Positions 1 through 64,000 of a stretch of DNA of 64,000 bases are shown here, piece by piece. Position 1 is the first letter of the stretch. Every line of letters starts with the position of its first letter. The position numbers and the translations under genes were made by a program. Under the pieces are notes generated by a model. That model was given only the letters and a program-made list of their open reading frames with translations, ran no database searches and had not been told where the DNA came from. Source of the DNA: a virus; the IMG/VR virus record IMGVR_UViG_3300008116_003012, positions 55,007 to 119,006 of that record; one strand, 5' to 3'.

Positions 1-499
1 TTACTTGACCAATCACATTTCCAGTTAGATTACCAATAACGTTTCCAGTTAAGTTACCAGTAATATTTCCTGAGATATCTCCGCTAAAGTTTCCTTCAAA
101 AGTTCCTGTGATTATATTAGCAGTGATATCACCGTTAATAACAATATCTCCAACACCTTCAATATTGTAACCATTTAAAGTTAAATCGCCGCCAAGCCTA
201 GGATTAGGATCTTCTATTAAACTGTTGATAGAATCTTGTACATTAAAAGTTACACTGTTAGAATCATAACTTAGAGACAGATTGTTGTTAGCACTTGCTA
301 TACTTCTAAATCTTAGAGTATTAAGAACTTTATCAAGAAAAATAGGGCTGCCGTTGCCTAAATTTTCTGCATATAAAACAACATTGTTTTTTATATTTTG
401 AAAATTTTGATTTGATTTTTCAAAAGCAGTTCGTAAGTCATCACCCGTGCCGTCATTAGGGTAACTGCCTAAATCAACTAGATTAATCTGCAGCGTCAT
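1..499 (-). CDS. Baseplate/tail structural protein, T4 gp9/gp10-like N-terminus (partial, runs off window start)
   Basis: Not in the ORF track because no stop lies in the window. Manual translation from ATG 499 gives MTLQINLVDLGSYPNDGTGDDLRTAFEKINQNF, the GTGD-x-LR-x-AF-x-KIN motif. Preceded by AAGGA SD and a TAAATA box at 520-525. Confidence 0.8.
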   Translation of the reverse strand, partial: MTLQINLVDLGSYPNDGTGDDLRTAFEKSNQNFQNIKNNVVLYAENLGNGSPIFLDKVLNTLRFRSIASANNNLSLSYDSNSVTFNVQDSINSLIEDPNPRLGGDLTLNGYNIEGVGDIVINGDITANIITGTFEGNFSGDISGNITGNLTGNVIGNLTGNVIGQV

Positions 500-546
500 A
501 TGTTTCCTTAGTTGTACTATATTTATGCACCATTTTTAAATATCCT

Positions 547-1665
547 TTAAGCGAATGTAGCATTTAGAGTGTACCATTTGCCGCTTTGAACACCAGGAAT
601 AGAGTCTCTAGTGCAAACAAATTCTAGTGAAGTTTGACTGCTTAGTCTAAATCCAATATTTTCTCCTAGAGTGTTAATTTCATATCCGTCATTAGGATAA
701 ACACTTACATTTAAAAGACTATCATTTCTAACGATAATTCTATACCCCTTTGGAGCACCGTTAGGTAAAATTACTCCTGGAGCAGGATTTCCCGGAGCAG
801 GAGCACTTACATTAGTAATTACACTAACACTCTTTGTTAGTTGATAGGCTCCTGCTTGAGTAGCTCCTGATGCTGTAATATTGTCTTCTACACTGTATGT
901 TATTAATCCAGAGACTTCTAATTCTCCTAGAATTCCTACACTAGTTAAGCTAGAATTTAGTACATTAGCAGCTAATGTATTACCGGTTAGAGTGTTTGCG
1001 GCTGCGGTAAATGTTCCTGAGCCGCCTAGCGTTATAACTTGGCCGTTAACTGTAATACTACTGTTAGCCAGCATTGTGTTAGTCACTGTGCCAGTGTCAG
1101 TTGTATAAACACCGTTTGTAACAGTTGCAGCATTTCCTGTTAAGTTACCGTTAAAAATATTTGCAAATATTTTATTAAATCTAGTTCCGCCTGTGCCTAA
1201 GTTACTTTCAATGTCAGTCTTAACAATAGTATTAGGTTGAGCAGTTATACTAGTTTTTTGTAGGCCAACAGAGACATTGTTATCTATGTTGTTGCCTGTT
1301 GTTTGAATAGTGAATTTAATGTCATTAGTTGGACTAACTCCGCTGGCTCCAAGCTGAGTTCCGTAAACTATTAACTGATCTCCTTCAGTGTATCCATTGC
1401 CGCCATTAACTACTACGACTCCCGTGTACCTAGGAACGTTAGGACCGCCGCTGAACAACGGAACATCTGTGTAAGACACATTAACTACAGCACCGTAACC
1501 ATTTCCTGTTACTGTAGTAACAGCAGCTTGAACCGTTCCAACACCAGCAACTGGAACACCGCTGTCTATTGTAAATGTAGTTGATAATTTTAAAGCATTT
1601 TGTCTTCTTGAAAGAACAGTTGCGCCATCTTCAAAATCTTCAAATAATTGATTGACACCTGCTAG
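547..1665 (-). CDS. C-terminal part of the large tail/structural protein (frame open 1665-547, no convincing own start)
   Basis: The frame of ORF 547..1479 stays open upstream to a TAG at 1666-1668 (LAGVNQLFEDFEDGATV...). It is Gly/Thr/Asn-rich and fibre-like, and overlaps the end of the 2386-aa ORF by 26 nt. Confidence 0.65.
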   Translation of the reverse strand, partial: LAGVNQLFEDFEDGATVLSRRQNALKLSTTFTIDSGVPVAGVGTVQAAVTTVTGNGYGAVVNVSYTDVPLFSGGPNVPRYTGVVVVNGGNGYTEGDQLIVYGTQLGASGVSPTNDIKFTIQTTGNNIDNNVSVGLQKTSITAQPNTIVKTDIESNLGTGGTRFNKIFANIFNGNLTGNAATVTNGVYTTDTGTVTNTMLANSSITVNGQVITLGGSGTFTAAANTLTGNTLAANVLNSSLTSVGILGELEVSGLITYSVEDNITASGATQAGAYQLTKSVSVITNVSAPAPGNPAPGVILPNGAPKGYRIIVRNDSLLNVSVYPNDGYEINTLGENIGFRLSSQTSLEFVCTRDSIPGVQSGKWYTLNATFA

Positions 1666-4600
1666 CTATTTGTGCCGGTGCCGCTGCACCTGTTCCTAAA
1701 TTACCTACAAAACTGTTAGCATTGATGTTTTGAATTTCTGCTAGAGATACACCTGCATTTTTAATGCCTACCCAACCGTCAGTAACTTCAAAGTTTGCAC
1801 TGTCAAAACTTGCTAGGCCACTTAATGCTTGTTTTTGTGCTGCTGTACCTGTAGGAGCAGCGCCAGCAGTTGCAGACAGTTGCATTGAAAGTTTGGATTG
1901 AACTATTCCTGCTGTTGCACTAATGTCATCATTGACAATGCTGTTATTGGCTATTTGGAAATCAATATAAGAATTGTTTAGACTTTCAACAGTTGCACCA
2001 GTAGAATGTACAGCGCCAGCAGTTTCAAATTTAGCTCTTGTAACATTATCAAATCTATTAGCAACAGTAGTAATAGCTCCATAAGAAAATATTTCATTTC
2101 CTATTCTTAAGAATCCATTGTTAGGGAATCCTGTAACATCGTCTACTACAATACCTCCGCTTACACTAGATTGAGTAGTTCCTATTATTCCAGAATCTAT
2201 AACAGGCAATACTGTAATACCTCCTACAAGTAAAGCTGTTACAGTAGTGTCAACAGTTGCACTAAGCACACCTCCGACTGTGCTACTAATAATTGCAGGA
2301 CCAGCTCCAGTAAACACTGGTAACTGACCTTTGTTAGTAGATATTACAGCAACATCTTTTAATTCTGCAAAAGTATCAGACTGTTCAACTAAATTGTCAA
2401 CATATCCTTTTGTTGCAGCATCGGTGTCTGATGAAGGTAATGCTAGGTTAATAATTCTATGAGGAGTAGGAGGATCACCGCCTCCCATATTTAGATCCCC
2501 GCCCATTGGTAAAGTACCTTGTAGATCTAAGAATCCGCTACCAGCAGGTATTCTTTGACTGTCAGTAACAACACCTCCGTTGTGTGTAATACCTAAACGT
2601 CGATCAATATAACCCCTAACTGCACTTTCTGTTGGAACAGTATCTTCAGCATTGTCAGTCATAGTGACATCTGTAGAGAATTCTTTTACAGTAGTACCTC
2701 TCTTAAATCCAATACCGTCTAAGTTACTTAGAGCAATACTTGCAGCAAAAGTAACAGTGCCTGTTCCTTGGTCTACGCTAAAGAATCGTCCTACACGGAA
2801 TATACCGTCTTGGTCTGTACTTACATAGAATACGCGACCTTGTGTTTCTTCTCTAACTTCTTGTGTAGGTTCCGGAGGTGAAGCAGGAGAACCAAACACG
2901 TTGTTAGGATAGTTACTACTGTTGTAACCGCCAGTACCAATATCTAAAAAGTCATGTCCTGTTGCACGGCAAGTACTAATATTAACAGTAATTTCTGCAG
3001 GAGATTCTGCTTTTACACCTGCTCTTAAAACAGTTGATTGTACTGTTGGCAAACTTTGATAGAGGCCGGTGCCAGTAACAACACTTCCGGATCCGTATGC
3101 TATATCTTCTAAATCAACATATGCAGACTCTGCTCCGCTTTCGTCAGTGTAACCTGTAATTCTAAATGTTTTTCCAGCATGTGCTAAAATAAGATTTCCT
3201 GAATTTAATCTTCCTTTGGTAAAATCGCTCTGTATAGTTTTTATAGCAATTCTAGTATCGCCTACTTTTGAGCCCATAGTTTTTAAACCACCGTCTACAT
3301 AGTCAACGTCGTTTAATTTTAATTCATTAGATTGTAATATGGCATAATTATAACTTGTATCAAAAGTTAATATTGCTGTGTCACCGTAAGAAACAGTACC
3401 TGTTCCTGGAGTTGCAGCAAGAACATTATCACCGGGATTGTTGTATGTAAAACTGTTAGGAGTCGGAACAGAAATAATAGTTATAGAAACATCATTAAAC
3501 GTATCATCTGTTGTACATCTAACTTCGTCAATAGAATCTCCAGGATTTAATCCATGGGGTTCTGAAACTGTTACTGTTGCAGTATTACTAGCACGTGAAA
3601 CAGTTGAAATTGCCTTTTGGATTAATAAATTTCCTTCAATTGGGCTATTTCTAGTATAAGCAAGTGTTCTATATACTGTTCCTTCTTCAGCAGGGTCAGT
3701 AAATTCTAATGCTGTCGAAGGTCGTGTAGGTCTAATTACATTTATTCCGGTAAATTTAAAATTCTGTAAACTTCTTATAATTACCAATTGTCCGTCAGTT
3801 AATGGAGCACTTATTCCGCCTGTTACCGCATCAGCATTTAAATTTAATTTAAGCACAGGTCTAGTACCTAATACACCACCTGTGTCAACACCTTCTCCTA
3901 CAGAAGTAGTAAGTTCAACATTACTTACTTCATATCTAACAATGTCGCCTAAGTATGTTATGTCAAACGTTGCACCAGTTCCGGTTCCGCCATCGGAAAG
4001 AGTAGTTACTGTTCCTTTGACAGTCGGGTATCCACCAACGGGATTTATGCTGTAATCTCCAACTTCAATAATTTCAAATCTAGTAATTATACCGTCGCTA
4101 GGTCCTGTAGGTGCTAGTTTTACAGGATCATTATCAATTTCTATTACCCTGATTCTAGTAGTTTTTCCATTAGGATATAATGTGCCGCCTACTACATCTA
4201 TAAATTCTTCCTTAGAATATCCTAAACCTCCGCTAACAATAGTTACATTGTTTGGATTAGTTGGAGTATTAACAACTGCACCTGATCTAGTATTTGAAGT
4301 ATCTATTTCAATTTCAGATACATTCTGAGGTGCAAAACTATAATTGTCAACATATATACTAATTTCTCCTGCTACGTTTTTAGCAGCAAAACTTCCTCTT
4401 CTATATATCTTAGCAACTTGTTGAGTGTCATTGGCTAATGCTACTGGATCAGGAACCTCATTAGGATCACGTCCTGCTGCCCTCATTCCGTACTTACCGT
4501 ATGAGCTATTACCTGCAACACTTCGAATTTGAGAACCGTTTAATGCATAGTAACTAGTCCAGTTATAGTAGGTAAACACAGATACAAGTTCTGCAATACC

Positions 4601-7600
4601 GTTGTTGGTACAAATTACTCCGTAGCCTAAATCGTTAACCTGTGTATAGTCGTTAGCCAACATACTTCTGTTTCCAGGAGTTTCGATAATTATATCAATT
4701 CCTTTTATATCAAAAGTAATAGAACCTGTTGTTGTATGAGCTTTGTCTAGTGTAATAAAATCTTCTGTAACAGAAACAATTTTTGCTCCGGCTGCAAGAA
4801 CACCTGTTCCGCTAACTTTAGTTAATCGCATTCCTTTAACTAGCCCAAGCGTACTGTCCATAGGAATGGTAAATTGACCAACAGTAATGTTTGCATTAGA
4901 TGTTAAATTAGTTGCATCTGGAGTTATTTCAGAACCTAAATAATCTATAAATGGAGTTGAATCATCTAAGATTACTTCAGCAGTAGCAGTGCCAGGATCG
5001 TAAGTAGATACGTTAATCTGATATCTTTCTCCATTTATGTAAAATGCATTAGGAACTTGAATCTCTCTAACATTAAGTCCGCCTATAGTTAGATTGTATT
5101 GATCAGTAGTTGACAATACTTTGGCAGGAAGATTTCCACTGAATCCGTCAATAAACATTCCTCCCCTAAAGCTTTGTTCGTTAACGCTTCCGCTCAAGCT
5201 GGTTGCAGTTTGGCAGTATGGAGATTTAGTTTGAATTTGACCTTCTGGATCAAGAACCATCATAAAGCCGCCGTGACCTTGGCAAGTAATGTTACGCAGG
5301 ATAGTTCCGTCGTTCATTAAGAACACATCCATGTCTTTATTTTCTTTAGGAGGATTGTTAACTCCTATAATAATGTTCTGTATACCTGCAATTAAATCTG
5401 CTACAATAGCTGCAACTGTAGGGCTAGCAGAAAGCAATGGTTGTACCAAAGTATTGATGCGTCCGATGCCTGCAAGAGTTTCTGTTAGTTGAGCTGTTAT
5501 TGCAATTCTAGAACTGGCGTTTCTCTTGTAGGAATAACCTGCTCCTAAAGATCGTTCAATACCTCCATCGGTTATATCGTCAGCTAATGCTTCTACAATA
5601 TAGCCTACATCTCTTGCACACAACACACTGTCATAATCTAAATCTGGATAAGTTGCGTTTATATAAGACACAACTTGATTGGAAATATTTGTTTTAGCAG
5701 CCAATAAGATTCCTGCCTCAACAGTATGGCCGCCAGTTTTTGCAATAGTATCATCGAAAATACCGCTGAGTCCAGTTGGGTCAGATAGATAGTGATATCC
5801 AAATTTGTTGTCTTTTGGAGCTAGACCTGAACTGTTTAAACCTCTTATAGTTGCCCCAACTAATTTAGTTTGCGGAACTTTATCAATTTCAAAACTAGTA
5901 TCATCTCTAAATCTAGTCACTCTGGTTAAATTCTGGAATCGGCCTGTGCCTGACATTACTCTTAAGTACATGCCAACGGTTAACTTGTTTACTGTTCCAG
6001 TAGACAATGTTATTACATTTCCTTTAATTGTGCCAGGGGACGTTTGAGCATCAATCGCTTCACAACTAAAGCTGACAGAACTTGTTGTTCCAGTTATTAC
6101 AGTGTATGTACCGTTGTATGCAGATGGCACTGCACCGCTAACGGTTATAGTAGTACCGTCCGGGAATGGAATACTAGCTTGCGGAGCAAATGACAAAGTT
6201 GCAATGCTACCAGTACCAGTTGCACCTGTACTAACTAATTCGTTTGAAGATGCTGCTGCTGTTTGAGATAAGAATGTTCTTGACAAGCCGTCAAACTCGT
6301 CATCTCTATAGAAGTAGATATTAGCCCATGGACTTAAACTTTGTCCTGCAGCCGGTCTAATAATTACACGTCTAAATTCATCGCCCTTGATAGATACGTT
6401 AGTAGCTATTCTAATTGGCAATTGTTCGTAATACACTCCACTTTCTATTCTAATTGTCACTTGTTGTTCAGGAACAGGCTGACCGTACTCTAATTCTTCG
6501 CCTGGAATAAATTCTAAAGGAGTTCCAGGTTGCGCTGTTCCGTTAGCTACAATGTCGCTTATCGATGCAAAAAATTTAGTTATTAAAGGTAATGTTCCTT
6601 CTTCTGCTTCGTTTCCAGCTGTAGATTGGCTAATAGTTCCCCTCTTTCCAAATGCTCCGGCAGTTGTAGTTGAACTGATTGTATTATTCACTAATATTTG
6701 TTGCATTAACAATTTTATGTAATTAATACCATCTAATGTTTGAGAAAGTTGCTCTGTAGGTAATGCAGAAGCTGCGCCTCTTCTATAAGCTTTTGCAGCT
6801 TTGATAACATTTGAATTTCCGCCGTAAAGCACATCTTTTTTAACTGCTTCTACAATATAGCCTACATCTCTTGCACACTTAACTTGATCGTAATCAACTG
6901 TAGTAAGTTTAGAATCTATGTACAAAACAACTTCGTTTTTTATAAATTCTAAATTACTTTCTAATTTTGAAGCAGCATCTATGTAGCCAGTTTGAAAATA
7001 AACTATATCTTTAGTATCATGTAGTAATTCTACAATATATTGATCGTTAACACCACTGACTCCTACATAGTTTATTACTTTACCTGTAGCTCCGCTTCCT
7101 AATCCTTTAATGATACTGCCTTCTCTTAAATCTCGGTTTTCAACATTTATACTTTGATCAACACCTTGACCGTCAGTAAACACGTTCAATGTTCTAATTG
7201 ATCCAATACCTGAAGTTAAAGAATTAATATAAGCTTTATATGCGTTGCTTCCGTATGTTAGGGGTTGTCTATAAGGACCTGGTTCAGTCTCACTTATTCT
7301 TATCATTTCTTCTGCTTTTTCGCAAGCCTTGCTTAGGCTAGCATAAGCAGAAGAAAATGCTCTTCCTTGTCTTTCTTCTGGAATGTTTAGTTGTTCATCA
7401 CTTCCTGTTGTAGAAACAAAAAGATTGTTAGGACTTACATAGCTTGAACTATCAACATAAAGTTTAGTTGCTGCTTGAAGGTCATCTAAGCCAAAAGGTG
7501 TTCCTACTCCTGAAAAACTTCCTGGGTGATCAAATAAAATTAAATCACCTTCCATGTTATCACCTTGTCGACGAACAGTGCTCTTACGAGGCAAGGATTC

Positions 7601-8800
7601 ATCGCTTATCCAGTTTCCAGAAAGTGTAGGATCGTATGCAGCATCTACAAGTTGTTCATCTCCTCTAAATTGAGAAACTAAACTAAATGTTAGGTCTTGT
7701 CCTGGACTTACGCCGCCTAGACTTGTTCCAAGTATTTTAAGATCATCACCTTGAACATATTCATCATCCCCAAAATCAACAAAAGTAATAATAATATTAT
7801 TTTCAGAGTATATAGGATTGTTATTAGTTTTTTCTACTCGTACTGTTGCTCCAGATCCGATGCCAGTAACAGTTGTTACGTTTAATTCTTCATAGATAAA
7901 CGGAACAGATAGCCCTGTTCCAGAAATACTAGTAGGATCAACATTGTATACAGTTTGACTAATCTCAGGATCAATGTTAACAACTATGCGAGTGTTGTTA
8001 AAATTAACATCATCAATGGCTTGCTCTCTAGAAGGATATACTGCTAATCTATCATCATCGTAATATCGAAGATAGTAAGTGTCTTCGGTGATTAGTCCAG
8101 TTGCCGGAGTGTTTCCTGTATTTACATAAACAAATGCTGCACCGTTAATTGAAGTATTAAATCCATGTCCAGGTATAACGGCATACCCGTCTTGATCCCA
8201 ATTATCAACTGTTAAAGAATATTCAGATACATCTTCAGGTTCAGAACGAACTCTGATGCGTCCACCTATACCTGTAAAACCTCCTGTTTGCACATATCTA
8301 CGATCAGCATATCCTCTAGTTATTACTAGGTCATCTTCACCTATAGATGTATTGTGTAACGTATTGAATAAGTTTCTAGCTTCTGCACTAGGGTTTGCAA
8401 TATTGCCTATAGCAAATTGATTACCATTTAGGTGATTTCCTAAAACTGGTTCGTCGTCATTAACTAATCTTCCGCCGGTTGTAGTAATGACAATTTCATT
8501 TTCGTCAGCATGATTAACCAGTATTCCTTCTCCGCCTACTAATTTCTTAGCAACTAATGCATCGGCAAATTCACTTGAAACAATAACTTTATCAGCATCA
8601 GAACCGAGGTCTCCTCTTGGTACTCCATTAGGGAATCCGTCCGGTGTATCATCCAAATCTCCGAAAGATATCGTATCGCCTGATCCAAATATTGCAAAAA
8701 GTTGTGTAAAATTATCGTTTACTTTTCGAAAAGATTCACGAATACTATCACCAGTTCCGTCGTTACCCTGTGTACCAATGTCGATAGTTTGTCTTGCCAT
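1640..8800 (-). CDS. Very large baseplate/tail-associated structural protein (2386 aa; probably continues by +1 frame change into 547..1665)
   Basis: N-terminus MARQTIDIGTQGNDGTGDSIRESFRKVNDNF (gp9/gp10-type motif); DAATKGYVD/QAATKLYVD fibre motifs; two CARDVGYIVEA repeats; GGAG SD and TAAATA at 8837-8842. Confidence 0.8.
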   Translation of the reverse strand: MARQTIDIGTQGNDGTGDSIRESFRKVNDNFTQLFAIFGSGDTISFGDLDDTPDGFPNGVPRGDLGSDADKVIVSSEFADALVAKKLVGGEGILVNHADENEIVITTTGGRLVNDDEPVLGNHLNGNQFAIGNIANPSAEARNLFNTLHNTSIGEDDLVITRGYADRRYVQTGGFTGIGGRIRVRSEPEDVSEYSLTVDNWDQDGYAVIPGHGFNTSINGAAFVYVNTGNTPATGLITEDTYYLRYYDDDRLAVYPSREQAIDDVNFNNTRIVVNIDPEISQTVYNVDPTSISGTGLSVPFIYEELNVTTVTGIGSGATVRVEKTNNNPIYSENNIIITFVDFGDDEYVQGDDLKILGTSLGGVSPGQDLTFSLVSQFRGDEQLVDAAYDPTLSGNWISDESLPRKSTVRRQGDNMEGDLILFDHPGSFSGVGTPFGLDDLQAATKLYVDSSSYVSPNNLFVSTTGSDEQLNIPEERQGRAFSSAYASLSKACEKAEEMIRISETEPGPYRQPLTYGSNAYKAYINSLTSGIGSIRTLNVFTDGQGVDQSINVENRDLREGSIIKGLGSGATGKVINYVGVSGVNDQYIVELLHDTKDIVYFQTGYIDAASKLESNLEFIKNEVVLYIDSKLTTVDYDQVKCARDVGYIVEAVKKDVLYGGNSNVIKAAKAYRRGAASALPTEQLSQTLDGINYIKLLMQQILVNNTISSTTTAGAFGKRGTISQSTAGNEAEEGTLPLITKFFASISDIVANGTAQPGTPLEFIPGEELEYGQPVPEQQVTIRIESGVYYEQLPIRIATNVSIKGDEFRRVIIRPAAGQSLSPWANIYFYRDDEFDGLSRTFLSQTAAASSNELVSTGATGTGSIATLSFAPQASIPFPDGTTITVSGAVPSAYNGTYTVITGTTSSVSFSCEAIDAQTSPGTIKGNVITLSTGTVNKLTVGMYLRVMSGTGRFQNLTRVTRFRDDTSFEIDKVPQTKLVGATIRGLNSSGLAPKDNKFGYHYLSDPTGLSGIFDDTIAKTGGHTVEAGILLAAKTNISNQVVSYINATYPDLDYDSVLCARDVGYIVEALADDITDGGIERSLGAGYSYKRNASSRIAITAQLTETLAGIGRINTLVQPLLSASPTVAAIVADLIAGIQNIIIGVNNPPKENKDMDVFLMNDGTILRNITCQGHGGFMMVLDPEGQIQTKSPYCQTATSLSGSVNEQSFRGGMFIDGFSGNLPAKVLSTTDQYNLTIGGLNVREIQVPNAFYINGERYQINVSTYDPGTATAEVILDDSTPFIDYLGSEITPDATNLTSNANITVGQFTIPMDSTLGLVKGMRLTKVSGTGVLAAGAKIVSVTEDFITLDKAHTTTGSITFDIKGIDIIIETPGNRSMLANDYTQVNDLGYGVICTNNGIAELVSVFTYYNWTSYYALNGSQIRSVAGNSSYGKYGMRAAGRDPNEVPDPVALANDTQQVAKIYRRGSFAAKNVAGEISIYVDNYSFAPQNVSEIEIDTSNTRSGAVVNTPTNPNNVTIVSGGLGYSKEEFIDVVGGTLYPNGKTTRIRVIEIDNDPVKLAPTGPSDGIITRFEIIEVGDYSINPVGGYPTVKGTVTTLSDGGTGTGATFDITYLGDIVRYEVSNVELTTSVGEGVDTGGVLGTRPVLKLNLNADAVTGGISAPLTDGQLVIIRSLQNFKFTGINVIRPTRPSTALEFTDPAEEGTVYRTLAYTRNSPIEGNLLIQKAISTVSRASNTATVTVSEPHGLNPGDSIDEVRCTTDDTFNDVSITIISVPTPNSFTYNNPGDNVLAATPGTGTVSYGDTAILTFDTSYNYAILQSNELKLNDVDYVDGGLKTMGSKVGDTRIAIKTIQSDFTKGRLNSGNLILAHAGKTFRITGYTDESGAESAYVDLEDIAYGSGSVVTGTGLYQSLPTVQSTVLRAGVKAESPAEITVNISTCRATGHDFLDIGTGGYNSSNYPNNVFGSPASPPEPTQEVREETQGRVFYVSTDQDGIFRVGRFFSVDQGTGTVTFAASIALSNLDGIGFKRGTTVKEFSTDVTMTDNAEDTVPTESAVRGYIDRRLGITHNGGVVTDSQRIPAGSGFLDLQGTLPMGGDLNMGGGDPPTPHRIINLALPSSDTDAATKGYVDNLVEQSDTFAELKDVAVISTNKGQLPVFTGAGPAIISSTVGGVLSATVDTTVTALLVGGITVLPVIDSGIIGTTQSSVSGGIVVDDVTGFPNNGFLRIGNEIFSYGAITTVANRFDNVTRAKFETAGAVHSTGATVESLNNSYIDFQIANNSIVNDDISATAGIVQSKLSMQLSATAGAAPTGTAAQKQALSGLASFDSANFEVTDGWVGIKNAGVSLAEIQNINANSFVGNLGTGAAAPAQIASRCQSII
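5588..6878. repeat. 34-bp exact direct repeat (5588-5621 and 6845-6878) encoding CARDVGYIVEA
   Basis: tgcttctacaatatagcctacatctcttgcacac is present at both positions. Confidence 0.9.
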
Positions 8801-8876
8801 GTATTACTCCGTTAGAAGATTTTCATCTCTTTTCAATATTTACCAAATTTTTTTGTAAACTTAATGTAAATAAACG

Positions 8877-9164
8877 ATGTATCTTAAAGAAGAAATAGAA
8901 ACTGTCTCGTATACTAGAAAAAGTAAATTAGGAATAGAACATGCGTATGTTCGATCTAAGAAAATATGTATTTTTCGTTGCGACAATTGCGGATTGGTAT
9001 TCCAAAGAGAACGTGCTAAAATGAGTCCTAAAAGGCTAAGCAACAACTATTTTCATTGTTGTAGTAATTGCGATGCTAAACGCTTTGCTCAAAAGAAAGG
9101 TACTGATAGACGCACTATGTGGGATAAACCTGCAAGTAGTTTAGATGATATAAGTAAATTATGA
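8877..9164 (+). CDS. Small Cys-rich (putative zinc-binding) phage protein
   Basis: 95-aa ORF with CDNC and CCSNC motifs; TAAATA at 8867-8872, 4 nt before the ATG. Confidence 0.7.
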   Translation: MYLKEEIETVSYTRKSKLGIEHAYVRSKKICIFRCDNCGLVFQRERAKMSPKRLSNNYFHCCSNCDAKRFAQKKGTDRRTMWDKPASSLDDISKL

Positions 9165-10045
9165 ATAATCTATTTGTTTATGGAGATAGTTTTGCTTCTC
9201 CGTCTGCTATCACAAAAGAAACATGGGTTAATATTTTAGCTGATAGTCTTAATTATCAAGTAGTCAACAATGCTGTTTTAGGAAGTAGCACAGAGTATTC
9301 TTTTTTTAAATTTGTAAAAGATGCTCAAAATGATATTTTTAAAGAAGAAGATATAATTATTTTTGTAATAAGCAGTCCAGGGCGCTTATATTTTAACTAT
9401 CAATTATTTGATGATCCGTCAACTGGATCTAGATTTTTAGGTCCTATAAGAAAGACAGATCTTTCAAATTTATGGTATAAAGAAAATAAAGATAATATTA
9501 AATGGTATGTAAGAAATACAAATCAAGAATTAAATCAAATTAATCATGAATCTTATATTGAAGTTTTAAAGTCTTTTGCTAGAAAAAATCCTAAACTAAC
9601 GTTTTTTGTAATGCATAATCCTGAACCTTTAAATCTTTTTAAACTAGATCAATGCCCTCCTAATTTTTTCATGCCGGATATTTGTTTAGTTGAAATATCA
9701 AATAGAGAAATTATCGATCAAACTAACTGTGATTTTTCCAGCTGGACTAGATATACAGATATAGATTGTAGATTAAATCATTTAACTAATCCAAATCATA
9801 AAATTTTAGCTAATTCTATAAAAAATACTATAACCAAAAAAACTATAGATTTTTGGAATTATGATTTATTTCATCAAGGAATAATTAAACAAATTACAGA
9901 TTTAGCAGAATACAAACATTTTGTTGATAAACAGATTTTATTTCAATTTCCGAGAATTGAAAAAAAATTATCTAAAAAAGTTTCAATATTTAGACAGTGT
10001 ATAAATAAAATCACGAAAGGGGAACATTATGTTCACATTTATTAA
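9161..10045 (+). CDS. SGNH/GDSL-like hypothetical protein
   Basis: N-terminal VYGDSF and C-terminal NHL motifs; ATGA overlap with the upstream gene; AT-rich. Confidence 0.55.
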   Translation: MNNLFVYGDSFASPSAITKETWVNILADSLNYQVVNNAVLGSSTEYSFFKFVKDAQNDIFKEEDIIIFVISSPGRLYFNYQLFDDPSTGSRFLGPIRKTDLSNLWYKENKDNIKWYVRNTNQELNQINHESYIEVLKSFARKNPKLTFFVMHNPEPLNLFKLDQCPPNFFMPDICLVEISNREIIDQTNCDFSSWTRYTDIDCRLNHLTNPNHKILANSIKNTITKKTIDFWNYDLFHQGIIKQITDLAEYKHFVDKQILFQFPRIEKKLSKKVSIFRQCINKITKGEHYVHIY

Positions 10046-10340
10046 AAAATTATTTGGTTTCGATCAAGAAACTATTAAGGCAGCTGGAGTACAAATTGAA
10101 CAGGCACCTTACAAAGTACCTGAGCCAGTAGCTCCGACTCCAATCCCACTAGTACCAGAGGCAGTACCAATGGTAGCAGTAGAAAAGCCAGCACCTGTTG
10201 TTGAAGCTGCTCCCGCAAAGCCAGCTCGTAAACCACGTGCTCCAAAAGCGCCTGTCGCAGAAAAAGCAGCCCCTGTTAAGAAGGCTGCTGCAATTAAGGC
10301 TGCTCCAAAAGCTAAAACACCTCGTTCAAAGAAGGTTTAA
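10029..10340 (+). CDS. Ala/Lys/Pro-rich basic protein (histone H1-like tail)
   Basis: C-terminal PAKPARKPRAPKAP...KKAAAIKAAPKAKTPRSKK; TATAAATA at 10000-10007 and GGGG SD. Confidence 0.65.
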   Translation: MFTFIKKLFGFDQETIKAAGVQIEQAPYKVPEPVAPTPIPLVPEAVPMVAVEKPAPVVEAAPAKPARKPRAPKAPVAEKAAPVKKAAAIKAAPKAKTPRSKKV

Positions 10341-11351
10341 TTGTTTAGCCTGCTGATGTAGGCTAAAACTGGCAATATTTTTGCCTTTGCTTTCACACAT
10401 GATATCATGTGTACCCAAAAAGCTCAGTGCCCATTCGTTCACTGCTGTATTCCAGTAGAAGTTTGAATGTGCTCTGAGCTTTTGTTTTTTGTGCCCAGCT
10501 TCTAGCAATGCTGTATAAGCAGGTAGTGTTTTATCGCAATGTCCTGGCAACCATTCTTCACGACTGACTGAATAATGTACTACAGGACGAACGCCGCGCC
10601 AAGAGTCAATTACACGTAGAACTCTATCGTCGGAGGGTTGAATGTAGTCTCCTGTACGGACCCAGTGATGGTGTATATCAAGCACGAGGGCGCAATGCTT
10701 TTGCAGTTCGAGACTGCTTTCGATTCCCCATGCGTTTTCGTCATTTTCGATGGTAATGCAGTTTCTTGCTTCTGGAGTGAGTCGTGAAAGAGCGTCGATG
10801 ATACCGGCTGGACCTCTTCGACCCGAGATGTGGACATTGATTTTAAAGTCCTGAAACGATTTACCAAATCCCATCCATCGGGCCATATCCACATGATATT
10901 CAAATTCCTCAATAGATCGATTTACAATATCATCTGACTCAGATGCCAACACGCAAAACTGCCCAGGATGCATACTAAGCCGAACACCCATCTTGCGAGC
11001 CAAATCGCCCACGGTTCCAAAGTGCTTTTCTGCATAGGCTCTAACATCGGATAGCCCATAGAAGAACTTCCAGCTAGGCTCAGTGTATACAGGAAGTATA
11101 TCGCTGCTGAGTCGTACCATTCTAAGATTTTCATCAAGTGCTCCTACACGTTCTACCAGCTTGCGAACAGCTTCAATGTTACCTTTCATTAGGTCCCATA
11201 GTTTTTCTTCAGCTACGCTCTGGCTCTGTCTATTTAACCAACTGACAGTAGTACTGCCAGTATTATACTGTTTAGCATCATCTTTGGGTTTAATACCGTT
11301 AACTTGATCAGGAGTGTCAATCCACTTGCAAGCAAAACCAATACGCTTCAT
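10326..11351 (-). CDS. uvsE: UV DNA damage endonuclease
   Basis: RIGFACK, RLSSD, RLSMHPGQF, IENDE, LDIHHH, HYS and RAHS motifs of the UvsE/UVDE TIM-barrel family. Confidence 0.92.
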   Translation of the reverse strand: MKRIGFACKWIDTPDQVNGIKPKDDAKQYNTGSTTVSWLNRQSQSVAEEKLWDLMKGNIEAVRKLVERVGALDENLRMVRLSSDILPVYTEPSWKFFYGLSDVRAYAEKHFGTVGDLARKMGVRLSMHPGQFCVLASESDDIVNRSIEEFEYHVDMARWMGFGKSFQDFKINVHISGRRGPAGIIDALSRLTPEARNCITIENDENAWGIESSLELQKHCALVLDIHHHWVRTGDYIQPSDDRVLRVIDSWRGVRPVVHYSVSREEWLPGHCDKTLPAYTALLEAGHKKQKLRAHSNFYWNTAVNEWALSFLGTHDIMCESKGKNIASFSLHQQAKQLNLL

Positions 11352-11382
11352 AAAAATTAATCAAATAAAAAGGACATAATGT

Positions 11383-11411
11383 ATTATAACATCTATGTCC
11401 TTTTAAGTCAA
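11383..11411 (-). promoter_or_regulatory. sigma70-type promoter TTGACT-17-TATAAT (extended -10) upstream of uvsE, embedded in an inverted repeat
   Basis: -35 at 11411-11406, -10 at 11388-11383, flanked by the AAAAGGACATA...TATGTCCTTTT inverted repeat. Confidence 0.8.
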
Positions 11412-12596
11412 TCAATCTACTAGCCGAACTAGTTTCATTGCAGTAGCAGGACTCAGTGTCCAACCTAGGTGCCCATGTCCTGTATGATAATAGACATCGG
11501 GTGTGTTAGATGCCTGCACTATGGGCATCATGTTTGGAGTCATAGGCCGTAAGCAAGCCCAACTTGAATAGTCACTAGTATTAATTTTTGGAAAGTTTTC
11601 ATGAACCCAATTTAACAAAGGTTCAATTCGATCTCTGCGTATGTCATAATTTTCGCCTGCAAGTTCCGCAGTGCCTGCAACACGGAAACGATTGCCTAAT
11701 GTGCTGGTAACAATCTTAGCTTGATCATCTAGTAGACTAACTTTAGGCACATGCCGCATGTCTTCTTCTTGAATATTGATAGTGATACTATATCCCTTGA
11801 CTGGGTATATAGGCAAACTATCTCCGAACATACTAGCAATCTTTACGGATCCAACACCTGCGGAAACTACTACAGTGTCAAACTGATCGAATAAGTCTTG
11901 AGAAAAACTGCTGTTTATTTCTAAGTCAAAAATAAACTCTACACCATATTTCTTTTCTAATACGTTTGACAGTTCAATGCAGAATTTGTGTATGTCTCCA
12001 GTCCAATCGCTAGGAGTCCATGCACCGCCTATTACATCTTCTAAGTCTCCAAGTGCGGGATCTAAACTAGTAGCTTGTAATGGACTTAGCATATTCCATT
12101 CGCAACCGTAGGCATTATACAGTTCTTTTACATCGTGAGCATTCTGTAGGTACTGCGGATCTTTATAGAAGTGCAATATGCCGCAGTAACTTTGATCAAA
12201 CGCAAGACCTTCTTCCTCTATAATTTGTTTGTAGAGTTTTCTAGATTCGATACCTAATCTAATAGTTTCAGCAGTGTTTCTGGCATAGTCACCTTTAACA
12301 GTATTCCAGAGAAAACTAGTCATCCATTTGATCTTGCTAATGCTAGGGGTAGGACGAATCAGTAACGGAGCATCTTTTTGAAACATCCATTTCATACCTT
12401 TCCAAACATTGCTCCAAGTAGTCCATGTTTCACTGTTGCTGACAGAAACTTGTCCACCGTTGGCAAAGCTAGTACGCATAGCAGGATGACGCTCTTGTTC
12501 AAGTACAGTGACCTTGTGACCTGCCCGTGCTAGATAATAGGCTGCTAATATGCCTGTAATGCCTGCACCAATTACTGCTATTGATCTATTAGTCAT
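11412..12596 (-). CDS. dadA: D-amino acid dehydrogenase / FAD-dependent oxidoreductase
   Basis: GAGITG Rossmann motif, TSFANGGQ, PVKGYSIT, WACLRPMTP and TGHGHLGWT, all typical of DadA. Confidence 0.85.
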   Translation of the reverse strand: MTNRSIAVIGAGITGILAAYYLARAGHKVTVLEQERHPAMRTSFANGGQVSVSNSETWTTWSNVWKGMKWMFQKDAPLLIRPTPSISKIKWMTSFLWNTVKGDYARNTAETIRLGIESRKLYKQIIEEEGLAFDQSYCGILHFYKDPQYLQNAHDVKELYNAYGCEWNMLSPLQATSLDPALGDLEDVIGGAWTPSDWTGDIHKFCIELSNVLEKKYGVEFIFDLEINSSFSQDLFDQFDTVVVSAGVGSVKIASMFGDSLPIYPVKGYSITINIQEEDMRHVPKVSLLDDQAKIVTSTLGNRFRVAGTAELAGENYDIRRDRIEPLLNWVHENFPKINTSDYSSWACLRPMTPNMMPIVQASNTPDVYYHTGHGHLGWTLSPATAMKLVRLVD

Positions 12597-13247
12597 TTAA
12601 TACTTTCCGCTAGCCAATACAATTTTACAAATATGCTCTAGTCGTTCGATATGTTCATAGGCACGCCATGGTGAGGTATCAATTGCTACAACACCGTGTC
12701 CTTTAATACCTACAATATCATAGGCAATGTTGCCGTCTCGATCTAATTGTAATTGTTTGTGACATTGGTCCGCAAGCTCTTGACTTATAGGAGGTACATC
12801 TCCTACGTTAGGTGCTACCCGAGTATATCGATTGAGTTCTGGAAATGCGGCACTTACCGTACTCAAATCAATGCCGGCATGCATAGCCGCAATACAGTAA
12901 GTAGGATGCACATGTACTACTACACGGACTTCCCCTGTATGCTGTCCCATTTCTTTTTGTAAACCAAAATGTAATGGTAGCTCTCCACTGGGCTTTAGGT
13001 TGGCGCTGATCTCAGTGTAGGGCAATTCTTTAACTGCATGATACAGGCGAGGAGGTTGATCCCAGTATCCTTTCTCGATGCCAATCTTTTTAAATTGATC
13101 AGGTTGCAGTGTTTGTTTACGCACACCACTAGGTGTAATGTAAAAGTGATCCCTGTCGTGATGGCGAATACTTACATTACCATCACGACTTGTGATCCAG
13201 TTACGCTTATAAGCGTCAACCATTATATCGCAAATTGTTTCTAACAT
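12597..13247 (-). CDS. Class II aldolase/adducin family protein
   Basis: GNVSIR, ITPSG, PSGELPLH, VHVHP and HGVV zinc-binding motifs. Confidence 0.85.
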   Translation of the reverse strand: MLETICDIMVDAYKRNWITSRDGNVSIRHHDRDHFYITPSGVRKQTLQPDQFKKIGIEKGYWDQPPRLYHAVKELPYTEISANLKPSGELPLHFGLQKEMGQHTGEVRVVVHVHPTYCIAAMHAGIDLSTVSAAFPELNRYTRVAPNVGDVPPISQELADQCHKQLQLDRDGNIAYDIVGIKGHGVVAIDTSPWRAYEHIERLEHICKIVLASGKY

Positions 13248-13579
13248 TAATGATTTCTCTTCCCGTCAAATACGCAAACAAAGTAAAGATTATTAGATTT
13301 TGATTTGTTATGAACACGATGAAATGCACCGTCTGGAATTAATACAACGTCACCTTCTAAAACATTAAATCGCTTGTCGTCTATTTCTATCTCTCCTATA
13401 CCCAATACAAAATAATAAACTTCTTCTTGTCCCGGATGACTATGACCTCTAGTGCTTTGTCCTGCCTTTAAGTCAGTAGAACTTAGCACTAGATTGTTTA
13501 AAGTTTTATTATCTTTGAGCACATAGGTTTCGTTGTCTTTGACAATTTCCCCTCCTACATTGTATATGCTCAATTTCAT
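13247..13579 (-). CDS. Cupin domain protein
   Basis: GHSHPGQEEVYYF and GDVVLIPDGAFHRVHN cupin motifs; start moved to the ATG at 13579. Confidence 0.8.
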   Translation of the reverse strand: MKLSIYNVGGEIVKDNETYVLKDNKTLNNLVLSSTDLKAGQSTRGHSHPGQEEVYYFVLGIGEIEIDDKRFNVLEGDVVLIPDGAFHRVHNKSKSNNLYFVCVFDGKRNH

Positions 13580-13580
13580 A

Positions 13581-14108
13581 TTAGCCCTCGTAGATTGCCG
13601 AATTACCTGCGTGTTCAAACACTTCCGCTGACTTTAATCTAACACCCGCACCTACTGGATAGCGAGCTTCAAACACACGACCGTCAGGGTGTGTCCAACC
13701 GCGACCTTCTTGATATGCAGTTAGAATTTCGTTCATAGTCTTGTATACTAATTCAGCAAACATTTCGCAGCCTACACCATCTACAATGCGTAGATCAATG
13801 ATACCCATGTTTTTAAATCCGCCTTGGATTTTGTTTAGTTCTACAAATGTGCCACGTTCCGGATCGTCTTTGCCAATTACCAATGTATGGTCAAATTGCC
13901 ATTCACTCCATTCTTTAAATGCTTTTAATCCACCGAAGTCCATAACCCAATTACGATCATCTAGTGTTTCAGATTCAAAGATTAATTTGATACCAATTGA
14001 GTATCCGTGTAGCATAGAGCAATGACTATGTGTGCTTTTCCACTGTCTAAAACAGCATGAGAGTCCTCTATCGTTACCGTATGTTTTTGTTGAAAGATAT
14101 TTTGCCAT
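13581..14108 (-). CDS. queD: 6-carboxy-5,6,7,8-tetrahydropterin synthase (PTPS family)
   Basis: HCSMLHGYS, WVMDFGGLK, FDHT, GCE and EVFEH motifs; AGGAG SD. Confidence 0.85.
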   Translation of the reverse strand: MAKYLSTKTYGNDRGLSCCFRQWKSTHSHCSMLHGYSIGIKLIFESETLDDRNWVMDFGGLKAFKEWSEWQFDHTLVIGKDDPERGTFVELNKIQGGFKNMGIIDLRIVDGVGCEMFAELVYKTMNEILTAYQEGRGWTHPDGRVFEARYPVGAGVRLKSAEVFEHAGNSAIYEG

Positions 14109-14198
14109 CTCTAGTCTCCTTATGTATGAGCAAGTTTGACGACATGCAGAGTTTATAAAGCGGGATGAATGACGTTAAAGACCGCTATGATACTTATC
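14109..14198 (-). ncRNA. Candidate structured 5' leader (possible riboswitch) of queD
   Basis: GC-richer intergenic segment with an AGCGG/CCGCT stem (14186-14182 with 14163-14159) and possible loop pairing with downstream ATGTCGTC just ahead of the SD. Confidence 0.35.
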
Positions 14199-15374
14199 TC
14201 AAGCTACCTTGAGCAAGATAATTTCTTCGTTAATGCGTCCGTTCATCTTAGTGTCAGTTGCATTAATTTCGTCTAGAAACTTTCGCAGTGCAATTTTGCC
14301 AGCCGCTTTAAACTCTTTCAGTTTCTCTTCTGGCTTGCGAAGTGTCTTGCAAATGCTCTTAGTCTCATCAAAGCCTGTAATGGTAGTACCTTTGATGCCT
14401 AGTGTGTTAAACTCTGAGGCCACATACTTGCCCAACTTACGGCTCTTGGTGTTGTAAATCCAAAGTTCGCCTGCGCCAATAATGTCAACAGGATTAACAC
14501 TAACAAGTTTCAAAGGTTCGTTAGTCTTCATGAACTTGAGTTTAGCAACCAACTTGTCCTTAGGCACTGCCTTGGTCTTACGAGGCGCACGATTGACTTT
14601 GGCTTCTTGCATCAACATTGTGCAGGCAGTTTGAATCTCAGTTAAGAAGATAATAAAATTCTTAATCTGTTTGCGGCTACGATGCTTGTATGCTTCTTTA
14701 AGTTGCTCGTCTGCCGAACCACTGGCCAGTTCTTCAAGTTCTGCCAAATCTCGAGCGTAGAAGTCACGAATGATACGTGCGTGAGCAGCCTTTGCGCCTT
14801 TGCCTTTCAGCAAGTTCAGCATCTTAAATGCTTTAGGATCAAAGTTTTCTGGATCATTCTGAAAGTTTTGATACGCTTCTTCAATCTCTTCTGTCATCAA
14901 CATGGCAGCATCACGTACTCGTTCTTGAATAGTGACAACAGGACCTGTAGGCTTTGCTTCTACAACAACACCGCTTTCGTCAATGTCGTCTTTGCCTTCG
15001 TCGATAATTTTAGCAATCTCAGAACCTAACCAAGTGGCAGTGTCGCGACCTTTGTTAAAGTCAGGACGATTACTTTGCATACCACGAAGCAGACAAGCGG
15101 CAACTGCACCGACTGTCATGCCGCAACGATTATCTTTTGTTTTCTTAAAACTTTGAACAGTCTTTTTGTCGTAACCGTTCTTGTTCATCCACTCGATGAC
15201 TTTAACTTTGAGTTCTTTACCGCTAGACTCCATTCGGTAGTATTGCATAGCACCGTGAAAATAACGAAGAAACTTAGTTTCATCCCAAGTTTCGCAACCT
15301 GTCCAATCTGGACTATAGTCACGTTTAGCTTTTTCGCGGATTGCAATAGATGCTTTTTTAAGTTTAGTTGCCAT
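14199..15374 (-). CDS. Hypothetical early phage protein
   Basis: 391-aa Lys-rich ORF with AGGAG SD and a consensus sigma70 promoter upstream. Confidence 0.7.
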   Translation of the reverse strand: MATKLKKASIAIREKAKRDYSPDWTGCETWDETKFLRYFHGAMQYYRMESSGKELKVKVIEWMNKNGYDKKTVQSFKKTKDNRCGMTVGAVAACLLRGMQSNRPDFNKGRDTATWLGSEIAKIIDEGKDDIDESGVVVEAKPTGPVVTIQERVRDAAMLMTEEIEEAYQNFQNDPENFDPKAFKMLNLLKGKGAKAAHARIIRDFYARDLAELEELASGSADEQLKEAYKHRSRKQIKNFIIFLTEIQTACTMLMQEAKVNRAPRKTKAVPKDKLVAKLKFMKTNEPLKLVSVNPVDIIGAGELWIYNTKSRKLGKYVASEFNTLGIKGTTITGFDETKSICKTLRKPEEKLKEFKAAGKIALRKFLDEINATDTKMNGRINEEIILLKVA

Positions 15375-15403
15375 TAGGCGCTCCTGTGTTAAACAATACT
15401 TAT

Positions 15404-15432
15404 ATTATAACATCAAAATAGTGCTGTGTCAA
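15404..15432 (-). promoter_or_regulatory. Consensus sigma70 promoter TTGACA-17-TATAAT
   Basis: -35 at 15432-15427, -10 at 15409-15404, TG extension. Confidence 0.85.
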
Positions 15433-16274
15433 GTCCAAAGACTGCCACGAATTTTAACCAAACGGCATAACATTTCGGTATCTTCTTGCTCGTATGCTTG
15501 CTCAATTTCATGAGTTTTGGCTAGAGCAGTGTCGCCCAAAGCACGTAATTCTGGATTCTTGCTTTCTTTCATAAAACTCAATCCAGTGTCGCCGTGTTCT
15601 TGACGCTTGCGTTCGCAGTACTCTGACCAGCCGCTGGCATCGTGCGGATCTGGACGATTTGGATAAACTTCCGTCCACCATTTGTACAAAGCCAAAATTT
15701 CCAAAGCTCGTTCAGCTTGCGGAGTAGGTTGTCCAATATGCGGGTCTCCAGTTTCAAAACCTTCGTCTTCTCCCCAGCGAAGTTTGCTTTGCCAATCTAA
15801 GTTATCTAGACCTGCCTGCGGACAACGCCAAGTTCTCCAACGCCACCAACCAGTAGCCCAGAATGGAGCATTGTATTTTGCCTTTTCTTCTTTGTCAGCC
15901 CAAGCAATGTGCCACCAGGCTAGTTCAACTTCGACGAATTCAACAAGTTCGTTGAATAGGCAAGGGAGGAACCGGTTGCCCACGTCGCACCAGTTACCGG
16001 GCTTGATGTCACGAGGGTGAGCGGTAAGACTATGAGTGCGAGTAACCCAACGGTTATTAATATAGTACTTAATAGCATGTAATGTATCCGTAGGCCAGTA
16101 TACGACCTTTTGTAAGTAATCGAGTCCTTCTTCTGCTAACCAGTAACGAAAGCTGTGTTTCATTTGGGCCGCAGTAGTCCATTCATCCCAACCTTCAGCA
16201 GTCTTGGCTCCGCCCTTAGCGGTACCTCGAAGCCAGTCAGCGAACTTTGAGTTGGTCCAATAGTGGTTACGCAT
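15429..16274 (-). CDS. Hypothetical Trp-rich phage protein
   Basis: 281-aa ORF, translationally coupled to the upstream gene. Confidence 0.7.
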   Translation of the reverse strand: MRNHYWTNSKFADWLRGTAKGGAKTAEGWDEWTTAAQMKHSFRYWLAEEGLDYLQKVVYWPTDTLHAIKYYINNRWVTRTHSLTAHPRDIKPGNWCDVGNRFLPCLFNELVEFVEVELAWWHIAWADKEEKAKYNAPFWATGWWRWRTWRCPQAGLDNLDWQSKLRWGEDEGFETGDPHIGQPTPQAERALEILALYKWWTEVYPNRPDPHDASGWSEYCERKRQEHGDTGLSFMKESKNPELRALGDTALAKTHEIEQAYEQEDTEMLCRLVKIRGSLWT

Positions 16275-16717
16275 TATAGTTTCTCGTATGTTTGTTTAAA
16301 AATATCTAACTTAACTACACCGTAGTCGTTTTCACCGTGACGAACAATAACATCTTCGTCTGGATTATAGTGTAACTTCTCACCCCATGATGTGTCAACA
16401 CTTCCAGAGTGATCTGCTAGTTTAGCCACTTTGATAATCTTCTTTGGTGTGCAAACACTGTTGCCTAAATCATCTTTAAGATCGTTAAACTTCTCTGGAC
16501 TGATAGGATACTGTTCACCTTTAGGTCCAGTCATGATATAGAATCCTTTTGGATACTTAACTGGACCTTCAAGAGTGTCAATGGTGCCAGGCTCGTTGGC
16601 AATCTCATAACGCTCTTTGGCAGGACGTTTGTAAGTTTTAAATCCACCGTCCTTGAACCATTCGTCGTTAATGCCCTTGCCCATTCCTTCTACAATATTG
16701 ATAAACTCTCGAATCAT
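16274..16717 (-). CDS. PGDYG-like domain protein
   Basis: TLEGPVKYPKGFYIMTGPKGEQYPISPEKF plus a second degenerate copy (TSWGEKL...GENDYGVVKLDIFKQTYE); start moved to ATG 16717. Confidence 0.6.
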   Translation of the reverse strand: MIREFINIVEGMGKGINDEWFKDGGFKTYKRPAKERYEIANEPGTIDTLEGPVKYPKGFYIMTGPKGEQYPISPEKFNDLKDDLGNSVCTPKKIIKVAKLADHSGSVDTSWGEKLHYNPDEDVIVRHGENDYGVVKLDIFKQTYEKL

Positions 16718-16718
16718 T

Positions 16719-17390
16719 TTATTTTCTTTCGCCAAACAGTTGTAACAAGTTTAAAAACAAGTTAATGAAGTTAAGGTATAGTGTCAATGCACCTGCAACT
16801 TCGCCATTGCCAATTTGATCATAACTGAGCATTTCTCGAATACGCTGTGTGTCGTAAGCAGTAAGACCAAGGAAGATGATAATAGCCAATGCTGAGATTA
16901 CCATTTGAAATACAGTACTACCGATAAAGATGTTAATAATGCTAGCAATGATAATTGCAATCAATCCAACAAACAATAAACTGCCTAGTTCAGATAGATC
17001 CTTTTTAGTAAAGTATCCATAAAAACTCATAACTCCAAATAATACTGCGGCACCCATAAAGGCTGTAACAATACTGCCCATATTGTAAACTACAAAGATT
17101 GTAGCAAAACTTAGACCCATTAGTGCGGCAAATCCGTATAGCAAGAAGTATGCTACAGATTTACTCACTTTCTCCAAAGCAAAACTAATACCAAACACTA
17201 ATACTAGAGGTGCAAAAATTACTAACCATTTCATTGCACCAGTAAAGAAAAATGTCATCAGTGCCGCATTGGTTCCTACAAAATGACTGACTAGCATAGA
17301 AACAATAACTGCTAATCCCATATTTTTATAAACGCCAGCCATTGCTGTATTAATAGCACTAGCGTCTCGATAATTTGCTGTTGTGTACAT
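16719..17390 (-). CDS. Bax inhibitor-1/YccA family membrane protein
   Basis: About 7 hydrophobic helices; TKKDLS, LTAYDTQRI and GALTLYLNFINLF signature. Confidence 0.9.
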   Translation of the reverse strand: MYTTANYRDASAINTAMAGVYKNMGLAVIVSMLVSHFVGTNAALMTFFFTGAMKWLVIFAPLVLVFGISFALEKVSKSVAYFLLYGFAALMGLSFATIFVVYNMGSIVTAFMGAAVLFGVMSFYGYFTKKDLSELGSLLFVGLIAIIIASIINIFIGSTVFQMVISALAIIIFLGLTAYDTQRIREMLSYDQIGNGEVAGALTLYLNFINLFLNLLQLFGERK

Positions 17391-17400
17391 AAAGTTCTCC

Positions 17401-17583
17401 TTATCCTTTATTTAATACGATTTTAAATCGTTGTTCAAAAGCTGGTGCAAGGCAGCTATAAGTTTGTTGAGTAAACGTATTAGTATAAAAGACCCAAGTC
17501 CTTCCGTCTAACTCTCTTACATCATCTACATAAAACTCTGTACGGTTATCCCCTGTCCATACTTGGTGTCTTTCTATTTTCAT
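17401..17583 (-). CDS. Hypothetical protein (60 aa)
   Basis: ATG 17583 overlaps the upstream stop (ATGA). Confidence 0.55.
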   Translation of the reverse strand: MKIERHQVWTGDNRTEFYVDDVRELDGRTWVFYTNTFTQQTYSCLAPAFEQRFKIVLNKG

Positions 17584-17804
17584 CTTAATGCGTCCATTGT
17601 TAATTCTTTGCCGTAAACATGTGCTACAGGTTTGAGCCATCCTCGATCAATACAGGTAGCAATAATCTGTCGATATTCTCGTGGGCAGTGTTCATTAATT
17701 TCAAATCCTGCCCTAGGGCATATCACTAAACCGTCGTTGAGCATAAACTTACTATCACCTTGTCTCACTGTTCGTATTTTTGATACTTGTTGAATAAATT
17801 TCAT
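17580..17804 (-). CDS. Hypothetical protein
   Basis: 74-aa ORF with ATGA overlaps on both sides. Confidence 0.65.
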   Translation of the reverse strand: MKFIQQVSKIRTVRQGDSKFMLNDGLVICPRAGFEINEHCPREYRQIIATCIDRGWLKPVAHVYGKELTMDALR

Positions 17805-18019
17805 CGTAGTGCCTCAAGTGTTTGTTGTTTGGCTTCTTCTTTAACTTCTTGATTATGAATAGTTTGAAGTCCTCGGAACATGTCTTCAATTACATGTATG
17901 ATAGCATCTTTGCCTTCTTCAGTCAAATGACTATACTCCGGACTGACAGAACTTTCGTGCCAAACACTTTTGTTCCGACTGAGTTCTAACAAGGCACCAT
18001 AAACAATGTCCTTGTTCAT
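17801..18019 (-). CDS. Hypothetical protein (72 aa)
   Basis: Start MNKDIVYG at 18019, just after the ligase stop. The longer ORF call overlaps the ligase and is rejected. Confidence 0.6.
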   Translation of the reverse strand: MNKDIVYGALLELSRNKSVWHESSVSPEYSHLTEEGKDAIIHVIEDMFRGLQTIHNQEVKEEAKQQTLEALR

Positions 18020-18032
18020 ACTTCGTCGCAGA

Positions 18033-19346
18033 TTAAATTTTTTCGCCATGATCAAAGCCTCGGAAACGGAGGAACCGCGGAAAGCGTAGAGAATAAGTAC
18101 CATCTTGGTTTTGCGTGATAGCGTCTGCACGGACTTCCACAATGTCGCCCACAATCTTATCACGGGCGGCCCAAAAAGCAATACGCTGATCATCAGTAAA
18201 CCCAGAACCAACATTGACCAAAATCCTACGTCCGTCATCTTCGCCTTCACAAACTAACGCACCTAAGCGTCCAATATTTTTACCAGTACCTTCTTCAACT
18301 GCGGTTACAGTTAGACTCACTTCAATAAATGGCTTTAACTTGAGCCATGCCACTGAACGTTTGCACTTGTAACCTGCGTTGGCGTCTTTCAACATAATGC
18401 CTTCATAGCCGCCAGCAATGGCCAGAGCGTTAATTTCTTTATAACGCTTTTGTCCGGCAGCAGTGTCTAAGTCTACAGTTTCTTGCGCCACAACTGTTAC
18501 ATTGGGCAGTACAGATTCATTAGCTGTAAACCAAGTCTTGAGCCATTCACTCCGTGCTTCTTGTGTAGTAGCACTTTCGCCAGTTTCAAACTCAGCCAAC
18601 GGCAATGCATCAAACAAGTTAAGAACAGCATCGTTAGCCTTTGCACTACTCTTGCGGTGAATCTGCTTCATCAAATCTTGAAATGTCCCGCTCATGATCT
18701 CACCGTCAAGCACCATAGGCTCAGTAAAGCCCTTGGCAATTTTTGCCAACTGTTCTTTGACATGAGGAAAGTTTACCAGCTCTTTGCCATTGCGACTAAA
18801 CTGATCAACACGACCATCCGGGTAGACAATTGTAATAACTCGTACACCGTCCAGTTTAACTTCAATGATCTTTTTACCTACGACTTTGCTTTCATGATTG
18901 GCACTGTCGTGTGCAAGCTGACAACTAAACACAGGAACGCTATAGTGGACATAATCTTTTTCCGTTACACGATTGATTGTTGCTTCGCTGAATCCTGCTC
19001 GCATGTCTTTAATAAGAATGCGTCGGTACCATCCATTCCATTGTGCCTTAGTGGCTGTCTTCATCAAGTTAGCAACAGTGTCACGGGCAAGGTTGCCGGT
19101 GAGTGAGCGATTAACAAAGCCAGTAACAATGAGGCTAAAACTATCCCAATCCAAACCAGGCCCATCTTCATCTTTTTTCTCCGGGATCTGTTTCAATCCA
19201 AAGGTGATCATAGAGTCCAATGCCAATCGACACCCGTCGAAAAACTCTGTGTTGCCTGCCACTGCTTCTTTTAGCACTTCGGCTTCTTTAGCCAAACGAC
19301 TGTTATCTGCTTCAATGGCTGCGATTACTTCCCAAGGTTTACGCAT
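18033..19346 (-). CDS. ATP-dependent DNA ligase
   Basis: Motif I EVKLDGVR, LDGEI, EGIMLK, WLKLKP, OB-fold VGSGF and SLRFPRF. Confidence 0.95.
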   Translation of the reverse strand: MRKPWEVIAAIEADNSRLAKEAEVLKEAVAGNTEFFDGCRLALDSMITFGLKQIPEKKDEDGPGLDWDSFSLIVTGFVNRSLTGNLARDTVANLMKTATKAQWNGWYRRILIKDMRAGFSEATINRVTEKDYVHYSVPVFSCQLAHDSANHESKVVGKKIIEVKLDGVRVITIVYPDGRVDQFSRNGKELVNFPHVKEQLAKIAKGFTEPMVLDGEIMSGTFQDLMKQIHRKSSAKANDAVLNLFDALPLAEFETGESATTQEARSEWLKTWFTANESVLPNVTVVAQETVDLDTAAGQKRYKEINALAIAGGYEGIMLKDANAGYKCKRSVAWLKLKPFIEVSLTVTAVEEGTGKNIGRLGALVCEGEDDGRRILVNVGSGFTDDQRIAFWAARDKIVGDIVEVRADAITQNQDGTYSLRFPRFLRFRGFDHGEKI

Positions 19347-19375
19347 TTAAACTCCTAATCTTTTACAATGCTTGT

Positions 19376-19404
19376 ATTGTAACATCAAAAGTTTAGTAAG
19401 TCAA
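19376..19404 (-). promoter_or_regulatory. sigma70-type promoter TTGACT-17-TACAAT upstream of the ligase
   Basis: -35 at 19404-19399, -10 at 19381-19376; shares TTTTGATGTTA with the 15404 promoter. Confidence 0.75.
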
Positions 19405-20118
19405 GTGTTTGTCTGTTTTAAATGGCTTACCTATTTGGGCATACGGTAAATTCCTGATGATTTTCTTTTTGAGAGAACGGATTACAGGGTGTGTATGATC
19501 CCAATCAAATGCTTTGAGTATCTTATGATATGTTGTCTTTTTGCTACGTTTTGCTCGATTACTGTCCAAATATTGTTTGGCAGAATCAAAGTCGTCGCCA
19601 AAACGATTATACAGTTCACAGGCAATGTTAAAGCTAAATGCGCCCATTTCGTCTGGATGTCCGTAATACTCTTGTTCTTTACGGTCACGGGCATAGTAGG
19701 CAGTGCTTTCGTAGCCTGGTATTGCTTTGAACTGTCTTGTGCGATATTGTCTTAGGTGTATTATTTCGTGTAACATTGTGTCTGCAAACAACATACACAT
19801 TCTTTGCCAGCGAGTCTCAGACACTTTGATCTCGCCATCGGTATCCTTGTAACTAAACACTATTTCTATTTGACGCTTGCCTTCAACATCGTAGTCTGCA
19901 TAGTAAGTTCCGCCGATGTAAACTAATCCTGCTTCGTGTGTAGGATCGTGATCCATACGAACTTTAATGGGCAAATACTGTTTAATATGGCTGCTTAGGA
20001 GTTTTTGTAGATCTTTGACAGAAAATCTCTTGCCTACTATAGAAGGTTTAAGCCCGTACAACATAGTGTACAGGCTTTTTCTGTCCAATAATGACCAGTT
20101 AAACGGTTTTCTTGACAC
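19393..20118 (-). CDS. Hypothetical HExxH zincin-like protein
   Basis: LHEIIHLRQ and EYYGHPDEMGAF; GTG start with AGGAG SD; TAAATA at 20138-20143. Confidence 0.6.
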   Translation of the reverse strand: MSRKPFNWSLLDRKSLYTMLYGLKPSIVGKRFSVKDLQKLLSSHIKQYLPIKVRMDHDPTHEAGLVYIGGTYYADYDVEGKRQIEIVFSYKDTDGEIKVSETRWQRMCMLFADTMLHEIIHLRQYRTRQFKAIPGYESTAYYARDRKEQEYYGHPDEMGAFSFNIACELYNRFGDDFDSAKQYLDSNRAKRSKKTTYHKILKAFDWDHTHPVIRSLKKKIIRNLPYAQIGKPFKTDKHLTY

Positions 20119-20175
20119 AGGACTCTCCTATTTTATATATTTAAGTCCTATACTAAAGTACATAATGTGCGTAGT

Positions 20176-20796
20176 TTATGGCCGCTTGTCGATAACTTTA
20201 TCAGCAAGTCCATAGGCTACAGCTTCTTCTGCGCTTAAAAATGTGTCAAACTTCATAGTTTCAAACAGTTCTTCGTACTTTTTACCTGCTGTGTTGTGCT
20301 TAACATACAGTTGAGTCAGTCGTTCGTTCAATCGTTTGCTTTCGCCCATGGCACGAACAGCGTCTTCGAACTGTAATTCTTGCACATGAACTGACCCACG
20401 GGTTCCTGGAGTACCTGAGCTAACACGGTGAATCATAGTTCGACTTTCGGGCAATACAAAACGCTTACCCGGAGCACCTGCTTGTGCTAAAAATGAACCC
20501 ATACTACAGGCTTGTCCAAGAACAATGGTGCTAACAGCAGGCTTAATAAACTGCATGGTATCGTAGATAGCCAACCCAGCAGTCACTGACCCACCGGGAC
20601 TGTTGATAAAGAACTGAACATCTTCAGTACCTTGACTTTCAAGAAACAACAGTTGAGCAACAATGATACTAGATGTATGCTCGTTAACATCAGTGTCCAG
20701 CATAACAATGCGATCTTTCAGCAAGCGGCTGTAGATGTCGTAAGCACGTTCACCTCGGGCTTCTGTTTCGATAACGGTTGGAATAAGATTAGGCAT
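20176..20796 (-). CDS. clpP: ATP-dependent Clp protease proteolytic subunit
   Basis: DIYSRLLKDRI, INSPGGSV, ACSMGS (Ser), MIH (His), FDTFLSAEEA (Asp) and YGLADKV. Confidence 0.95.
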   Translation of the reverse strand: MPNLIPTVIETEARGERAYDIYSRLLKDRIVMLDTDVNEHTSSIIVAQLLFLESQGTEDVQFFINSPGGSVTAGLAIYDTMQFIKPAVSTIVLGQACSMGSFLAQAGAPGKRFVLPESRTMIHRVSSGTPGTRGSVHVQELQFEDAVRAMGESKRLNERLTQLYVKHNTAGKKYEELFETMKFDTFLSAEEAVAYGLADKVIDKRP

Positions 20797-20825
20797 TGTG
20801 ATCCTTTAAAATTTTAAGTATATGT

Positions 20826-21272
20826 TCATTGATACTTGTCGTCAAGCTCAACATTAGTCAAACCTGCAACAGTTTGAAACTTCTCCCATGCTGCCTTGGC
20901 CGCTGGGTTCTTCTCCAGTTCGATACTGGGCAACACTGCTTCAAGCCAAATTTCAGGACGACGAGCAGGCCGAGCACCAAACTTACGAGGCTGATGCAGT
21001 TTGCCAGTTTCCCAAAGTTCGATAGTCACTGAACGAAAAAGATCTTCATCTTCATCTCCGTAATCTGACCACTCTGGATTACTACCACCAAAGAATCCAC
21101 GCATTAAATTAGCGTCAGATCCTCCAGCATAACCTTGCCAAATTGCCTGCCATTGATCGTTATTATTTGGATCAAAATCTGTGCGAGTAATAATAACCAG
21201 CACATCGTCAATCATTACTTTACCGTCAACAATGTCTTTAACACAACGGCTATAACTTAGTCCAATTTTCAT
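20826..21272 (-). CDS. Hypothetical phage protein
   Basis: 148-aa ORF in a tightly packed operon. Confidence 0.65.
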   Translation of the reverse strand: MKIGLSYSRCVKDIVDGKVMIDDVLVIITRTDFDPNNNDQWQAIWQGYAGGSDANLMRGFFGGSNPEWSDYGDEDEDLFRSVTIELWETGKLHQPRKFGARPARRPEIWLEAVLPSIELEKNPAAKAAWEKFQTVAGLTNVELDDKYQ

Positions 21273-21499
21273 CTTCTACCTTGTTTAACGTTTCTAACTA
21301 AAGGACCTTCTGTAGTAAAACTCAGTCCTGCACTCTTGCCTTCGTACACTACACCATTCCATTTCATATCGAGTTTAATGGTACGATTAATACTGACTGC
21401 ACAATGATCATGTTCTCGGAAACTTAACATTTCTCCGACCATTCTACGTCCGTTGTCTTCGCACATGATTTCGCAAGTATTTTCAACGACCTGCCTCAT
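21269..21499 (-). CDS. Hypothetical protein
   Basis: 76-aa ORF with ATGA overlaps. Confidence 0.6.
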   Translation of the reverse strand: MRQVVENTCEIMCEDNGRRMVGEMLSFREHDHCAVSINRTIKLDMKWNGVVYEGKSAGLSFTTEGPLVRNVKQGRR

Positions 21500-21786
21500 G
21501 ATAACTCAAACCTTACTTCTTTAATACTATCCCATCGAAAACTTTTCCAAGCTTTGGATTCTAGGTCATACACTGGCATAACCTCTTCGTTAACTTTCTT
21601 TTCTTTCTTGGGCTCTGTACTTTCTACAATTTCAACAGCAGGAACAAGTTCTGGATTGGTTGTACAATTCATTACTCGTTCCGTACCATCTTTTTTTGTA
21701 AAGACCACAGTAGTAGGACCGTAAGCCAAATGACTTTTCAGCCAACGCTTAAAGATTTTAACATCTTTCTCACTTAGATTCTGCAT
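21496..21786 (-). CDS. SH3/Sm-like beta-barrel (WYL_2/DUF2693-like) protein
   Basis: VVFTKKDGTERVMNCT and VYDLESKAWKSFRWDSI pattern. Confidence 0.7.
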   Translation of the reverse strand: MQNLSEKDVKIFKRWLKSHLAYGPTTVVFTKKDGTERVMNCTTNPELVPAVEIVESTEPKKEKKVNEEVMPVYDLESKAWKSFRWDSIKEVRFELS

Positions 21787-21913
21787 CGTGTGCCTCTAAT
21801 TTTTGTTTAAGTTCTGCATTCTCTGCTTCTAATGTTTCGATATGACTTGCTAGTTGCATCATCATTTCGTACATATTTTTAGCAGTTGTTTTTGTAATGT
21901 CAGCAATATTCAT
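21770..21913 (-). CDS. Small coiled-coil protein (47 aa), below the ORF-track cutoff
   Basis: Manual translation MNIADITKTTAKNMYEMMMQLASHIETLEAENAELKQKLEAHDAESK; fills the operon gap and has a GAGG SD. Confidence 0.6.
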   Translation of the reverse strand: MNIADITKTTAKNMYEMMMQLASHIETLEAENAELKQKLEAHDAESK

Positions 21914-22768
21914 TTATACCTCGATAATTTTAGTAATGTCCCAGCCACTTTGCTCACTGTAGCCATCGGACTCGTATCCCCTCGGGTTGCAGACAATACG
22001 AGTTTCACCTATGACATAGTCAAAAGGATGATGTGTATGACCATGTGTCCACAGTTTGATCTGCGGATGATCTAGAATGAACTCACTAAGATCGCTACTG
22101 TAAGCACCGTTCATTAGATATTGATCCTTGTAGTTTTCATGTGTGCTGAGCTTACTGGGCGAATGATGTCCAACTACAACAAACTTTTCGTCATGCTTTT
22201 CAGCAACAATAGTCTTGATGTATTGTAACATCTTTATGTGTCGAACTACAGTGTCTTCTGGACGAACTTTACGATAGTCGGCATTTTCTACTCGAATGAT
22301 ACGGAAATCGTTCATCATGTCGCGCACCGCCTGCAGAGTCAAACTGTCTTGACGATTCATGTCAGTCCACAGTGTACCACCGATAAACGTAATGTCATCG
22401 ATCTTCTTGCTTTCACATTCTAAGAAATAGACATTGTCAAACTTAGCACACTCGTTACGCAACACTTCTAGTGTCTGAAACCATTTGCCGTTATAGAACT
22501 CATGATTACCTGCAACGTAGATAACGTGAGGAAACTGAAAGCTACAACGCTTTAGAAAGTCGCGAAACCGCTGAACTCGAATTTGCTTTTTACCTAATTC
22601 GGCAAATGCACCTTGACTGTAGGGATTAAAATCCGCAGCCGGGTGACTGTGCAAATCGTCAGCAATCATAATGTCGCCTCCAAGTATCAGAACATCTGCA
22701 CCTTCGTCATTTTTAATATTGATATCGGAAAACTCTAAATGGAGGTCCGATACTAGTTTAATCTTCAT
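21914..22768 (-). CDS. Calcineurin-like metallophosphoesterase
   Basis: SDLHLE, GGDI, AGNHE, GHH and HGHTH motifs; true start MKIKLVSDLH at 22768. Confidence 0.9.
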   Translation of the reverse strand: MKIKLVSDLHLEFSDINIKNDEGADVLILGGDIMIADDLHSHPAADFNPYSQGAFAELGKKQIRVQRFRDFLKRCSFQFPHVIYVAGNHEFYNGKWFQTLEVLRNECAKFDNVYFLECESKKIDDITFIGGTLWTDMNRQDSLTLQAVRDMMNDFRIIRVENADYRKVRPEDTVVRHIKMLQYIKTIVAEKHDEKFVVVGHHSPSKLSTHENYKDQYLMNGAYSSDLSEFILDHPQIKLWTHGHTHHPFDYVIGETRIVCNPRGYESDGYSEQSGWDITKIIEV

Positions 22769-23189
22769 TTGGAAATCTCTCTGCATAACGTGCATCTGCT
22801 TCTGCTCGATGCACTGGACATAATGTTTTAATCCAACCTTTACCCCCAGCTGTGCCAGGAGCTCCACATTCTTCACAACTGCGTTCAGCCCATGCTTCTG
22901 CCATACGCACCATACCGCTAATTTGGTCATCACCTCCGGTGTAATAGAAACGTAGTCCACCGAACTTTTCTTTAATCTGTTCTACAACTACCTGTTCAAC
23001 TACAGGACGAGTTTCTCGATTCTTGTTCCACCAATCAATATGACTTTGGATGTTAGCGCATAGGCTTTCAATAATAGGCCACCAGCCTGCTCCTATTGCA
23101 AATCCGCCATAGGGAGTTGCAAACATTTTGGGATACTTCTCTTCCATACGTTTGGCAAACTCATCATATTGTTGTTCAGTATATCTCAT
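22758..23189 (-). CDS. Hypothetical phage protein (QIKEKFGGLRFY family, C-terminal Zn-finger-like)
   Basis: GWW, QIKEKFGGLRFY and CEECG...TLCPVH. Confidence 0.7.
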   Translation of the reverse strand: MRYTEQQYDEFAKRMEEKYPKMFATPYGGFAIGAGWWPIIESLCANIQSHIDWWNKNRETRPVVEQVVVEQIKEKFGGLRFYYTGGDDQISGMVRMAEAWAERSCEECGAPGTAGGKGWIKTLCPVHRAEADARYAERFPNED

Positions 23190-23920
23190 TGTGCAATCTT
23201 TACATAATTAAGTCGAGTTTCAATTTTCTTACACAACCAATTCTCAGCATGTTGTTTTACTTTGGCTTTGATTACCACAGCCGGGCCTACTCGGGGCTCT
23301 TTATTACTCATCCAGCTGACAATCTTATTGTCTATTATAGCAAGAATATTCCAAGCATCAAAGTTTTTTGAACGATTGACTTGCAGGACCTCGCAGTCCT
23401 TGTCGAGCAACATGTCTCCAATTTCTGCTAACCCTGCATTATCTGCAACACGAAACATTTTTTCAAGTTTGTTTTTGCTCACATCTCGAGCATACACACT
23501 GGGCAAACATGCAATAAACCCAATCTTGTTAGAAGGCATGTGCTCAGTCATTAGCAAACTAAAAACTTCAGTTTGGAACTCGTTATCTCCTTTGACAGCA
23601 GAAAACATTAACCGTTTGTAATAGTTGCGGATCTCGTCGCTCAATTCGGCATCTTGAGTTTCTAAAGCCAATGACATAGGTCGAAATTCTTGTTCAGCTT
23701 TATCGTACTTGTCAATACCTAAGGCATGTCGAATTAGTGTTTTGTTGTCGTGCTTGACAAAGAGAAACTTGCCTTGGTTGTCGTGGACATACTCGGCAGT
23801 TTTTATGTATGCTTTGTTAGTACGTTGAGCGGCACAGGCCAACTCAAGGACTTTTTGGACGGGGAATTCTGCGCTCACTTCTAGAAACTTTCCAGTAGGA
23901 TTATCGTTGCTGATGATCAT
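23186..23920 (-). CDS. Hypothetical protein (true start may be a GTG about 14 codons downstream)
   Basis: 244-aa ORF; the upstream -10 box abuts the annotated ATG. Confidence 0.65.
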   Translation of the reverse strand: MIISNDNPTGKFLEVSAEFPVQKVLELACAAQRTNKAYIKTAEYVHDNQGKFLFVKHDNKTLIRHALGIDKYDKAEQEFRPMSLALETQDAELSDEIRNYYKRLMFSAVKGDNEFQTEVFSLLMTEHMPSNKIGFIACLPSVYARDVSKNKLEKMFRVADNAGLAEIGDMLLDKDCEVLQVNRSKNFDAWNILAIIDNKIVSWMSNKEPRVGPAVVIKAKVKQHAENWLCKKIETRLNYVKIAQ

Positions 23921-23949
23921 ATTTTACACGAAAATGTGTCTGCTGTCAA
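23921..23949 (-). promoter_or_regulatory. sigma70-type promoter TTGACA-17-TAAAAT
   Basis: -35 at 23949-23944, -10 at 23926-23921. Confidence 0.65.
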
Positions 23950-24583
23950 GTGTTTCCAAATGTTTATAAACCTTTTTGGCTAGCTTTTTAAGTAGCGCAT
24001 TGTCTTTGAAGTAGGCAATGTAACAGTTTAAGTTAGGACTTACTAACATATCTCCCCGTTTCATTTTACCCAAAATAGTCATTTTAACCATATTTCGTTT
24101 GGCTCGAGACGCAGGCATGGCTCGCAACAGTTCGATAGCAATGCTTAGTGCATAAGCATCTAACTCGTCTGGATCAGCTAGATACTTGCTAAATGGCTCG
24201 TGTGCATGTTCACTGTAGCTTTCAAAATACCTTTGACTACTCTGAGTTTGGTGACGCATTTCATGTACTACCGCATCAAAGATTTGAATTAAAAAATCTG
24301 TAATTTGATTATGTTGAAACTTGTTGTCACCTAAAAAGTTGTGATGCACTACAACTTCTATTGCTGTTTCATTATTAAAATCATCTTCAGGATCATAATA
24401 TGCCATAACATAAAAATGATCGTGATCTAATGTCTTGTCCTTCTTAGTTTTAATGGCAAGATCTATGTCGTTGTTTTTAAATTCTTTTTTAGTAGCAAAT
24501 ACTAACTTGCGAAAGCTAGTTGACGGATGACTCTTTCGAACGTTTTGACATACATTATTAACACGTTCGATAATTGAGTTCAT
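23924..24583 (-). CDS. Hypothetical HExxH zincin-like protein (likely paralog of 19393..20118)
   Basis: VHEMRHQTQ and YLADPDELDAYA. Confidence 0.6.
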   Translation of the reverse strand: MNSIIERVNNVCQNVRKSHPSTSFRKLVFATKKEFKNNDIDLAIKTKKDKTLDHDHFYVMAYYDPEDDFNNETAIEVVVHHNFLGDNKFQHNQITDFLIQIFDAVVHEMRHQTQSSQRYFESYSEHAHEPFSKYLADPDELDAYALSIAIELLRAMPASRAKRNMVKMTILGKMKRGDMLVSPNLNCYIAYFKDNALLKKLAKKVYKHLETLDSRHIFV

Positions 24584-24584
24584 G

Positions 24585-24803
24585 TTACATCCTGTAAATG
24601 ATACGACCTTTAGTTAGATCGTATGGACTCATTTCTAGTTTAACTTTATCACCCATGATAACTTTAATTTTGTGTTGCTTGAGTTTACCGCCCATGTAAC
24701 ACAATACTTCATGTTCCATATTGTCTACTCTAACTCGAAATGTAGAGTTAGGTAACACCTCTTCTACTTTGCCTGTGATTTCTAATAGTTCTTCTTTAGC
24801 CAT
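24585..24803 (-). CDS. infA: Translation initiation factor IF-1
   Basis: 72 aa, [24 protein letters not shown]...[21 protein letters not shown], closely matching IF-1. Confidence 0.95.
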
Positions 24804-24969
24804 TTTTTGAAATTGATATTGCTCCGTCTACTACAGACACTGTTAACGTGTCTCCTTCTTTCCAGCCTGTTTGCTCCAACACTTCGGGAGGAAATTTTAG
24901 AATAACATTGTCAGGATCTCCCGGAATGTCTTCAAAAATATCTTCAGCCTTAAATGTTAATACTGTCAT
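24796..24969 (-). CDS. AbrB/MazE-like DNA-binding protein (57 aa), below the ORF-track cutoff
   Basis: Manual translation ...[34 protein letters not shown], a swapped-hairpin pattern. Confidence 0.7.
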
Positions 24970-25523
24970 TATATATCCTTAGTGTCATCGTATTTAACCA
25001 CTAACCAACCTAACCGGTGTAAATCACTTTCAATTTCCTCAGTTACTACACTTTCGGAAACATAACCAGTTCTAGCTTTCCATTGCTTGTCAGTTTCTTC
25101 ACTAGTATAATCAGCAATTTGGCCGCCGATTCCACTACAGTACCAATCAATGTAGTCGCCTTCTTGTCGCATGTCTGCAATTATACCGCCAGCTGATCTC
25201 CAACTGCAACTCCATTTCTCTTCTTTTAAAATGGACCACATTTCACGTTTGATAAAATCGTTGTTGCACATTGCCGCATATAAATTCTGTGCATAAGATT
25301 CGCTAGCTCGAACTTTCTCTAGTATCCAATCAGTAGTCACTAGATCGTATTCCATATTATTTTTCATAGATTCAGGAGTTTGCCATTTTTTATCAGCATC
25401 TTCGACAATCTTTTGAAACATATCTAAGTAATCTTGATTAGGCTCTTCGCCATTTTCTTCCATGCGTTTTAGATAACCTTCCTTTTGAAAGGTGTGTCGT
25501 TCAGGGCTTTTGCTTGGTTTCAT
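24969..25523 (-). CDS. Hypothetical phage protein
   Basis: 184-aa ORF with YAQNLYAAMCNN, SCSWRSAGG and GDYIDWYCSG. Confidence 0.7.
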   Translation of the reverse strand: MKPSKSPERHTFQKEGYLKRMEENGEEPNQDYLDMFQKIVEDADKKWQTPESMKNNMEYDLVTTDWILEKVRASESYAQNLYAAMCNNDFIKREMWSILKEEKWSCSWRSAGGIIADMRQEGDYIDWYCSGIGGQIADYTSEETDKQWKARTGYVSESVVTEEIESDLHRLGWLVVKYDDTKDI

Positions 25524-25563
25524 ACTTTGTTGAATTGTTTTATAAACCTGTTAAATATAATCA

Positions 25564-26550
25564 ATGAACTTTACAGAAATACCATTTGAAAAAATTGTGC
25601 GTTTTGGACAACGAACAATGTTGACTCGCCCGTTGTTTTCCACAAGCTGGATACTAGGACGTTTTTGCAATTACAAATGTAGTTATTGTTGGCCTTATGC
25701 ACGTAGCGATCAACTTGATTATCAAAGTTTAGACGTATATAAGTGTACAGTAGATCAAATAAAAAGTCAAGCTCGTTTGAACGGATTTACCGAATTTCAT
25801 TGGAGTTTCAGTGGAGGAGAACCTACTGCTTACAAAGGGCTATTAGAACTAACCAAATATTTAGATGATGGTGTGCAGACTCCTTATCAAAGTGTACACA
25901 TGACTACCAATCTATCACCTGGATTAGAATGGTGGAAACGTTGGTCTAATGCTACTTCTATGTTAGCTAGACGCAGTATTACAGCAAGCCATCACGCAGA
26001 GTTTGCTAAAGAACAAGAGTTTGGTGATAAGATTTTACATCTAACAGACGAAAATGTTTTTGTCACTATCAATCAAGTAATGGTACCTGAGTTATTTTTT
26101 CAACTGTACGAAAAACTAGAACGCTTTCATCGAAGAGGAATAAACGTAACGTTGAAGCCGCAAAGCGATCCTACAGCTAGTCGTATAGTTGATGGGTACA
26201 CTGACGAAATGACGCAGTTGATGCGTACAGGTTTCCCGCAACAGTCACAAGGTGAAGATATATATCAAATATCACTGTTTGATAAAAGTAATGAAGAATA
26301 CCTATTTGATCAAGCTGAGAGATTCAACGCATTTGGATTTAATAAGTTTAAGGACTGGTCTTGCAATAGCGGATATCAAAGTGTTATTATAAGAAGTAAC
26401 GAAGTTAAAAGAAGTTATAGTTGTCATGACGGAGCATTAGGAACGTTAACAGAAGGGTTTAATCTTTTTAAATCTCCTAAGGTTTGTATAACTCCTACTT
26501 GTGTAAGTTCTGCAGACAGTAAAATACCAAAAATAAAAAATGAATATTGA
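25564..26550 (+). CDS. Radical SAM enzyme
   Basis: CNYKCSYC, SGGEPT and a C-terminal Cys cluster; TAAATA at 25552-25557. Confidence 0.9.
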   Translation: MNFTEIPFEKIVRFGQRTMLTRPLFSTSWILGRFCNYKCSYCWPYARSDQLDYQSLDVYKCTVDQIKSQARLNGFTEFHWSFSGGEPTAYKGLLELTKYLDDGVQTPYQSVHMTTNLSPGLEWWKRWSNATSMLARRSITASHHAEFAKEQEFGDKILHLTDENVFVTINQVMVPELFFQLYEKLERFHRRGINVTLKPQSDPTASRIVDGYTDEMTQLMRTGFPQQSQGEDIYQISLFDKSNEEYLFDQAERFNAFGFNKFKDWSCNSGYQSVIIRSNEVKRSYSCHDGALGTLTEGFNLFKSPKVCITPTCVSSADSKIPKIKNEY

Positions 26551-27139
26551 CACAGAACATTTACATCATTGGATGCAGGCTATTAGGCAAAGTCCTGATC
26601 CTATGCGTACAATGGACGCCTTTTGGAGTGGACAGCTTCGCAGCAAAGAATGGCTTATAGATTGTTTAGATGAGCATGTACACCACAGTTCTAGTATAGA
26701 CATTCACGGAGGATGGGTAGGTGTACTGGCTAGTATGATTTTTCAAAGCAACATACCTGTTACTACTATTAGAAGTATAGACATTGATTCGTCGTGTGAA
26801 TCTATTGCCAACATGATGAACAGACAAGAATATTTGAATAATAAATTTAGAGCTGTAACTGCTAACATGTGTGAGATTCGTAGCGACGCTGATATTTCTA
26901 TTAACACTAGTTTTGAACACATATCTCAAGACGATTATGATTTATGGTTAAGCGGATTGAAGCACAACAGTTTAATAGTACTGCAAACAAATAATTACAA
27001 AATACCTGAGCATATTAGAATTTCTAAAAATTTAGAAGAATTTAAAGAACAAGCAGGTTTAGAAAAAGTTTTATATTCTGGAGAATTAGAGTTACCTTTA
27101 TATAAAAGATTTATGATTATAGGATATAAGAATGTTTAA
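26540..27139 (+). CDS. Class I SAM-dependent methyltransferase-like protein
   Basis: IHGGWVG, SIDID and INTSFEH. Confidence 0.65.
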   Translation: MNIDTEHLHHWMQAIRQSPDPMRTMDAFWSGQLRSKEWLIDCLDEHVHHSSSIDIHGGWVGVLASMIFQSNIPVTTIRSIDIDSSCESIANMMNRQEYLNNKFRAVTANMCEIRSDADISINTSFEHISQDDYDLWLSGLKHNSLIVLQTNNYKIPEHIRISKNLEEFKEQAGLEKVLYSGELELPLYKRFMIIGYKNV

Positions 27140-28223
27140 ATTTTCAGAACTACACGCAGTTCATTTAGAAATTACTAATAATTGTCAAGCAAAATGTCCT
27201 ATGTGTTCTAGGAACTACAGGGGAGGATTAGAAAATCCGTACATCAAAGTTAATGAATGGTCACTTGAAGATTTTTCTACAATCTTCAATCAAGAAGTAT
27301 TAGATCAATTAAAGAGTATTTTCTTTTGCGGAAATTTTGGAGATCCTATTATCAACAACGACCTAGCAGAAATGTGTGGGTACGCTACTAACGGAAATCC
27401 AAATTTACAAATAAGAATACATACTAACGGCGGAGCACGATCTAAAGAATGGTGGAGGTCATTGCCCGCAAAACTTCCTAGAAATCATTTTGTTATATTT
27501 GGGATTGATGGACTAGAAGATACTCATCACATTTACAGAGTTGGTACTAAGTATCAACAGGTTATCGATAATGCCAAAGCATTTATAGATGCCGGAGGGA
27601 TTGCAGAATGGGTCTTTATTAAATTCAAACATAACGAACACCAAGTAGAAGAAGCAAGGAAAAGAGCTAAAGAATTAGGATTCAAACTATTTACAGTTAA
27701 AAACAGTACTAGATTTTTAGAAGAAAAATTTAAAGTCCTTGATAAAAATGGAAACACTGATTATTACTTAGAACCTCCTACAAACAATCAAGTGACTTTA
27801 ATTTCACCTGATATGATTAAAAATTATAAGGTATGGGTTGATGATTCTAACATTGAATGTTACGTTCAACAAAATAGAGAAATATACATAGACGCATACA
27901 AAAATTTATTTCCCTGCTGTTTCCTTGCATCTACTCCTTATAATTATACAGAAGAAAATGACTTTACGTTCCCTGTAAGACAAGAAGTAAAAAAACAGTA
28001 TTCTAAATTAGTAGAATCGCTAGGCGGAATAGAAAATCTAAGTGCCACAAAGGTAGGTGTAAAAAATATACTAGAATCTAATTCTTGGCAAACTGTTTGG
28101 GATTATTACTGGAATGAATATAAACTAATTGTTTGTGCTAGAACTTGCGGAGTTAGTGCAAGCAAACCAATTTCAAAACCTAAAGATCAGTTCGTAGAAA
28201 GATCTAACCTTAAGGAAGAATGA
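27132..28223 (+). CDS. Radical SAM enzyme with SPASM/twitch-like C-terminus
   Basis: CQAKCPMC, CGNFGDP, HTNG, GIDG, PCC and CARTC. Confidence 0.9.
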   Translation: MFKFSELHAVHLEITNNCQAKCPMCSRNYRGGLENPYIKVNEWSLEDFSTIFNQEVLDQLKSIFFCGNFGDPIINNDLAEMCGYATNGNPNLQIRIHTNGGARSKEWWRSLPAKLPRNHFVIFGIDGLEDTHHIYRVGTKYQQVIDNAKAFIDAGGIAEWVFIKFKHNEHQVEEARKRAKELGFKLFTVKNSTRFLEEKFKVLDKNGNTDYYLEPPTNNQVTLISPDMIKNYKVWVDDSNIECYVQQNREIYIDAYKNLFPCCFLASTPYNYTEENDFTFPVRQEVKKQYSKLVESLGGIENLSATKVGVKNILESNSWQTVWDYYWNEYKLIVCARTCGVSASKPISKPKDQFVERSNLKEE

Positions 28224-29379
28224 TATCTCTAGAGTGAAGACTTAATAAATGATTTCTATTCCAGTCTAACACACTGTACATTTCTTTATAAAGACAGTGT
28301 AATTGATCGTTAGACAGGCTGTTAATGTAATCAATAAGTTTAAAAATCTTTAATAATCTTTCTGCATGATCAGATTCTTCATCGTAAGACTCGTCCCACC
28401 ATTTATCAAAAGTTTTAAACCCTAGTTCTTTCAAATACTGTAAAGTAAATGGGGCACCTATCATTATAAAAGGTGTTAGTGTAACCATAGAGTTAAATGT
28501 TTTTTCAGTAATTGTAGCAGTAGGTTGAAAAAATACTGATTCAGTAACTATTGCTGCAAACGAATCTTCAAAACTTTTTAAAAAGTTTTCTAAATTTCCA
28601 TCCCAAGTCCACGGAAAGTTTGCAATTTTAGGAAATTTATAATTTTCAATTACAATTTTATCAATCTTATTATCAATGAAAAAATCTGTTTGATTTAAAA
28701 TTTTATTTCCTTCTTTTAGATAGTACCAAGGTAAAGTTTTAAGCCAAGTGATATCTTCGCATATATTGTTACAGGAAAACGGCCAACTGTACTTCCCTGG
28801 CTTATCAGCTAGATAACACATTAGTAAGTGTCTATGATTAGTAAATCTATTTGCAGAACACCAAAACTTATATTTGATTTCATTTTTGGGCTTAAACAAT
28901 TCTGCGTTATACTTATAACCAATTGATTCGGTTTGATTTTGAAAATCTAAACACTGTAATGTTAAATTAGGATAATTTTGAAAAATATATTTTGTTGTAT
29001 TGTATTCACAACAATGAACAGTTATGCTAATTTCTTCTTCTCTAGCAAACTTATCTGCAACATCTAACACAGGAGTTCGCAATTCTGTATGAAGCTGGTC
29101 GTTGTATTCTAGTTCATTGTATTCTTTTACAGTTTTATCAGTATCTGAATAATATCTAAACCATTCAAACAAATATATTTCTATCCCAGTTTCTTTAAGT
29201 AAATGTTTGTTTAAATTGTGTTTAATGTTGTCTAAAGAAAATTCTTTTCCTTGTCCTATATAAACAATTGAAGGAACTTTAGTTCTTCCCAAAGCGGTAG
29301 ATTCAATTATTTCATTGTCTAGTACAATAGTAGAAGATAACTCAAAAGGAAAGTTATGATAATAAATGTTTTCCCGCAT
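28210..29379 (-). CDS. Glycosyltransferase-like hypothetical protein
   Basis: C-terminal VTESVF...TEKTF...PFI...GFKTF...DESYD, reminiscent of the GT10-like ENx...TEK core. Confidence 0.5.
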   Translation of the reverse strand: MRENIYYHNFPFELSSTIVLDNEIIESTALGRTKVPSIVYIGQGKEFSLDNIKHNLNKHLLKETGIEIYLFEWFRYYSDTDKTVKEYNELEYNDQLHTELRTPVLDVADKFAREEEISITVHCCEYNTTKYIFQNYPNLTLQCLDFQNQTESIGYKYNAELFKPKNEIKYKFWCSANRFTNHRHLLMCYLADKPGKYSWPFSCNNICEDITWLKTLPWYYLKEGNKILNQTDFFIDNKIDKIVIENYKFPKIANFPWTWDGNLENFLKSFEDSFAAIVTESVFFQPTATITEKTFNSMVTLTPFIMIGAPFTLQYLKELGFKTFDKWWDESYDEESDHAERLLKIFKLIDYINSLSNDQLHCLYKEMYSVLDWNRNHLLSLHSRDIILP

Positions 29380-29380
29380 A

Positions 29381-30367
29381 TCAATGACTTCTAAATAAAT
29401 CTAATGTGACACAATGGAACCCGCCTCCTAGTGTACGTTGTTGTCTTGCTGGCAGCATTGCACATTCTATTTTGTGCTTCTCTAATTCTTTTCTAAGTTC
29501 GTGTTGATGATCTGGTATTGCCGCTAGATTAGGATTGACAGAAAAGATATTCATAGCAACCCATTTGCTACTGTTACAATAGCCAGGGTAGTGTGCGACT
29601 TCGCCAGGGTCAGGTGCCCATACAACATCCCAATTTTGCAACGGCTTTGGTAATTGTTCGACACTTTTTATCCTGCTGGGATTTAACAGCATTAATCCTT
29701 CTCTTAGTAATGTAATAGTACTGTCAATGTGCATGTAACTATAGACACCTTCTAGTGTCCATACACGCTTGTTACCTACTAGATTTTGTAGATATTCTGC
29801 ACCTTTTTTATTTCCGCTGTTGCTGACAAGATATATTAAGTCATCATTTACTTTTAAAACATTTGCAGCATCAAAACAAGGTTGTGTTTCATTTAATGCA
29901 AGAGTGTCTTTATCTCCTAAGCAATTTAGGTTGTATAATTCTTTATTGTAATTAATAGGTGCTTCAATATATTTTGCACCTAATCGCTCTAAAGGTTCAA
30001 AATGTTCATGCATAGCAAGATATTCTTTATGTCTTGCACGTAAAGGTTGCGGCGTTGCTAAAATTGTATCGTTATATACTATGACGCTGTCTCTAGGACA
30101 ATAATTGTAATAATTAGGTAACGGAGTGCGTTTTGGTCTTAATACTTCTACACTTTCTCCTTTAAGAAAGTTGCAAAATGTTTCTAAGTCTTCATTGGCT
30201 TCGTCTATTACTTGTTGAGGATATAATCCTTCAGGAATGTCACTAGAATCTTTTTTATCTGCGTAATTTACAACTCGAAGACTTACATCAAGTTTAGGTA
30301 TTCTTGCACCATCAGCAACACCTACAATAACTGTTTTAAGAGTATCCCACTCGTTTTTGCTTAACAT
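29381..30367 (-). CDS. Amidinotransferase (glycine / inosamine-phosphate amidinotransferase family)
   Basis: NEWDTLKTVIVG, CPRD, FDAA, HIDST and GGGFHCVTLD catalytic motifs (Asp/His/Cys). Confidence 0.9.
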   Translation of the reverse strand: MLSKNEWDTLKTVIVGVADGARIPKLDVSLRVVNYADKKDSSDIPEGLYPQQVIDEANEDLETFCNFLKGESVEVLRPKRTPLPNYYNYCPRDSVIVYNDTILATPQPLRARHKEYLAMHEHFEPLERLGAKYIEAPINYNKELYNLNCLGDKDTLALNETQPCFDAANVLKVNDDLIYLVSNSGNKKGAEYLQNLVGNKRVWTLEGVYSYMHIDSTITLLREGLMLLNPSRIKSVEQLPKPLQNWDVVWAPDPGEVAHYPGYCNSSKWVAMNIFSVNPNLAAIPDHQHELRKELEKHKIECAMLPARQQRTLGGGFHCVTLDLFRSH

Positions 30368-30426
30368 TTAATTACCTCGGACAAATAAAAGATTAAATAG
30401 TAGCAGTTATTTAATTGAATACTACT

Positions 30427-30840
30427 ATGCTTACACAAATTTTTTCAAAAGTAAACCCAGAAAAACTGTTACATTCTGTATATAGGCCCACTGTTAAGTC
30501 TAACAGAATAGACTTAGCACCTCCAGAACAGTTTTTGCAATTGTCAATAATCAATCCTTCACATGGAAAAAAATATGATAAGCACTATCATATATGGAAA
30601 ACTCCTTCATTTGATAAGACTATTGCACAAGAATCATGGGTTATAATATCTGGTTCAGTAAGAGTCAGCTTTTATGATACAGATAATCAATTACTACAAG
30701 AAGAAATAATAGGGCCTGGAGAGTGTTCTATGACTTTTGAAGGAGGTCATACTTACGAAATCCTTGAAGAAAACACTTCAATCTACGAATTTAAAACAGG
30801 TCCTTATAACGGAAGAGAAAATGACAAACAGTTTTTTTGA
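30427..30840 (+). CDS. WbuC-like cupin
   Basis: HYH, QESWV, GGHTY and EFKTGPY; TAAATA at 30394-30399. Confidence 0.7.
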   Translation: MLTQIFSKVNPEKLLHSVYRPTVKSNRIDLAPPEQFLQLSIINPSHGKKYDKHYHIWKTPSFDKTIAQESWVIISGSVRVSFYDTDNQLLQEEIIGPGECSMTFEGGHTYEILEENTSIYEFKTGPYNGRENDKQFF

Positions 30841-31585
30841 TAATAAAACAGTAGGTATAGCAGGCTACGGATTTGTTGGAAAAGCCACGCATCGAGGTAT
30901 TCTCAACGACATGCCTGTATTAATTCACGACCTACAAAGAAATACAAACTTATCTGATCTCCAAGATGCTAGTACAGTATTTTTCTGTGTACCTACTGAT
31001 AATCAAAATGATGTAAATCGTTTACTTAATGAGATTAAAAAATTAAAAGAAATTAATAAAGAATGTAAGATTATTATTAGAAGTACAATTCCCTTAGGAA
31101 CATCTAAACGTATAGAAGAACTAATACAAGACAAAATTATCTATATACCAGAATTTTTCCGCCAGCGCATTTGGGAAGAAGAGTGCGGTCGCAGACCATT
31201 GATAGTAGGTCACAACGGAATAAATGTCAAAGAGTGGATCGGAGACGATGACTTTTTAGAATGTTCCTTAGAAGAAGCAGAACTAATAAAAATGTTCAGC
31301 AATAATTTTGCTGCATTAAGAGTTGTCTTTGCAAATCATTTCTACGAGTTAGCTGAACAAAGTAATTGCAACTACGATGTAATTACAAAATTATTTTCTA
31401 AAGTCATGCATCCTGAATCCTATCTTGAAGTAAATGAAGATTTAAGAGGATTCGGAGGGAAGTGTTTGCCAAAAGATTTAGATTTTATAATCAACACTTT
31501 CAATCAATTAGGATTGTCTCAAACATTATTTGATTCTGTTAAGAAAGATAACGAACAATGGAAAATTACCGTAAGAGAATCTTAA
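30821..31585 (+). CDS. UDP-glucose/GDP-mannose dehydrogenase family (short form)
   Basis: GYGFVG, CVPT, IRST, PEF, AELIK and GFGGKCLPKD with the catalytic Cys; lacks the C-terminal domain. Confidence 0.85.
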   Translation: MTNSFFDNKTVGIAGYGFVGKATHRGILNDMPVLIHDLQRNTNLSDLQDASTVFFCVPTDNQNDVNRLLNEIKKLKEINKECKIIIRSTIPLGTSKRIEELIQDKIIYIPEFFRQRIWEEECGRRPLIVGHNGINVKEWIGDDDFLECSLEEAELIKMFSNNFAALRVVFANHFYELAEQSNCNYDVITKLFSKVMHPESYLEVNEDLRGFGGKCLPKDLDFIINTFNQLGLSQTLFDSVKKDNEQWKITVRES

Positions 31586-32460
31586 TAACTGGTGCTGCGG
31601 GTCTTATAGGTAGAGAACTTTGTAATAAGTTATCTCTCAAGCATCATGTTGTAGGAGTTGATAATAATTTTAGATTTAATGACTACACTCCAGAAAACTG
31701 CTACTATGTTAAGAAAGATTTAAAAGAATTTATAGCATCTGCTGACAATGACTTTGACTACGTATTTCACATGGCGGCTATAAATGGTACAAGTCATTTC
31801 TATGACATGCCTCTAAATGTATTAGAAAATAATATTACTACAGATTTAGAAATATTCAATTTTGCCGGAAAAAATAAAAACTGCAAATTAATATATGCCA
31901 GCAGCAGCGAAATTGTTGCAGATTCAAAAAACTTTCCTACGGCTGAAGAAACAGATGTTGTTATAAAAGACATACACAATTCAAGATGGAGTTATCGATT
32001 ACCAAAAATTGTATCTGAAAATTATCTATTCAACAGCAACTTAGATTTTTTAATTGTGAGATTTTTCAATGTCTACGGTGCTAACAGTACCAAAGGACAT
32101 TTTATAGGTGATATTTTAGAAAAAATAAATTCTAATGTATTTGAAATACATGGGTCTAACGAAACAAGATCTTTCTGTTATATAGATGATGCTATTACTG
32201 CACTGTTATCTATATACGAACAAGTCAGCAGAGAAGTAATCAATATAGGAGCACAGGAAGAAATATCTATTCTAGATGCTGCAAATCAAATTGCAGAGTG
32301 CATGGGTATTAAAGATCCTAACTGGAAAATAGTTCCTAGCAGATATGGCAGTGTTGATAGAAGAATTCCTGATATAACAAAACTTAAATTTTATTTTAAG
32401 CAATATAATCCTATATCTTTTAAACAAGGTATAGAGTTGATTCTAAAGTCTCGTCAATAA
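31558..32460 (+). CDS. NAD-dependent epimerase/dehydratase (extended SDR; UDP-uronate decarboxylase/epimerase-like)
   Basis: TGAAGLIG, HMAA, YASSSE, YRLPK, RFFNVYG and TRSFCYIDD. Confidence 0.9.
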   Translation: MENYRKRILITGAAGLIGRELCNKLSLKHHVVGVDNNFRFNDYTPENCYYVKKDLKEFIASADNDFDYVFHMAAINGTSHFYDMPLNVLENNITTDLEIFNFAGKNKNCKLIYASSSEIVADSKNFPTAEETDVVIKDIHNSRWSYRLPKIVSENYLFNSNLDFLIVRFFNVYGANSTKGHFIGDILEKINSNVFEIHGSNETRSFCYIDDAITALLSIYEQVSREVINIGAQEEISILDAANQIAECMGIKDPNWKIVPSRYGSVDRRIPDITKLKFYFKQYNPISFKQGIELILKSRQ

Positions 32461-33257
32461 CACTTAGTAAAAATAGTTATTCCGCTTTTTTCTTTATGTG
32501 TGCCAGCGCCCGCATGTAGTCTGTTTCGTTCAAACACAATTACATTGCCTGGAGTCCATTCTACTATATTTGAAACAGTTAGTCCATGAAGACTTTCTAT
32601 ATCAATATGATTTAAGTATTTGCTGTGCATTGCTTGATCAAACAATTTACTTTTATCATAGTTAACAATTTGAGAATAATCATAGCAACGATTATCAACT
32701 TTGCCAATTTTTTTATCAGACCTAGCTTCTATTAAGTATTCTAGTTCTTTTATCAGTTTGCTGTCCACGTTAAAGTCTGTTATAGATTCTGGAGAATCTA
32801 TACATTGTTTATAAAATTCTCTAATATCTTTTACAGTTTGAAATTGTTCTTGTTTGTTGGGCAGTTGATATTCAAAAGGCGAGTTTTCTTTTTTGCTAAA
32901 TTTTGCACTGTGTCCGTTCCAAAAGTTATCAAAGAATACAGTGTAAGATTCTCCGTTATTGTAAAGAGGAATTATTATTCCATGTCCAGTACTTTGTTCT
33001 TCAGTATCTCCGCTGTCAACATGTAACTTAAAGCTTATTTTAAATAGATTAAAAATTACTTCATCAACTTGATAATTGTAATCTAATACTGAGTCTAGTA
33101 CTTTTTTAACAATATGTTGAGGCCATTGGTCCATATCCCACCTAGGATGCTTACTAGCAACATCTGGTCTTATATCAGACCGATGATCTAAAATATTTTG
33201 ATAATAAATTAGTTCATTGATCTCTGCCGGAGTAAGGACATTTTTTATTTCAAACAT
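32454..33257 (-). CDS. Putative 2OG-Fe(II) oxygenase-fold protein
   Basis: LHVD...RLHAG...K, an HxD...H pattern; paralog of 35437..36243. Confidence 0.55.
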   Translation of the reverse strand: MFEIKNVLTPAEINELIYYQNILDHRSDIRPDVASKHPRWDMDQWPQHIVKKVLDSVLDYNYQVDEVIFNLFKISFKLHVDSGDTEEQSTGHGIIIPLYNNGESYTVFFDNFWNGHSAKFSKKENSPFEYQLPNKQEQFQTVKDIREFYKQCIDSPESITDFNVDSKLIKELEYLIEARSDKKIGKVDNRCYDYSQIVNYDKSKLFDQAMHSKYLNHIDIESLHGLTVSNIVEWTPGNVIVFERNRLHAGAGTHKEKSGITIFTKCY

Positions 33258-33266
33258 ATAAAATAT

Positions 33267-34253
33267 TTATGGCTTAGATCTAATTAAATCTAGTGTAACG
33301 CAGTGAAATCCACCGCCTAGTGTTCTTTCGTGACGCATTGGTAACATAGCACAATCTATTTTATATTTTTCTAATGCTTTTCTTAAAGGTTCTTGACTTT
33401 CTTCTACAACAATTAAGTTAGGATTAATCGAAAAAACGTTCATGTTCATCCATATGCTGGCATTGCAATAACCAGGATAATGTCCTATATCTATAGGCTC
33501 AGATGCCCAAATGTAATCCCAACTTTGTAACGGCTTAGGTAGTTGATCTATGCTTTTTATTCTGCTGGGGTTCAACAACATTAGACCTTCTCTAAGGAGG
33601 GCAATGGTGCTGTCAATGTGCATGTAACTATAGACACCTTCTACTAAATGTACTTTAGCATTGTTTCCTACTAACTCTTGTAGATAGGCAGCTCCTTGTT
33701 TATTGCCACTATTGCTGACCAAATAAAACAGATCTTGATTGCATTTTAAAACATTAGCTGCATCAAAACTAGCTGTAGTTTCTGTTAGTGCCAAGACATC
33801 TTTGTCTTGTACACAAGCTTCGTTGTATAGACTATCTGGATGGTCTGGTCTATTTTTAATATATCTAACTTCTGGATATTTTAAAAAGCAGTGTTCTAAG
33901 GCAAGATGTTCATTCTTTCTTGCTCTCAGCGGTTGAGGTGTTGCAAGTATTAAGTCATCATAGACTAATACGCCATCCCTTGGGCAATAGTTATAGTATT
34001 CTGGAATAACACCGTCGTCGGGTCTAAGAACTTCTATGTTTTCTTTTTTTAAAAAATCACAGAACACTTCTAAATCTTCATTGGCTTCATCTATAACTTG
34101 TTTTGGATAGAGTCCTGTTGGGATGTCATTTATGTCAGTGACATTTGCATAATTAACTGTTCTAAGGCTTAAATCTACTTTAGGAATAGCGGCGTTTGTT
34201 GCACTACCTACAATTACAGTTTTTAAAGGATCCCATTCATTTAAACTTAGCAT
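33267..34253 (-). CDS. Amidinotransferase, second copy
   Basis: NEWDPLKTVIVG, CPRD, FDAA, HIDST and GGGFHCVTLD; highly similar to 29381..30367. Confidence 0.9.
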   Translation of the reverse strand: MLSLNEWDPLKTVIVGSATNAAIPKVDLSLRTVNYANVTDINDIPTGLYPKQVIDEANEDLEVFCDFLKKENIEVLRPDDGVIPEYYNYCPRDGVLVYDDLILATPQPLRARKNEHLALEHCFLKYPEVRYIKNRPDHPDSLYNEACVQDKDVLALTETTASFDAANVLKCNQDLFYLVSNSGNKQGAAYLQELVGNNAKVHLVEGVYSYMHIDSTIALLREGLMLLNPSRIKSIDQLPKPLQSWDYIWASEPIDIGHYPGYCNASIWMNMNVFSINPNLIVVEESQEPLRKALEKYKIDCAMLPMRHERTLGGGFHCVTLDLIRSKP

Positions 34254-34280
34254 TTATCATTTTCCTTGTTAAATACATTT

Positions 34281-34778
34281 ATGCAAAATTTTGGAAAAAC
34301 ACCTGTGTCTTGGAATATAGAAAATTTTAAAAAATTACCATATAAACTCGATCCTGATTTAATAATGTGTGAAGAATACGTAGCCGTAGGTCACCATTTA
34401 GAATCTATGAAGTTTTACAATTGTTTTGAAACAGACATAGGATTTCCTTTAGATAGTATTGTTAAAAATTTTGATTTTTTATCTAACATTCGGATCGCAG
34501 TAAATCTGTTTACACCCGGACAGTACATTCCGTTGCACTCTGACAAGTACGAAAGATTTAGCAAACTTAACAAGCTTTCAAACTTAGATTCTGTTGTTAG
34601 AATTATTCTAATGTTAGAAGACAATGTGCCTGGACAGTTTTTACAAATTGAAGATAAAGTAATTTATTCTTGGCAAGCAGGAGATTGGTTTGCGTGGAAG
34701 TCTACTGCCCAACATGCCTTTTATAATTTTAGCAAGCAGAACAGATATTCTCTACAGATAACCGGAACATTAAATTAA
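34281..34778 (+). CDS. Putative 2OG-Fe(II) oxygenase
   Basis: PGQYIPLHSD...HAFYN...RYSLQITG; TAAATA at 34270-34275. Confidence 0.7.
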   Translation: MQNFGKTPVSWNIENFKKLPYKLDPDLIMCEEYVAVGHHLESMKFYNCFETDIGFPLDSIVKNFDFLSNIRIAVNLFTPGQYIPLHSDKYERFSKLNKLSNLDSVVRIILMLEDNVPGQFLQIEDKVIYSWQAGDWFAWKSTAQHAFYNFSKQNRYSLQITGTLN

Positions 34779-35365
34779 TTAAAAATAGGTAATAAAGAAA
34801 GATCAGGGTAGTCTGTATAGTCTACTGTTCTTGGAGCAATGTCTTTAACTTTATTAAATTTTTCTATACCAGCAGCAGCAGTTTCTGGAGTCATATAATA
34901 ATGATATCCCATGGTGTAAATTTTCTGTTCAGCCCATAACACATCGCGATCTCTACCATCATAGCTCATTCTTACTAGTTGATCTCTATCTTCTTTATTA
35001 TCTAATAGAATCATCCCTCCTCGGCCTAGTCCCAAATGCTTACGAAACTGAAAACTTAAACACATATTTGTTCCGGAAATGTAACTTTGTTCTTTCCAAA
35101 GAACCGCAGCATCTATTATGTTTGTATTAGACAAATAATAATAGTCTTGCCATTGCTCGTCCTTCCATTGCCATTCTATGTTTAATTTCTTTAAAGTCAT
35201 AGGCACTGAAACATATGTATGTTTTGGACTACTGCTTGTTTTGATGTCTTGTAATCTAAGACATAGTTCTATTGCATGAGTGCAACAATCTGTAGCAACT
35301 GCATATTTAGAACCATAGTACTCGGCTATGGTATTTTCAAATTGGGTTATAGTATTAAAGCTCAT
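34775..35365 (-). CDS. DegT/DnrJ/EryC1/StrS-family PLP aminotransferase (short, 196 aa)
   Basis: FENTIAEY, AVATDCCTHAIEL, IIDAA, SFQFRKHL (PLP Lys), GGMIL and GYHYYM. Confidence 0.8.
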   Translation of the reverse strand: MSFNTITQFENTIAEYYGSKYAVATDCCTHAIELCLRLQDIKTSSSPKHTYVSVPMTLKKLNIEWQWKDEQWQDYYYLSNTNIIDAAVLWKEQSYISGTNMCLSFQFRKHLGLGRGGMILLDNKEDRDQLVRMSYDGRDRDVLWAEQKIYTMGYHYYMTPETAAAGIEKFNKVKDIAPRTVDYTDYPDLSLLPIFN

Positions 35366-35436
35366 GACAATATTTATTGTTTATAATTTAGAGCATTTTT
35401 TTTAATGTTAAATAATGGTATCAACAGGAAGAATAA

Positions 35437-36243
35437 ATGATTAGTATCCATAATAAAATTCTAAGCAACGAAGAAGTAAAAATTTTATTAGACTATTTTC
35501 AAAAAGACGATGAAAAAGTAGATGCAAGGCCGGATGTAAGAAGTAAGCATCCTATATGGGAAGAGACAGATTGGCCAGAATATATTATTCAAAATGCATT
35601 AACTAGAATATTAAACTACGATTACAAGGTAGAAGAAGTTGTATTTTTTGAATCTAAAATAAGCTATAGCCTTCATGTTGATAGCGGAAAATGTCCTAAA
35701 TCTAGAACAGGAAATGTTGTTATATTTCCGTTAACAGTTGAAGGTCTTGGTACAACTGCGTTGTTTAACAATTTTTGGAATAAAGACAGCACTAGATTTA
35801 GTAGAGTAATACTAGAACCTTTTGAATATAATTTACCTAATAAATTTAATGAATTGACTTATGTAAAAGATTTAAGAGAGTTGCTAGTAAAGTGTAAAAC
35901 TGATCCGTTGTCAATTGAAGATTTTAATGTAGATAGTGCATTTATATCTACTATAGAATATCTTATTGATGCTAGACAAGACAAAAAAGTTAGTAAAACC
36001 GACGGAAGGTGTTACGACTATACTGATATTGTTAATTGGAAAGCTGATGAAGAGTTTGATAAAACATTGCATCAACAACATTTAAGTCATATACCAATTG
36101 AAACTTTACAAGGTCTTACTTTGAATTCAATTGTAAATTGGAACATAGGAGACTGCTTTTGTTTTGAAAGAACAAGATTACATTGTGCAGGATCTGGTCA
36201 CAAAGTAAAAACAGGATTAACAATTTTTACTCAACGTGCTTGA
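35437..36243 (+). CDS. Putative 2OG-Fe(II) oxygenase-fold protein (paralog of 32454..33257)
   Basis: LHVD...RLHCAG...K; shares RPDV.SKHP, PFEY.LPNK and RCYDY with the paralog. Confidence 0.55.
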   Translation: MISIHNKILSNEEVKILLDYFQKDDEKVDARPDVRSKHPIWEETDWPEYIIQNALTRILNYDYKVEEVVFFESKISYSLHVDSGKCPKSRTGNVVIFPLTVEGLGTTALFNNFWNKDSTRFSRVILEPFEYNLPNKFNELTYVKDLRELLVKCKTDPLSIEDFNVDSAFISTIEYLIDARQDKKVSKTDGRCYDYTDIVNWKADEEFDKTLHQQHLSHIPIETLQGLTLNSIVNWNIGDCFCFERTRLHCAGSGHKVKTGLTIFTQRA

Positions 36244-38122
36244 CTGTACATTTCCAATATTGATTTTTTCTTTGATAGTGATATGCAACTCTAAAGAACT
36301 CTTCTTCTGAAAGAATACGATGATCACCTGTATGATTTATTTCAATCACTGATGATTCTTGCCCTAATACTATTTTCGTAGTTTCAATATCTTGGCTGTT
36401 GTAAGTAATAGGATATTCTGTGTCTTTATCAACACAAAGTAAAATATTTAAATCTTCTAATGTTTTATTATTTAGATTGTATGTAACTTTTAAAAAATTA
36501 CTTAGTTCATCAACAAACTGTTGTCGGTTTCTATGAAATTTAACACACGTAGCTGACTTGTATTCCCAATAGGTGTTATTTAATTTCGTTCCCCAAAACT
36601 CTCCGTTAAGTATAACATTTTCTATATTTTCTTTAGTTAAAGTATGCTCAGAGTAAAACAGCTTAGGTTTAGCTTGTTCTATGTAGTTTATAAGATCAGA
36701 TGTAAAACGAGTTTCATTAATTTTTAAAACATTCTTAACATACTTTATTATGTGATGAGCCCATCCGTAATAATACATCACAATTATCCAATGTGAAAAC
36801 ATGTAACCTTTTATTACTTCTTCAAATGTTAAATGCTTTGTTGAACAAACAGTTCCCATAGTTTCAGTAATATAATTTTCTTCATCTTCTACATTTAACC
36901 AAAATGTGTCTAATGGAACTATCTTAGAAACTATATCTTTGCTTTTTAAATACTCAGGATTACTCATTGGAGCATTAGGAGTTAATGACAGTGGATGAAT
37001 CATTAAGAAATTTTCTTGCCCCATATCAATTAATTTTTGTATGCCTGTTATAAAGCTATCAAGAGTCTCTTCAGGCATAGGCCATATTAATTCAGAGTAT
37101 GTTTTTATATCATTTTCTTTAAAAAAATCCATTGACTCTTTAATAGTTTTTTCTTGAAGATTAAATCTATCAATGGCTTCTAATGTTTTTTCATTTAAGC
37201 TTTGTAGTGCAAATGTAATTCCTTTGAACAAGTTAGTGCCTGCTTTTTTGTCCAAGGAAGATATTTTTTTAATTCTTTCTGTATTATTTTTTGCCCAGTC
37301 TACATCCCATACATTAGGATATCCAGTTTCTAATTTTTTCTTTATAACATAGGCAGTTATATCATAATCTCTTTCAAGCATTCCCCAGTTACTATCGCAT
37401 ATTGACACGTATTCAATTTTGTTTTCTGAAATCCAATCAATTTCTTTATAAACTCTTTCAAGGTCAAACAGCTTTACTTTATTCCAATAGGAACTGCCTA
37501 TATCGCAAAAGCTACAATGATAAGGGCAACCTCTTAGTGTTTCATAAGTTACTTGCCATAGAAACTTTTTATTATGTCTTTTTTCATAATTTTCCATAAT
37601 AAAATTATAGAACCCCGATAATATAGGACTAGGCAGTTTATTAAGATTCTCAGTTCGATTTATTCCAGGTATAATTTTTCCAGGAAGAGAAATTCCGCCA
37701 ATGTCATCAAAGTTTTTAGAATCTAAATTGTTTAAAATAGATGTTAATGCGTTTTCGTTTTCCCCTAAAACTGCTATGTCAAAACACTTATTAGTTTTTA
37801 ATAAAAAGGGATCTGTTGTACTAACTTGAGGCCCGCCTATAATTATAAAACTTTCAGGCCATTTTTCTTTAATTCTTTTTGCAAGTTTTCGATTATAGTT
37901 CCAATTCCAGATATAGCAACTCATAATAACAACGTGAGGTGTATCTATTCTAGAAACAAATGACTCAATTGATTCTTTTTCTATTAGTACGTCTTTTAAA
38001 ATAAAATTATTCTTAACAAAGTCGTTTTCAATCGCAGTAAGCCAATGATAAGATATAGCAAGTGGCAAAAATTTATTAGGGCCGTAACTGTCAACGACTT
38101 GAATCAAATATACATTTTTCAT
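36227..38122 (-). CDS. Cobalamin-binding (class B) radical SAM enzyme
   Basis: N-terminal B12 domain (SCYIWN, IGGPQ, GENE), ETLRGCPYHCSFC, DSNWG and ELIWPMPEET. Confidence 0.88.
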   Translation of the reverse strand: MKNVYLIQVVDSYGPNKFLPLAISYHWLTAIENDFVKNNFILKDVLIEKESIESFVSRIDTPHVVIMSCYIWNWNYNRKLAKRIKEKWPESFIIIGGPQVSTTDPFLLKTNKCFDIAVLGENENALTSILNNLDSKNFDDIGGISLPGKIIPGINRTENLNKLPSPILSGFYNFIMENYEKRHNKKFLWQVTYETLRGCPYHCSFCDIGSSYWNKVKLFDLERVYKEIDWISENKIEYVSICDSNWGMLERDYDITAYVIKKKLETGYPNVWDVDWAKNNTERIKKISSLDKKAGTNLFKGITFALQSLNEKTLEAIDRFNLQEKTIKESMDFFKENDIKTYSELIWPMPEETLDSFITGIQKLIDMGQENFLMIHPLSLTPNAPMSNPEYLKSKDIVSKIVPLDTFWLNVEDEENYITETMGTVCSTKHLTFEEVIKGYMFSHWIIVMYYYGWAHHIIKYVKNVLKINETRFTSDLINYIEQAKPKLFYSEHTLTKENIENVILNGEFWGTKLNNTYWEYKSATCVKFHRNRQQFVDELSNFLKVTYNLNNKTLEDLNILLCVDKDTEYPITYNSQDIETTKIVLGQESSVIEINHTGDHRILSEEEFFRVAYHYQRKNQYWKCTVKHVE

Positions 38123-38161
38123 ATGTATTATTTATTAACGCATTTTTTTAGAAGTAAATAT

Positions 38162-38722
38162 ATGATGTTAACTACAAAAAATTTAATAGATTGGGATAAA
38201 ATCATTTTCAACATCAGTCCTGAAAGCGGTGATCCAATCACTATGTCTGCTGTGCTAAACAAATCAGAGCACTCAAGGACTGACAAACAACTTATGTCAG
38301 ACTATGAAGAAATAGCAAAGACATGGCTAAATGCAGGTTACAACTTAGAAAATATCAAATGGTATGATTATTATCCAGGGGAACATTTTGATAAAAGTAT
38401 AGAAACTGCTTTTGAAAATTTAGTAAATGCCAAAGCTAGAAGAGTTTGGATTAGTGAAATAATGCCTGGAATAACTTCGCCTTATCACTGGGACGTAGAA
38501 GACTATGAGCAACAATGGCTTAGTGAAGGCAATCTAGTTAGATATACTTGTTTTATAGAACAGCCTACTGATGGTCACATTTTTGTATTAGAAGATCAAC
38601 ACTTTTATAATCCCGAACAGCATTCAGTAATCAAATGGGAAAATCATCGTCACTATCACGCTGGATCAAACTGCGGATTTAAACCCTTTTATCTTTTTCA
38701 TTTTGTAGGAACTCCTAGATGA
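38162..38722 (+). CDS. AspH-like 2OG-Fe(II) oxygenase
   Basis: PGITSPYHWD...YHAGSNCG; TAAATA at 38155-38160. Confidence 0.65.
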   Translation: MMLTTKNLIDWDKIIFNISPESGDPITMSAVLNKSEHSRTDKQLMSDYEEIAKTWLNAGYNLENIKWYDYYPGEHFDKSIETAFENLVNAKARRVWISEIMPGITSPYHWDVEDYEQQWLSEGNLVRYTCFIEQPTDGHIFVLEDQHFYNPEQHSVIKWENHRHYHAGSNCGFKPFYLFHFVGTPR

Positions 38723-39264
38723 TCAATTATATAGGAAACTCTAGTTCTATTATTAATTGGCAAGCACTGATAGACAATTTAAAAAATCAAGAGCCTGCTT
38801 ATGTAGGCCCTAGTCACAGTAGAAAAGATAATATTCCTGGAGTTCATAACATTTTAGATAAGTGGGATGCCGCAGGATATGTGTTACAAGAAAATGGCGG
38901 CACTGTTGGATGGGATATGTTTCTCCCTCATAAAAATTTTGACGTTGAAATAGTTAACAAATTTGCTAAGTTCGTAGGACTTACATCTTATAACAGTGCA
39001 TGGGTCAGCAGAGTTAATCCAGGTATGGTTGTTCCTTATCATTGGGATGTTCATGACAATGAAGAAGAACTTTCTAGAATGGGAAATTTTAAAAGATGGC
39101 ATTGTCACATTAGTGCCTCGAGTTTTGGTCATGCATTTTTTGCAGACAATCAATGTTTTTATAATCAAGAGCAGGGTGCGGTTTACGAATGGGACGATAG
39201 GCGACATTGGCACGGTGGAATAAATTGCGGACTAGTGCCAAAGTATGTTTTTAATTTTTGGTAA
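38719..39264 (+). CDS. AspH-like 2OG-Fe(II) oxygenase (paralog of the preceding gene)
   Basis: PGMVVPYHWD...WHGGINCG. Confidence 0.65.
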   Translation: MINYIGNSSSIINWQALIDNLKNQEPAYVGPSHSRKDNIPGVHNILDKWDAAGYVLQENGGTVGWDMFLPHKNFDVEIVNKFAKFVGLTSYNSAWVSRVNPGMVVPYHWDVHDNEEELSRMGNFKRWHCHISASSFGHAFFADNQCFYNQEQGAVYEWDDRRHWHGGINCGLVPKYVFNFW

Positions 39265-39267
39265 TAT

Positions 39268-40686
39268 ATGGAAGAAATAAACGAATACTGGGAACAACCA
39301 GAAGAAACTAAAATTGGTCATTGGCAAAATGTCATAAAAGAAAAAACAGGAAGTTCTACTTTCTGTGCTTTACCTTGGGTACACTTTGCTACACGACCAA
39401 ACGGAGATATGCGTCTTTGCTGTTCTGCTAACGCTAGTGGTGCTGGTACTGATCATGAAGTAGGTCTAGTTAAAAATGAAAGAGGAGTTCCTGCAAACTT
39501 TGGCAAAGAAACACCTATGAGTGCATGGAACAATGAATACATGAAGGATGTACGTTTGACTATGTTAGAAGGAAAAATTCCTGCTAGTTGTCAAAAGTGT
39601 TACAAAGAAGAAAGCAAAGGTGTTGCTAGTAAACGTATTTGGGAAACAGCTTATTGGACGTTAGACGGTGTTGACCTAGAAGAACTAGTAAAGCAAACAG
39701 AAGAAGATGGAACTATACCAGAAAAACTAGTTTATCTAGATTTAAGACTAGGGCATACTTGCAATCTAAAATGTGTTATGTGCAGTCCTCATGACAGCAG
39801 CTTATGGGTTCAAGATCATAAAAAAATCTATCCTTTGTTACAGCATGATGCTTTAAAAAATCAAATGGGATGGGATCAAAAGAGTTTTAATAACTATTGG
39901 CATGAGAATCCAGACTTCTGGAAAGAAATGTATGCACAGATTCCTAATCTTAAACAGGTGTACTTTGCAGGCGGTGAACCTCTTTTAATTAAAGAACATA
40001 AAACTTTCTTAGAAGAAATTATTCGTCAAGGATATGCTGACAAAATATTGATTAGATATAACACCAACGGACTGCTAATAGATGATACTATAATAGAGCT
40101 ATGGAAAAAATTTAAAAAAGTTAAAGTTGGGTTTAGTATAGACGCATTAACTGATAGAAATTACTATATTAGATTTCCTAGCGAATGGAGTAAGATAGAA
40201 AAGAATCTTCATATATTAGACAACACTCCTAGCAATATAGAAGTTAGCATTGCTACTGCTATACAAATTTTAAATATAAAACATTTACCAGAATTTGCCA
40301 AATGGAAGATTCAACAGAACTTTAAGAAAGTAAACTTTGAAAACGTTACAGGAGGCATACAAGCCGGCGGCGGAATTTTTAATATGCATTTGTTGTATAT
40401 TCCTACTTTTTTAAGTATACGCTGCTTACCTAACGAAGATAAAGCAGAAGTTAGAAAACTTTTTGGAGAGCTTGCTAATTGGTTGTATGTAAACTATAGA
40501 CAAGATGAAGATTTTTGGAAGATTAATCCTTACGGATGGAAACGTTGGCAAGCTGTGTTAGATTTTATGGATGCCGAAGATCACACACATTTGCTGCCTG
40601 CGTTTAAAGAATACATTGAAAATTTAGATCCAATTAGAAAAACTAATTTTAAAAACTATTTTCCTGAACTAGCTCACTTAATATAA
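39268..40686 (+). CDS. Radical SAM enzyme with N-terminal twitch/SPASM-like domain
   Basis: N-terminal CALPW...CC...CQKC, then CNLKCVMC, AGGEP, YNTNG and SID. Confidence 0.9.
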   Translation: MEEINEYWEQPEETKIGHWQNVIKEKTGSSTFCALPWVHFATRPNGDMRLCCSANASGAGTDHEVGLVKNERGVPANFGKETPMSAWNNEYMKDVRLTMLEGKIPASCQKCYKEESKGVASKRIWETAYWTLDGVDLEELVKQTEEDGTIPEKLVYLDLRLGHTCNLKCVMCSPHDSSLWVQDHKKIYPLLQHDALKNQMGWDQKSFNNYWHENPDFWKEMYAQIPNLKQVYFAGGEPLLIKEHKTFLEEIIRQGYADKILIRYNTNGLLIDDTIIELWKKFKKVKVGFSIDALTDRNYYIRFPSEWSKIEKNLHILDNTPSNIEVSIATAIQILNIKHLPEFAKWKIQQNFKKVNFENVTGGIQAGGGIFNMHLLYIPTFLSIRCLPNEDKAEVRKLFGELANWLYVNYRQDEDFWKINPYGWKRWQAVLDFMDAEDHTHLLPAFKEYIENLDPIRKTNFKNYFPELAHLI

Positions 40687-41684
40687 TGAAAAGAAAGATT
40701 ATAAAAATTACCAACAATGTAAGTCCTAATGTTTTTAGGCTTGAATGGGTAGTGGGTAATTTGTGCAATCGTAAATGCTGGTATTGCTTTCCCGGAGCAA
40801 ATGAAGGAACTTATCCTTTTCCTTCTGATATAGAGCTCATAAAGAAGAACTTTACTACCATGTTTGACAGTTACAAGGAAAACGGTATAGATACGTTTGA
40901 AATATTACTTACAGGAGGAGAGCCTACTTTATGGAAAGAATTTCCTGAAGTACTAAACTTTTTTAAAGAAAACTATAATGTTGTAATACGCACATTAACT
41001 AACGGGTATAAAAAATTAGATTGGTGGAAAGAAAATGCAAAATTTTTCGATCATGTAGAGATATCAGTACACAATGAAAATTCTGATATAGACCATATAA
41101 TTTCTGTAGCAGATTACTTATTTGAATCTAAAACTATGGTAGTGGCAAATGTTTTAATGGATCCTAAAAACTTTGATGTTTGTAAAGACATTGTTGAAAA
41201 ATTAAAGACCAGCAAACACCCATGGCCTATTATAACTAAAACAGTGTTCTTTGAAGGTATTCCTGACTATACAGAAGAACAGTCTTTGTATTTTAAGGGA
41301 ACGTTAAAACATAGACTTCCTGACATAGAACAAGTTAAAACATTCTTTAAGGGTAGAATAGAAGGTAATAGATATCAAGTTACTTACGATGACGGAGAAA
41401 TATTTGTAGTACCAAATGATAGATGGATAGCGTTAGAAAAATTAAATCATTTTTACGGATGGGAATGTAATTTAGGTGTTGAAGCTATGCAAATTACCAG
41501 TGAAGGGATACTAACCGGCGGGTGCGGCCAGCAGCTACACGGAAGCGATCATCACTACAATATTTTAGATCCAGACTTCAGTAATAAATTTAAAGCTCCA
41601 AAAAATCCAATAACCTGCAAACAGATTACTTGCGGATGCACTACAGAAATACATATTAATAAATCTAAGTTAAATAATATATAA
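40686..41684 (+). CDS. Radical SAM enzyme
   Basis: CNRKCWYC, TGGEPT and C-terminal CNLG...CKQITCGC. Confidence 0.9.
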   Translation: MKRKIIKITNNVSPNVFRLEWVVGNLCNRKCWYCFPGANEGTYPFPSDIELIKKNFTTMFDSYKENGIDTFEILLTGGEPTLWKEFPEVLNFFKENYNVVIRTLTNGYKKLDWWKENAKFFDHVEISVHNENSDIDHIISVADYLFESKTMVVANVLMDPKNFDVCKDIVEKLKTSKHPWPIITKTVFFEGIPDYTEEQSLYFKGTLKHRLPDIEQVKTFFKGRIEGNRYQVTYDDGEIFVVPNDRWIALEKLNHFYGWECNLGVEAMQITSEGILTGGCGQQLHGSDHHYNILDPDFSNKFKAPKNPITCKQITCGCTTEIHINKSKLNNI

Positions 41685-41696
41685 TGGAGATTTCAA

Positions 41697-42305
41697 ATGG
41701 GTAATTTAACTGATGCCGCAAAAAGTGCCAATCACTGCCAAAGAAATTGGTCTAATCGTTTAGTAGACGAAGATATAGTACAAGAACTTATAGGTGTTGC
41801 TACTAATATGCCTACTAAACAAAACGAAGAATACTACGGATTGTTAGTAACAACAAATCAAGAATTTAATCATACTGTTTATATGCACTCATACGCGGTT
41901 GCAAAAAACGTTATGAAATTACCTTTTGAAAGACGTCACTTAACTAATCACAATACTCAATTAAGAGCTCCTTTACAATTTCATTATCTTGTTGAAGCTG
42001 GAAAGAAATTTCAACACGGACAGCTTGAAAATGCAGGATTTTTTAGCATAGGAATTAGTGCAGGCGCACTAGGTTTAGCAGCTAACTCTCTTGGATTAAA
42101 AACAGGATACTGTGTTTGTTTAGATCATCAACCTATAGTTACCATGATAAATCAAGAATTTAATACACCTTATACTGGTATCTTATTAAGTATAGGTATA
42201 GGATATCCTGAAGAAAATCTTAGATGGAACATTGGTCGAAGACCAGCTGGACAAACTTTTGTTAAGCCATCATATAAAAAATCTATAAAAGTTTTTAGGA
42301 AGTAA
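41697..42305 (+). CDS. Nitroreductase-fold protein
   Basis: HCQRNW, P.KQN, GISAGALGLAANSLGLKTGYC and IGIGYP. Confidence 0.7.
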   Translation: MGNLTDAAKSANHCQRNWSNRLVDEDIVQELIGVATNMPTKQNEEYYGLLVTTNQEFNHTVYMHSYAVAKNVMKLPFERRHLTNHNTQLRAPLQFHYLVEAGKKFQHGQLENAGFFSIGISAGALGLAANSLGLKTGYCVCLDHQPIVTMINQEFNTPYTGILLSIGIGYPEENLRWNIGRRPAGQTFVKPSYKKSIKVFRK

Positions 42306-42342
42306 TCCTATCTAATAAATATTAGAAAATAGGACTTTCGCG

Positions 42343-43398
42343 ATGAAAATAAGCAAAATACCAGGACTAGGTAGATTCGGTGTCTACATTGATAATGTCG
42401 ATCTTAATAACATTTCAACTGAAGAATGGATGGAGATTGGAAAAATACATTTAGAGTCTCTAGTCACTATAATTAGAAATACAGACGTAACACCCTTAAA
42501 TTACTATAGACTAATGATGCAGTGGGGTCCAAGCAGATGGAACCGCCCAATTTCATTTTATAAAAAATACGGTAAGCCGTTGAAAGAATTAGTATTAAAC
42601 AAAGAATTGGACGAAGAAGATCAATTGGTATTTGATAACGGTCGTAGATGGCAATATGACAAACGCTGCCCTGGCATGGTTTGCGTAACTCCTAAGAAGA
42701 ATACTCGCGGTGAAAGTATGGGAATATTTGGAGACGGTGAGTTGTTATGGCACAGTAACGAATGTGGTGATGTGGCATTTACTCCTGGGGTAGCATTATT
42801 AGGATTTGAAAACGTTGATAAAACTGCTACTGGGTTTTGTACCAGTCCAGATTGGTATGAAAAGCAAAGTGAAAGCTTTCGCAGTGAGTTAGACGAGATG
42901 ATTATTGTACATAACTATCGTCCAATGGCAATGAGTCCTATTGTAATTGAAGATCAAGAAAAGTTTTATAAAAACAATATGGCTCCTGAGAATGACATGA
43001 AGGTGCCGTTGATTATAAAGAGTCCTGGAGATATCAAAGGAGTACATTTAGGAATTAATACGTTTGATAAAATTGAAGGTATGAGTTTAGAAGAAAGCAA
43101 AAAGATCTTTAATAAAATCCGAAGCGAAATGATTGTTCCTGAATATTGTTACGATCACTGGTATGGAGGCAAAGACATTTGTTTATTTGACAACAGCATT
43201 ACTTTACACAATAGATCTATACATGAGAGCATTGGTGTAGCACCAAATCGACTTGGTTTAAGGATTCAATACGACTTTGACAAATTAACTGGTAAATCTT
43301 ACAATCCATTTTATCAAGAAGAATTTAATCAACTTAAACAAGACAGACTATCTATCTTAGACAAAGCCATGGAAGGCATGGTTATTAGCACTAACTAA
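42343..43398 (+). CDS. TauD/TfdA-family dioxygenase
   Basis: WHSNE, TGF and HWYGGKDICLFDNSITLHNR (DN..TLHxR motif). Confidence 0.8.
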   Translation: MKISKIPGLGRFGVYIDNVDLNNISTEEWMEIGKIHLESLVTIIRNTDVTPLNYYRLMMQWGPSRWNRPISFYKKYGKPLKELVLNKELDEEDQLVFDNGRRWQYDKRCPGMVCVTPKKNTRGESMGIFGDGELLWHSNECGDVAFTPGVALLGFENVDKTATGFCTSPDWYEKQSESFRSELDEMIIVHNYRPMAMSPIVIEDQEKFYKNNMAPENDMKVPLIIKSPGDIKGVHLGINTFDKIEGMSLEESKKIFNKIRSEMIVPEYCYDHWYGGKDICLFDNSITLHNRSIHESIGVAPNRLGLRIQYDFDKLTGKSYNPFYQEEFNQLKQDRLSILDKAMEGMVISTN

Positions 43399-43994
43399 TG
43401 TCTTACAAGATTGTTGAATATTCACCTACTCTAGACCTTGAAGAATTCTATAAAGAAAATCAACGCCGAGGCCTAGAGAATAATGCTACTCAACAGGCAA
43501 TGTTTGATTGTTTTCGTAATGAAAAGCAATGGAACGGTTGGCTAGTAGAATACAATAATAGATTTATCGGAGGTGTGTGCATACACAGCTTCGATGATGT
43601 CATGGGTCCCAACAGCTATAGAATCTATGCCAGATCTTGTTTTCATACAGAGTACAGTATGAAACCTACTGGTTATATAAAAGAACACTACGCTAGTTTA
43701 CAGAATGTAGGCTTACAACTTTTTACTCCTGTTTCTATTGAGTGGGCAGGATTAGATAAAAAATTCTACGGTAGCAGTAACTCTAGAGATGTAGGGTCTG
43801 CACAGGTTGTAGATAAAGTTTGGTTTCCAAGGTTAGCAGAAAGAGGAATATTTACTAAAGTTAAAGAAGTATTCTATCGAGGACACTACCAAAATATCTG
43901 GGAGCTAAATGTACAAGAATATCTTCAACAGATTCAAAAAGTTCCTCTTTGGGAATGTCAGTTTCCTTTAAAAGACGTAAGAAAGAAAATTTAA
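43398..43994 (+). CDS. Hypothetical protein (possible GNAT-like fold)
   Basis: 198-aa coupled ORF; the fold guess rests on secondary-structure pattern only. Confidence 0.5.
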   Translation: MSYKIVEYSPTLDLEEFYKENQRRGLENNATQQAMFDCFRNEKQWNGWLVEYNNRFIGGVCIHSFDDVMGPNSYRIYARSCFHTEYSMKPTGYIKEHYASLQNVGLQLFTPVSIEWAGLDKKFYGSSNSRDVGSAQVVDKVWFPRLAERGIFTKVKEVFYRGHYQNIWELNVQEYLQQIQKVPLWECQFPLKDVRKKI

Positions 43995-44971
43995 TGTTAA
44001 CTCAAGTCATTGAAGGAAGAGCAAGTAATGTACTTACAATAGAATTTATGCTAGGCAATCTATGTAATTACAAATGTTCTTACTGTTATCCGGGAGCGCA
44101 CGAAGGTACTCATCTTTGGCCTGATGTAGATATCATTATAAAAAATATTTCACATTTATTTGACGTATACAAATTGCAGGGGAAAACTAAATTTGAATTA
44201 TATATTGTAGGAGGAGAACCTACACTATGGAAAGATTTACCTAAGTTTTGTAATTTTTTAAAAAATAATTATGATACAATTATTAGAATGTCTACTAACG
44301 GATACAGAAAATCTGATTGGTGGAAAGAACATTCTAAACTTTTTGATGCTGTAGAAATTTCAGTACATCACGAATTTGCCAAGTCAAATCATATTAAAGA
44401 AGTTGGTGATACGTTGTATAGAGAAAATACCAATCTAGTTGCAAACGTCTTGATGGATCCAAATCATTTTGATAAATGTATGAATCTTTTAGAAGACTTA
44501 AAGACTAGTAACGAATCATGGCCTATTATAGCTAAGACTGTACACATTGACGGTAATACTTTGTATACAGATTCTCAAGAAGAATATTTAAAATCATCGC
44601 TAAAAAGAATGCCAAACATGAGTTGGTGGAAAAATTTAAAACACAACGAAGAATATGAAACTTGGGTTATTGAAGACAATATAAAGAAAAAGGTAGAAGA
44701 CAATTACCTACGTTTAAACGGAAAAAATAGATTTAACGGTTGGAGTTGTAATCTTGGATTGGATCATTTACATATATCTATGTCCGGAGAAGTAACTGGA
44801 AAATGTGGGCAATCTCTTTACGGTAAAAAGATTTACTATAACTTGTATAAAGATAATTTTTCTTTAGTTTTTAATCCTACGATAGGTCCTGTAATCTGCA
44901 CCAAAGATGTTTGCATGTGCGGATTTGAAACTAATATAAGTAAAAAAATAATTCCTATTAAATCTCAGTAA
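43994..44971 (+). CDS. Radical SAM enzyme (paralog of 40686..41684)
   Basis: GNLCNYKCSYC, GGEPTLWK and CNLG...CTKDVCMC. Confidence 0.9.
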   Translation: MLTQVIEGRASNVLTIEFMLGNLCNYKCSYCYPGAHEGTHLWPDVDIIIKNISHLFDVYKLQGKTKFELYIVGGEPTLWKDLPKFCNFLKNNYDTIIRMSTNGYRKSDWWKEHSKLFDAVEISVHHEFAKSNHIKEVGDTLYRENTNLVANVLMDPNHFDKCMNLLEDLKTSNESWPIIAKTVHIDGNTLYTDSQEEYLKSSLKRMPNMSWWKNLKHNEEYETWVIEDNIKKKVEDNYLRLNGKNRFNGWSCNLGLDHLHISMSGEVTGKCGQSLYGKKIYYNLYKDNFSLVFNPTIGPVICTKDVCMCGFETNISKKIIPIKSQ

Positions 44972-46052
44972 TAGGAACAATACTATTAGCATTCCATAAA
45001 GCGTTAAAGTCATCAGCTTCTTTTGCTTTTGGAATACACATTCCGCAGCCGCATCGTTGATTAGGACAGATTATCGGAGCAGGATTTTTCATTCTTTCTT
45101 TTAAATCACTTAGCATTTTATCTGCATCTTTAAGCAATCCTAACGATCCTCTTTTTTGGTTGTGTAATGCTTGACAAGTTTGATGATGATATACTAATCC
45201 TGTATGTTGATCTATGTGCAGGAAAAACCAATCTACCATACAGCTCCAGTTTTTAAAATTTGTATCAATAACATCAACAGTCTTCCATTCTCCGTCAACC
45301 TTACCTGTCAAACATCTTCCGCCACAGCAGCGTCTACCTTCAGTTATCTCTTTAGTTAAATTTTTTATACCAAGCTGTTGACAATACCAATCTTGTTGTT
45401 CTTTAGTGTATTCGTGACTTGTTCGTCTTTGAGATCCATCAACGTCAATAAACCAACCTTTTCTTTCTACATTTCCGTCACCTATAGGTCGAAGTTTTAC
45501 ATTGACATTATTTTGTTTAAGCAACTCGTATACTTCAACACACTCGTTCCAATAATCTTGGTGCATCATTAAATTAACCTGCAACCAAATGTCAGTTTTA
45601 CTAAGTGTTAGTATATTTTCTATAACTTGTTTTTTAAGATTAGGATGTCCTTCAGCATGATAACTAACTGTTACTCCGTGAAATCTTTTAATTATTCTAT
45701 CATTAAATTTACTATTCCATGCTCCGTTAGTAGTTAAACTTAGACGGAATTGTTGTTTATCTTCTTTTATAATATCAGCTAAATCCCAAAACGCAGGATT
45801 CATAGTTGGCTCACCTCCAGTGAAGTTGATATTTGTGTAGGAATCATATTTTCTATTTTGATTGTATACTGTAGTCCATTGTTTTATAAACTCAAAAGTT
45901 TTAAGGTATTCTTCTAAACTAGAATGAGAACTAACATTGTCGTGTCTAGAGATTTCGCAATAACTACAATCGTAATTGCATCTTCTACCAGTATCCCATG
46001 TGACCATCATAGCTTCTTTAGCCGTTGGGTTGATTGCTATAGTTTTAATCAT
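44958..46052 (-). CDS. Radical SAM enzyme
   Basis: CNYDCSYC, TGGEPT, CCGGRC and CPNQRCGCGMC. Confidence 0.9.
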   Translation of the reverse strand: MIKTIAINPTAKEAMMVTWDTGRRCNYDCSYCEISRHDNVSSHSSLEEYLKTFEFIKQWTTVYNQNRKYDSYTNINFTGGEPTMNPAFWDLADIIKEDKQQFRLSLTTNGAWNSKFNDRIIKRFHGVTVSYHAEGHPNLKKQVIENILTLSKTDIWLQVNLMMHQDYWNECVEVYELLKQNNVNVKLRPIGDGNVERKGWFIDVDGSQRRTSHEYTKEQQDWYCQQLGIKNLTKEITEGRRCCGGRCLTGKVDGEWKTVDVIDTNFKNWSCMVDWFFLHIDQHTGLVYHHQTCQALHNQKRGSLGLLKDADKMLSDLKERMKNPAPIICPNQRCGCGMCIPKAKEADDFNALWNANSIVPITEI

Positions 46053-46953
46053 TTTTTATTTTAGTTAACGGTATGTCAGAAGCACACGTACAAAAATTTC
46101 TGTCGCATACAATAGGGTCAGATGGTGTTACAAAAGTATCGTTGTATACGTTTCCAAGACTTCCTCCTACTCTGCAAGTGGCACGGTGTACTTCTCCGTC
46201 CCAGTTAATCATAAGACTTTCTATGCCAGCATTACATGTCCATCCTTTATATTGATTTAGATGTAATTTGATAACATCATTGGCATGTTTAAGCCTAGGC
46301 ATGTCAGGCTCTTCTTTTAAAAATATTACAGTATTTTCTTTAACTGTTGCATCTTGTTCTTTAATCCATATTAAGTCATCTGGATGGTATCGCATGTCAT
46401 CAAACAAATCATGATCACCTTCGGTCCATCTTATTCTTCTAACAGTAATCGGTATACCGTGTGCCTTAAGTGCTCCGTGAACTGCTTTAACATAAGTCAT
46501 ATGACTGTGATGTGCCATTAGTTGTGCTATTATATTAACATTAGACTTATCACTAACTTTCATTAATGTGTTGCCAACACGCATCCAGTCATATTCAAAG
46601 TGAACACTAAACACTAACTGATCTACCGGCAGTGTAGTGTAAAACTCTGCAGGCAATGTTCCGTTGGTAGTTACACTAATCCAACTTATACCAACATGCT
46701 TACAGTACTGTAACAGTTCTTTAAACTTAGGATGCACTGTAGGTTCGCCGCCTGTGAAACTTAATCTAATAGGTTTGCCTAAAGTCATTAGTTTATCAAC
46801 TGTTGCTTTAAGAACTTCTATATCTGTATGTGCGCTGGTATTGTCGTGTATGCTACTAGGACAATAACTACAATCGTAGTTACAGCGTTTGCCAAGATTC
46901 CATTCAACTTTTACGCTATTTTGATGCGGCCATCTACTAGTGACTTTAAACAT
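46045..46953 (-). CDS. Radical SAM enzyme
   Basis: CNYDCSYC, TGGEPT and CNAG...CDRNFCTC. Confidence 0.9.
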   Translation of the reverse strand: MFKVTSRWPHQNSVKVEWNLGKRCNYDCSYCPSSIHDNTSAHTDIEVLKATVDKLMTLGKPIRLSFTGGEPTVHPKFKELLQYCKHVGISWISVTTNGTLPAEFYTTLPVDQLVFSVHFEYDWMRVGNTLMKVSDKSNVNIIAQLMAHHSHMTYVKAVHGALKAHGIPITVRRIRWTEGDHDLFDDMRYHPDDLIWIKEQDATVKENTVIFLKEEPDMPRLKHANDVIKLHLNQYKGWTCNAGIESLMINWDGEVHRATCRVGGSLGNVYNDTFVTPSDPIVCDRNFCTCASDIPLTKIKND

Positions 46954-48214
46954 ATGGCTTAAATTCTGGGATAGTTTTTAATAAGTCTTGATTTCTTGTA
47001 GCGTCTAGTTGTCGGTTAAACTCTAGAAATTCAGGCCAAAGGTTATATTGATCTTTGGCTTTGAGATAGTTTATATTATCTTTAATTTGTTGGCGGGTAA
47101 CTTTTTCTAATAAACTGTTATTTTTAATATTTTCAAAAGTAAAAAGTCTAGCGTCTACTGCCTGTAATCTGCGAATTGATTCTTCTTTTAGTTCTTGGGG
47201 CAATACCTGTGCCGACAAACAGTTAGGATAACTGACTCTGTGACTGTAAAAAACTATATTCATCTTATTGATAAAGTAATCAATACATTCTGCTGCTTGT
47301 AATATGTTACCAGCTTGAGCAGTAAATGCACCTACTACTCGACTTACATTAGGAATCTTTTGTATTTCTTTAATGTTAGTTTCTATTTGACTAAAATCAC
47401 CATTGCCTCGAATATAATTGTAAACATCGTGTATACCGTCAATAGAGACATTAACAGCAACGCTTCTAAAGTACGGCCAATAATCATGTATTGTTCTTCC
47501 TTTAGTTATTCCTAGAGTTGTTGCATTAGTAGCATATTTTATTTCTATGTTTTTTCCGTAGGGTTTCAACATGTCTAAAATTTTGTAGTGCTGCGGATCC
47601 ATTAAAGGTTCTCCGCCTGCAAATTCTACCCTACGGAAATGAGGAAGAAGTTTTTCAAAACTTTCCCACCAATGATCTGTGTCTTCAAATGGGCCTATGT
47701 ATTGTCCAGGCTTTCTTACTAACTTAGCTATAGTTGGAACTAGATAGTTGTTTTCTTTTTCGTAAAACGGTTTGACTACATCCCAGTCTTGCCAACTTGT
47801 ACTGTCTAACGGATTACACATTCTACATTTTAAGTTACATAGATTGTTAATTTTAATCTCCATTGTAGGAAATTCAAAAGGCATTGTGTAATCTTCTCGA
47901 AGCTGATCTAATGCAGTTGGATATAAATTAATCCTAGCTTCTGGAATAACGCCATTAACATGACGCTGTCTTAGGCTTTCTACTCCTTGATCTTCTAGAT
48001 CAAAACAGGGTCTGCAAACATCAGGTTTTTCTCCGGAGAGAATCTGTTTTCGAACGGCAAGCATTTTCTCGCTGTTCCATACTTCTTCTAAACTGTTGCT
48101 TTGTATCCATCCTATTGGAAGACTTCGGCAACAGATTTTAATTGCGCCATCTTCTCTTGTTGCTAATCCAGTAAAAGGGTGCATACAAAAAGTTTTGCTA
48201 GTTGTGTTTTTCAA
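46946..48214 (-). CDS. Radical SAM enzyme with N-terminal twitch/SPASM-like domain
   Basis: CMHPF...CC...CRPC, CNLKCRMC, AGGEP and SIDG; TTG start. Confidence 0.9.
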   Translation of the reverse strand: MKNTTSKTFCMHPFTGLATREDGAIKICCRSLPIGWIQSNSLEEVWNSEKMLAVRKQILSGEKPDVCRPCFDLEDQGVESLRQRHVNGVIPEARINLYPTALDQLREDYTMPFEFPTMEIKINNLCNLKCRMCNPLDSTSWQDWDVVKPFYEKENNYLVPTIAKLVRKPGQYIGPFEDTDHWWESFEKLLPHFRRVEFAGGEPLMDPQHYKILDMLKPYGKNIEIKYATNATTLGITKGRTIHDYWPYFRSVAVNVSIDGIHDVYNYIRGNGDFSQIETNIKEIQKIPNVSRVVGAFTAQAGNILQAAECIDYFINKMNIVFYSHRVSYPNCLSAQVLPQELKEESIRRLQAVDARLFTFENIKNNSLLEKVTRQQIKDNINYLKAKDQYNLWPEFLEFNRQLDATRNQDLLKTIPEFKPYV

Positions 48215-48275
48215 TTTGAATATCCGTCGTTATTTTTTATTTAATACAATCTAGGTTGTTTATAAATATTTTATC

Positions 48276-48983
48276 ATGATTAATCCTGCTGGACCCGTAA
48301 TTACAACTGATAAGATTTTATCAGCTGTTCAAAGTGATTTTGTTAATTCCATATTGAATAGCACAGAATTGTCAAAAATAAAATACGAAATTAACCAACC
48401 ATCTGGAGATTTTTTCTATGATCCTTGGACTATTAAATCGGAATTTAAAAATTCTGTATTTGAAGATATACTAAGTTCTTTAGACTCAGATATAGGAGAA
48501 GCTAGAATCATTGTTCTTAAACCAGGATCTTGCTATCACAGTCATGCAGACATAGATGATAGGTATCATTTAAACTTGCAAGGACAATACTCCTATTTGA
48601 TAGATCTAGACAGCAATCAAATGTTTCCTACTAACGTAGACGGAATTTGGTACAATATGAATGCCGGTGCAAGGCACGTAGCTTCAAATTTTGGATCAAT
48701 AGATAGAATACAATTAGTAGTTAGAAAACTGTTAACAAAAAATCAGTTAACGGACTTTTCAAATATTAACCTTAAAATACTACCTGATTTAAAACATCCT
48801 AGATTTGTGTTCGATGATGTTGTAAGCCCATGGCTTAATCGAGCATCAAAAGAAAAAACAATTTCTAATTTTAAAACAGATTTTAAACAAGCTTGGTTTG
48901 ATATAAAAAATTCATCTTTAGAAGATTTAAAGAAAATATTACCTGCTGGTATAGAACTTACAATTACTTCCAATCGTTATTAA
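48276..48983 (+). CDS. Aspartyl/asparaginyl beta-hydroxylase-like 2OG-Fe(II) oxygenase
   Basis: PGSCYHSHAD...HVASN...RIQLV; TATAAATA at 48261-48268. Confidence 0.7.
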   Translation: MINPAGPVITTDKILSAVQSDFVNSILNSTELSKIKYEINQPSGDFFYDPWTIKSEFKNSVFEDILSSLDSDIGEARIIVLKPGSCYHSHADIDDRYHLNLQGQYSYLIDLDSNQMFPTNVDGIWYNMNAGARHVASNFGSIDRIQLVVRKLLTKNQLTDFSNINLKILPDLKHPRFVFDDVVSPWLNRASKEKTISNFKTDFKQAWFDIKNSSLEDLKKILPAGIELTITSNRY

Positions 48984-50181
48984 TATGCCAAGTTGGTCTT
49001 CTTAAAGAATTTATTTCTATAGCTTTAATTATTGATAAATCACCCACATGGGGTAGATCTAAAAATCCAGCTGCTGCTCTTGTAGAAAATGATAGTGTAA
49101 CATTTATATTCTTTTCTTTTAATTTGTTAATTATTTCATTTTCTTTATGTAACCTATAATATAAAGGTTTGAAAGAAGCAGTTCCTTCGTAGCAAAAAAT
49201 ATTTGATAGATTGATAAAAGTTTTTTTATCTTTATCTAGGTAATCTATAAGAGTATGTTCTCCTAAAAGATCTGCTTTTACAAAAGAGTAAGTTACACCT
49301 TCTTTTTTAGGAAAGTGTTCTTTCCAGTAATCTAAAGATTTGTCGTTGTAATCAAAAATAATAACTGAGCCTGTGTCTATTAAATCATGATATAATGTTC
49401 CACTTGCAGGAATAACAAGTTGTTCAAATTTTTCAGTTGAATTTAATGATCTATTACCCTCAGTGTTTTCTGTGTGTACAAAATTAACAGCACATTCGTA
49501 ATCTCTGTTATAGATCCAAGGTAAATTTTTTAAAAAGTCTGTTCTGTTTTCTGGATAGTAGTGACGTTTACTGTTTCTAAATGTATGATCAAAAACTAAA
49601 ACTTTTAGCTCTTTTTCAAATGCTATATTTAAGATATTCCATCCGTGGCATTTATGATTATATTTTTTTAAACTTTGCCCTGTAGAAACTTTTATAGGAG
49701 TATAATCATCGTGATAATTTTCTTTGCTTCTATTAGGCTCTATTTGTGTATGTTCAACACCTAATTCCATTTCTCCTATTTTAGGCATTCCAATTTGTCG
49801 ATATGTTTTAAGATTTATAATATAACACTGTTGATGTAACTCGTAATAAGCATCTTTTCTATCTAAAACATGTCCGCATAAAAAGAAGTCTTTATCAAAA
49901 AGTTCGTTAGCTTTTTCTGCAAAACTATTACCTAAGAATTCTGTTCCAGTACTGAAAACAATAGCATATTCGTAACCATCTGAAGCAGCAGCTTGCAATA
50001 GAATATCTTCATCTAATCCTTGATAAACATCAAACAGTTTTTCGTGTAGACTAGATATAGCAAAATCACTTTGATTTTTTATTATCTCTTTTGTAAAGTT
50101 GTCTTGGATCAATGATAGTCTATCTACTAGACAATAAACTAGTCTTTGAGTCTTACCTTTTTTTAATTTAATTATATTCAT
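48964..50181 (-). CDS. Hypothetical protein
   Basis: 405-aa ORF coupled to the upstream AspH-like gene. Confidence 0.65.
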   Translation of the reverse strand: MNIIKLKKGKTQRLVYCLVDRLSLIQDNFTKEIIKNQSDFAISSLHEKLFDVYQGLDEDILLQAAASDGYEYAIVFSTGTEFLGNSFAEKANELFDKDFFLCGHVLDRKDAYYELHQQCYIINLKTYRQIGMPKIGEMELGVEHTQIEPNRSKENYHDDYTPIKVSTGQSLKKYNHKCHGWNILNIAFEKELKVLVFDHTFRNSKRHYYPENRTDFLKNLPWIYNRDYECAVNFVHTENTEGNRSLNSTEKFEQLVIPASGTLYHDLIDTGSVIIFDYNDKSLDYWKEHFPKKEGVTYSFVKADLLGEHTLIDYLDKDKKTFINLSNIFCYEGTASFKPLYYRLHKENEIINKLKEKNINVTLSFSTRAAAGFLDLPHVGDLSIIKAIEINSLRRPTWHINNDWK

Positions 50182-50924
50182 TGTTGTTGAAAATATTGTT
50201 TTCTAAAACTTCTTGCCACTAACTCTACAAACTCATTAATTTTTTTATCTAGTCGACCATGGGCTATAATATGATATCTTGTTGTATTAGAAAAATTTAC
50301 TACACTGTGATAATTTCTAATATTAACTATAAAAGCCTTTCCTTCGTTAAACGGAACACACCCATGATTTTCTAATGTAAGATAACAATCTTCTGGGTGA
50401 ATAACTGCTAAATTTATCGGAACTCCAAATTTTAATGCATCAAAGTTTTCTTCGCCTGGCAGCTTTCCTGGCCGATCACTGTGAGGATTTATGTAGCCTC
50501 CAGGTTCTACAGCCATAATCCTAATTCTTCTATAACTGTCATATGGAAAGTTTTCCCAGAATGTTTTTATTGTTTTACATTTATCTGCTATCTCAGTCCA
50601 ATTATAAGGAACATCGTCCTCGTTAGTGTATCCATGATTGGTCCATGCACCAGTTGCTTCTACATTTATTCCGTGAATGCAAGCACTTTTCCATCCTTGG
50701 CTTTCGCTTTCCCTATGATTGACTATTTTGTCTTTACACTCTAGTATTTCTTTTTTCCAAGAATCTAAATCTATATTAACATCAAGTTCAAGCCAAGCAA
50801 AATCACTGCGATTCAATAACCAATTAGCTAATTCGTAGTCTGACATTTCCATGCTAGGCGGCGATGGTAATTTACTATTAAAAGTTTTGTTAGATAGATA
50901 GAAATTTTTAGCTTTAAATATCAT
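50178..50924 (-). CDS. Aspartyl/asparaginyl beta-hydroxylase-like 2OG-Fe(II) oxygenase
   Basis: RIRIMAVEPGGYINPHSD...HSVVN...RYHII. Confidence 0.8.
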   Translation of the reverse strand: MIFKAKNFYLSNKTFNSKLPSPPSMEMSDYELANWLLNRSDFAWLELDVNIDLDSWKKEILECKDKIVNHRESESQGWKSACIHGINVEATGAWTNHGYTNEDDVPYNWTEIADKCKTIKTFWENFPYDSYRRIRIMAVEPGGYINPHSDRPGKLPGEENFDALKFGVPINLAVIHPEDCYLTLENHGCVPFNEGKAFIVNIRNYHSVVNFSNTTRYHIIAHGRLDKKINEFVELVARSFRKQYFQQQ

Positions 50925-52102
50925 AAGTTATTAAACTCGATGTCTGTAAATTCTGGAGTATTTGTTTTAATTTCAATATAACGTTTATAATTATGTTGAA
51001 CCGCTTCTTGACAATTTTTCAAAAGATCAGTGTATTGATCTAATGGCAAAGCATTTATTCGTTCTATTTCTTTAATTATTAATTCTGCTCTAATTTTTGG
51101 ATCTGTTTCATCATCATACTGTTCATTGATCATAGGGGAGAATGTTTTAAAATCCAGTCGTTTAAGATTTTTAAGATAACCTGCATCGGAGTATATTAAA
51201 AAAGGCTTTGATGTAATAATTGCCTTCCAAGTTTTCTCTCCCATTTCTACAGAACGAGTATTGTACTTAGATTCTTCTAAATCAAAAAATCCATTTTCAA
51301 TAACTAAATGTAAATCAGATGCAAATAATTCGTTTGGGGTTTCTGCATCTGATTTGAAATTTTCTTTTTCTATATAATGAGGGCATAGTTCTATAAATTC
51401 TATAACTTCGTTAGATAATTCATAGTTGCATACTGTTGTTAAATCGTTTAAAATTCTACTAGGATCGTTTATTATTTTCCAGTTACCGGTCGCTAAAATT
51501 TCTGTTATATCCAATTGTTGTTCAACTGATTTATTAACAGCATCTGTCATGTCATTTTCACAGCCCATAAAAGAATAGTGAAAGTTATCTAACAAATTTT
51601 GTTCTTTTAATCTACACAACATATAAGATCTCCAAGGTCGATGCAATCTGCATAGTACACTGAATTTTTTATTGTCAATTTGTGTTTTATTTTCTGACAA
51701 TTTCATATGTTTAATGTCGTAGTTATATTCTACAACTATGATATTGTTATTGTTAAATCGTTTTTCTATAAACTCTTTTTGCAACTTATTGCTGACTGTA
51801 ATTATTAACTGTCTAGGATTTAATTTCCATTTTTCAAAAAGGAATACTATTTCTTCTATTGTTGAACTTTCTATTGGTTCCCCGTTAAAGTCATAAATGA
51901 GTTTTATATTAGGATTAACTTGTAAAAAATTTAGTTGTTCGTCGGTAAGGCAATCACTAAACTCTATATCGTATACCTGATCGCACCAATTATAGTAAAA
52001 ACAATAAGGTTCAGAAATTGAACTGTTCCAGTCTTCAATAGGAAGTGTATTGTAAACATGCTTGATGTGTCTGTTTATTTTTTTTTGAAATAATAAGGGC
52101 AT
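50921..52102 (-). CDS. Glycosyltransferase-like hypothetical protein (same family as 28210..29379)
   Basis: VIEN...EKTWK...KPFL...FKTF...NEQYD. Confidence 0.5.
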   Translation of the reverse strand: MPLLFQKKINRHIKHVYNTLPIEDWNSSISEPYCFYYNWCDQVYDIEFSDCLTDEQLNFLQVNPNIKLIYDFNGEPIESSTIEEIVFLFEKWKLNPRQLIITVSNKLQKEFIEKRFNNNNIIVVEYNYDIKHMKLSENKTQIDNKKFSVLCRLHRPWRSYMLCRLKEQNLLDNFHYSFMGCENDMTDAVNKSVEQQLDITEILATGNWKIINDPSRILNDLTTVCNYELSNEVIEFIELCPHYIEKENFKSDAETPNELFASDLHLVIENGFFDLEESKYNTRSVEMGEKTWKAIITSKPFLIYSDAGYLKNLKRLDFKTFSPMINEQYDDETDPKIRAELIIKEIERINALPLDQYTDLLKNCQEAVQHNYKRYIEIKTNTPEFTDIEFNNL

Positions 52103-52147
52103 GGTAATATTTATGAGAAATATATGCTAAGATAAATATTACCATGC
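52099..52147. promoter_or_regulatory. Perfect 16-bp inverted repeat forming back-to-back TAAATA late-type promoter plus ATG units
   Basis: GCATGGTAATATTTAT (52099-52114) and ATAAATATTACCATGC (52132-52147). Confidence 0.8.
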
Positions 52148-52773
52148 TTACTACTAACGGATTAATAAATTGGGAATCCATTATTTCAAATTTGGCAACT
52201 GTTCACGGTTCAATTCGTCATGTAGATCAAACCATTGATCCAACAAAAACAAATTTACAAACTTATCAAGAAATTATTAATAAAGGTCTACTGCCGTTTG
52301 AATTTAGTAGAACACCGTTTGTTGAGATGGTTAAGAATTATTTTGATCAAGGGCTAGATTTTACAAAAATAACCTTTCAAAATTTTTATCCAGATATAGA
52401 ACAGTATAATTCTGAGAATCATTTTTCAAAATCTATAGTAGATAAATTTGAAAATCTTATTGGATGTTCAGTTCAGGAATGTTGGATTAGCAAAGTTGAT
52501 GCATACTCAACTATACCTTTTCACAAAGACGAATTTGATCAAGAGAAAACGTGGATTGAATTAGAAAAGAAAAATTTAGTTAGATATATGGTATTCATAG
52601 ACAATCCTATAAAAGATCAAATTTTTATAGTCGGTGATAAAAAATATGAAAATGTACCTAAGCATACAGTAGTTAAATGGCCTACTACTAAAGAACTGCA
52701 TTCATTGATCAATAACAGTAACCGGCCAAATTACATTTTTCATTTCTTAGGATATCATTTAAATGAATACTGA
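52144..52773 (+). CDS. AspH-like 2OG-Fe(II) oxygenase
   Basis: CWISK...IPFHKD...LHSLIN...FHFLG; same family as 38162..38722. Confidence 0.6.
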   Translation: MLTTNGLINWESIISNLATVHGSIRHVDQTIDPTKTNLQTYQEIINKGLLPFEFSRTPFVEMVKNYFDQGLDFTKITFQNFYPDIEQYNSENHFSKSIVDKFENLIGCSVQECWISKVDAYSTIPFHKDEFDQEKTWIELEKKNLVRYMVFIDNPIKDQIFIVGDKKYENVPKHTVVKWPTTKELHSLINNSNRPNYIFHFLGYHLNEY

Positions 52774-53443
52774 TAACTGGAATTACTACTATAAATTTAG
52801 TCAAGTAGGAATGAAGGGAATGTCCCAAACAACCTACGAGCCGTTAATCAATCCTGAAGGAACTGTTTTTTGTGCTAGTTTTAAATTAAACAGTGATTAT
52901 CATAAAGAAATGGGGCCGCGACCTTTATTCACCCAAGAAGTAGTAGATTGGTTCTTTACTAACGAAGTGAAAAATTTAGAACAGTTTTCTAATAAATCTT
53001 ACTGCCCAGAAGTACTCGATATAGATTATACTAATAAAAAAATTTTTATAAAATGGTATAAGCATACGTGTAACGATATGGTATATTCAGGCAATCCTTG
53101 GTCTAAACAATGGGTAGGTCAATTCAAAGAAATTATGATGGATTTAATTAATGAAGGATATTATAAGTTAACTATGTATCCCCATTGTCATTATGTTACT
53201 GATACCGGAGTTATGAAATCTATTGATTGGTACGGATGTCTTCCTAAAGATAATCCATTAGTTCCTAAAAATTGTATGGATGCTATTATTCATGACTCTG
53301 CTAAATTTAGATTAGAAGAAACTGGCACTGCAACTAACGGATATTACAACATGGAAACTATGTTTAAGAGAGGACTCGAAGAACATGTTCTGTGGGGGCA
53401 TCGCAATCTTAAATTTATCTATGATGAGATTTTTAAATCATGA
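52763..53443 (+). CDS. Protein-kinase-like fold hypothetical protein
   Basis: FTNEV, PEVLDID, YKLTMYPHCHY and SIDWY resemble degenerate kinase subdomains. Confidence 0.45.
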   Translation: MNTDNWNYYYKFSQVGMKGMSQTTYEPLINPEGTVFCASFKLNSDYHKEMGPRPLFTQEVVDWFFTNEVKNLEQFSNKSYCPEVLDIDYTNKKIFIKWYKHTCNDMVYSGNPWSKQWVGQFKEIMMDLINEGYYKLTMYPHCHYVTDTGVMKSIDWYGCLPKDNPLVPKNCMDAIIHDSAKFRLEETGTATNGYYNMETMFKRGLEEHVLWGHRNLKFIYDEIFKS

Positions 53444-53913
53444 AGATTTATATCTTAGGTAAATCGAGAGGGTTAGGATACGATCTTGGAGAACTATTTA
53501 AAGCTGATGGACATCAAGTAATAGGAATTGATCGTTCAACAGGTATTGACATTAAAATAGATTATCAAAATTTTTTACAAGACATAGAACCTGACAGTTT
53601 AGTCATTATTAATGCCTATGCCGATGGATCCCAAATTTCTGTACTAGAACAATTAATTAATAGAAAAAATAAAGTTGTAGTTATGGGATCTATAGCTGCT
53701 AGGTACCAAGATAGTTCTATGCTAGAATACAGTAAGAACAAAAAAGATCTAGAAGATTATTTCATGCACCAAGCTATAGAAACTAAAAAATCAGATCTAC
53801 TCATTTTAAATCTCACAGGTAAATCATATTTAAACAGCAAGTTAATTTACAATTCTATAAACTTTTGGTTACTAAATACTGATATAATAGCATTTTCTTA
53901 TAGGACCAAATGA
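53440..53913 (+). CDS. Short SDR-like NAD(P)-binding protein
   Basis: GKSRGLG, INAY, MGS and YSKNK (YxxxK). Confidence 0.7.
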   Translation: MKIYILGKSRGLGYDLGELFKADGHQVIGIDRSTGIDIKIDYQNFLQDIEPDSLVIINAYADGSQISVLEQLINRKNKVVVMGSIAARYQDSSMLEYSKNKKDLEDYFMHQAIETKKSDLLILNLTGKSYLNSKLIYNSINFWLLNTDIIAFSYRTK

Positions 53914-54761
53914 TGCAAACTGGAATAGTAAAATGGTTTAACAACTCTAAATCGTACGGATTAATAATTGCCGACAACGGTGAAGAAATTCCTGTTGTTA
54001 ATTACAGAGAGCATTGTTTGTTAGAAGGTCAAAAAGTTAAGTTTGATCTCAACAATCAAAATGAATCACCAGTTGCTGTAAATTTACAAATTGTAGATAA
54101 AGAATTTAGTAGACTAAAAGAAAAATCTTCAAAATATAAAGAACAAATATTGCACAATTATCCTAGAGTTTCTGTTTATGATAATGTGTTGTCTAACGAT
54201 TACTGCGACGATTTAATAAAGAGAAGTTTAGATCCTAGTTATCCAGGAAGGTACTTGTCAATGTCTGATCATAGGTCTGATTGTGAACACGATACACACG
54301 GGCAAGCTAACGATAGAAATATTCATAGAAGGATATTAAATGATTTTACCTACTCAGACTATGACATAATAGCTACAGCTTGTTCAGAAGCATTAGGTAG
54401 ACCTTATCATCTTATAGAGTCTGCTGATATTCTGTATTACGAAAAAGGTCATTATATGACTCCTCATCATGATTGGCCTTACGATCCTACTAAGTTAGAC
54501 TATTATAAAAAGGCAGGCACTAGAGATGCAGTAGCATTGATATATCTCAATGATAATTTTCAAGGAGGAGAAACATATTTTCCTAAATTAGATGTTACTA
54601 TTACTCCTAAAAAAGGCAGCATGTCAGTTTGGAATCACACTCAAGATTTAAATTTAGATTGGTCGTTAGTACACGAAAGCAAAGAAATTTTAGAAGGTGA
54701 AAAATTTGCTATTATTTTTTGTCTTAGCAGTTTGCCTAGACCTGAAAGTCGAGGAAATTAA
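53910..54761 (+). CDS. Cold-shock domain fused to a prolyl-4-hydroxylase-like 2OG-Fe(II) oxygenase
   Basis: N-terminal QTGIVKWFNNSKSYGLI...LEGQKVKF...AVNL; C-terminal PHHD, IYLND..GGETYFP, HES and GEKF. Confidence 0.8.
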   Translation: MMQTGIVKWFNNSKSYGLIIADNGEEIPVVNYREHCLLEGQKVKFDLNNQNESPVAVNLQIVDKEFSRLKEKSSKYKEQILHNYPRVSVYDNVLSNDYCDDLIKRSLDPSYPGRYLSMSDHRSDCEHDTHGQANDRNIHRRILNDFTYSDYDIIATACSEALGRPYHLIESADILYYEKGHYMTPHHDWPYDPTKLDYYKKAGTRDAVALIYLNDNFQGGETYFPKLDVTITPKKGSMSVWNHTQDLNLDWSLVHESKEILEGEKFAIIFCLSSLPRPESRGN

Positions 54762-54763
54762 AA

Positions 54764-54937
54764 ATGAATCAACAAGAAGAAGAATTTTTTTTAAAAAAGT
54801 TTATGGAATTACAACAAGCTAATGCAGCTCTATATAAAATATTACTTGATCTCTATCAATTAGAAAATGTTAAAGAAACAGTAGATAAGAAAATGCCAAA
54901 CGGATTTTTAGACTTTGTAAGAAAAAATTTAATTTAA
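54764..54937 (+). CDS. Small hypothetical protein (57 aa), below the ORF-track cutoff
   Basis: Manual translation MNQQEEEFFLKKFMELQQANAALYKILLDLYQLENVKETVDKKMPNGFLDFVRKNLI; GAGG SD and TAATG coupling to the next gene. Confidence 0.65.
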   Translation: MNQQEEEFFLKKFMELQQANAALYKILLDLYQLENVKETVDKKMPNGFLDFVRKNLI

Positions 54938-55563
54938 TGAAAATAGTAATTACAGGACATACACGAGGATTAGGCAAAGCCTTCTACGACTATTTTGTAA
55001 AAGACCCTTCTAACACTGTTATTGGTCTATCTAAAAGTCAAGGAGTTAATGTAGAGTCAACTGACACTGTTATTAATTTAGCAACAGGTTGTGATCTTTT
55101 TATTAACAATGCATACAGCGGCACTGCTCAAAATAGATTAGTTAAAAGACTAAACGGATTAGTGCCTATGATAGTAGTTTCTGGATCTCAGGGCGGATAT
55201 TTTAGTAACTTAATTCCAACAGAATATGGTCAACACAAAAAAGATCTAGCTGAACTGTGTCATATGATTTCGTTAGATAAAAACAGTACTACAAAAATAC
55301 TTCATTTAGATTTGTCTTGTTTAGAGGGCAACGAAGTTGATATTGATGATCCCAACAACATCAAATGCGATTCTATTACAGCGTTAAGTGATATAGTAGC
55401 TACTGTAGATTTTTGGATTAAACTTCCAACATTTAACAACGTTAGATTTAATTTTAAAATCACTGACCTGCTATATAATCAAATATCAACTAAGCTACAT
55501 ACCGGTGCAGAGTTAGACTGTTTATTAGAAAAAATTAAACAGGCTGCTGATAAATCAGCTTAG
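54937..55563 (+). CDS. Short SDR-like NAD(P)-binding protein
   Basis: ITGHTRGLG, FINNAY, SGS and YGQHK. Confidence 0.75.
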   Translation: MKIVITGHTRGLGKAFYDYFVKDPSNTVIGLSKSQGVNVESTDTVINLATGCDLFINNAYSGTAQNRLVKRLNGLVPMIVVSGSQGGYFSNLIPTEYGQHKKDLAELCHMISLDKNSTTKILHLDLSCLEGNEVDIDDPNNIKCDSITALSDIVATVDFWIKLPTFNNVRFNFKITDLLYNQISTKLHTGAELDCLLEKIKQAADKSA

Positions 55564-56239
55564 CCTTTTCCATAGTACTGTCTAAGAAGTTTGTTTTAAA
55601 AGTTTCAAACGTCAGTGTCTGTATTTTCCAGAACGATGTTAGTTCATCTGGATTAATTTTTAAAGAATCAAAAATAGGTTGTAGACTTTTTTGTCTATCC
55701 TTGCTGATATGACTCATCAGACTGCTCATAGTTATTTCTTCGTCTTTATCAGTATAACAAAAGAAATAATTTATGCCTTTCATTTTTCCATCAACAATAA
55801 AATAGCTACTAGGGTGCATGGACATTTTGTAAACACCTAATGCTTTATAACTTTTAATAATATCAAGCATTTGTTCTTCCCAATCTGGAAGTACTTGACT
55901 GTAATCTTTTCCTTGACATCCTGCTAGTTCCCACATGTCAGGTCCGTCTATTTTTAGAAATATTTTTCTGTTTGTATAGTCAATGTCTAGAATTTCTGGT
56001 ACATGCTCAGGATAGTGTTCACTTACTAGTTTAATAAACTCTACTTCACGTAACCATTTATATTCCATTAAGCTAGGATCAACCACTTCGTTTTTCCCAC
56101 CATGATATCCGTAGTCGTTATAGTACCATTGACAAAAAGTTTTTTTATCTTTGCTAATAAGACTTGTATAGATTAGATTATTTCTGCACAATCCTTTTTC
56201 AGGAACGTTATTATAGTAGTATTCGAATTCTGTATTCAT
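55535..56239 (-). CDS. Protein-kinase-like fold hypothetical protein (paralog of 52763..53443)
   Basis: WLREV, PEILDIDYTNRKIF and YKMSMHPSSYF; start moved to ATG 56239, after TAAATA 56244-56249. Confidence 0.5.
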   Translation of the reverse strand: MNTEFEYYYNNVPEKGLCRNNLIYTSLISKDKKTFCQWYYNDYGYHGGKNEVVDPSLMEYKWLREVEFIKLVSEHYPEHVPEILDIDYTNRKIFLKIDGPDMWELAGCQGKDYSQVLPDWEEQMLDIIKSYKALGVYKMSMHPSSYFIVDGKMKGINYFFCYTDKDEEITMSSLMSHISKDRQKSLQPIFDSLKINPDELTSFWKIQTLTFETFKTNFLDSTMEKAKLIYQQPV

Positions 56240-56264
56240 GAGATATTTAACAAATAAATAATGC

Positions 56265-56949
56265 ATGATTAAAGGAATTGGCGATAAGCCCTACATTAAC
56301 TTAGATCCTTACTTAGATATAGAAGGATTTAAAAGCCTGCATCCAGAGATTTCTAAAGGTATGGCGTTGGCTAGAGAATACGCTAAAGAAGGCACTTGGA
56401 TGGCGCCTGGATTTAAATGGGAAGACGCTAGTTACATAGTAGACTGGAAACCAATTTACAAAGCCTTTGACGAATATCAAAAACTGTCAGACGATCATCC
56501 TATTAAGATTGCTGGTAAAGATATTTTGCCCAGCAACTTTAAAGATTACAGACAACGTAATATTTCTAGTAGATTGGATTAATAATCTAGTAACTACAGG
56601 TGTCATCGATCAAATAGGCAGAGTTATAATTTTTTTATGCGATCATAATGGCAAAGCATTTGAACATAGAGATTTAGATGCCAAACACGGCATATTTGAA
56701 AATGGTCAATATACCGATCATAAAAATGAATTTATACACATACGCCCGAGAACTAAGAGAGGATTTTATGTTAGAGATTCAGAAACTGAAAACAAATTTT
56801 ATATGAACGGTCATGCATCATTCTGGAATGATCAAGATTGGCATGGAGGAGAATCTTCTAAAGAACAGGAATACGGTGTTAGAATTGACTGTGTATTCTC
56901 AGAAGATTTTAGAAAACGCTTAGGCATTGATCACCTAAACAACTATTAA
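56265..56949 (+). pseudogene. Split 2OG-Fe(II)-like oxygenase gene (+1 frame break or deletion near 56565)
   Basis: ORF 56265..56582 has the real start after TAAATA. ORF 56467..56949 lacks a good start but carries EHRD...WHGG...RID. The frames overlap. Confidence 0.6.
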
Positions 56950-56950
56950 T

Positions 56951-57445
56951 ATGCAACTTATCGGAAATTATAAAACTTGGGTTGATCCGCAGTGGTTTAA
57001 ATTAACAACAGAATTACCTGGAAAGCCTAGACCCGATTTTAACAAGTTATTAAATAGTTTTGAAGAAGAACAGTATCAAATAGCTCAAAATGTAGGTTAT
57101 GATTTTTCTAAGCCTCTATGGACTATCTACGAAAAAGATGATATTGTTATAGACATTAATCCGCCTTGGTGTTCTGGAAAAGTAACTTGGTGGATAACAA
57201 AATTAATGCCAGGACAATTTATGCCCATGCATTCAGATCCGTTTACTCATGAATCTAATGTTAAAAGATATTGGATGCCCCTTATGGACTATGAGCCCGG
57301 ACATGTCTTTATCTACAAAGGCGAAATGCTTAAAGATTATAAACTAGGGGACTTATATCTTTTTGACAATGCTACCGATTTACACGGTGCTGCCAATATA
57401 AGTTACTCCCCTAGAATAATGCTTCAGATATCTGAATATCTTTAA
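56951..57445 (+). CDS. AspH-like 2OG-Fe(II) oxygenase
   Basis: PGQFMPMHSD...LHGAAN...RIMLQ. Confidence 0.7.
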   Translation: MQLIGNYKTWVDPQWFKLTTELPGKPRPDFNKLLNSFEEEQYQIAQNVGYDFSKPLWTIYEKDDIVIDINPPWCSGKVTWWITKLMPGQFMPMHSDPFTHESNVKRYWMPLMDYEPGHVFIYKGEMLKDYKLGDLYLFDNATDLHGAANISYSPRIMLQISEYL

Positions 57446-59533
57446 TTAAGTTGCTGTACCAGCAACGGTATTCCAAGCAGTTGCTCCTCTAACCTGCATA
57501 CCTGTACCAGTAACAAATACCATCATTCCTACAGTAGGTGTTGGAATTGCAGTATCTCTATCACCAGTAGTTGCATATACTGGCAATTTATGAGCTACAC
57601 CAGCTTCTACAACTCTTGCACTTAATGTTCCGTTCTCAGCAAGAACCATTTGATATGCAGCATCTGCAGGATCTCTAGTGCCATCTGTTGTAGAAAATAC
57701 TAGTCGTCCAGCAGTTAGACCTGTTCCAGATGGTGTTCCAGTTCCTACTTTAGACTCAATAAATGTACTTAAACCGTAATCTTGATCAACAGAATTATAT
57801 GCTTTTGCTATTAAAGCATATGCAGTATCTCCTGTAGCAACAGCAACAGGAGTTAAAGGATTAGCTCCTCTACGAGTTGAGAATTCTATACCAGTACTGA
57901 ATACTTCTTCTCCTGTGCCAACGTTAGTAAAAGTACTACCTAATATAGATAGTGCTATTCCTATAGAAGTAGGTTTTTCAATAATTAAAGCACTACTAGA
58001 TATTTCACCTACACTTAATGATGCGTCTACTGGATTAAACACTACATTAGATGCATCATCTAAAAGACCAATGTTGTAAGAACCTGAAAGGTTTACAGGT
58101 CCGTTAACCCAAGACACACCATTCCATTCTAATACATGTCCAGCAGCTAAAGCAATACCTCCAATAATAACTTCATTTAAAGAGTCTATACTTAAAGCCG
58201 TGTTAGCCCAATCTGTACCATTCCAGGCTAATACTTGATTAGCAGCTAATGTTCCTGGATTAATTGCAAAATCTGCAAGATCAGCAATCCCTAGACTTGC
58301 ATTTTCCCAGACGTTTGAACCAACATACTTTAAGAATTGTCCTTGAGTAAGACCTAGAGTTAATGTAACATCTGATAGGTCTCCTACTGCTGGAGCTGTT
58401 TCGTCTTGATTGCTCCAGTTAGTTCCGTCATACTTTAACACTTGTCCTTGAGCTAGTGTAAGACTATTTACAATAACATCTGTTAAATTGTTTAATGCAG
58501 TTACTTCGGTACTGTTGATCCAGCTTGAAGTTATTTGATCGTATTTTAGAATATCTCCATCACCAGGAGTTAGAGAAACTGCAACACCGGTAATATCACC
58601 AAAATTTATAGTCGGAGTACCGTTGACCCAACTGAATCCGTCCCATTTAACTACTTGATCAGCGACTGGTGTTCCGGTAATAATAACATCTGATAGTGCG
58701 TCTAATGTAGAGCCGCCGCCACTTGTTGCGTCAGTATCATTGGTCCAATTTTCGCCATCATACTTTAATACTTGTCCAGCAGCAAGTATTCCTGAAATTA
58801 TAATAACATTGCTTAATTCATCTAGTGCAGGAGGTGGTGGAGGTAAACCTATATCATCAGTTCCATTTTCCCAATTAGTACCATTAAACTTTAACACTTG
58901 TCCTGTTGTAGGAGTGCCGGAAAGAACAACATCAGTTAGTCCGTCAAGATTAGTAGCACCACCAGTGCCAGCGTCATCGGCACCGTTAACCCAATTAGTA
59001 CCATTAAACTTTAACACTTGTCCTGTTGTAGGTGTGCCAGAAATAACAACATCGCCTAGCTCGTCAAGAGTAGCGGCTCCACCGCCAGTTCCGACAGCAT
59101 CAGTTCCATTGACCCAATTAGTACCGTTCCATTTTATAACTTGACCAGTAGTCGGTGTGCCTGTAATGACAACATCAGTTAGTTCATCAAGAGTAACGGC
59201 TCCGCCGCCAGTTGCAGTTGATGCAATAGTAATTGTATTTGCATCGGATCTAGTAACAGTTACATTGGATCCTGCAGCCAATGTTACATTATCTACACTA
59301 GAATCTGATCCAGTTAATCTTAAATTTGCGCCGCCCGATACAGTTTCTGCGCTAATAGTATATGTAGTGTTAGTGTCGTCGCCACCGGAAAGTGTGTCAA
59401 CTGCTACACCTCCTGCTGTAGTTCCGTCACCTACATATAATTTTTTAGTATCGGTTGTGAAAACAAGTTCACCCTGTAAAGGAGTAAAAAGTTGTCTCTC
59501 AGCGTTTGTTCCTCTACGAATTTGTAATGCCAT
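57446..59533 (-). CDS. Tail fibre / virion fibre protein with ~40-aa repeats
   Basis: N-terminal LQIRRGT...GELVFTTDTKKLYVGDG (Mtd-N-like); about 9 repeats of LxxLxDV...GQVLKW/F/YxGxxWxN; TATAAATA at 59572-59579. Confidence 0.85.
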   Translation of the reverse strand: MALQIRRGTNAERQLFTPLQGELVFTTDTKKLYVGDGTTAGGVAVDTLSGGDDTNTTYTISAETVSGGANLRLTGSDSSVDNVTLAAGSNVTVTRSDANTITIASTATGGGAVTLDELTDVVITGTPTTGQVIKWNGTNWVNGTDAVGTGGGAATLDELGDVVISGTPTTGQVLKFNGTNWVNGADDAGTGGATNLDGLTDVVLSGTPTTGQVLKFNGTNWENGTDDIGLPPPPPALDELSNVIIISGILAAGQVLKYDGENWTNDTDATSGGGSTLDALSDVIITGTPVADQVVKWDGFSWVNGTPTINFGDITGVAVSLTPGDGDILKYDQITSSWINSTEVTALNNLTDVIVNSLTLAQGQVLKYDGTNWSNQDETAPAVGDLSDVTLTLGLTQGQFLKYVGSNVWENASLGIADLADFAINPGTLAANQVLAWNGTDWANTALSIDSLNEVIIGGIALAAGHVLEWNGVSWVNGPVNLSGSYNIGLLDDASNVVFNPVDASLSVGEISSSALIIEKPTSIGIALSILGSTFTNVGTGEEVFSTGIEFSTRRGANPLTPVAVATGDTAYALIAKAYNSVDQDYGLSTFIESKVGTGTPSGTGLTAGRLVFSTTDGTRDPADAAYQMVLAENGTLSARVVEAGVAHKLPVYATTGDRDTAIPTPTVGMMVFVTGTGMQVRGATAWNTVAGTAT
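58870..59032. repeat. 43-bp exact direct repeat, 120-bp period, within the tail fibre repeats
   Basis: cccaattagtaccattaaactttaacacttgtcctgttgtagg at 58870-58912 and 58990-59032. Confidence 0.9.
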
Positions 59534-59606
59534 ATTAATAACTCCCGGTATTGTTGTTACCTTCTTTATTATATTTATATCTTTGGCGTACTAAATGGCG
59601 TTCAAT

Positions 59607-59631
59607 AAAAAAGGGCTCCTAAGAGCCCTTT
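59607..59631 (-). terminator. Rho-independent terminator ending the early operon before the tail fibre gene
   Basis: AAAGGGCTC-TTAG-GAGCCCTTT followed by a T-run on the minus strand. Confidence 0.85.
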
Positions 59632-59647
59632 AATATGCGTAGTTTAT

Positions 59648-60109
59648 TTACCCAGCAAACCAAATTTGTGTAAAACCTTCTTCTTCTGTAGGCATTTCAA
59701 AGCTGGCAATCATGCTGGCAATAACATGATCTGGAATTTCTTTGCCAGGGCGGCCCATCAATCGACGCATGAGTTCTGTATGCTCAGGTGTTTTAAACAC
59801 CACAGCAATATGCTCATAGTCGGGCAACATAGCAAACTTCTTAGCACGGCTTTTTACAGTTGTGCTAGTTTGATCCCAGATAATATCACGGCCCATTTCT
59901 CGAGCCGAAACTACTTCTTTAGCCATAAGTTCTACAGCAGTAGGCATAAAGTCTGTAAACACTTGACTATAAGTACTGCCAATTTCTTTGGCAAAGATTT
60001 CTACCCATTTGTCTGTGCTAATGTGGGCACAAAGATGCGCCCAGTCTTGAGCTTCGGCCCAGGTACTTTTTCCGCTTGCTGGTACTCCGATTAACTGATA
60101 ACATTTCAT
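59648..60109 (-). CDS. AAA_33 P-loop kinase (polynucleotide-kinase-like)
   Basis: GVPASGKST, ISTD, WDQT and PTEEEGF. Confidence 0.8.
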   Translation of the reverse strand: MKCYQLIGVPASGKSTWAEAQDWAHLCAHISTDKWVEIFAKEIGSTYSQVFTDFMPTAVELMAKEVVSAREMGRDIIWDQTSTTVKSRAKKFAMLPDYEHIAVVFKTPEHTELMRRLMGRPGKEIPDHVIASMIASFEMPTEEEGFTQIWFAG

Positions 60110-60321
60110 AGTTCATCCAATCTTTGTGCGACTAATGCGGCCACAGTTGTTTGTAATTTTTCAATTTCATCTGCGGCTTCATCTAATAGGTTAGCAATTT
60201 TATCAGGTTTCCCTTCTACTACTGCTAACCTACCAGGAATCTGCCTACGGATTTCTGCCCTTTTTCGCAAACGGAATAACAAACTCTGTTCTGCTACAGG
60301 TAAATGGCTTTCATCAATCAT
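60106..60321 (-). CDS. Hypothetical phage protein
   Basis: 71-aa ORF, RLRKRAEIRRQI...LLDEAADEIE. Confidence 0.65.
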   Translation of the reverse strand: MIDESHLPVAEQSLLFRLRKRAEIRRQIPGRLAVVEGKPDKIANLLDEAADEIEKLQTTVAALVAQRLDEL

Positions 60322-60323
60322 TT

Positions 60324-60860
60324 TTAAACTCCTACATAACTAGATGCCATGGCATGTAATTCTGGATCACCCTTGGTCATAACAGCCAACAACAATCTCT
60401 TTTCTTCCAAGTAAGTCCGAGCAAAGGCTGGGTCATGTTGCATGATGCTACGACTGTTGGAGATCAAATCTGCCAACTTGATAGTCTGTGCTTCAGCAGG
60501 TGCTGCCGCAGTGTTCTCACGGTCCATAGCCTTGCGATGAGCACGATTGCCATCTTCGGGCTTAGAAACGTCAGTCAACCATCCAACCAAAGTAGCGATG
60601 TCAGCGCCAAACGCCATATGGATATCAGTGTAAGTGCAACCAGTGTCTTCCACAACATCATGCAACCAAGCGGCCGCAACCATATCCGGAGTGCTACCAG
60701 GAACACTGGCAACGATCTTGGCAACTTCTGCTGGGTGAACGATGTAGGGTTCGCCTGTGTACTTACGCTTTTGACCAACTGCGGCATGAGCAGCCATGGC
60801 ATAGACTTGGGCCTTGCGGACAATGTCCATACCGCTTTGTTCCATTGTAAATCCTTCCAT
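60324..60860 (-). CDS. RelA/SpoT-type HD hydrolase (small alarmone hydrolase / Mesh1-like)
   Basis: AH..Q.RKYTGEPYIVHP, AAWLHDVVEDT and IKLADLISN. Confidence 0.85.
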   Translation of the reverse strand: MEGFTMEQSGMDIVRKAQVYAMAAHAAVGQKRKYTGEPYIVHPAEVAKIVASVPGSTPDMVAAAWLHDVVEDTGCTYTDIHMAFGADIATLVGWLTDVSKPEDGNRAHRKAMDRENTAAAPAEAQTIKLADLISNSRSIMQHDPAFARTYLEEKRLLLAVMTKGDPELHAMASSYVGV

Positions 60861-60886
60861 GCTACTCTCCTTGTTAATAAGTGTAT

Positions 60887-60915
60887 ATTATAGCATGGTT
60901 TTACCATGCTGTCAA
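60887..60915 (-). promoter_or_regulatory. Consensus sigma70 promoter TTGACA-17-TATAAT with a palindromic spacer
   Basis: -35 at 60915-60910, -10 at 60892-60887; AGCATGGT-TTT-ACCATGCT at 60892-60910. Confidence 0.85.
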
Positions 60916-61139
60916 TCGGGATCAGGCATCTTTTCTTCTATGATAATTTCTACTACTAAATGCTTACGGAGCCGCATGAAGTTTTTGAACTTGGCTTGGA
61001 TAACCGCTTCATCATATCCGTCATGATAGGGCACAGTAGCCACTTCTTCGTACGGTTGATCATTTTCATCTAGAGCTATAAACTTTAGTTTTACTTTTCC
61101 AGATTCGGGCTTTTTAAACAGATTTTTGATCCAAGTCAT
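60912..61139 (-). CDS. Hypothetical protein
   Basis: 75-aa ORF in the operon. Confidence 0.6.
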   Translation of the reverse strand: MTWIKNLFKKPESGKVKLKFIALDENDQPYEEVATVPYHDGYDEAVIQAKFKNFMRLRKHLVVEIIIEEKMPDPD

Positions 61140-61147
61140 ACATATAT

Positions 61148-61696
61148 TTACACATGATGTCCTTTAATTTCATTGTCCTTAATCAAGCGGACTGCACGAT
61201 CCATTGAGATAACAATTTCGCCAGTTGAGTCCATGCCCACATCCATACACCTGTATTTTTCCATACCAGTAGATCCACCGTGTAAATGCCCGTGAAAGTG
61301 CAGTGCTCCCTTGTGCATTTGATCCCATTCTAAGATAGGATAGTGAAACATCACAATCTTATGCCCATCATAGGTAATGTCCAAGTAGTCGTGTACTTCT
61401 GCAAATGCACCACGGAATGTTGCATCCATTAATGTCTTGCGATCGTGATTACCACGTACCAAAATCTTTGTTCCATACAGCCGATTGACCATACGACCAG
61501 CATCACTGCCGCTCATAAATGCTACATCACCTAAGATGTAAACGAGGTCGTCTGGCTGTACCTTAGCGTTCCATTCTTCTGCCATTGCATTGTTCATATA
61601 TGCAACATCGTTATTAAATCGTGCTCTTGTCTGCGGACAAAAACTCATTATGTTCTTGTGTCCAAAATGCAGATCGCTTGTTATCCATACCTTCAT
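61148..61696 (-). CDS. Calcineurin-like phosphoesterase
   Basis: SDLHFGH, LGD, GNHD, FHYP and HGHLH. Confidence 0.9.
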   Translation of the reverse strand: MKVWITSDLHFGHKNIMSFCPQTRARFNNDVAYMNNAMAEEWNAKVQPDDLVYILGDVAFMSGSDAGRMVNRLYGTKILVRGNHDRKTLMDATFRGAFAEVHDYLDITYDGHKIVMFHYPILEWDQMHKGALHFHGHLHGGSTGMEKYRCMDVGMDSTGEIVISMDRAVRLIKDNEIKGHHV

Positions 61697-61700
61697 TTTC

Positions 61701-61862
61701 TTATCCTTGAAATTCTATTGCGTTAATCAATATGTCTAATAATTCTCTATTACTTAACGCTTCTAGTGTTTTACGATCGGTAATGGGTTCTACTAGTGTA
61801 CTGTATATTTCAACGCCTTCTTCGATTAAAATCATTAGTTCATCGATTACTAGATTACGCAT
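61701..61862 (-). CDS. Small hypothetical protein (53 aa), below the ORF-track cutoff
   Basis: Manual translation MRNLVIDELMILIEEGVEIYSTLVEPITDRKTLEALSNRELLDILINAIEFQG; fills the operon gap. Confidence 0.55.
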   Translation of the reverse strand: MRNLVIDELMILIEEGVEIYSTLVEPITDRKTLEALSNRELLDILINAIEFQG

Positions 61863-61863
61863 T

Positions 61864-62331
61864 TTAATCTACACTCTTAAAAGTTCGCCAATCATCAATA
61901 TTGGGTTTTTCATCTTCGTCATATGTCCAACCTAATGCTTTCATCATTCGATGCTTGACCAATAGGTTAGGACTACGGAACCGGCCAGTATCCTCGAAGC
62001 CCATCATTACTCCAACCTCACAAACCGCACCCGACCTGCAAATACCTGCAAAGCAGTGAACAACAACGTTCATTCGATTGGCTAGTGCATGTTGCAACAA
62101 GCGAACAAGCTCGTCGGCTTGCTCTTGGCTACACTTCATTGCTTCTTCTAACACTTGATCATTCTTTTCAACATCCAAAAATTCAAAGTTATGAATTTCT
62201 TTGAACTTGTGTGCAGGAGTAGGGCGCCAGCTTGCTGGATCAACAATGCTGATCAGCATTGAGTTCTCTCCGGCTTCGTGATGGAACCTTGTAGGTATAT
62301 CAGCGGCTGCTACATTTTCAATCCATGGCAT
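61864..62331 (-). CDS. Cys-based protein tyrosine / dual-specificity phosphatase-like protein
   Basis: VHCFAGICRSGA (HCx5R) motif. Confidence 0.85.
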   Translation of the reverse strand: MPWIENVAAADIPTRFHHEAGENSMLISIVDPASWRPTPAHKFKEIHNFEFLDVEKNDQVLEEAMKCSQEQADELVRLLQHALANRMNVVVHCFAGICRSGAVCEVGVMMGFEDTGRFRSPNLLVKHRMMKALGWTYDEDEKPNIDDWRTFKSVD

Positions 62332-62340
62332 AATTGCCTC

Positions 62341-62535
62341 CTAAGTTTCTATGTCGATATGTCGACCCTTGTCTAAATCTAGACGAAGATTCCTTGCTAC
62401 TCGTTCTGCTACAATATCTTCAAACTTTCGTCGTTCAATAACTTTACGATAATCTTCGTCTCTTTTATCTTGTAGTGTTCTCTGTTCTAAATTATATTCT
62501 CTAATACGAATTAGATCAGCTCTAGATACTTGCAT
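62341..62535 (-). CDS. Hypothetical protein
   Basis: 64-aa ORF with AGGAG SD; C-terminal KGRHIDI. Confidence 0.55.
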   Translation of the reverse strand: MQVSRADLIRIREYNLEQRTLQDKRDEDYRKVIERRKFEDIVAERVARNLRLDLDKGRHIDIET

Positions 62536-62762
62536 TATATTCTCTCCTTTTTAACGCGGCCAATTCGGCTCGCTTTGTTCCAATCGTAAGCAATGCCATC
62601 TGGGCATAAACCATCTTTGATGCTGTCTACTCCAAACATACCTACAATTTCAAATTCGCTTCCTGTGATACTAACAAAAGCATCAAGAGTCTTAGCATAG
62701 GCCATTGCCGCATCTAAGCTAGGAAATTCTGTTTCTATTTTTTTGTTTATTACTTTGTACAT
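62535..62762 (-). CDS. Hypothetical protein
   Basis: 75-aa ORF starting 6 nt after a consensus -10 box. Confidence 0.65.
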   Translation of the reverse strand: MYKVINKKIETEFPSLDAAMAYAKTLDAFVSITGSEFEIVGMFGVDSIKDGLCPDGIAYDWNKASRIGRVKKERI

Positions 62763-62768
62763 GTATAT

Positions 62769-62797
62769 ATTATACGCTCAAAAGAAAACCCTGTCAA
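62769..62797 (-). promoter_or_regulatory. Consensus sigma70 promoter TTGACA-17-TATAAT
   Basis: -35 at 62797-62792, -10 at 62774-62769. Confidence 0.85.
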
Positions 62798-62817
62798 CTG
62801 TTAAATTGACAGGGTTT
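62780..62817 (-). terminator. Rho-independent terminator overlapping the next promoter
   Basis: 12-bp stem AAACCCTGTCAA / TTGACAGGGTTT with an 8-nt loop, followed by TCTTTT on the minus strand. Confidence 0.75.
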
Positions 62818-62842
62818 AGGGGTGTTGTATTTCTACAACAGT

Positions 62843-64000
62843 TTACGCTAACTTGTAGCGATCGACCATTACAGTCTTAAGCATCACGCCTTCTGGAGTG
62901 AACTGTTCAACATCAGCGCCTAGCAAGCTAGCCATGATAGCTGGACTAAATCCACTAACAAGAGCGGCTCCACTCTTGTCTGCCTTAACTGGAACGTTAT
63001 CACTTGCGTTTAAGTTCCAGAATACAACCTTTGGACATGTGTATCCGGCTGCTTCGAACTTGCGTTCGATCATCGCCATCGCACTGTCGTCATGCTTAAC
63101 ACATTGGTTAAACTGCATGTCGCTCAAGATCAATACCATTGCTGGCATGTCACTTTGCGGTGCATTGCCCTTGACAGCCACGTCAAGGATCTTAGTGAAC
63201 GCGGCGTGCAGGTTAGTGCTCATACCCCAATCACTCTTAACCATTTGTGCAGCCTTTTGGACTACGTTACCCTTTAGGGTCATCAGTGCAGGCTTGTCAC
63301 TGAATGTAAGGAATGTGTCCTTGAACACACCCTTGTTCTTGTCAGCCAAGTACAAGCCAAGGCTAGCTGAAACGTCCATGCAAGTTACACCTGTGTTCTT
63401 ACCAGCTGGGCAGCTCATAGAACCAGATACGTCTACCAATGGTAGAATACTTGCTTCTCCTACGTAGTTTGGCAAAGCTTCCCACTGTGCCACAATGTGA
63501 TCAGTGTCAACCTTGTTCAATTCCATACCGTAGTGATTGATAACACCCTTTAGGACATCATGTGGAAAGATTGCGTTGGCGTTAACCTTAACAGTCTTGT
63601 CACCTGATACTAACTTAGCCACGTATTCAGCGAACTTAGGAGTGTGACGTCCAAAGGCCTTCTTGTAGTTGCGCGATGCCACGGATGGCACATGGTTAAA
63701 GTTGATGTTATCCCAGTCGTTGGCACACATTTGTGTTTCAACAACCTTGGTCATTGCTACCAATGACTTGCGGTACTGCTTTGGAGTCATTCCGAAGAAT
63801 GCTCGTACTTCAGCCGCGATCTTGCCCTTACGTGGAGTCCACTTGGCAGCAAGACCAATTTGTGCTCGAAGTGCATCGCCTAACATTGTGTAGGCAGCAC
63901 TCTTCAAGGCTGGGTTTGAGAAGACAAAGATGTCATCCCAACGCCCTACTTCAGGTACCTTACGTAGCAAAGCTAGTGCGGCATCTGGGTCAGTCTTTTC
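62843..64000 (-). CDS. DUF2828-family protein with C-terminal vWA domain (TROVE-like architecture; 5' partial)
   Basis: GRWDD, AAKWTPR, VDVSGSM (MIDAS), STN, ILSDMQF, VFWNL and VSGFS. Confidence 0.8.
   Translation of the reverse strand, partial: EKTDPDAALALLRKVPEVGRWDDIFVFSNPALKSAAYTMLGDALRAQIGLAAKWTPRKGKIAAEVRAFFGMTPKQYRKSLVAMTKVVETQMCANDWDNINFNHVPSVASRNYKKAFGRHTPKFAEYVAKLVSGDKTVKVNANAIFPHDVLKGVINHYGMELNKVDTDHIVAQWEALPNYVGEASILPLVDVSGSMSCPAGKNTGVTCMDVSASLGLYLADKNKGVFKDTFLTFSDKPALMTLKGNVVQKAAQMVKSDWGMSTNLHAAFTKILDVAVKGNAPQSDMPAMVLILSDMQFNQCVKHDDSAMAMIERKFEAAGYTCPKVVFWNLNASDNVPVKADKSGAALVSGFSPAIMASLLGADVEQFTPEGVMLKTVMVDRYKLA

Follow-up and report, generated by a model that had tools for sequence, protein, structure and literature searches.

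A conserved pseudoknot leader before queD-like genes of uncultured phages, a candidate translational ON riboswitch

To our knowledge, new classes of riboswitches are seldom discovered, and nearly every validated class has been defined in bacteria. Cultured phages use the 7-deazaguanine/pterin route for the modification of their DNA. One pseudoknot known from a phage leader is that of the T4 gene 32 mRNA, an autoregulatory H-type pseudoknot that serves as the nucleation site of gp32, while the adenine (add) riboswitch represents a translational ON switch, in which the ligand-stabilised aptamer competes with a helix masking the ribosome-binding region. The closest described systems are the preQ1-I riboswitches, which are H-type pseudoknots with the 3' strand of the first stem (P1) always following UC or AC, the C of which pairs with the ligand (PMC11625349). 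The same source describes a conserved G-C pair on top of P1, an A-rich linker (L3) in the minor groove of P1, and a second stem (P2) that buries Shine-Dalgarno (SD) nucleotides and turns the gene OFF, and it lists all known preQ1 riboswitches as OFF switches (PMC11625349). Here, we describe a phage leader of related architecture, for which the opposite switching direction is predicted.

The leader was analyzed within a window of 64,000 nt, i.e., the whole stretch of DNA studied, from a 119-kb source record for which IMG/VR gives a CheckV completeness of 33%. The source virus is a freshwater jumbo phage with related contigs of up to 357 kb, and searches for DNA similarity to named phages gave no match. 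A gap of 90 nt (14109..14198) separates a 391-aa ORF (14199..15374, minus strand) from the queD-like ORF (13581..14108, minus strand). An earlier note on this DNA had described the gap as an unusually long and GC-richer spacer in a tightly packed operon. The leader sequence quoted there is exact (minus strand, 14186..14109, followed by the ATG at 14108..14106), and the length of the spacer is indeed mildly unusual, with 90 nt vs. 60 nt or less for the other gaps in the gene block at 10-21 kb. The spacer is not richer in GC (0.40 vs. 0.405 and 0.423 in the flanking genes), and the operon description needs to be qualified because a promoter-like element lies just 5' of the stem and the leader probably begins its own transcript. 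The features of the locus, in the order of transcription, are as follows:

14199..15374, minus strand: upstream ORF of 391 aa, assigned to phrog_11903 and without a Pfam family
14191..14197, minus strand: -10-like element ATAAGTA, ending 4 nt before P1
14182..14186, minus strand: 5' strand of P1, AGCGG, 99.8-100% paired in the alignments
14176..14181, minus strand: L1, UCUUUA, with C and U at positions 2-3 (near-)invariant and the remainder variable in length in the alignments
14166..14175, minus strand: 5' strand of P2, consisting of ACGUCAU, a mismatched U (14168) and CA (14167..14166), from covariation and duplexfold
14164..14165, minus strand: L2 junction UC, with an invariant and unpaired C14164 immediately before the 3' strand of P1
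14159..14163, minus strand: 3' strand of P1, CCGCU, from covariation
14149..14158, minus strand: L3, a linker rich in A, UUAUAAACUC, in which three A are invariant and occupy alternate positions
14139..14148, minus strand: 3' strand of P2, consisting of UG (14148..14147), a mismatched C (14146) and AUGUCGU (14145..14139), from covariation and duplexfold
14138..14144, minus strand: anti-start strand UGUCGUC, overlapping the P2 3' strand and complementary to GAUGGCA
14116..14121, minus strand: Shine-Dalgarno sequence AAGGAG, read from the sequence, 7 nt before the ATG
14103..14109, minus strand: start region GAUGGCA (ATG at 14108..14106), target of the anti-start strand
13581..14108, minus strand: queD-like gene of 175 aa with the motif SHCSMLHGY (PF01242, 49.8 bits; phrog_2389, 'QueD-like')

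The remainder of the window yielded several observations in their own right. The genes 3' of queD (11412-13618, minus strand) include a cupin gene, a gene for a class II aldolase/MtnB-like protein and one for a flavoprotein that resembles D-amino-acid dehydrogenases (466 bits vs. a cut-off of 494). These genes occur only in some related loci, which makes the interval from queD to uvdE a variable 'moron' zone. A low-GC island at 25500-57000 (0.30-0.35 vs. 0.40-0.44 around it) contains a cluster of radical SAM enzymes that is unusually dense for a phage (six of the ten ORFs sampled), including one with a B12-binding domain (36227-38122, minus strand) and one with a SPASM domain (46946-48214, minus strand), as well as a TauD-family dioxygenase (42343-43398, plus strand). 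An ORF of 695 aa (57446-59533, minus strand) has an Mtd_N domain (major tropism determinant, 53.9 bits) at its N-terminus and might be targeted by a diversity-generating retroelement. An ORF of 2386 aa (1640-8800, minus strand) matched no Pfam family at E≤1e-5.

Folding of the single leader sequence gave a minimum free energy of -17.2 kcal/mol vs. -18.2 +/- 3.2 kcal/mol for shuffled sequences (z = +0.32), which is no better than chance, and the case for a structure therefore rests on comparison. We used two alignments, one of 42 distinct leaders produced by MAFFT with no structural input (A1), and one of 98 distinct rows aligned to a covariance model (A4). This model, R1, is based on 88 sequences and was given P1 as its sole pair set, and A4 leans towards P1, not towards P2. 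The earlier note had proposed that AGCGG (14186..14182) pairs with CCGCU (14163..14159) and that the loop enclosed by this stem possibly forms a pseudoknot with the sequence close to the SD. The stem proved to be conserved, and the loop sequence ACGUCAU (14175..14169) pairs with AUGUCGU (14145..14139) at 6/7 positions, interrupted by a central U·U. P1 was paired in 100% of the cases in A1, with two pairs changed on both sides, and P2 in 82.8%, with two-sided changes at 5/7 pairs. A1 reached a covariation score of 0.253, compared to 0.102 +/- 0.013 for shuffled alignments (0/500 shuffles reach it), and slid partners were only 33-52% paired. The larger alignment A4 showed P1 paired in 99.8%, with 3/5 pairs changed on both sides (A-U/U-A, G-C/C-G and C-G/A-U/U-A), including variants with ACCGG and CCGGU, while the 9-pair version of P2 was paired in 76.9%, with 7/9 pairs changed on both sides. 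Altogether, 10/14 pairs of A4 were changed on both sides and 85.4% were paired, compared to 28-46% in slid controls, and the covariation score amounted to 0.227 vs. 0.091 +/- 0.007 (again 0/500 shuffles). Because the L001-type rows and some of type E are out of the P2 register in A4, these figures are conservative. Covariation among homologs, suggested earlier as a check, is thus present in the stem as well as in the pseudoknot.

The comparison also extended P2 beyond the helix described before. The block UCAUC, located 5' of the P1 3' strand, pairs with the block UCUGC after the A-rich linker, so that P2 continues past a conserved mismatch, U·C, into the step CA/UG, which covaries. The first pair of this step reads C-G in 90 rows but U-A in one (L062), and the second A-U in 87 rows but G-C in four (L228, L259, L262 and L274). 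The extended helix was recovered unaided by RNAduplex/duplexfold, and it shrinks the L2 junction to two nucleotides, N-C. About 14 unpaired positions are (near-)invariant across the alignments, among them the C that precedes the 3' strand of P1, while the base 5' of this C is U, C or A (U14165 in the window). This makes C14164 a candidate ligand-pairing base, by analogy to preQ1-I. In type-E leaders, an alternative distal register of P2 (GGCAU with AUGCU) was considered and rejected, as it showed no covariation; the proximal register covaries with the variants GGCA/UGCC, GGCU/AGCC, GGCG/CGCC and GGACA/UGUCU. We regard the existence of a structured RNA as close to certain.

The promoter-like sequences just upstream of the stem raise the alternative that the conserved block acts at the DNA level as a promoter, operator or cruciform, or else as a terminator of the upstream gene, rather than as an RNA structure. 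Perfect TATAAT boxes are present upstream of P1 in 27/90 distinct loci, 25 of these 27 ending 6-9 nt before P1, often together with TTGAC-N17 and a TG extension, and 34/90 distinct upstream regions contain ATAAATA or ATAAGTA ending 3-12 nt before P1, which may be a T4-late-like promoter element. These -10-like elements just 5' of P1 place the RNA element where the mRNA is predicted to begin, behind two classes of promoters. The TATAAT-like hairpin loop of type-E leaders would also fit an element acting as DNA. It is, however, largely refuted by the G·U pairs of P2, which occur in 21 and 12 rows at two positions of A4 and fit an RNA of the sense strand only, and by the fact that the covariation preserves pairing rather than sequence. 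Nor is the A-rich/UCUGC block repeated as a promoter motif beyond chance, since TA.AAA.T[CT]TGC was found twice in the source genome (G000) vs. about once in shuffled sequences, and this candidate was dismissed. As for a terminator, a scan of 10000..20000 for intrinsic terminators gave no site in 14109..14198, and P1 is followed by UUAUAAAC instead of a U-run. We therefore rate an explanation at the DNA level as very improbable.

Evidence for transcription in the environment was sought in four metatranscriptome runs, in which 5-8% of the sampled words were present. Metatranscriptome contigs of relatives cover the leader together with the 5' part of queD; some extend upstream of P1, and DNA carry-over is possible, so they were not taken as evidence of expression or of a transcript start. 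As a separate observation, the SD-sequestering hairpin of type-E leaders (e.g., L050, 2968-2995) has the loop sequence TGCTATAAT or a variant with TAAAAT, TACAAT or TATTAT; this corresponds to an extended -10-like box within the leader, which might act as an internal promoter or as a site of sigma-dependent pausing.

To assess how widely the element occurs, we collected loci by two protein searches and one search blind to genes, which share some contigs and are not independent. Querying IMG/VR with the QueD-like protein yielded 452 relatives, and the motif was present in 75/80 loci of the best 80 (clade 1); a further one (L026) contains its 3' half, cut by the end of the contig. A regular expression accounted for 74/80 of these loci; L053 and the 3' half-motif of L026 were contributed by R1. 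R1 found no motif in the four other clade-1 loci (L037, L068, L073 and L075; 4/80), so the element appears to be dispensable in some lineages. A second clade was reached via locus L164, and the best 80 of its 596 relatives contained the motif in 79/80 cases (66 by regular expression, 12 more by R1, and L282 also by R1), the only locus without a call being L270, which has no upstream DNA. The conservation among homologs, which had been left to be checked, thus extends over two clades of QueD. The gene-blind scan of IMG/VR with an IUPAC pattern returned at least 120 stretches, and the 80 loci examined included 73 with a complementary P1; a QueD-like ORF starts 24-215 nt downstream of the motif in all of these (73/73). 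Five of the seven other loci carry the motif with a mismatched outermost P1 pair.

The tie between the leader and queD held throughout, as the element was found before queD-like genes only, and the first ORF after the motif was a gene of the PTPS family in every instance examined. In L053 (2576-3525) and L256 (1054-2000), the motif is followed by a canonical PTPS of 141 aa (CSHLHGH; 95 bits in L256) and then by the phage-type QueD-like gene (HGY), and the jobs of these two paralogues may differ. Because the genes after queD vary between loci, the element belongs to queD alone. A pattern scan of bacterial genomes (at least 120 stretches, 80 loci examined) gave a complementary P1 in 13/80 loci, and the one that looked real was L164. 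This contig of 5.5 kb is listed as part of a Bacteroidetes MAG, which says nothing firm about a presence in bacteria or about the host. So far, the element is known only from uncultured phage contigs, many of them from giant phages.

The number of copies per genome bears on another explanation, namely that a phage or host protein, either QueD itself or a phage translational regulator, binds the pseudoknot and sets the translation of queD. The earlier note had named such a protein-bound operator next to a metabolite-sensing RNA. The covariation and the conserved unpaired bases would fit a protein site equally well, and the large myovirus-like genome with its putative T4-late-like promoter elements is a setting that suits this explanation. 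R1 detected exactly one strong copy per genome in five phage genomes (54-70 bits), which argues against the operator of a multi-gene regulon; autoregulation is unaffected by this argument. Weak second matches of R1 in three of these genomes (G001-G003; 14-20 bits, at most 19.8) cover only the L3/UCUGC part, lack P1 and were not accepted as copies. In addition, the invariant junction C and the A-rich L3 mirror pseudoknot aptamers for small molecules (PMC11625349), and no RNA-binding domain was seen in QueD. Binding of a protein instead of a small ligand thus appears unlikely to us.

A further explanation is that the leader might simply be a divergent preQ1-I riboswitch with canonical binding of preQ1 or preQ0 that escapes the Rfam model. 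Both share the H-type pseudoknot, an invariant C after U, C or A, a G-C pair atop P1 and an A-rich L3 (PMC11625349), and the gene family downstream is controlled by preQ1 riboswitches in bacteria. The whole 64-kb window gave no match to Rfam 15 at the gathering score, the models for preQ1-I, -II and -III and THF included, and at E≤10, no family exceeded the chance level in the stretches 14095..14200 of the window and 2905..3015 of L001, where only snoTBR7, IS009, CRISPR-DR33 and ROSE_3 appeared with 9.9-12.6 bits. A direct search with the preQ1-I model RF00522 in five genomes (G000-G004) found nothing at the five queD leaders, the best match elsewhere reaching 13.2 bits vs. a gathering score of 39; the corresponding control search passes the cut-off in 1/14 control genomes. 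Besides this missing match, the absence of SD nucleotides from P2, an L1 of the form NCU(+) rather than UU, the longer L3 and P2 and the ON wiring all speak against a canonical member of the family, and we consider this explanation rather doubtful. The statement in the earlier note that the leader does not follow the preQ1 and THF consensuses is borne out, as no Rfam family matches it. We also found no paper on this motif in the main texts of the openly accessible literature.

The region between the aptamer-like fold and the start codon follows at least three designs, each with a sequestering helix that reuses nucleotides of the 3' strand of P2. The first design, to which the window belongs, pairs UGUC(A/G)UC with GAUGGCA at the start codon, the second pairs GCCAUUGUU with AACAAUGGC, and the third pairs CCUAUG with the CAUAGG of the Shine-Dalgarno sequence in a hairpin, the loop of which resembles a -10 box. 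A conserved aptamer-like fold combined with varied expression platforms upstream of one gene class is a trait expected of riboswitches. The 7-bp anti-start helix of the first design is the minimum free energy structure in several leaders, and 91.4% of its cells are paired in 42 leaders vs. 31-63% in slid controls. Its changes are one-sided only, without a single two-sided pair (a value matched by all 500 shuffles), as its target is coding sequence that does not vary; the ON wiring is thus supported by complementarity and energy models, not by covariation. The SD is located ~20-30 nt after P2, which contains no SD nucleotides itself. Because the 3' strand of P2 also serves as anti-start or anti-SD strand, formation of the pseudoknot is predicted to switch translation ON. 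When both strands of P2 were blocked in a partition-function model of 91 leaders, the mean unpaired probability of the AUG rose from 0.15 to 0.35 and that of the SD from 0.38 to 0.57, values obtained with an automatic choice of P2 that is wrong for some type-E leaders. The mean duplex energies of P2 (-6.5 kcal/mol) and the anti-RBS helix (-8.9 kcal/mol) are close, so a ligand could tip the balance. Control of translation via the competing anti-start helix is probable from these results, and the direction predicted by the models is that the pseudoknot turns translation ON.

The leader might also act without any ligand, if a pseudoknot formed during transcription kept the start open, protected the 5' end of the mRNA, or acted as a thermometer or kinetic timer. 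P2 comprises 5-10 bp, compared to a P2 of 4 bp in preQ1-I, and the element is located at the predicted 5' end of the transcript, where structures can stabilise an mRNA. The ~14 invariant unpaired nucleotides, however, exceed the needs of a fold that merely stabilises, and the placement of the anti-start strand inside P2 in three platform designs implies switching between two states. A ligand-independent leader is accordingly an improbable explanation in our view.

The queD-like protein matches the NCBIfam QueD model TIGR03367 with 36.2 bits (cut-off, 89.25) and contains the motif CSMLHGY instead of CxxxHGH. Its nearest counterparts in cultured phages show 44-47% identity, share SHCSxLHGY and are encoded within QueE-QueC-QueD-FolE(-TGT) clusters; in two cultured phages, the QueD-like protein encoded in the QueE-QueC-QueD-FolE cluster likewise has the HGY motif. 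A GTP cyclohydrolase I (FolE) is encoded in the same phage record, and a radical SAM protein of 287 aa (G000:C1:8653-9516; L296, 784-1647, minus strand), located ~2 kb from folE, weakly matches five QueE models with E values of 1e-10 to 1e-14, falling short of their cut-offs. A homologous radical SAM match is located ~4 kb after the queD leader in the related genome G002. QueC (PF06508) was not detected in G000, G001 (100% complete) or G002 (97%), and three other genomes gave weak partial matches. TGT/DpdA (PF01702) was not detected in G000 or its relatives G001-G005, and the TGT-like protein of phage HD01 gave no match in a search of the relatives that was run without a positive control. Since neither QueC nor TGT/DpdA was detected in two near-complete relatives, 7-deazaguanines and pterins both stay candidate ligands.

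Based on these data, we propose that the 90-nt spacer provides the promoter and the 5' leader of the queD-like gene, and that the first ~50 nt of the transcript fold into an H-type pseudoknot with a 5-bp P1 and a P2 formed by the P1 loop and the sequence after the linker. The pseudoknot and the start-sequestering helix are mutually exclusive. A small ligand with a guanine-like face may stack between P1 and P2 and pair with the invariant C, thereby locking the pseudoknot, which would free the start codon and allow QueD to be made. Our best guess for this ligand is an intermediate from the FolE-QueD-QueE route, either a 7-deazaguanine or a pterin (e.g., preQ0, CDG, CPH4 or H2NTP), and the assignment to one of these two families is tentative. 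We assign a probability of roughly 55% to the leader being a riboswitch-type translational ON switch, a reading in which the binding of a ligand, its identity and the direction of switching are inferences. Several points weigh against this reading: all known preQ1 riboswitches switch OFF (PMC11625349), and ON control of a biosynthetic enzyme by its own product would be unusual; a P2 of 5-10 bp might form in the ligand-free state; the anti-start helix shows no two-sided covariation; the single sequence folds no better than shuffled ones (z = +0.32); QueC and TGT/DpdA were not detected in two near-complete relatives; and 4/80 loci of clade 1 lack the element. The broader proposal in the earlier note of a new structured cis-regulatory leader of queD, distinct from the known preQ1 and THF riboswitches, is supported by the conservation, the covariation, the exclusive link to queD-like genes and the negative Rfam results.

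If a metabolite is bound, phages would carry their own metabolite sensors for timing the enzymes of DNA modification, and the leader would represent an ON-type relative of the well-studied preQ1 pseudoknots as well as a compact (~50 nt) new aptamer for structural and synthetic biology. A more far-reaching version, which we put forward as possible although the odds are somewhat against it, is a riboswitch class confined to phages, with a preQ1-I-like pocket and inverted logic, which senses a 7-deazaguanine or pterin intermediate or a guanine-like signal of the host and turns QueD ON. In this case, it would exert feed-forward control of a pathway for DNA-base hypermodification during infection, and would be the first virus-only riboswitch class and the first ON switch in the queuosine/deazaguanine field.

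Compared to known systems, the phage element shares with preQ1-II (RF01054), preQ1-III (RF02680), THF-I and THF-II the position in leaders of queuosine or folate genes and, with some of them, the presence of a pseudoknot; their models are unmatched here, and their sizes and architectures differ from those of the phage element. With the leader of T4 gene 32, it has in common an H-type pseudoknot at the 5' end of an mRNA of a large phage, but the gp32 site is bound by a protein. The predicted ON logic resembles that of the add riboswitch, which differs in having a three-way junction instead of an H-type pseudoknot, another ligand and another class of genes. The core of the phage element spans ~50 nt, compared to ~34 nt in preQ1-I. 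Like preQ1-I (RF00522), it is an H-type pseudoknot in which the P1 loop pairs with the 3' tail, located in the leader of a gene of the queuosine/7-deazaguanine pathway. Further likenesses to preQ1-I are a 5-bp P1 topped by an invariant G-C pair, the invariant C immediately 5' of the 3' strand of P1 (preceded by U, C or A in the phage element) and an A-rich L3, here with three invariant A (PMC11625349). The phage element may thus work like a preQ1-I-type pocket, but it fails the family model, and we do not file it as a member. In contrast to preQ1-I, its L1 contains an invariant CU rather than UU, L3 and P2 are longer, P2 comprises 5-10 bp with the conserved U·C mismatch and the CA/UG step, and it contains no SD nucleotides; the models predict a switch to ON where preQ1-I switches to OFF.
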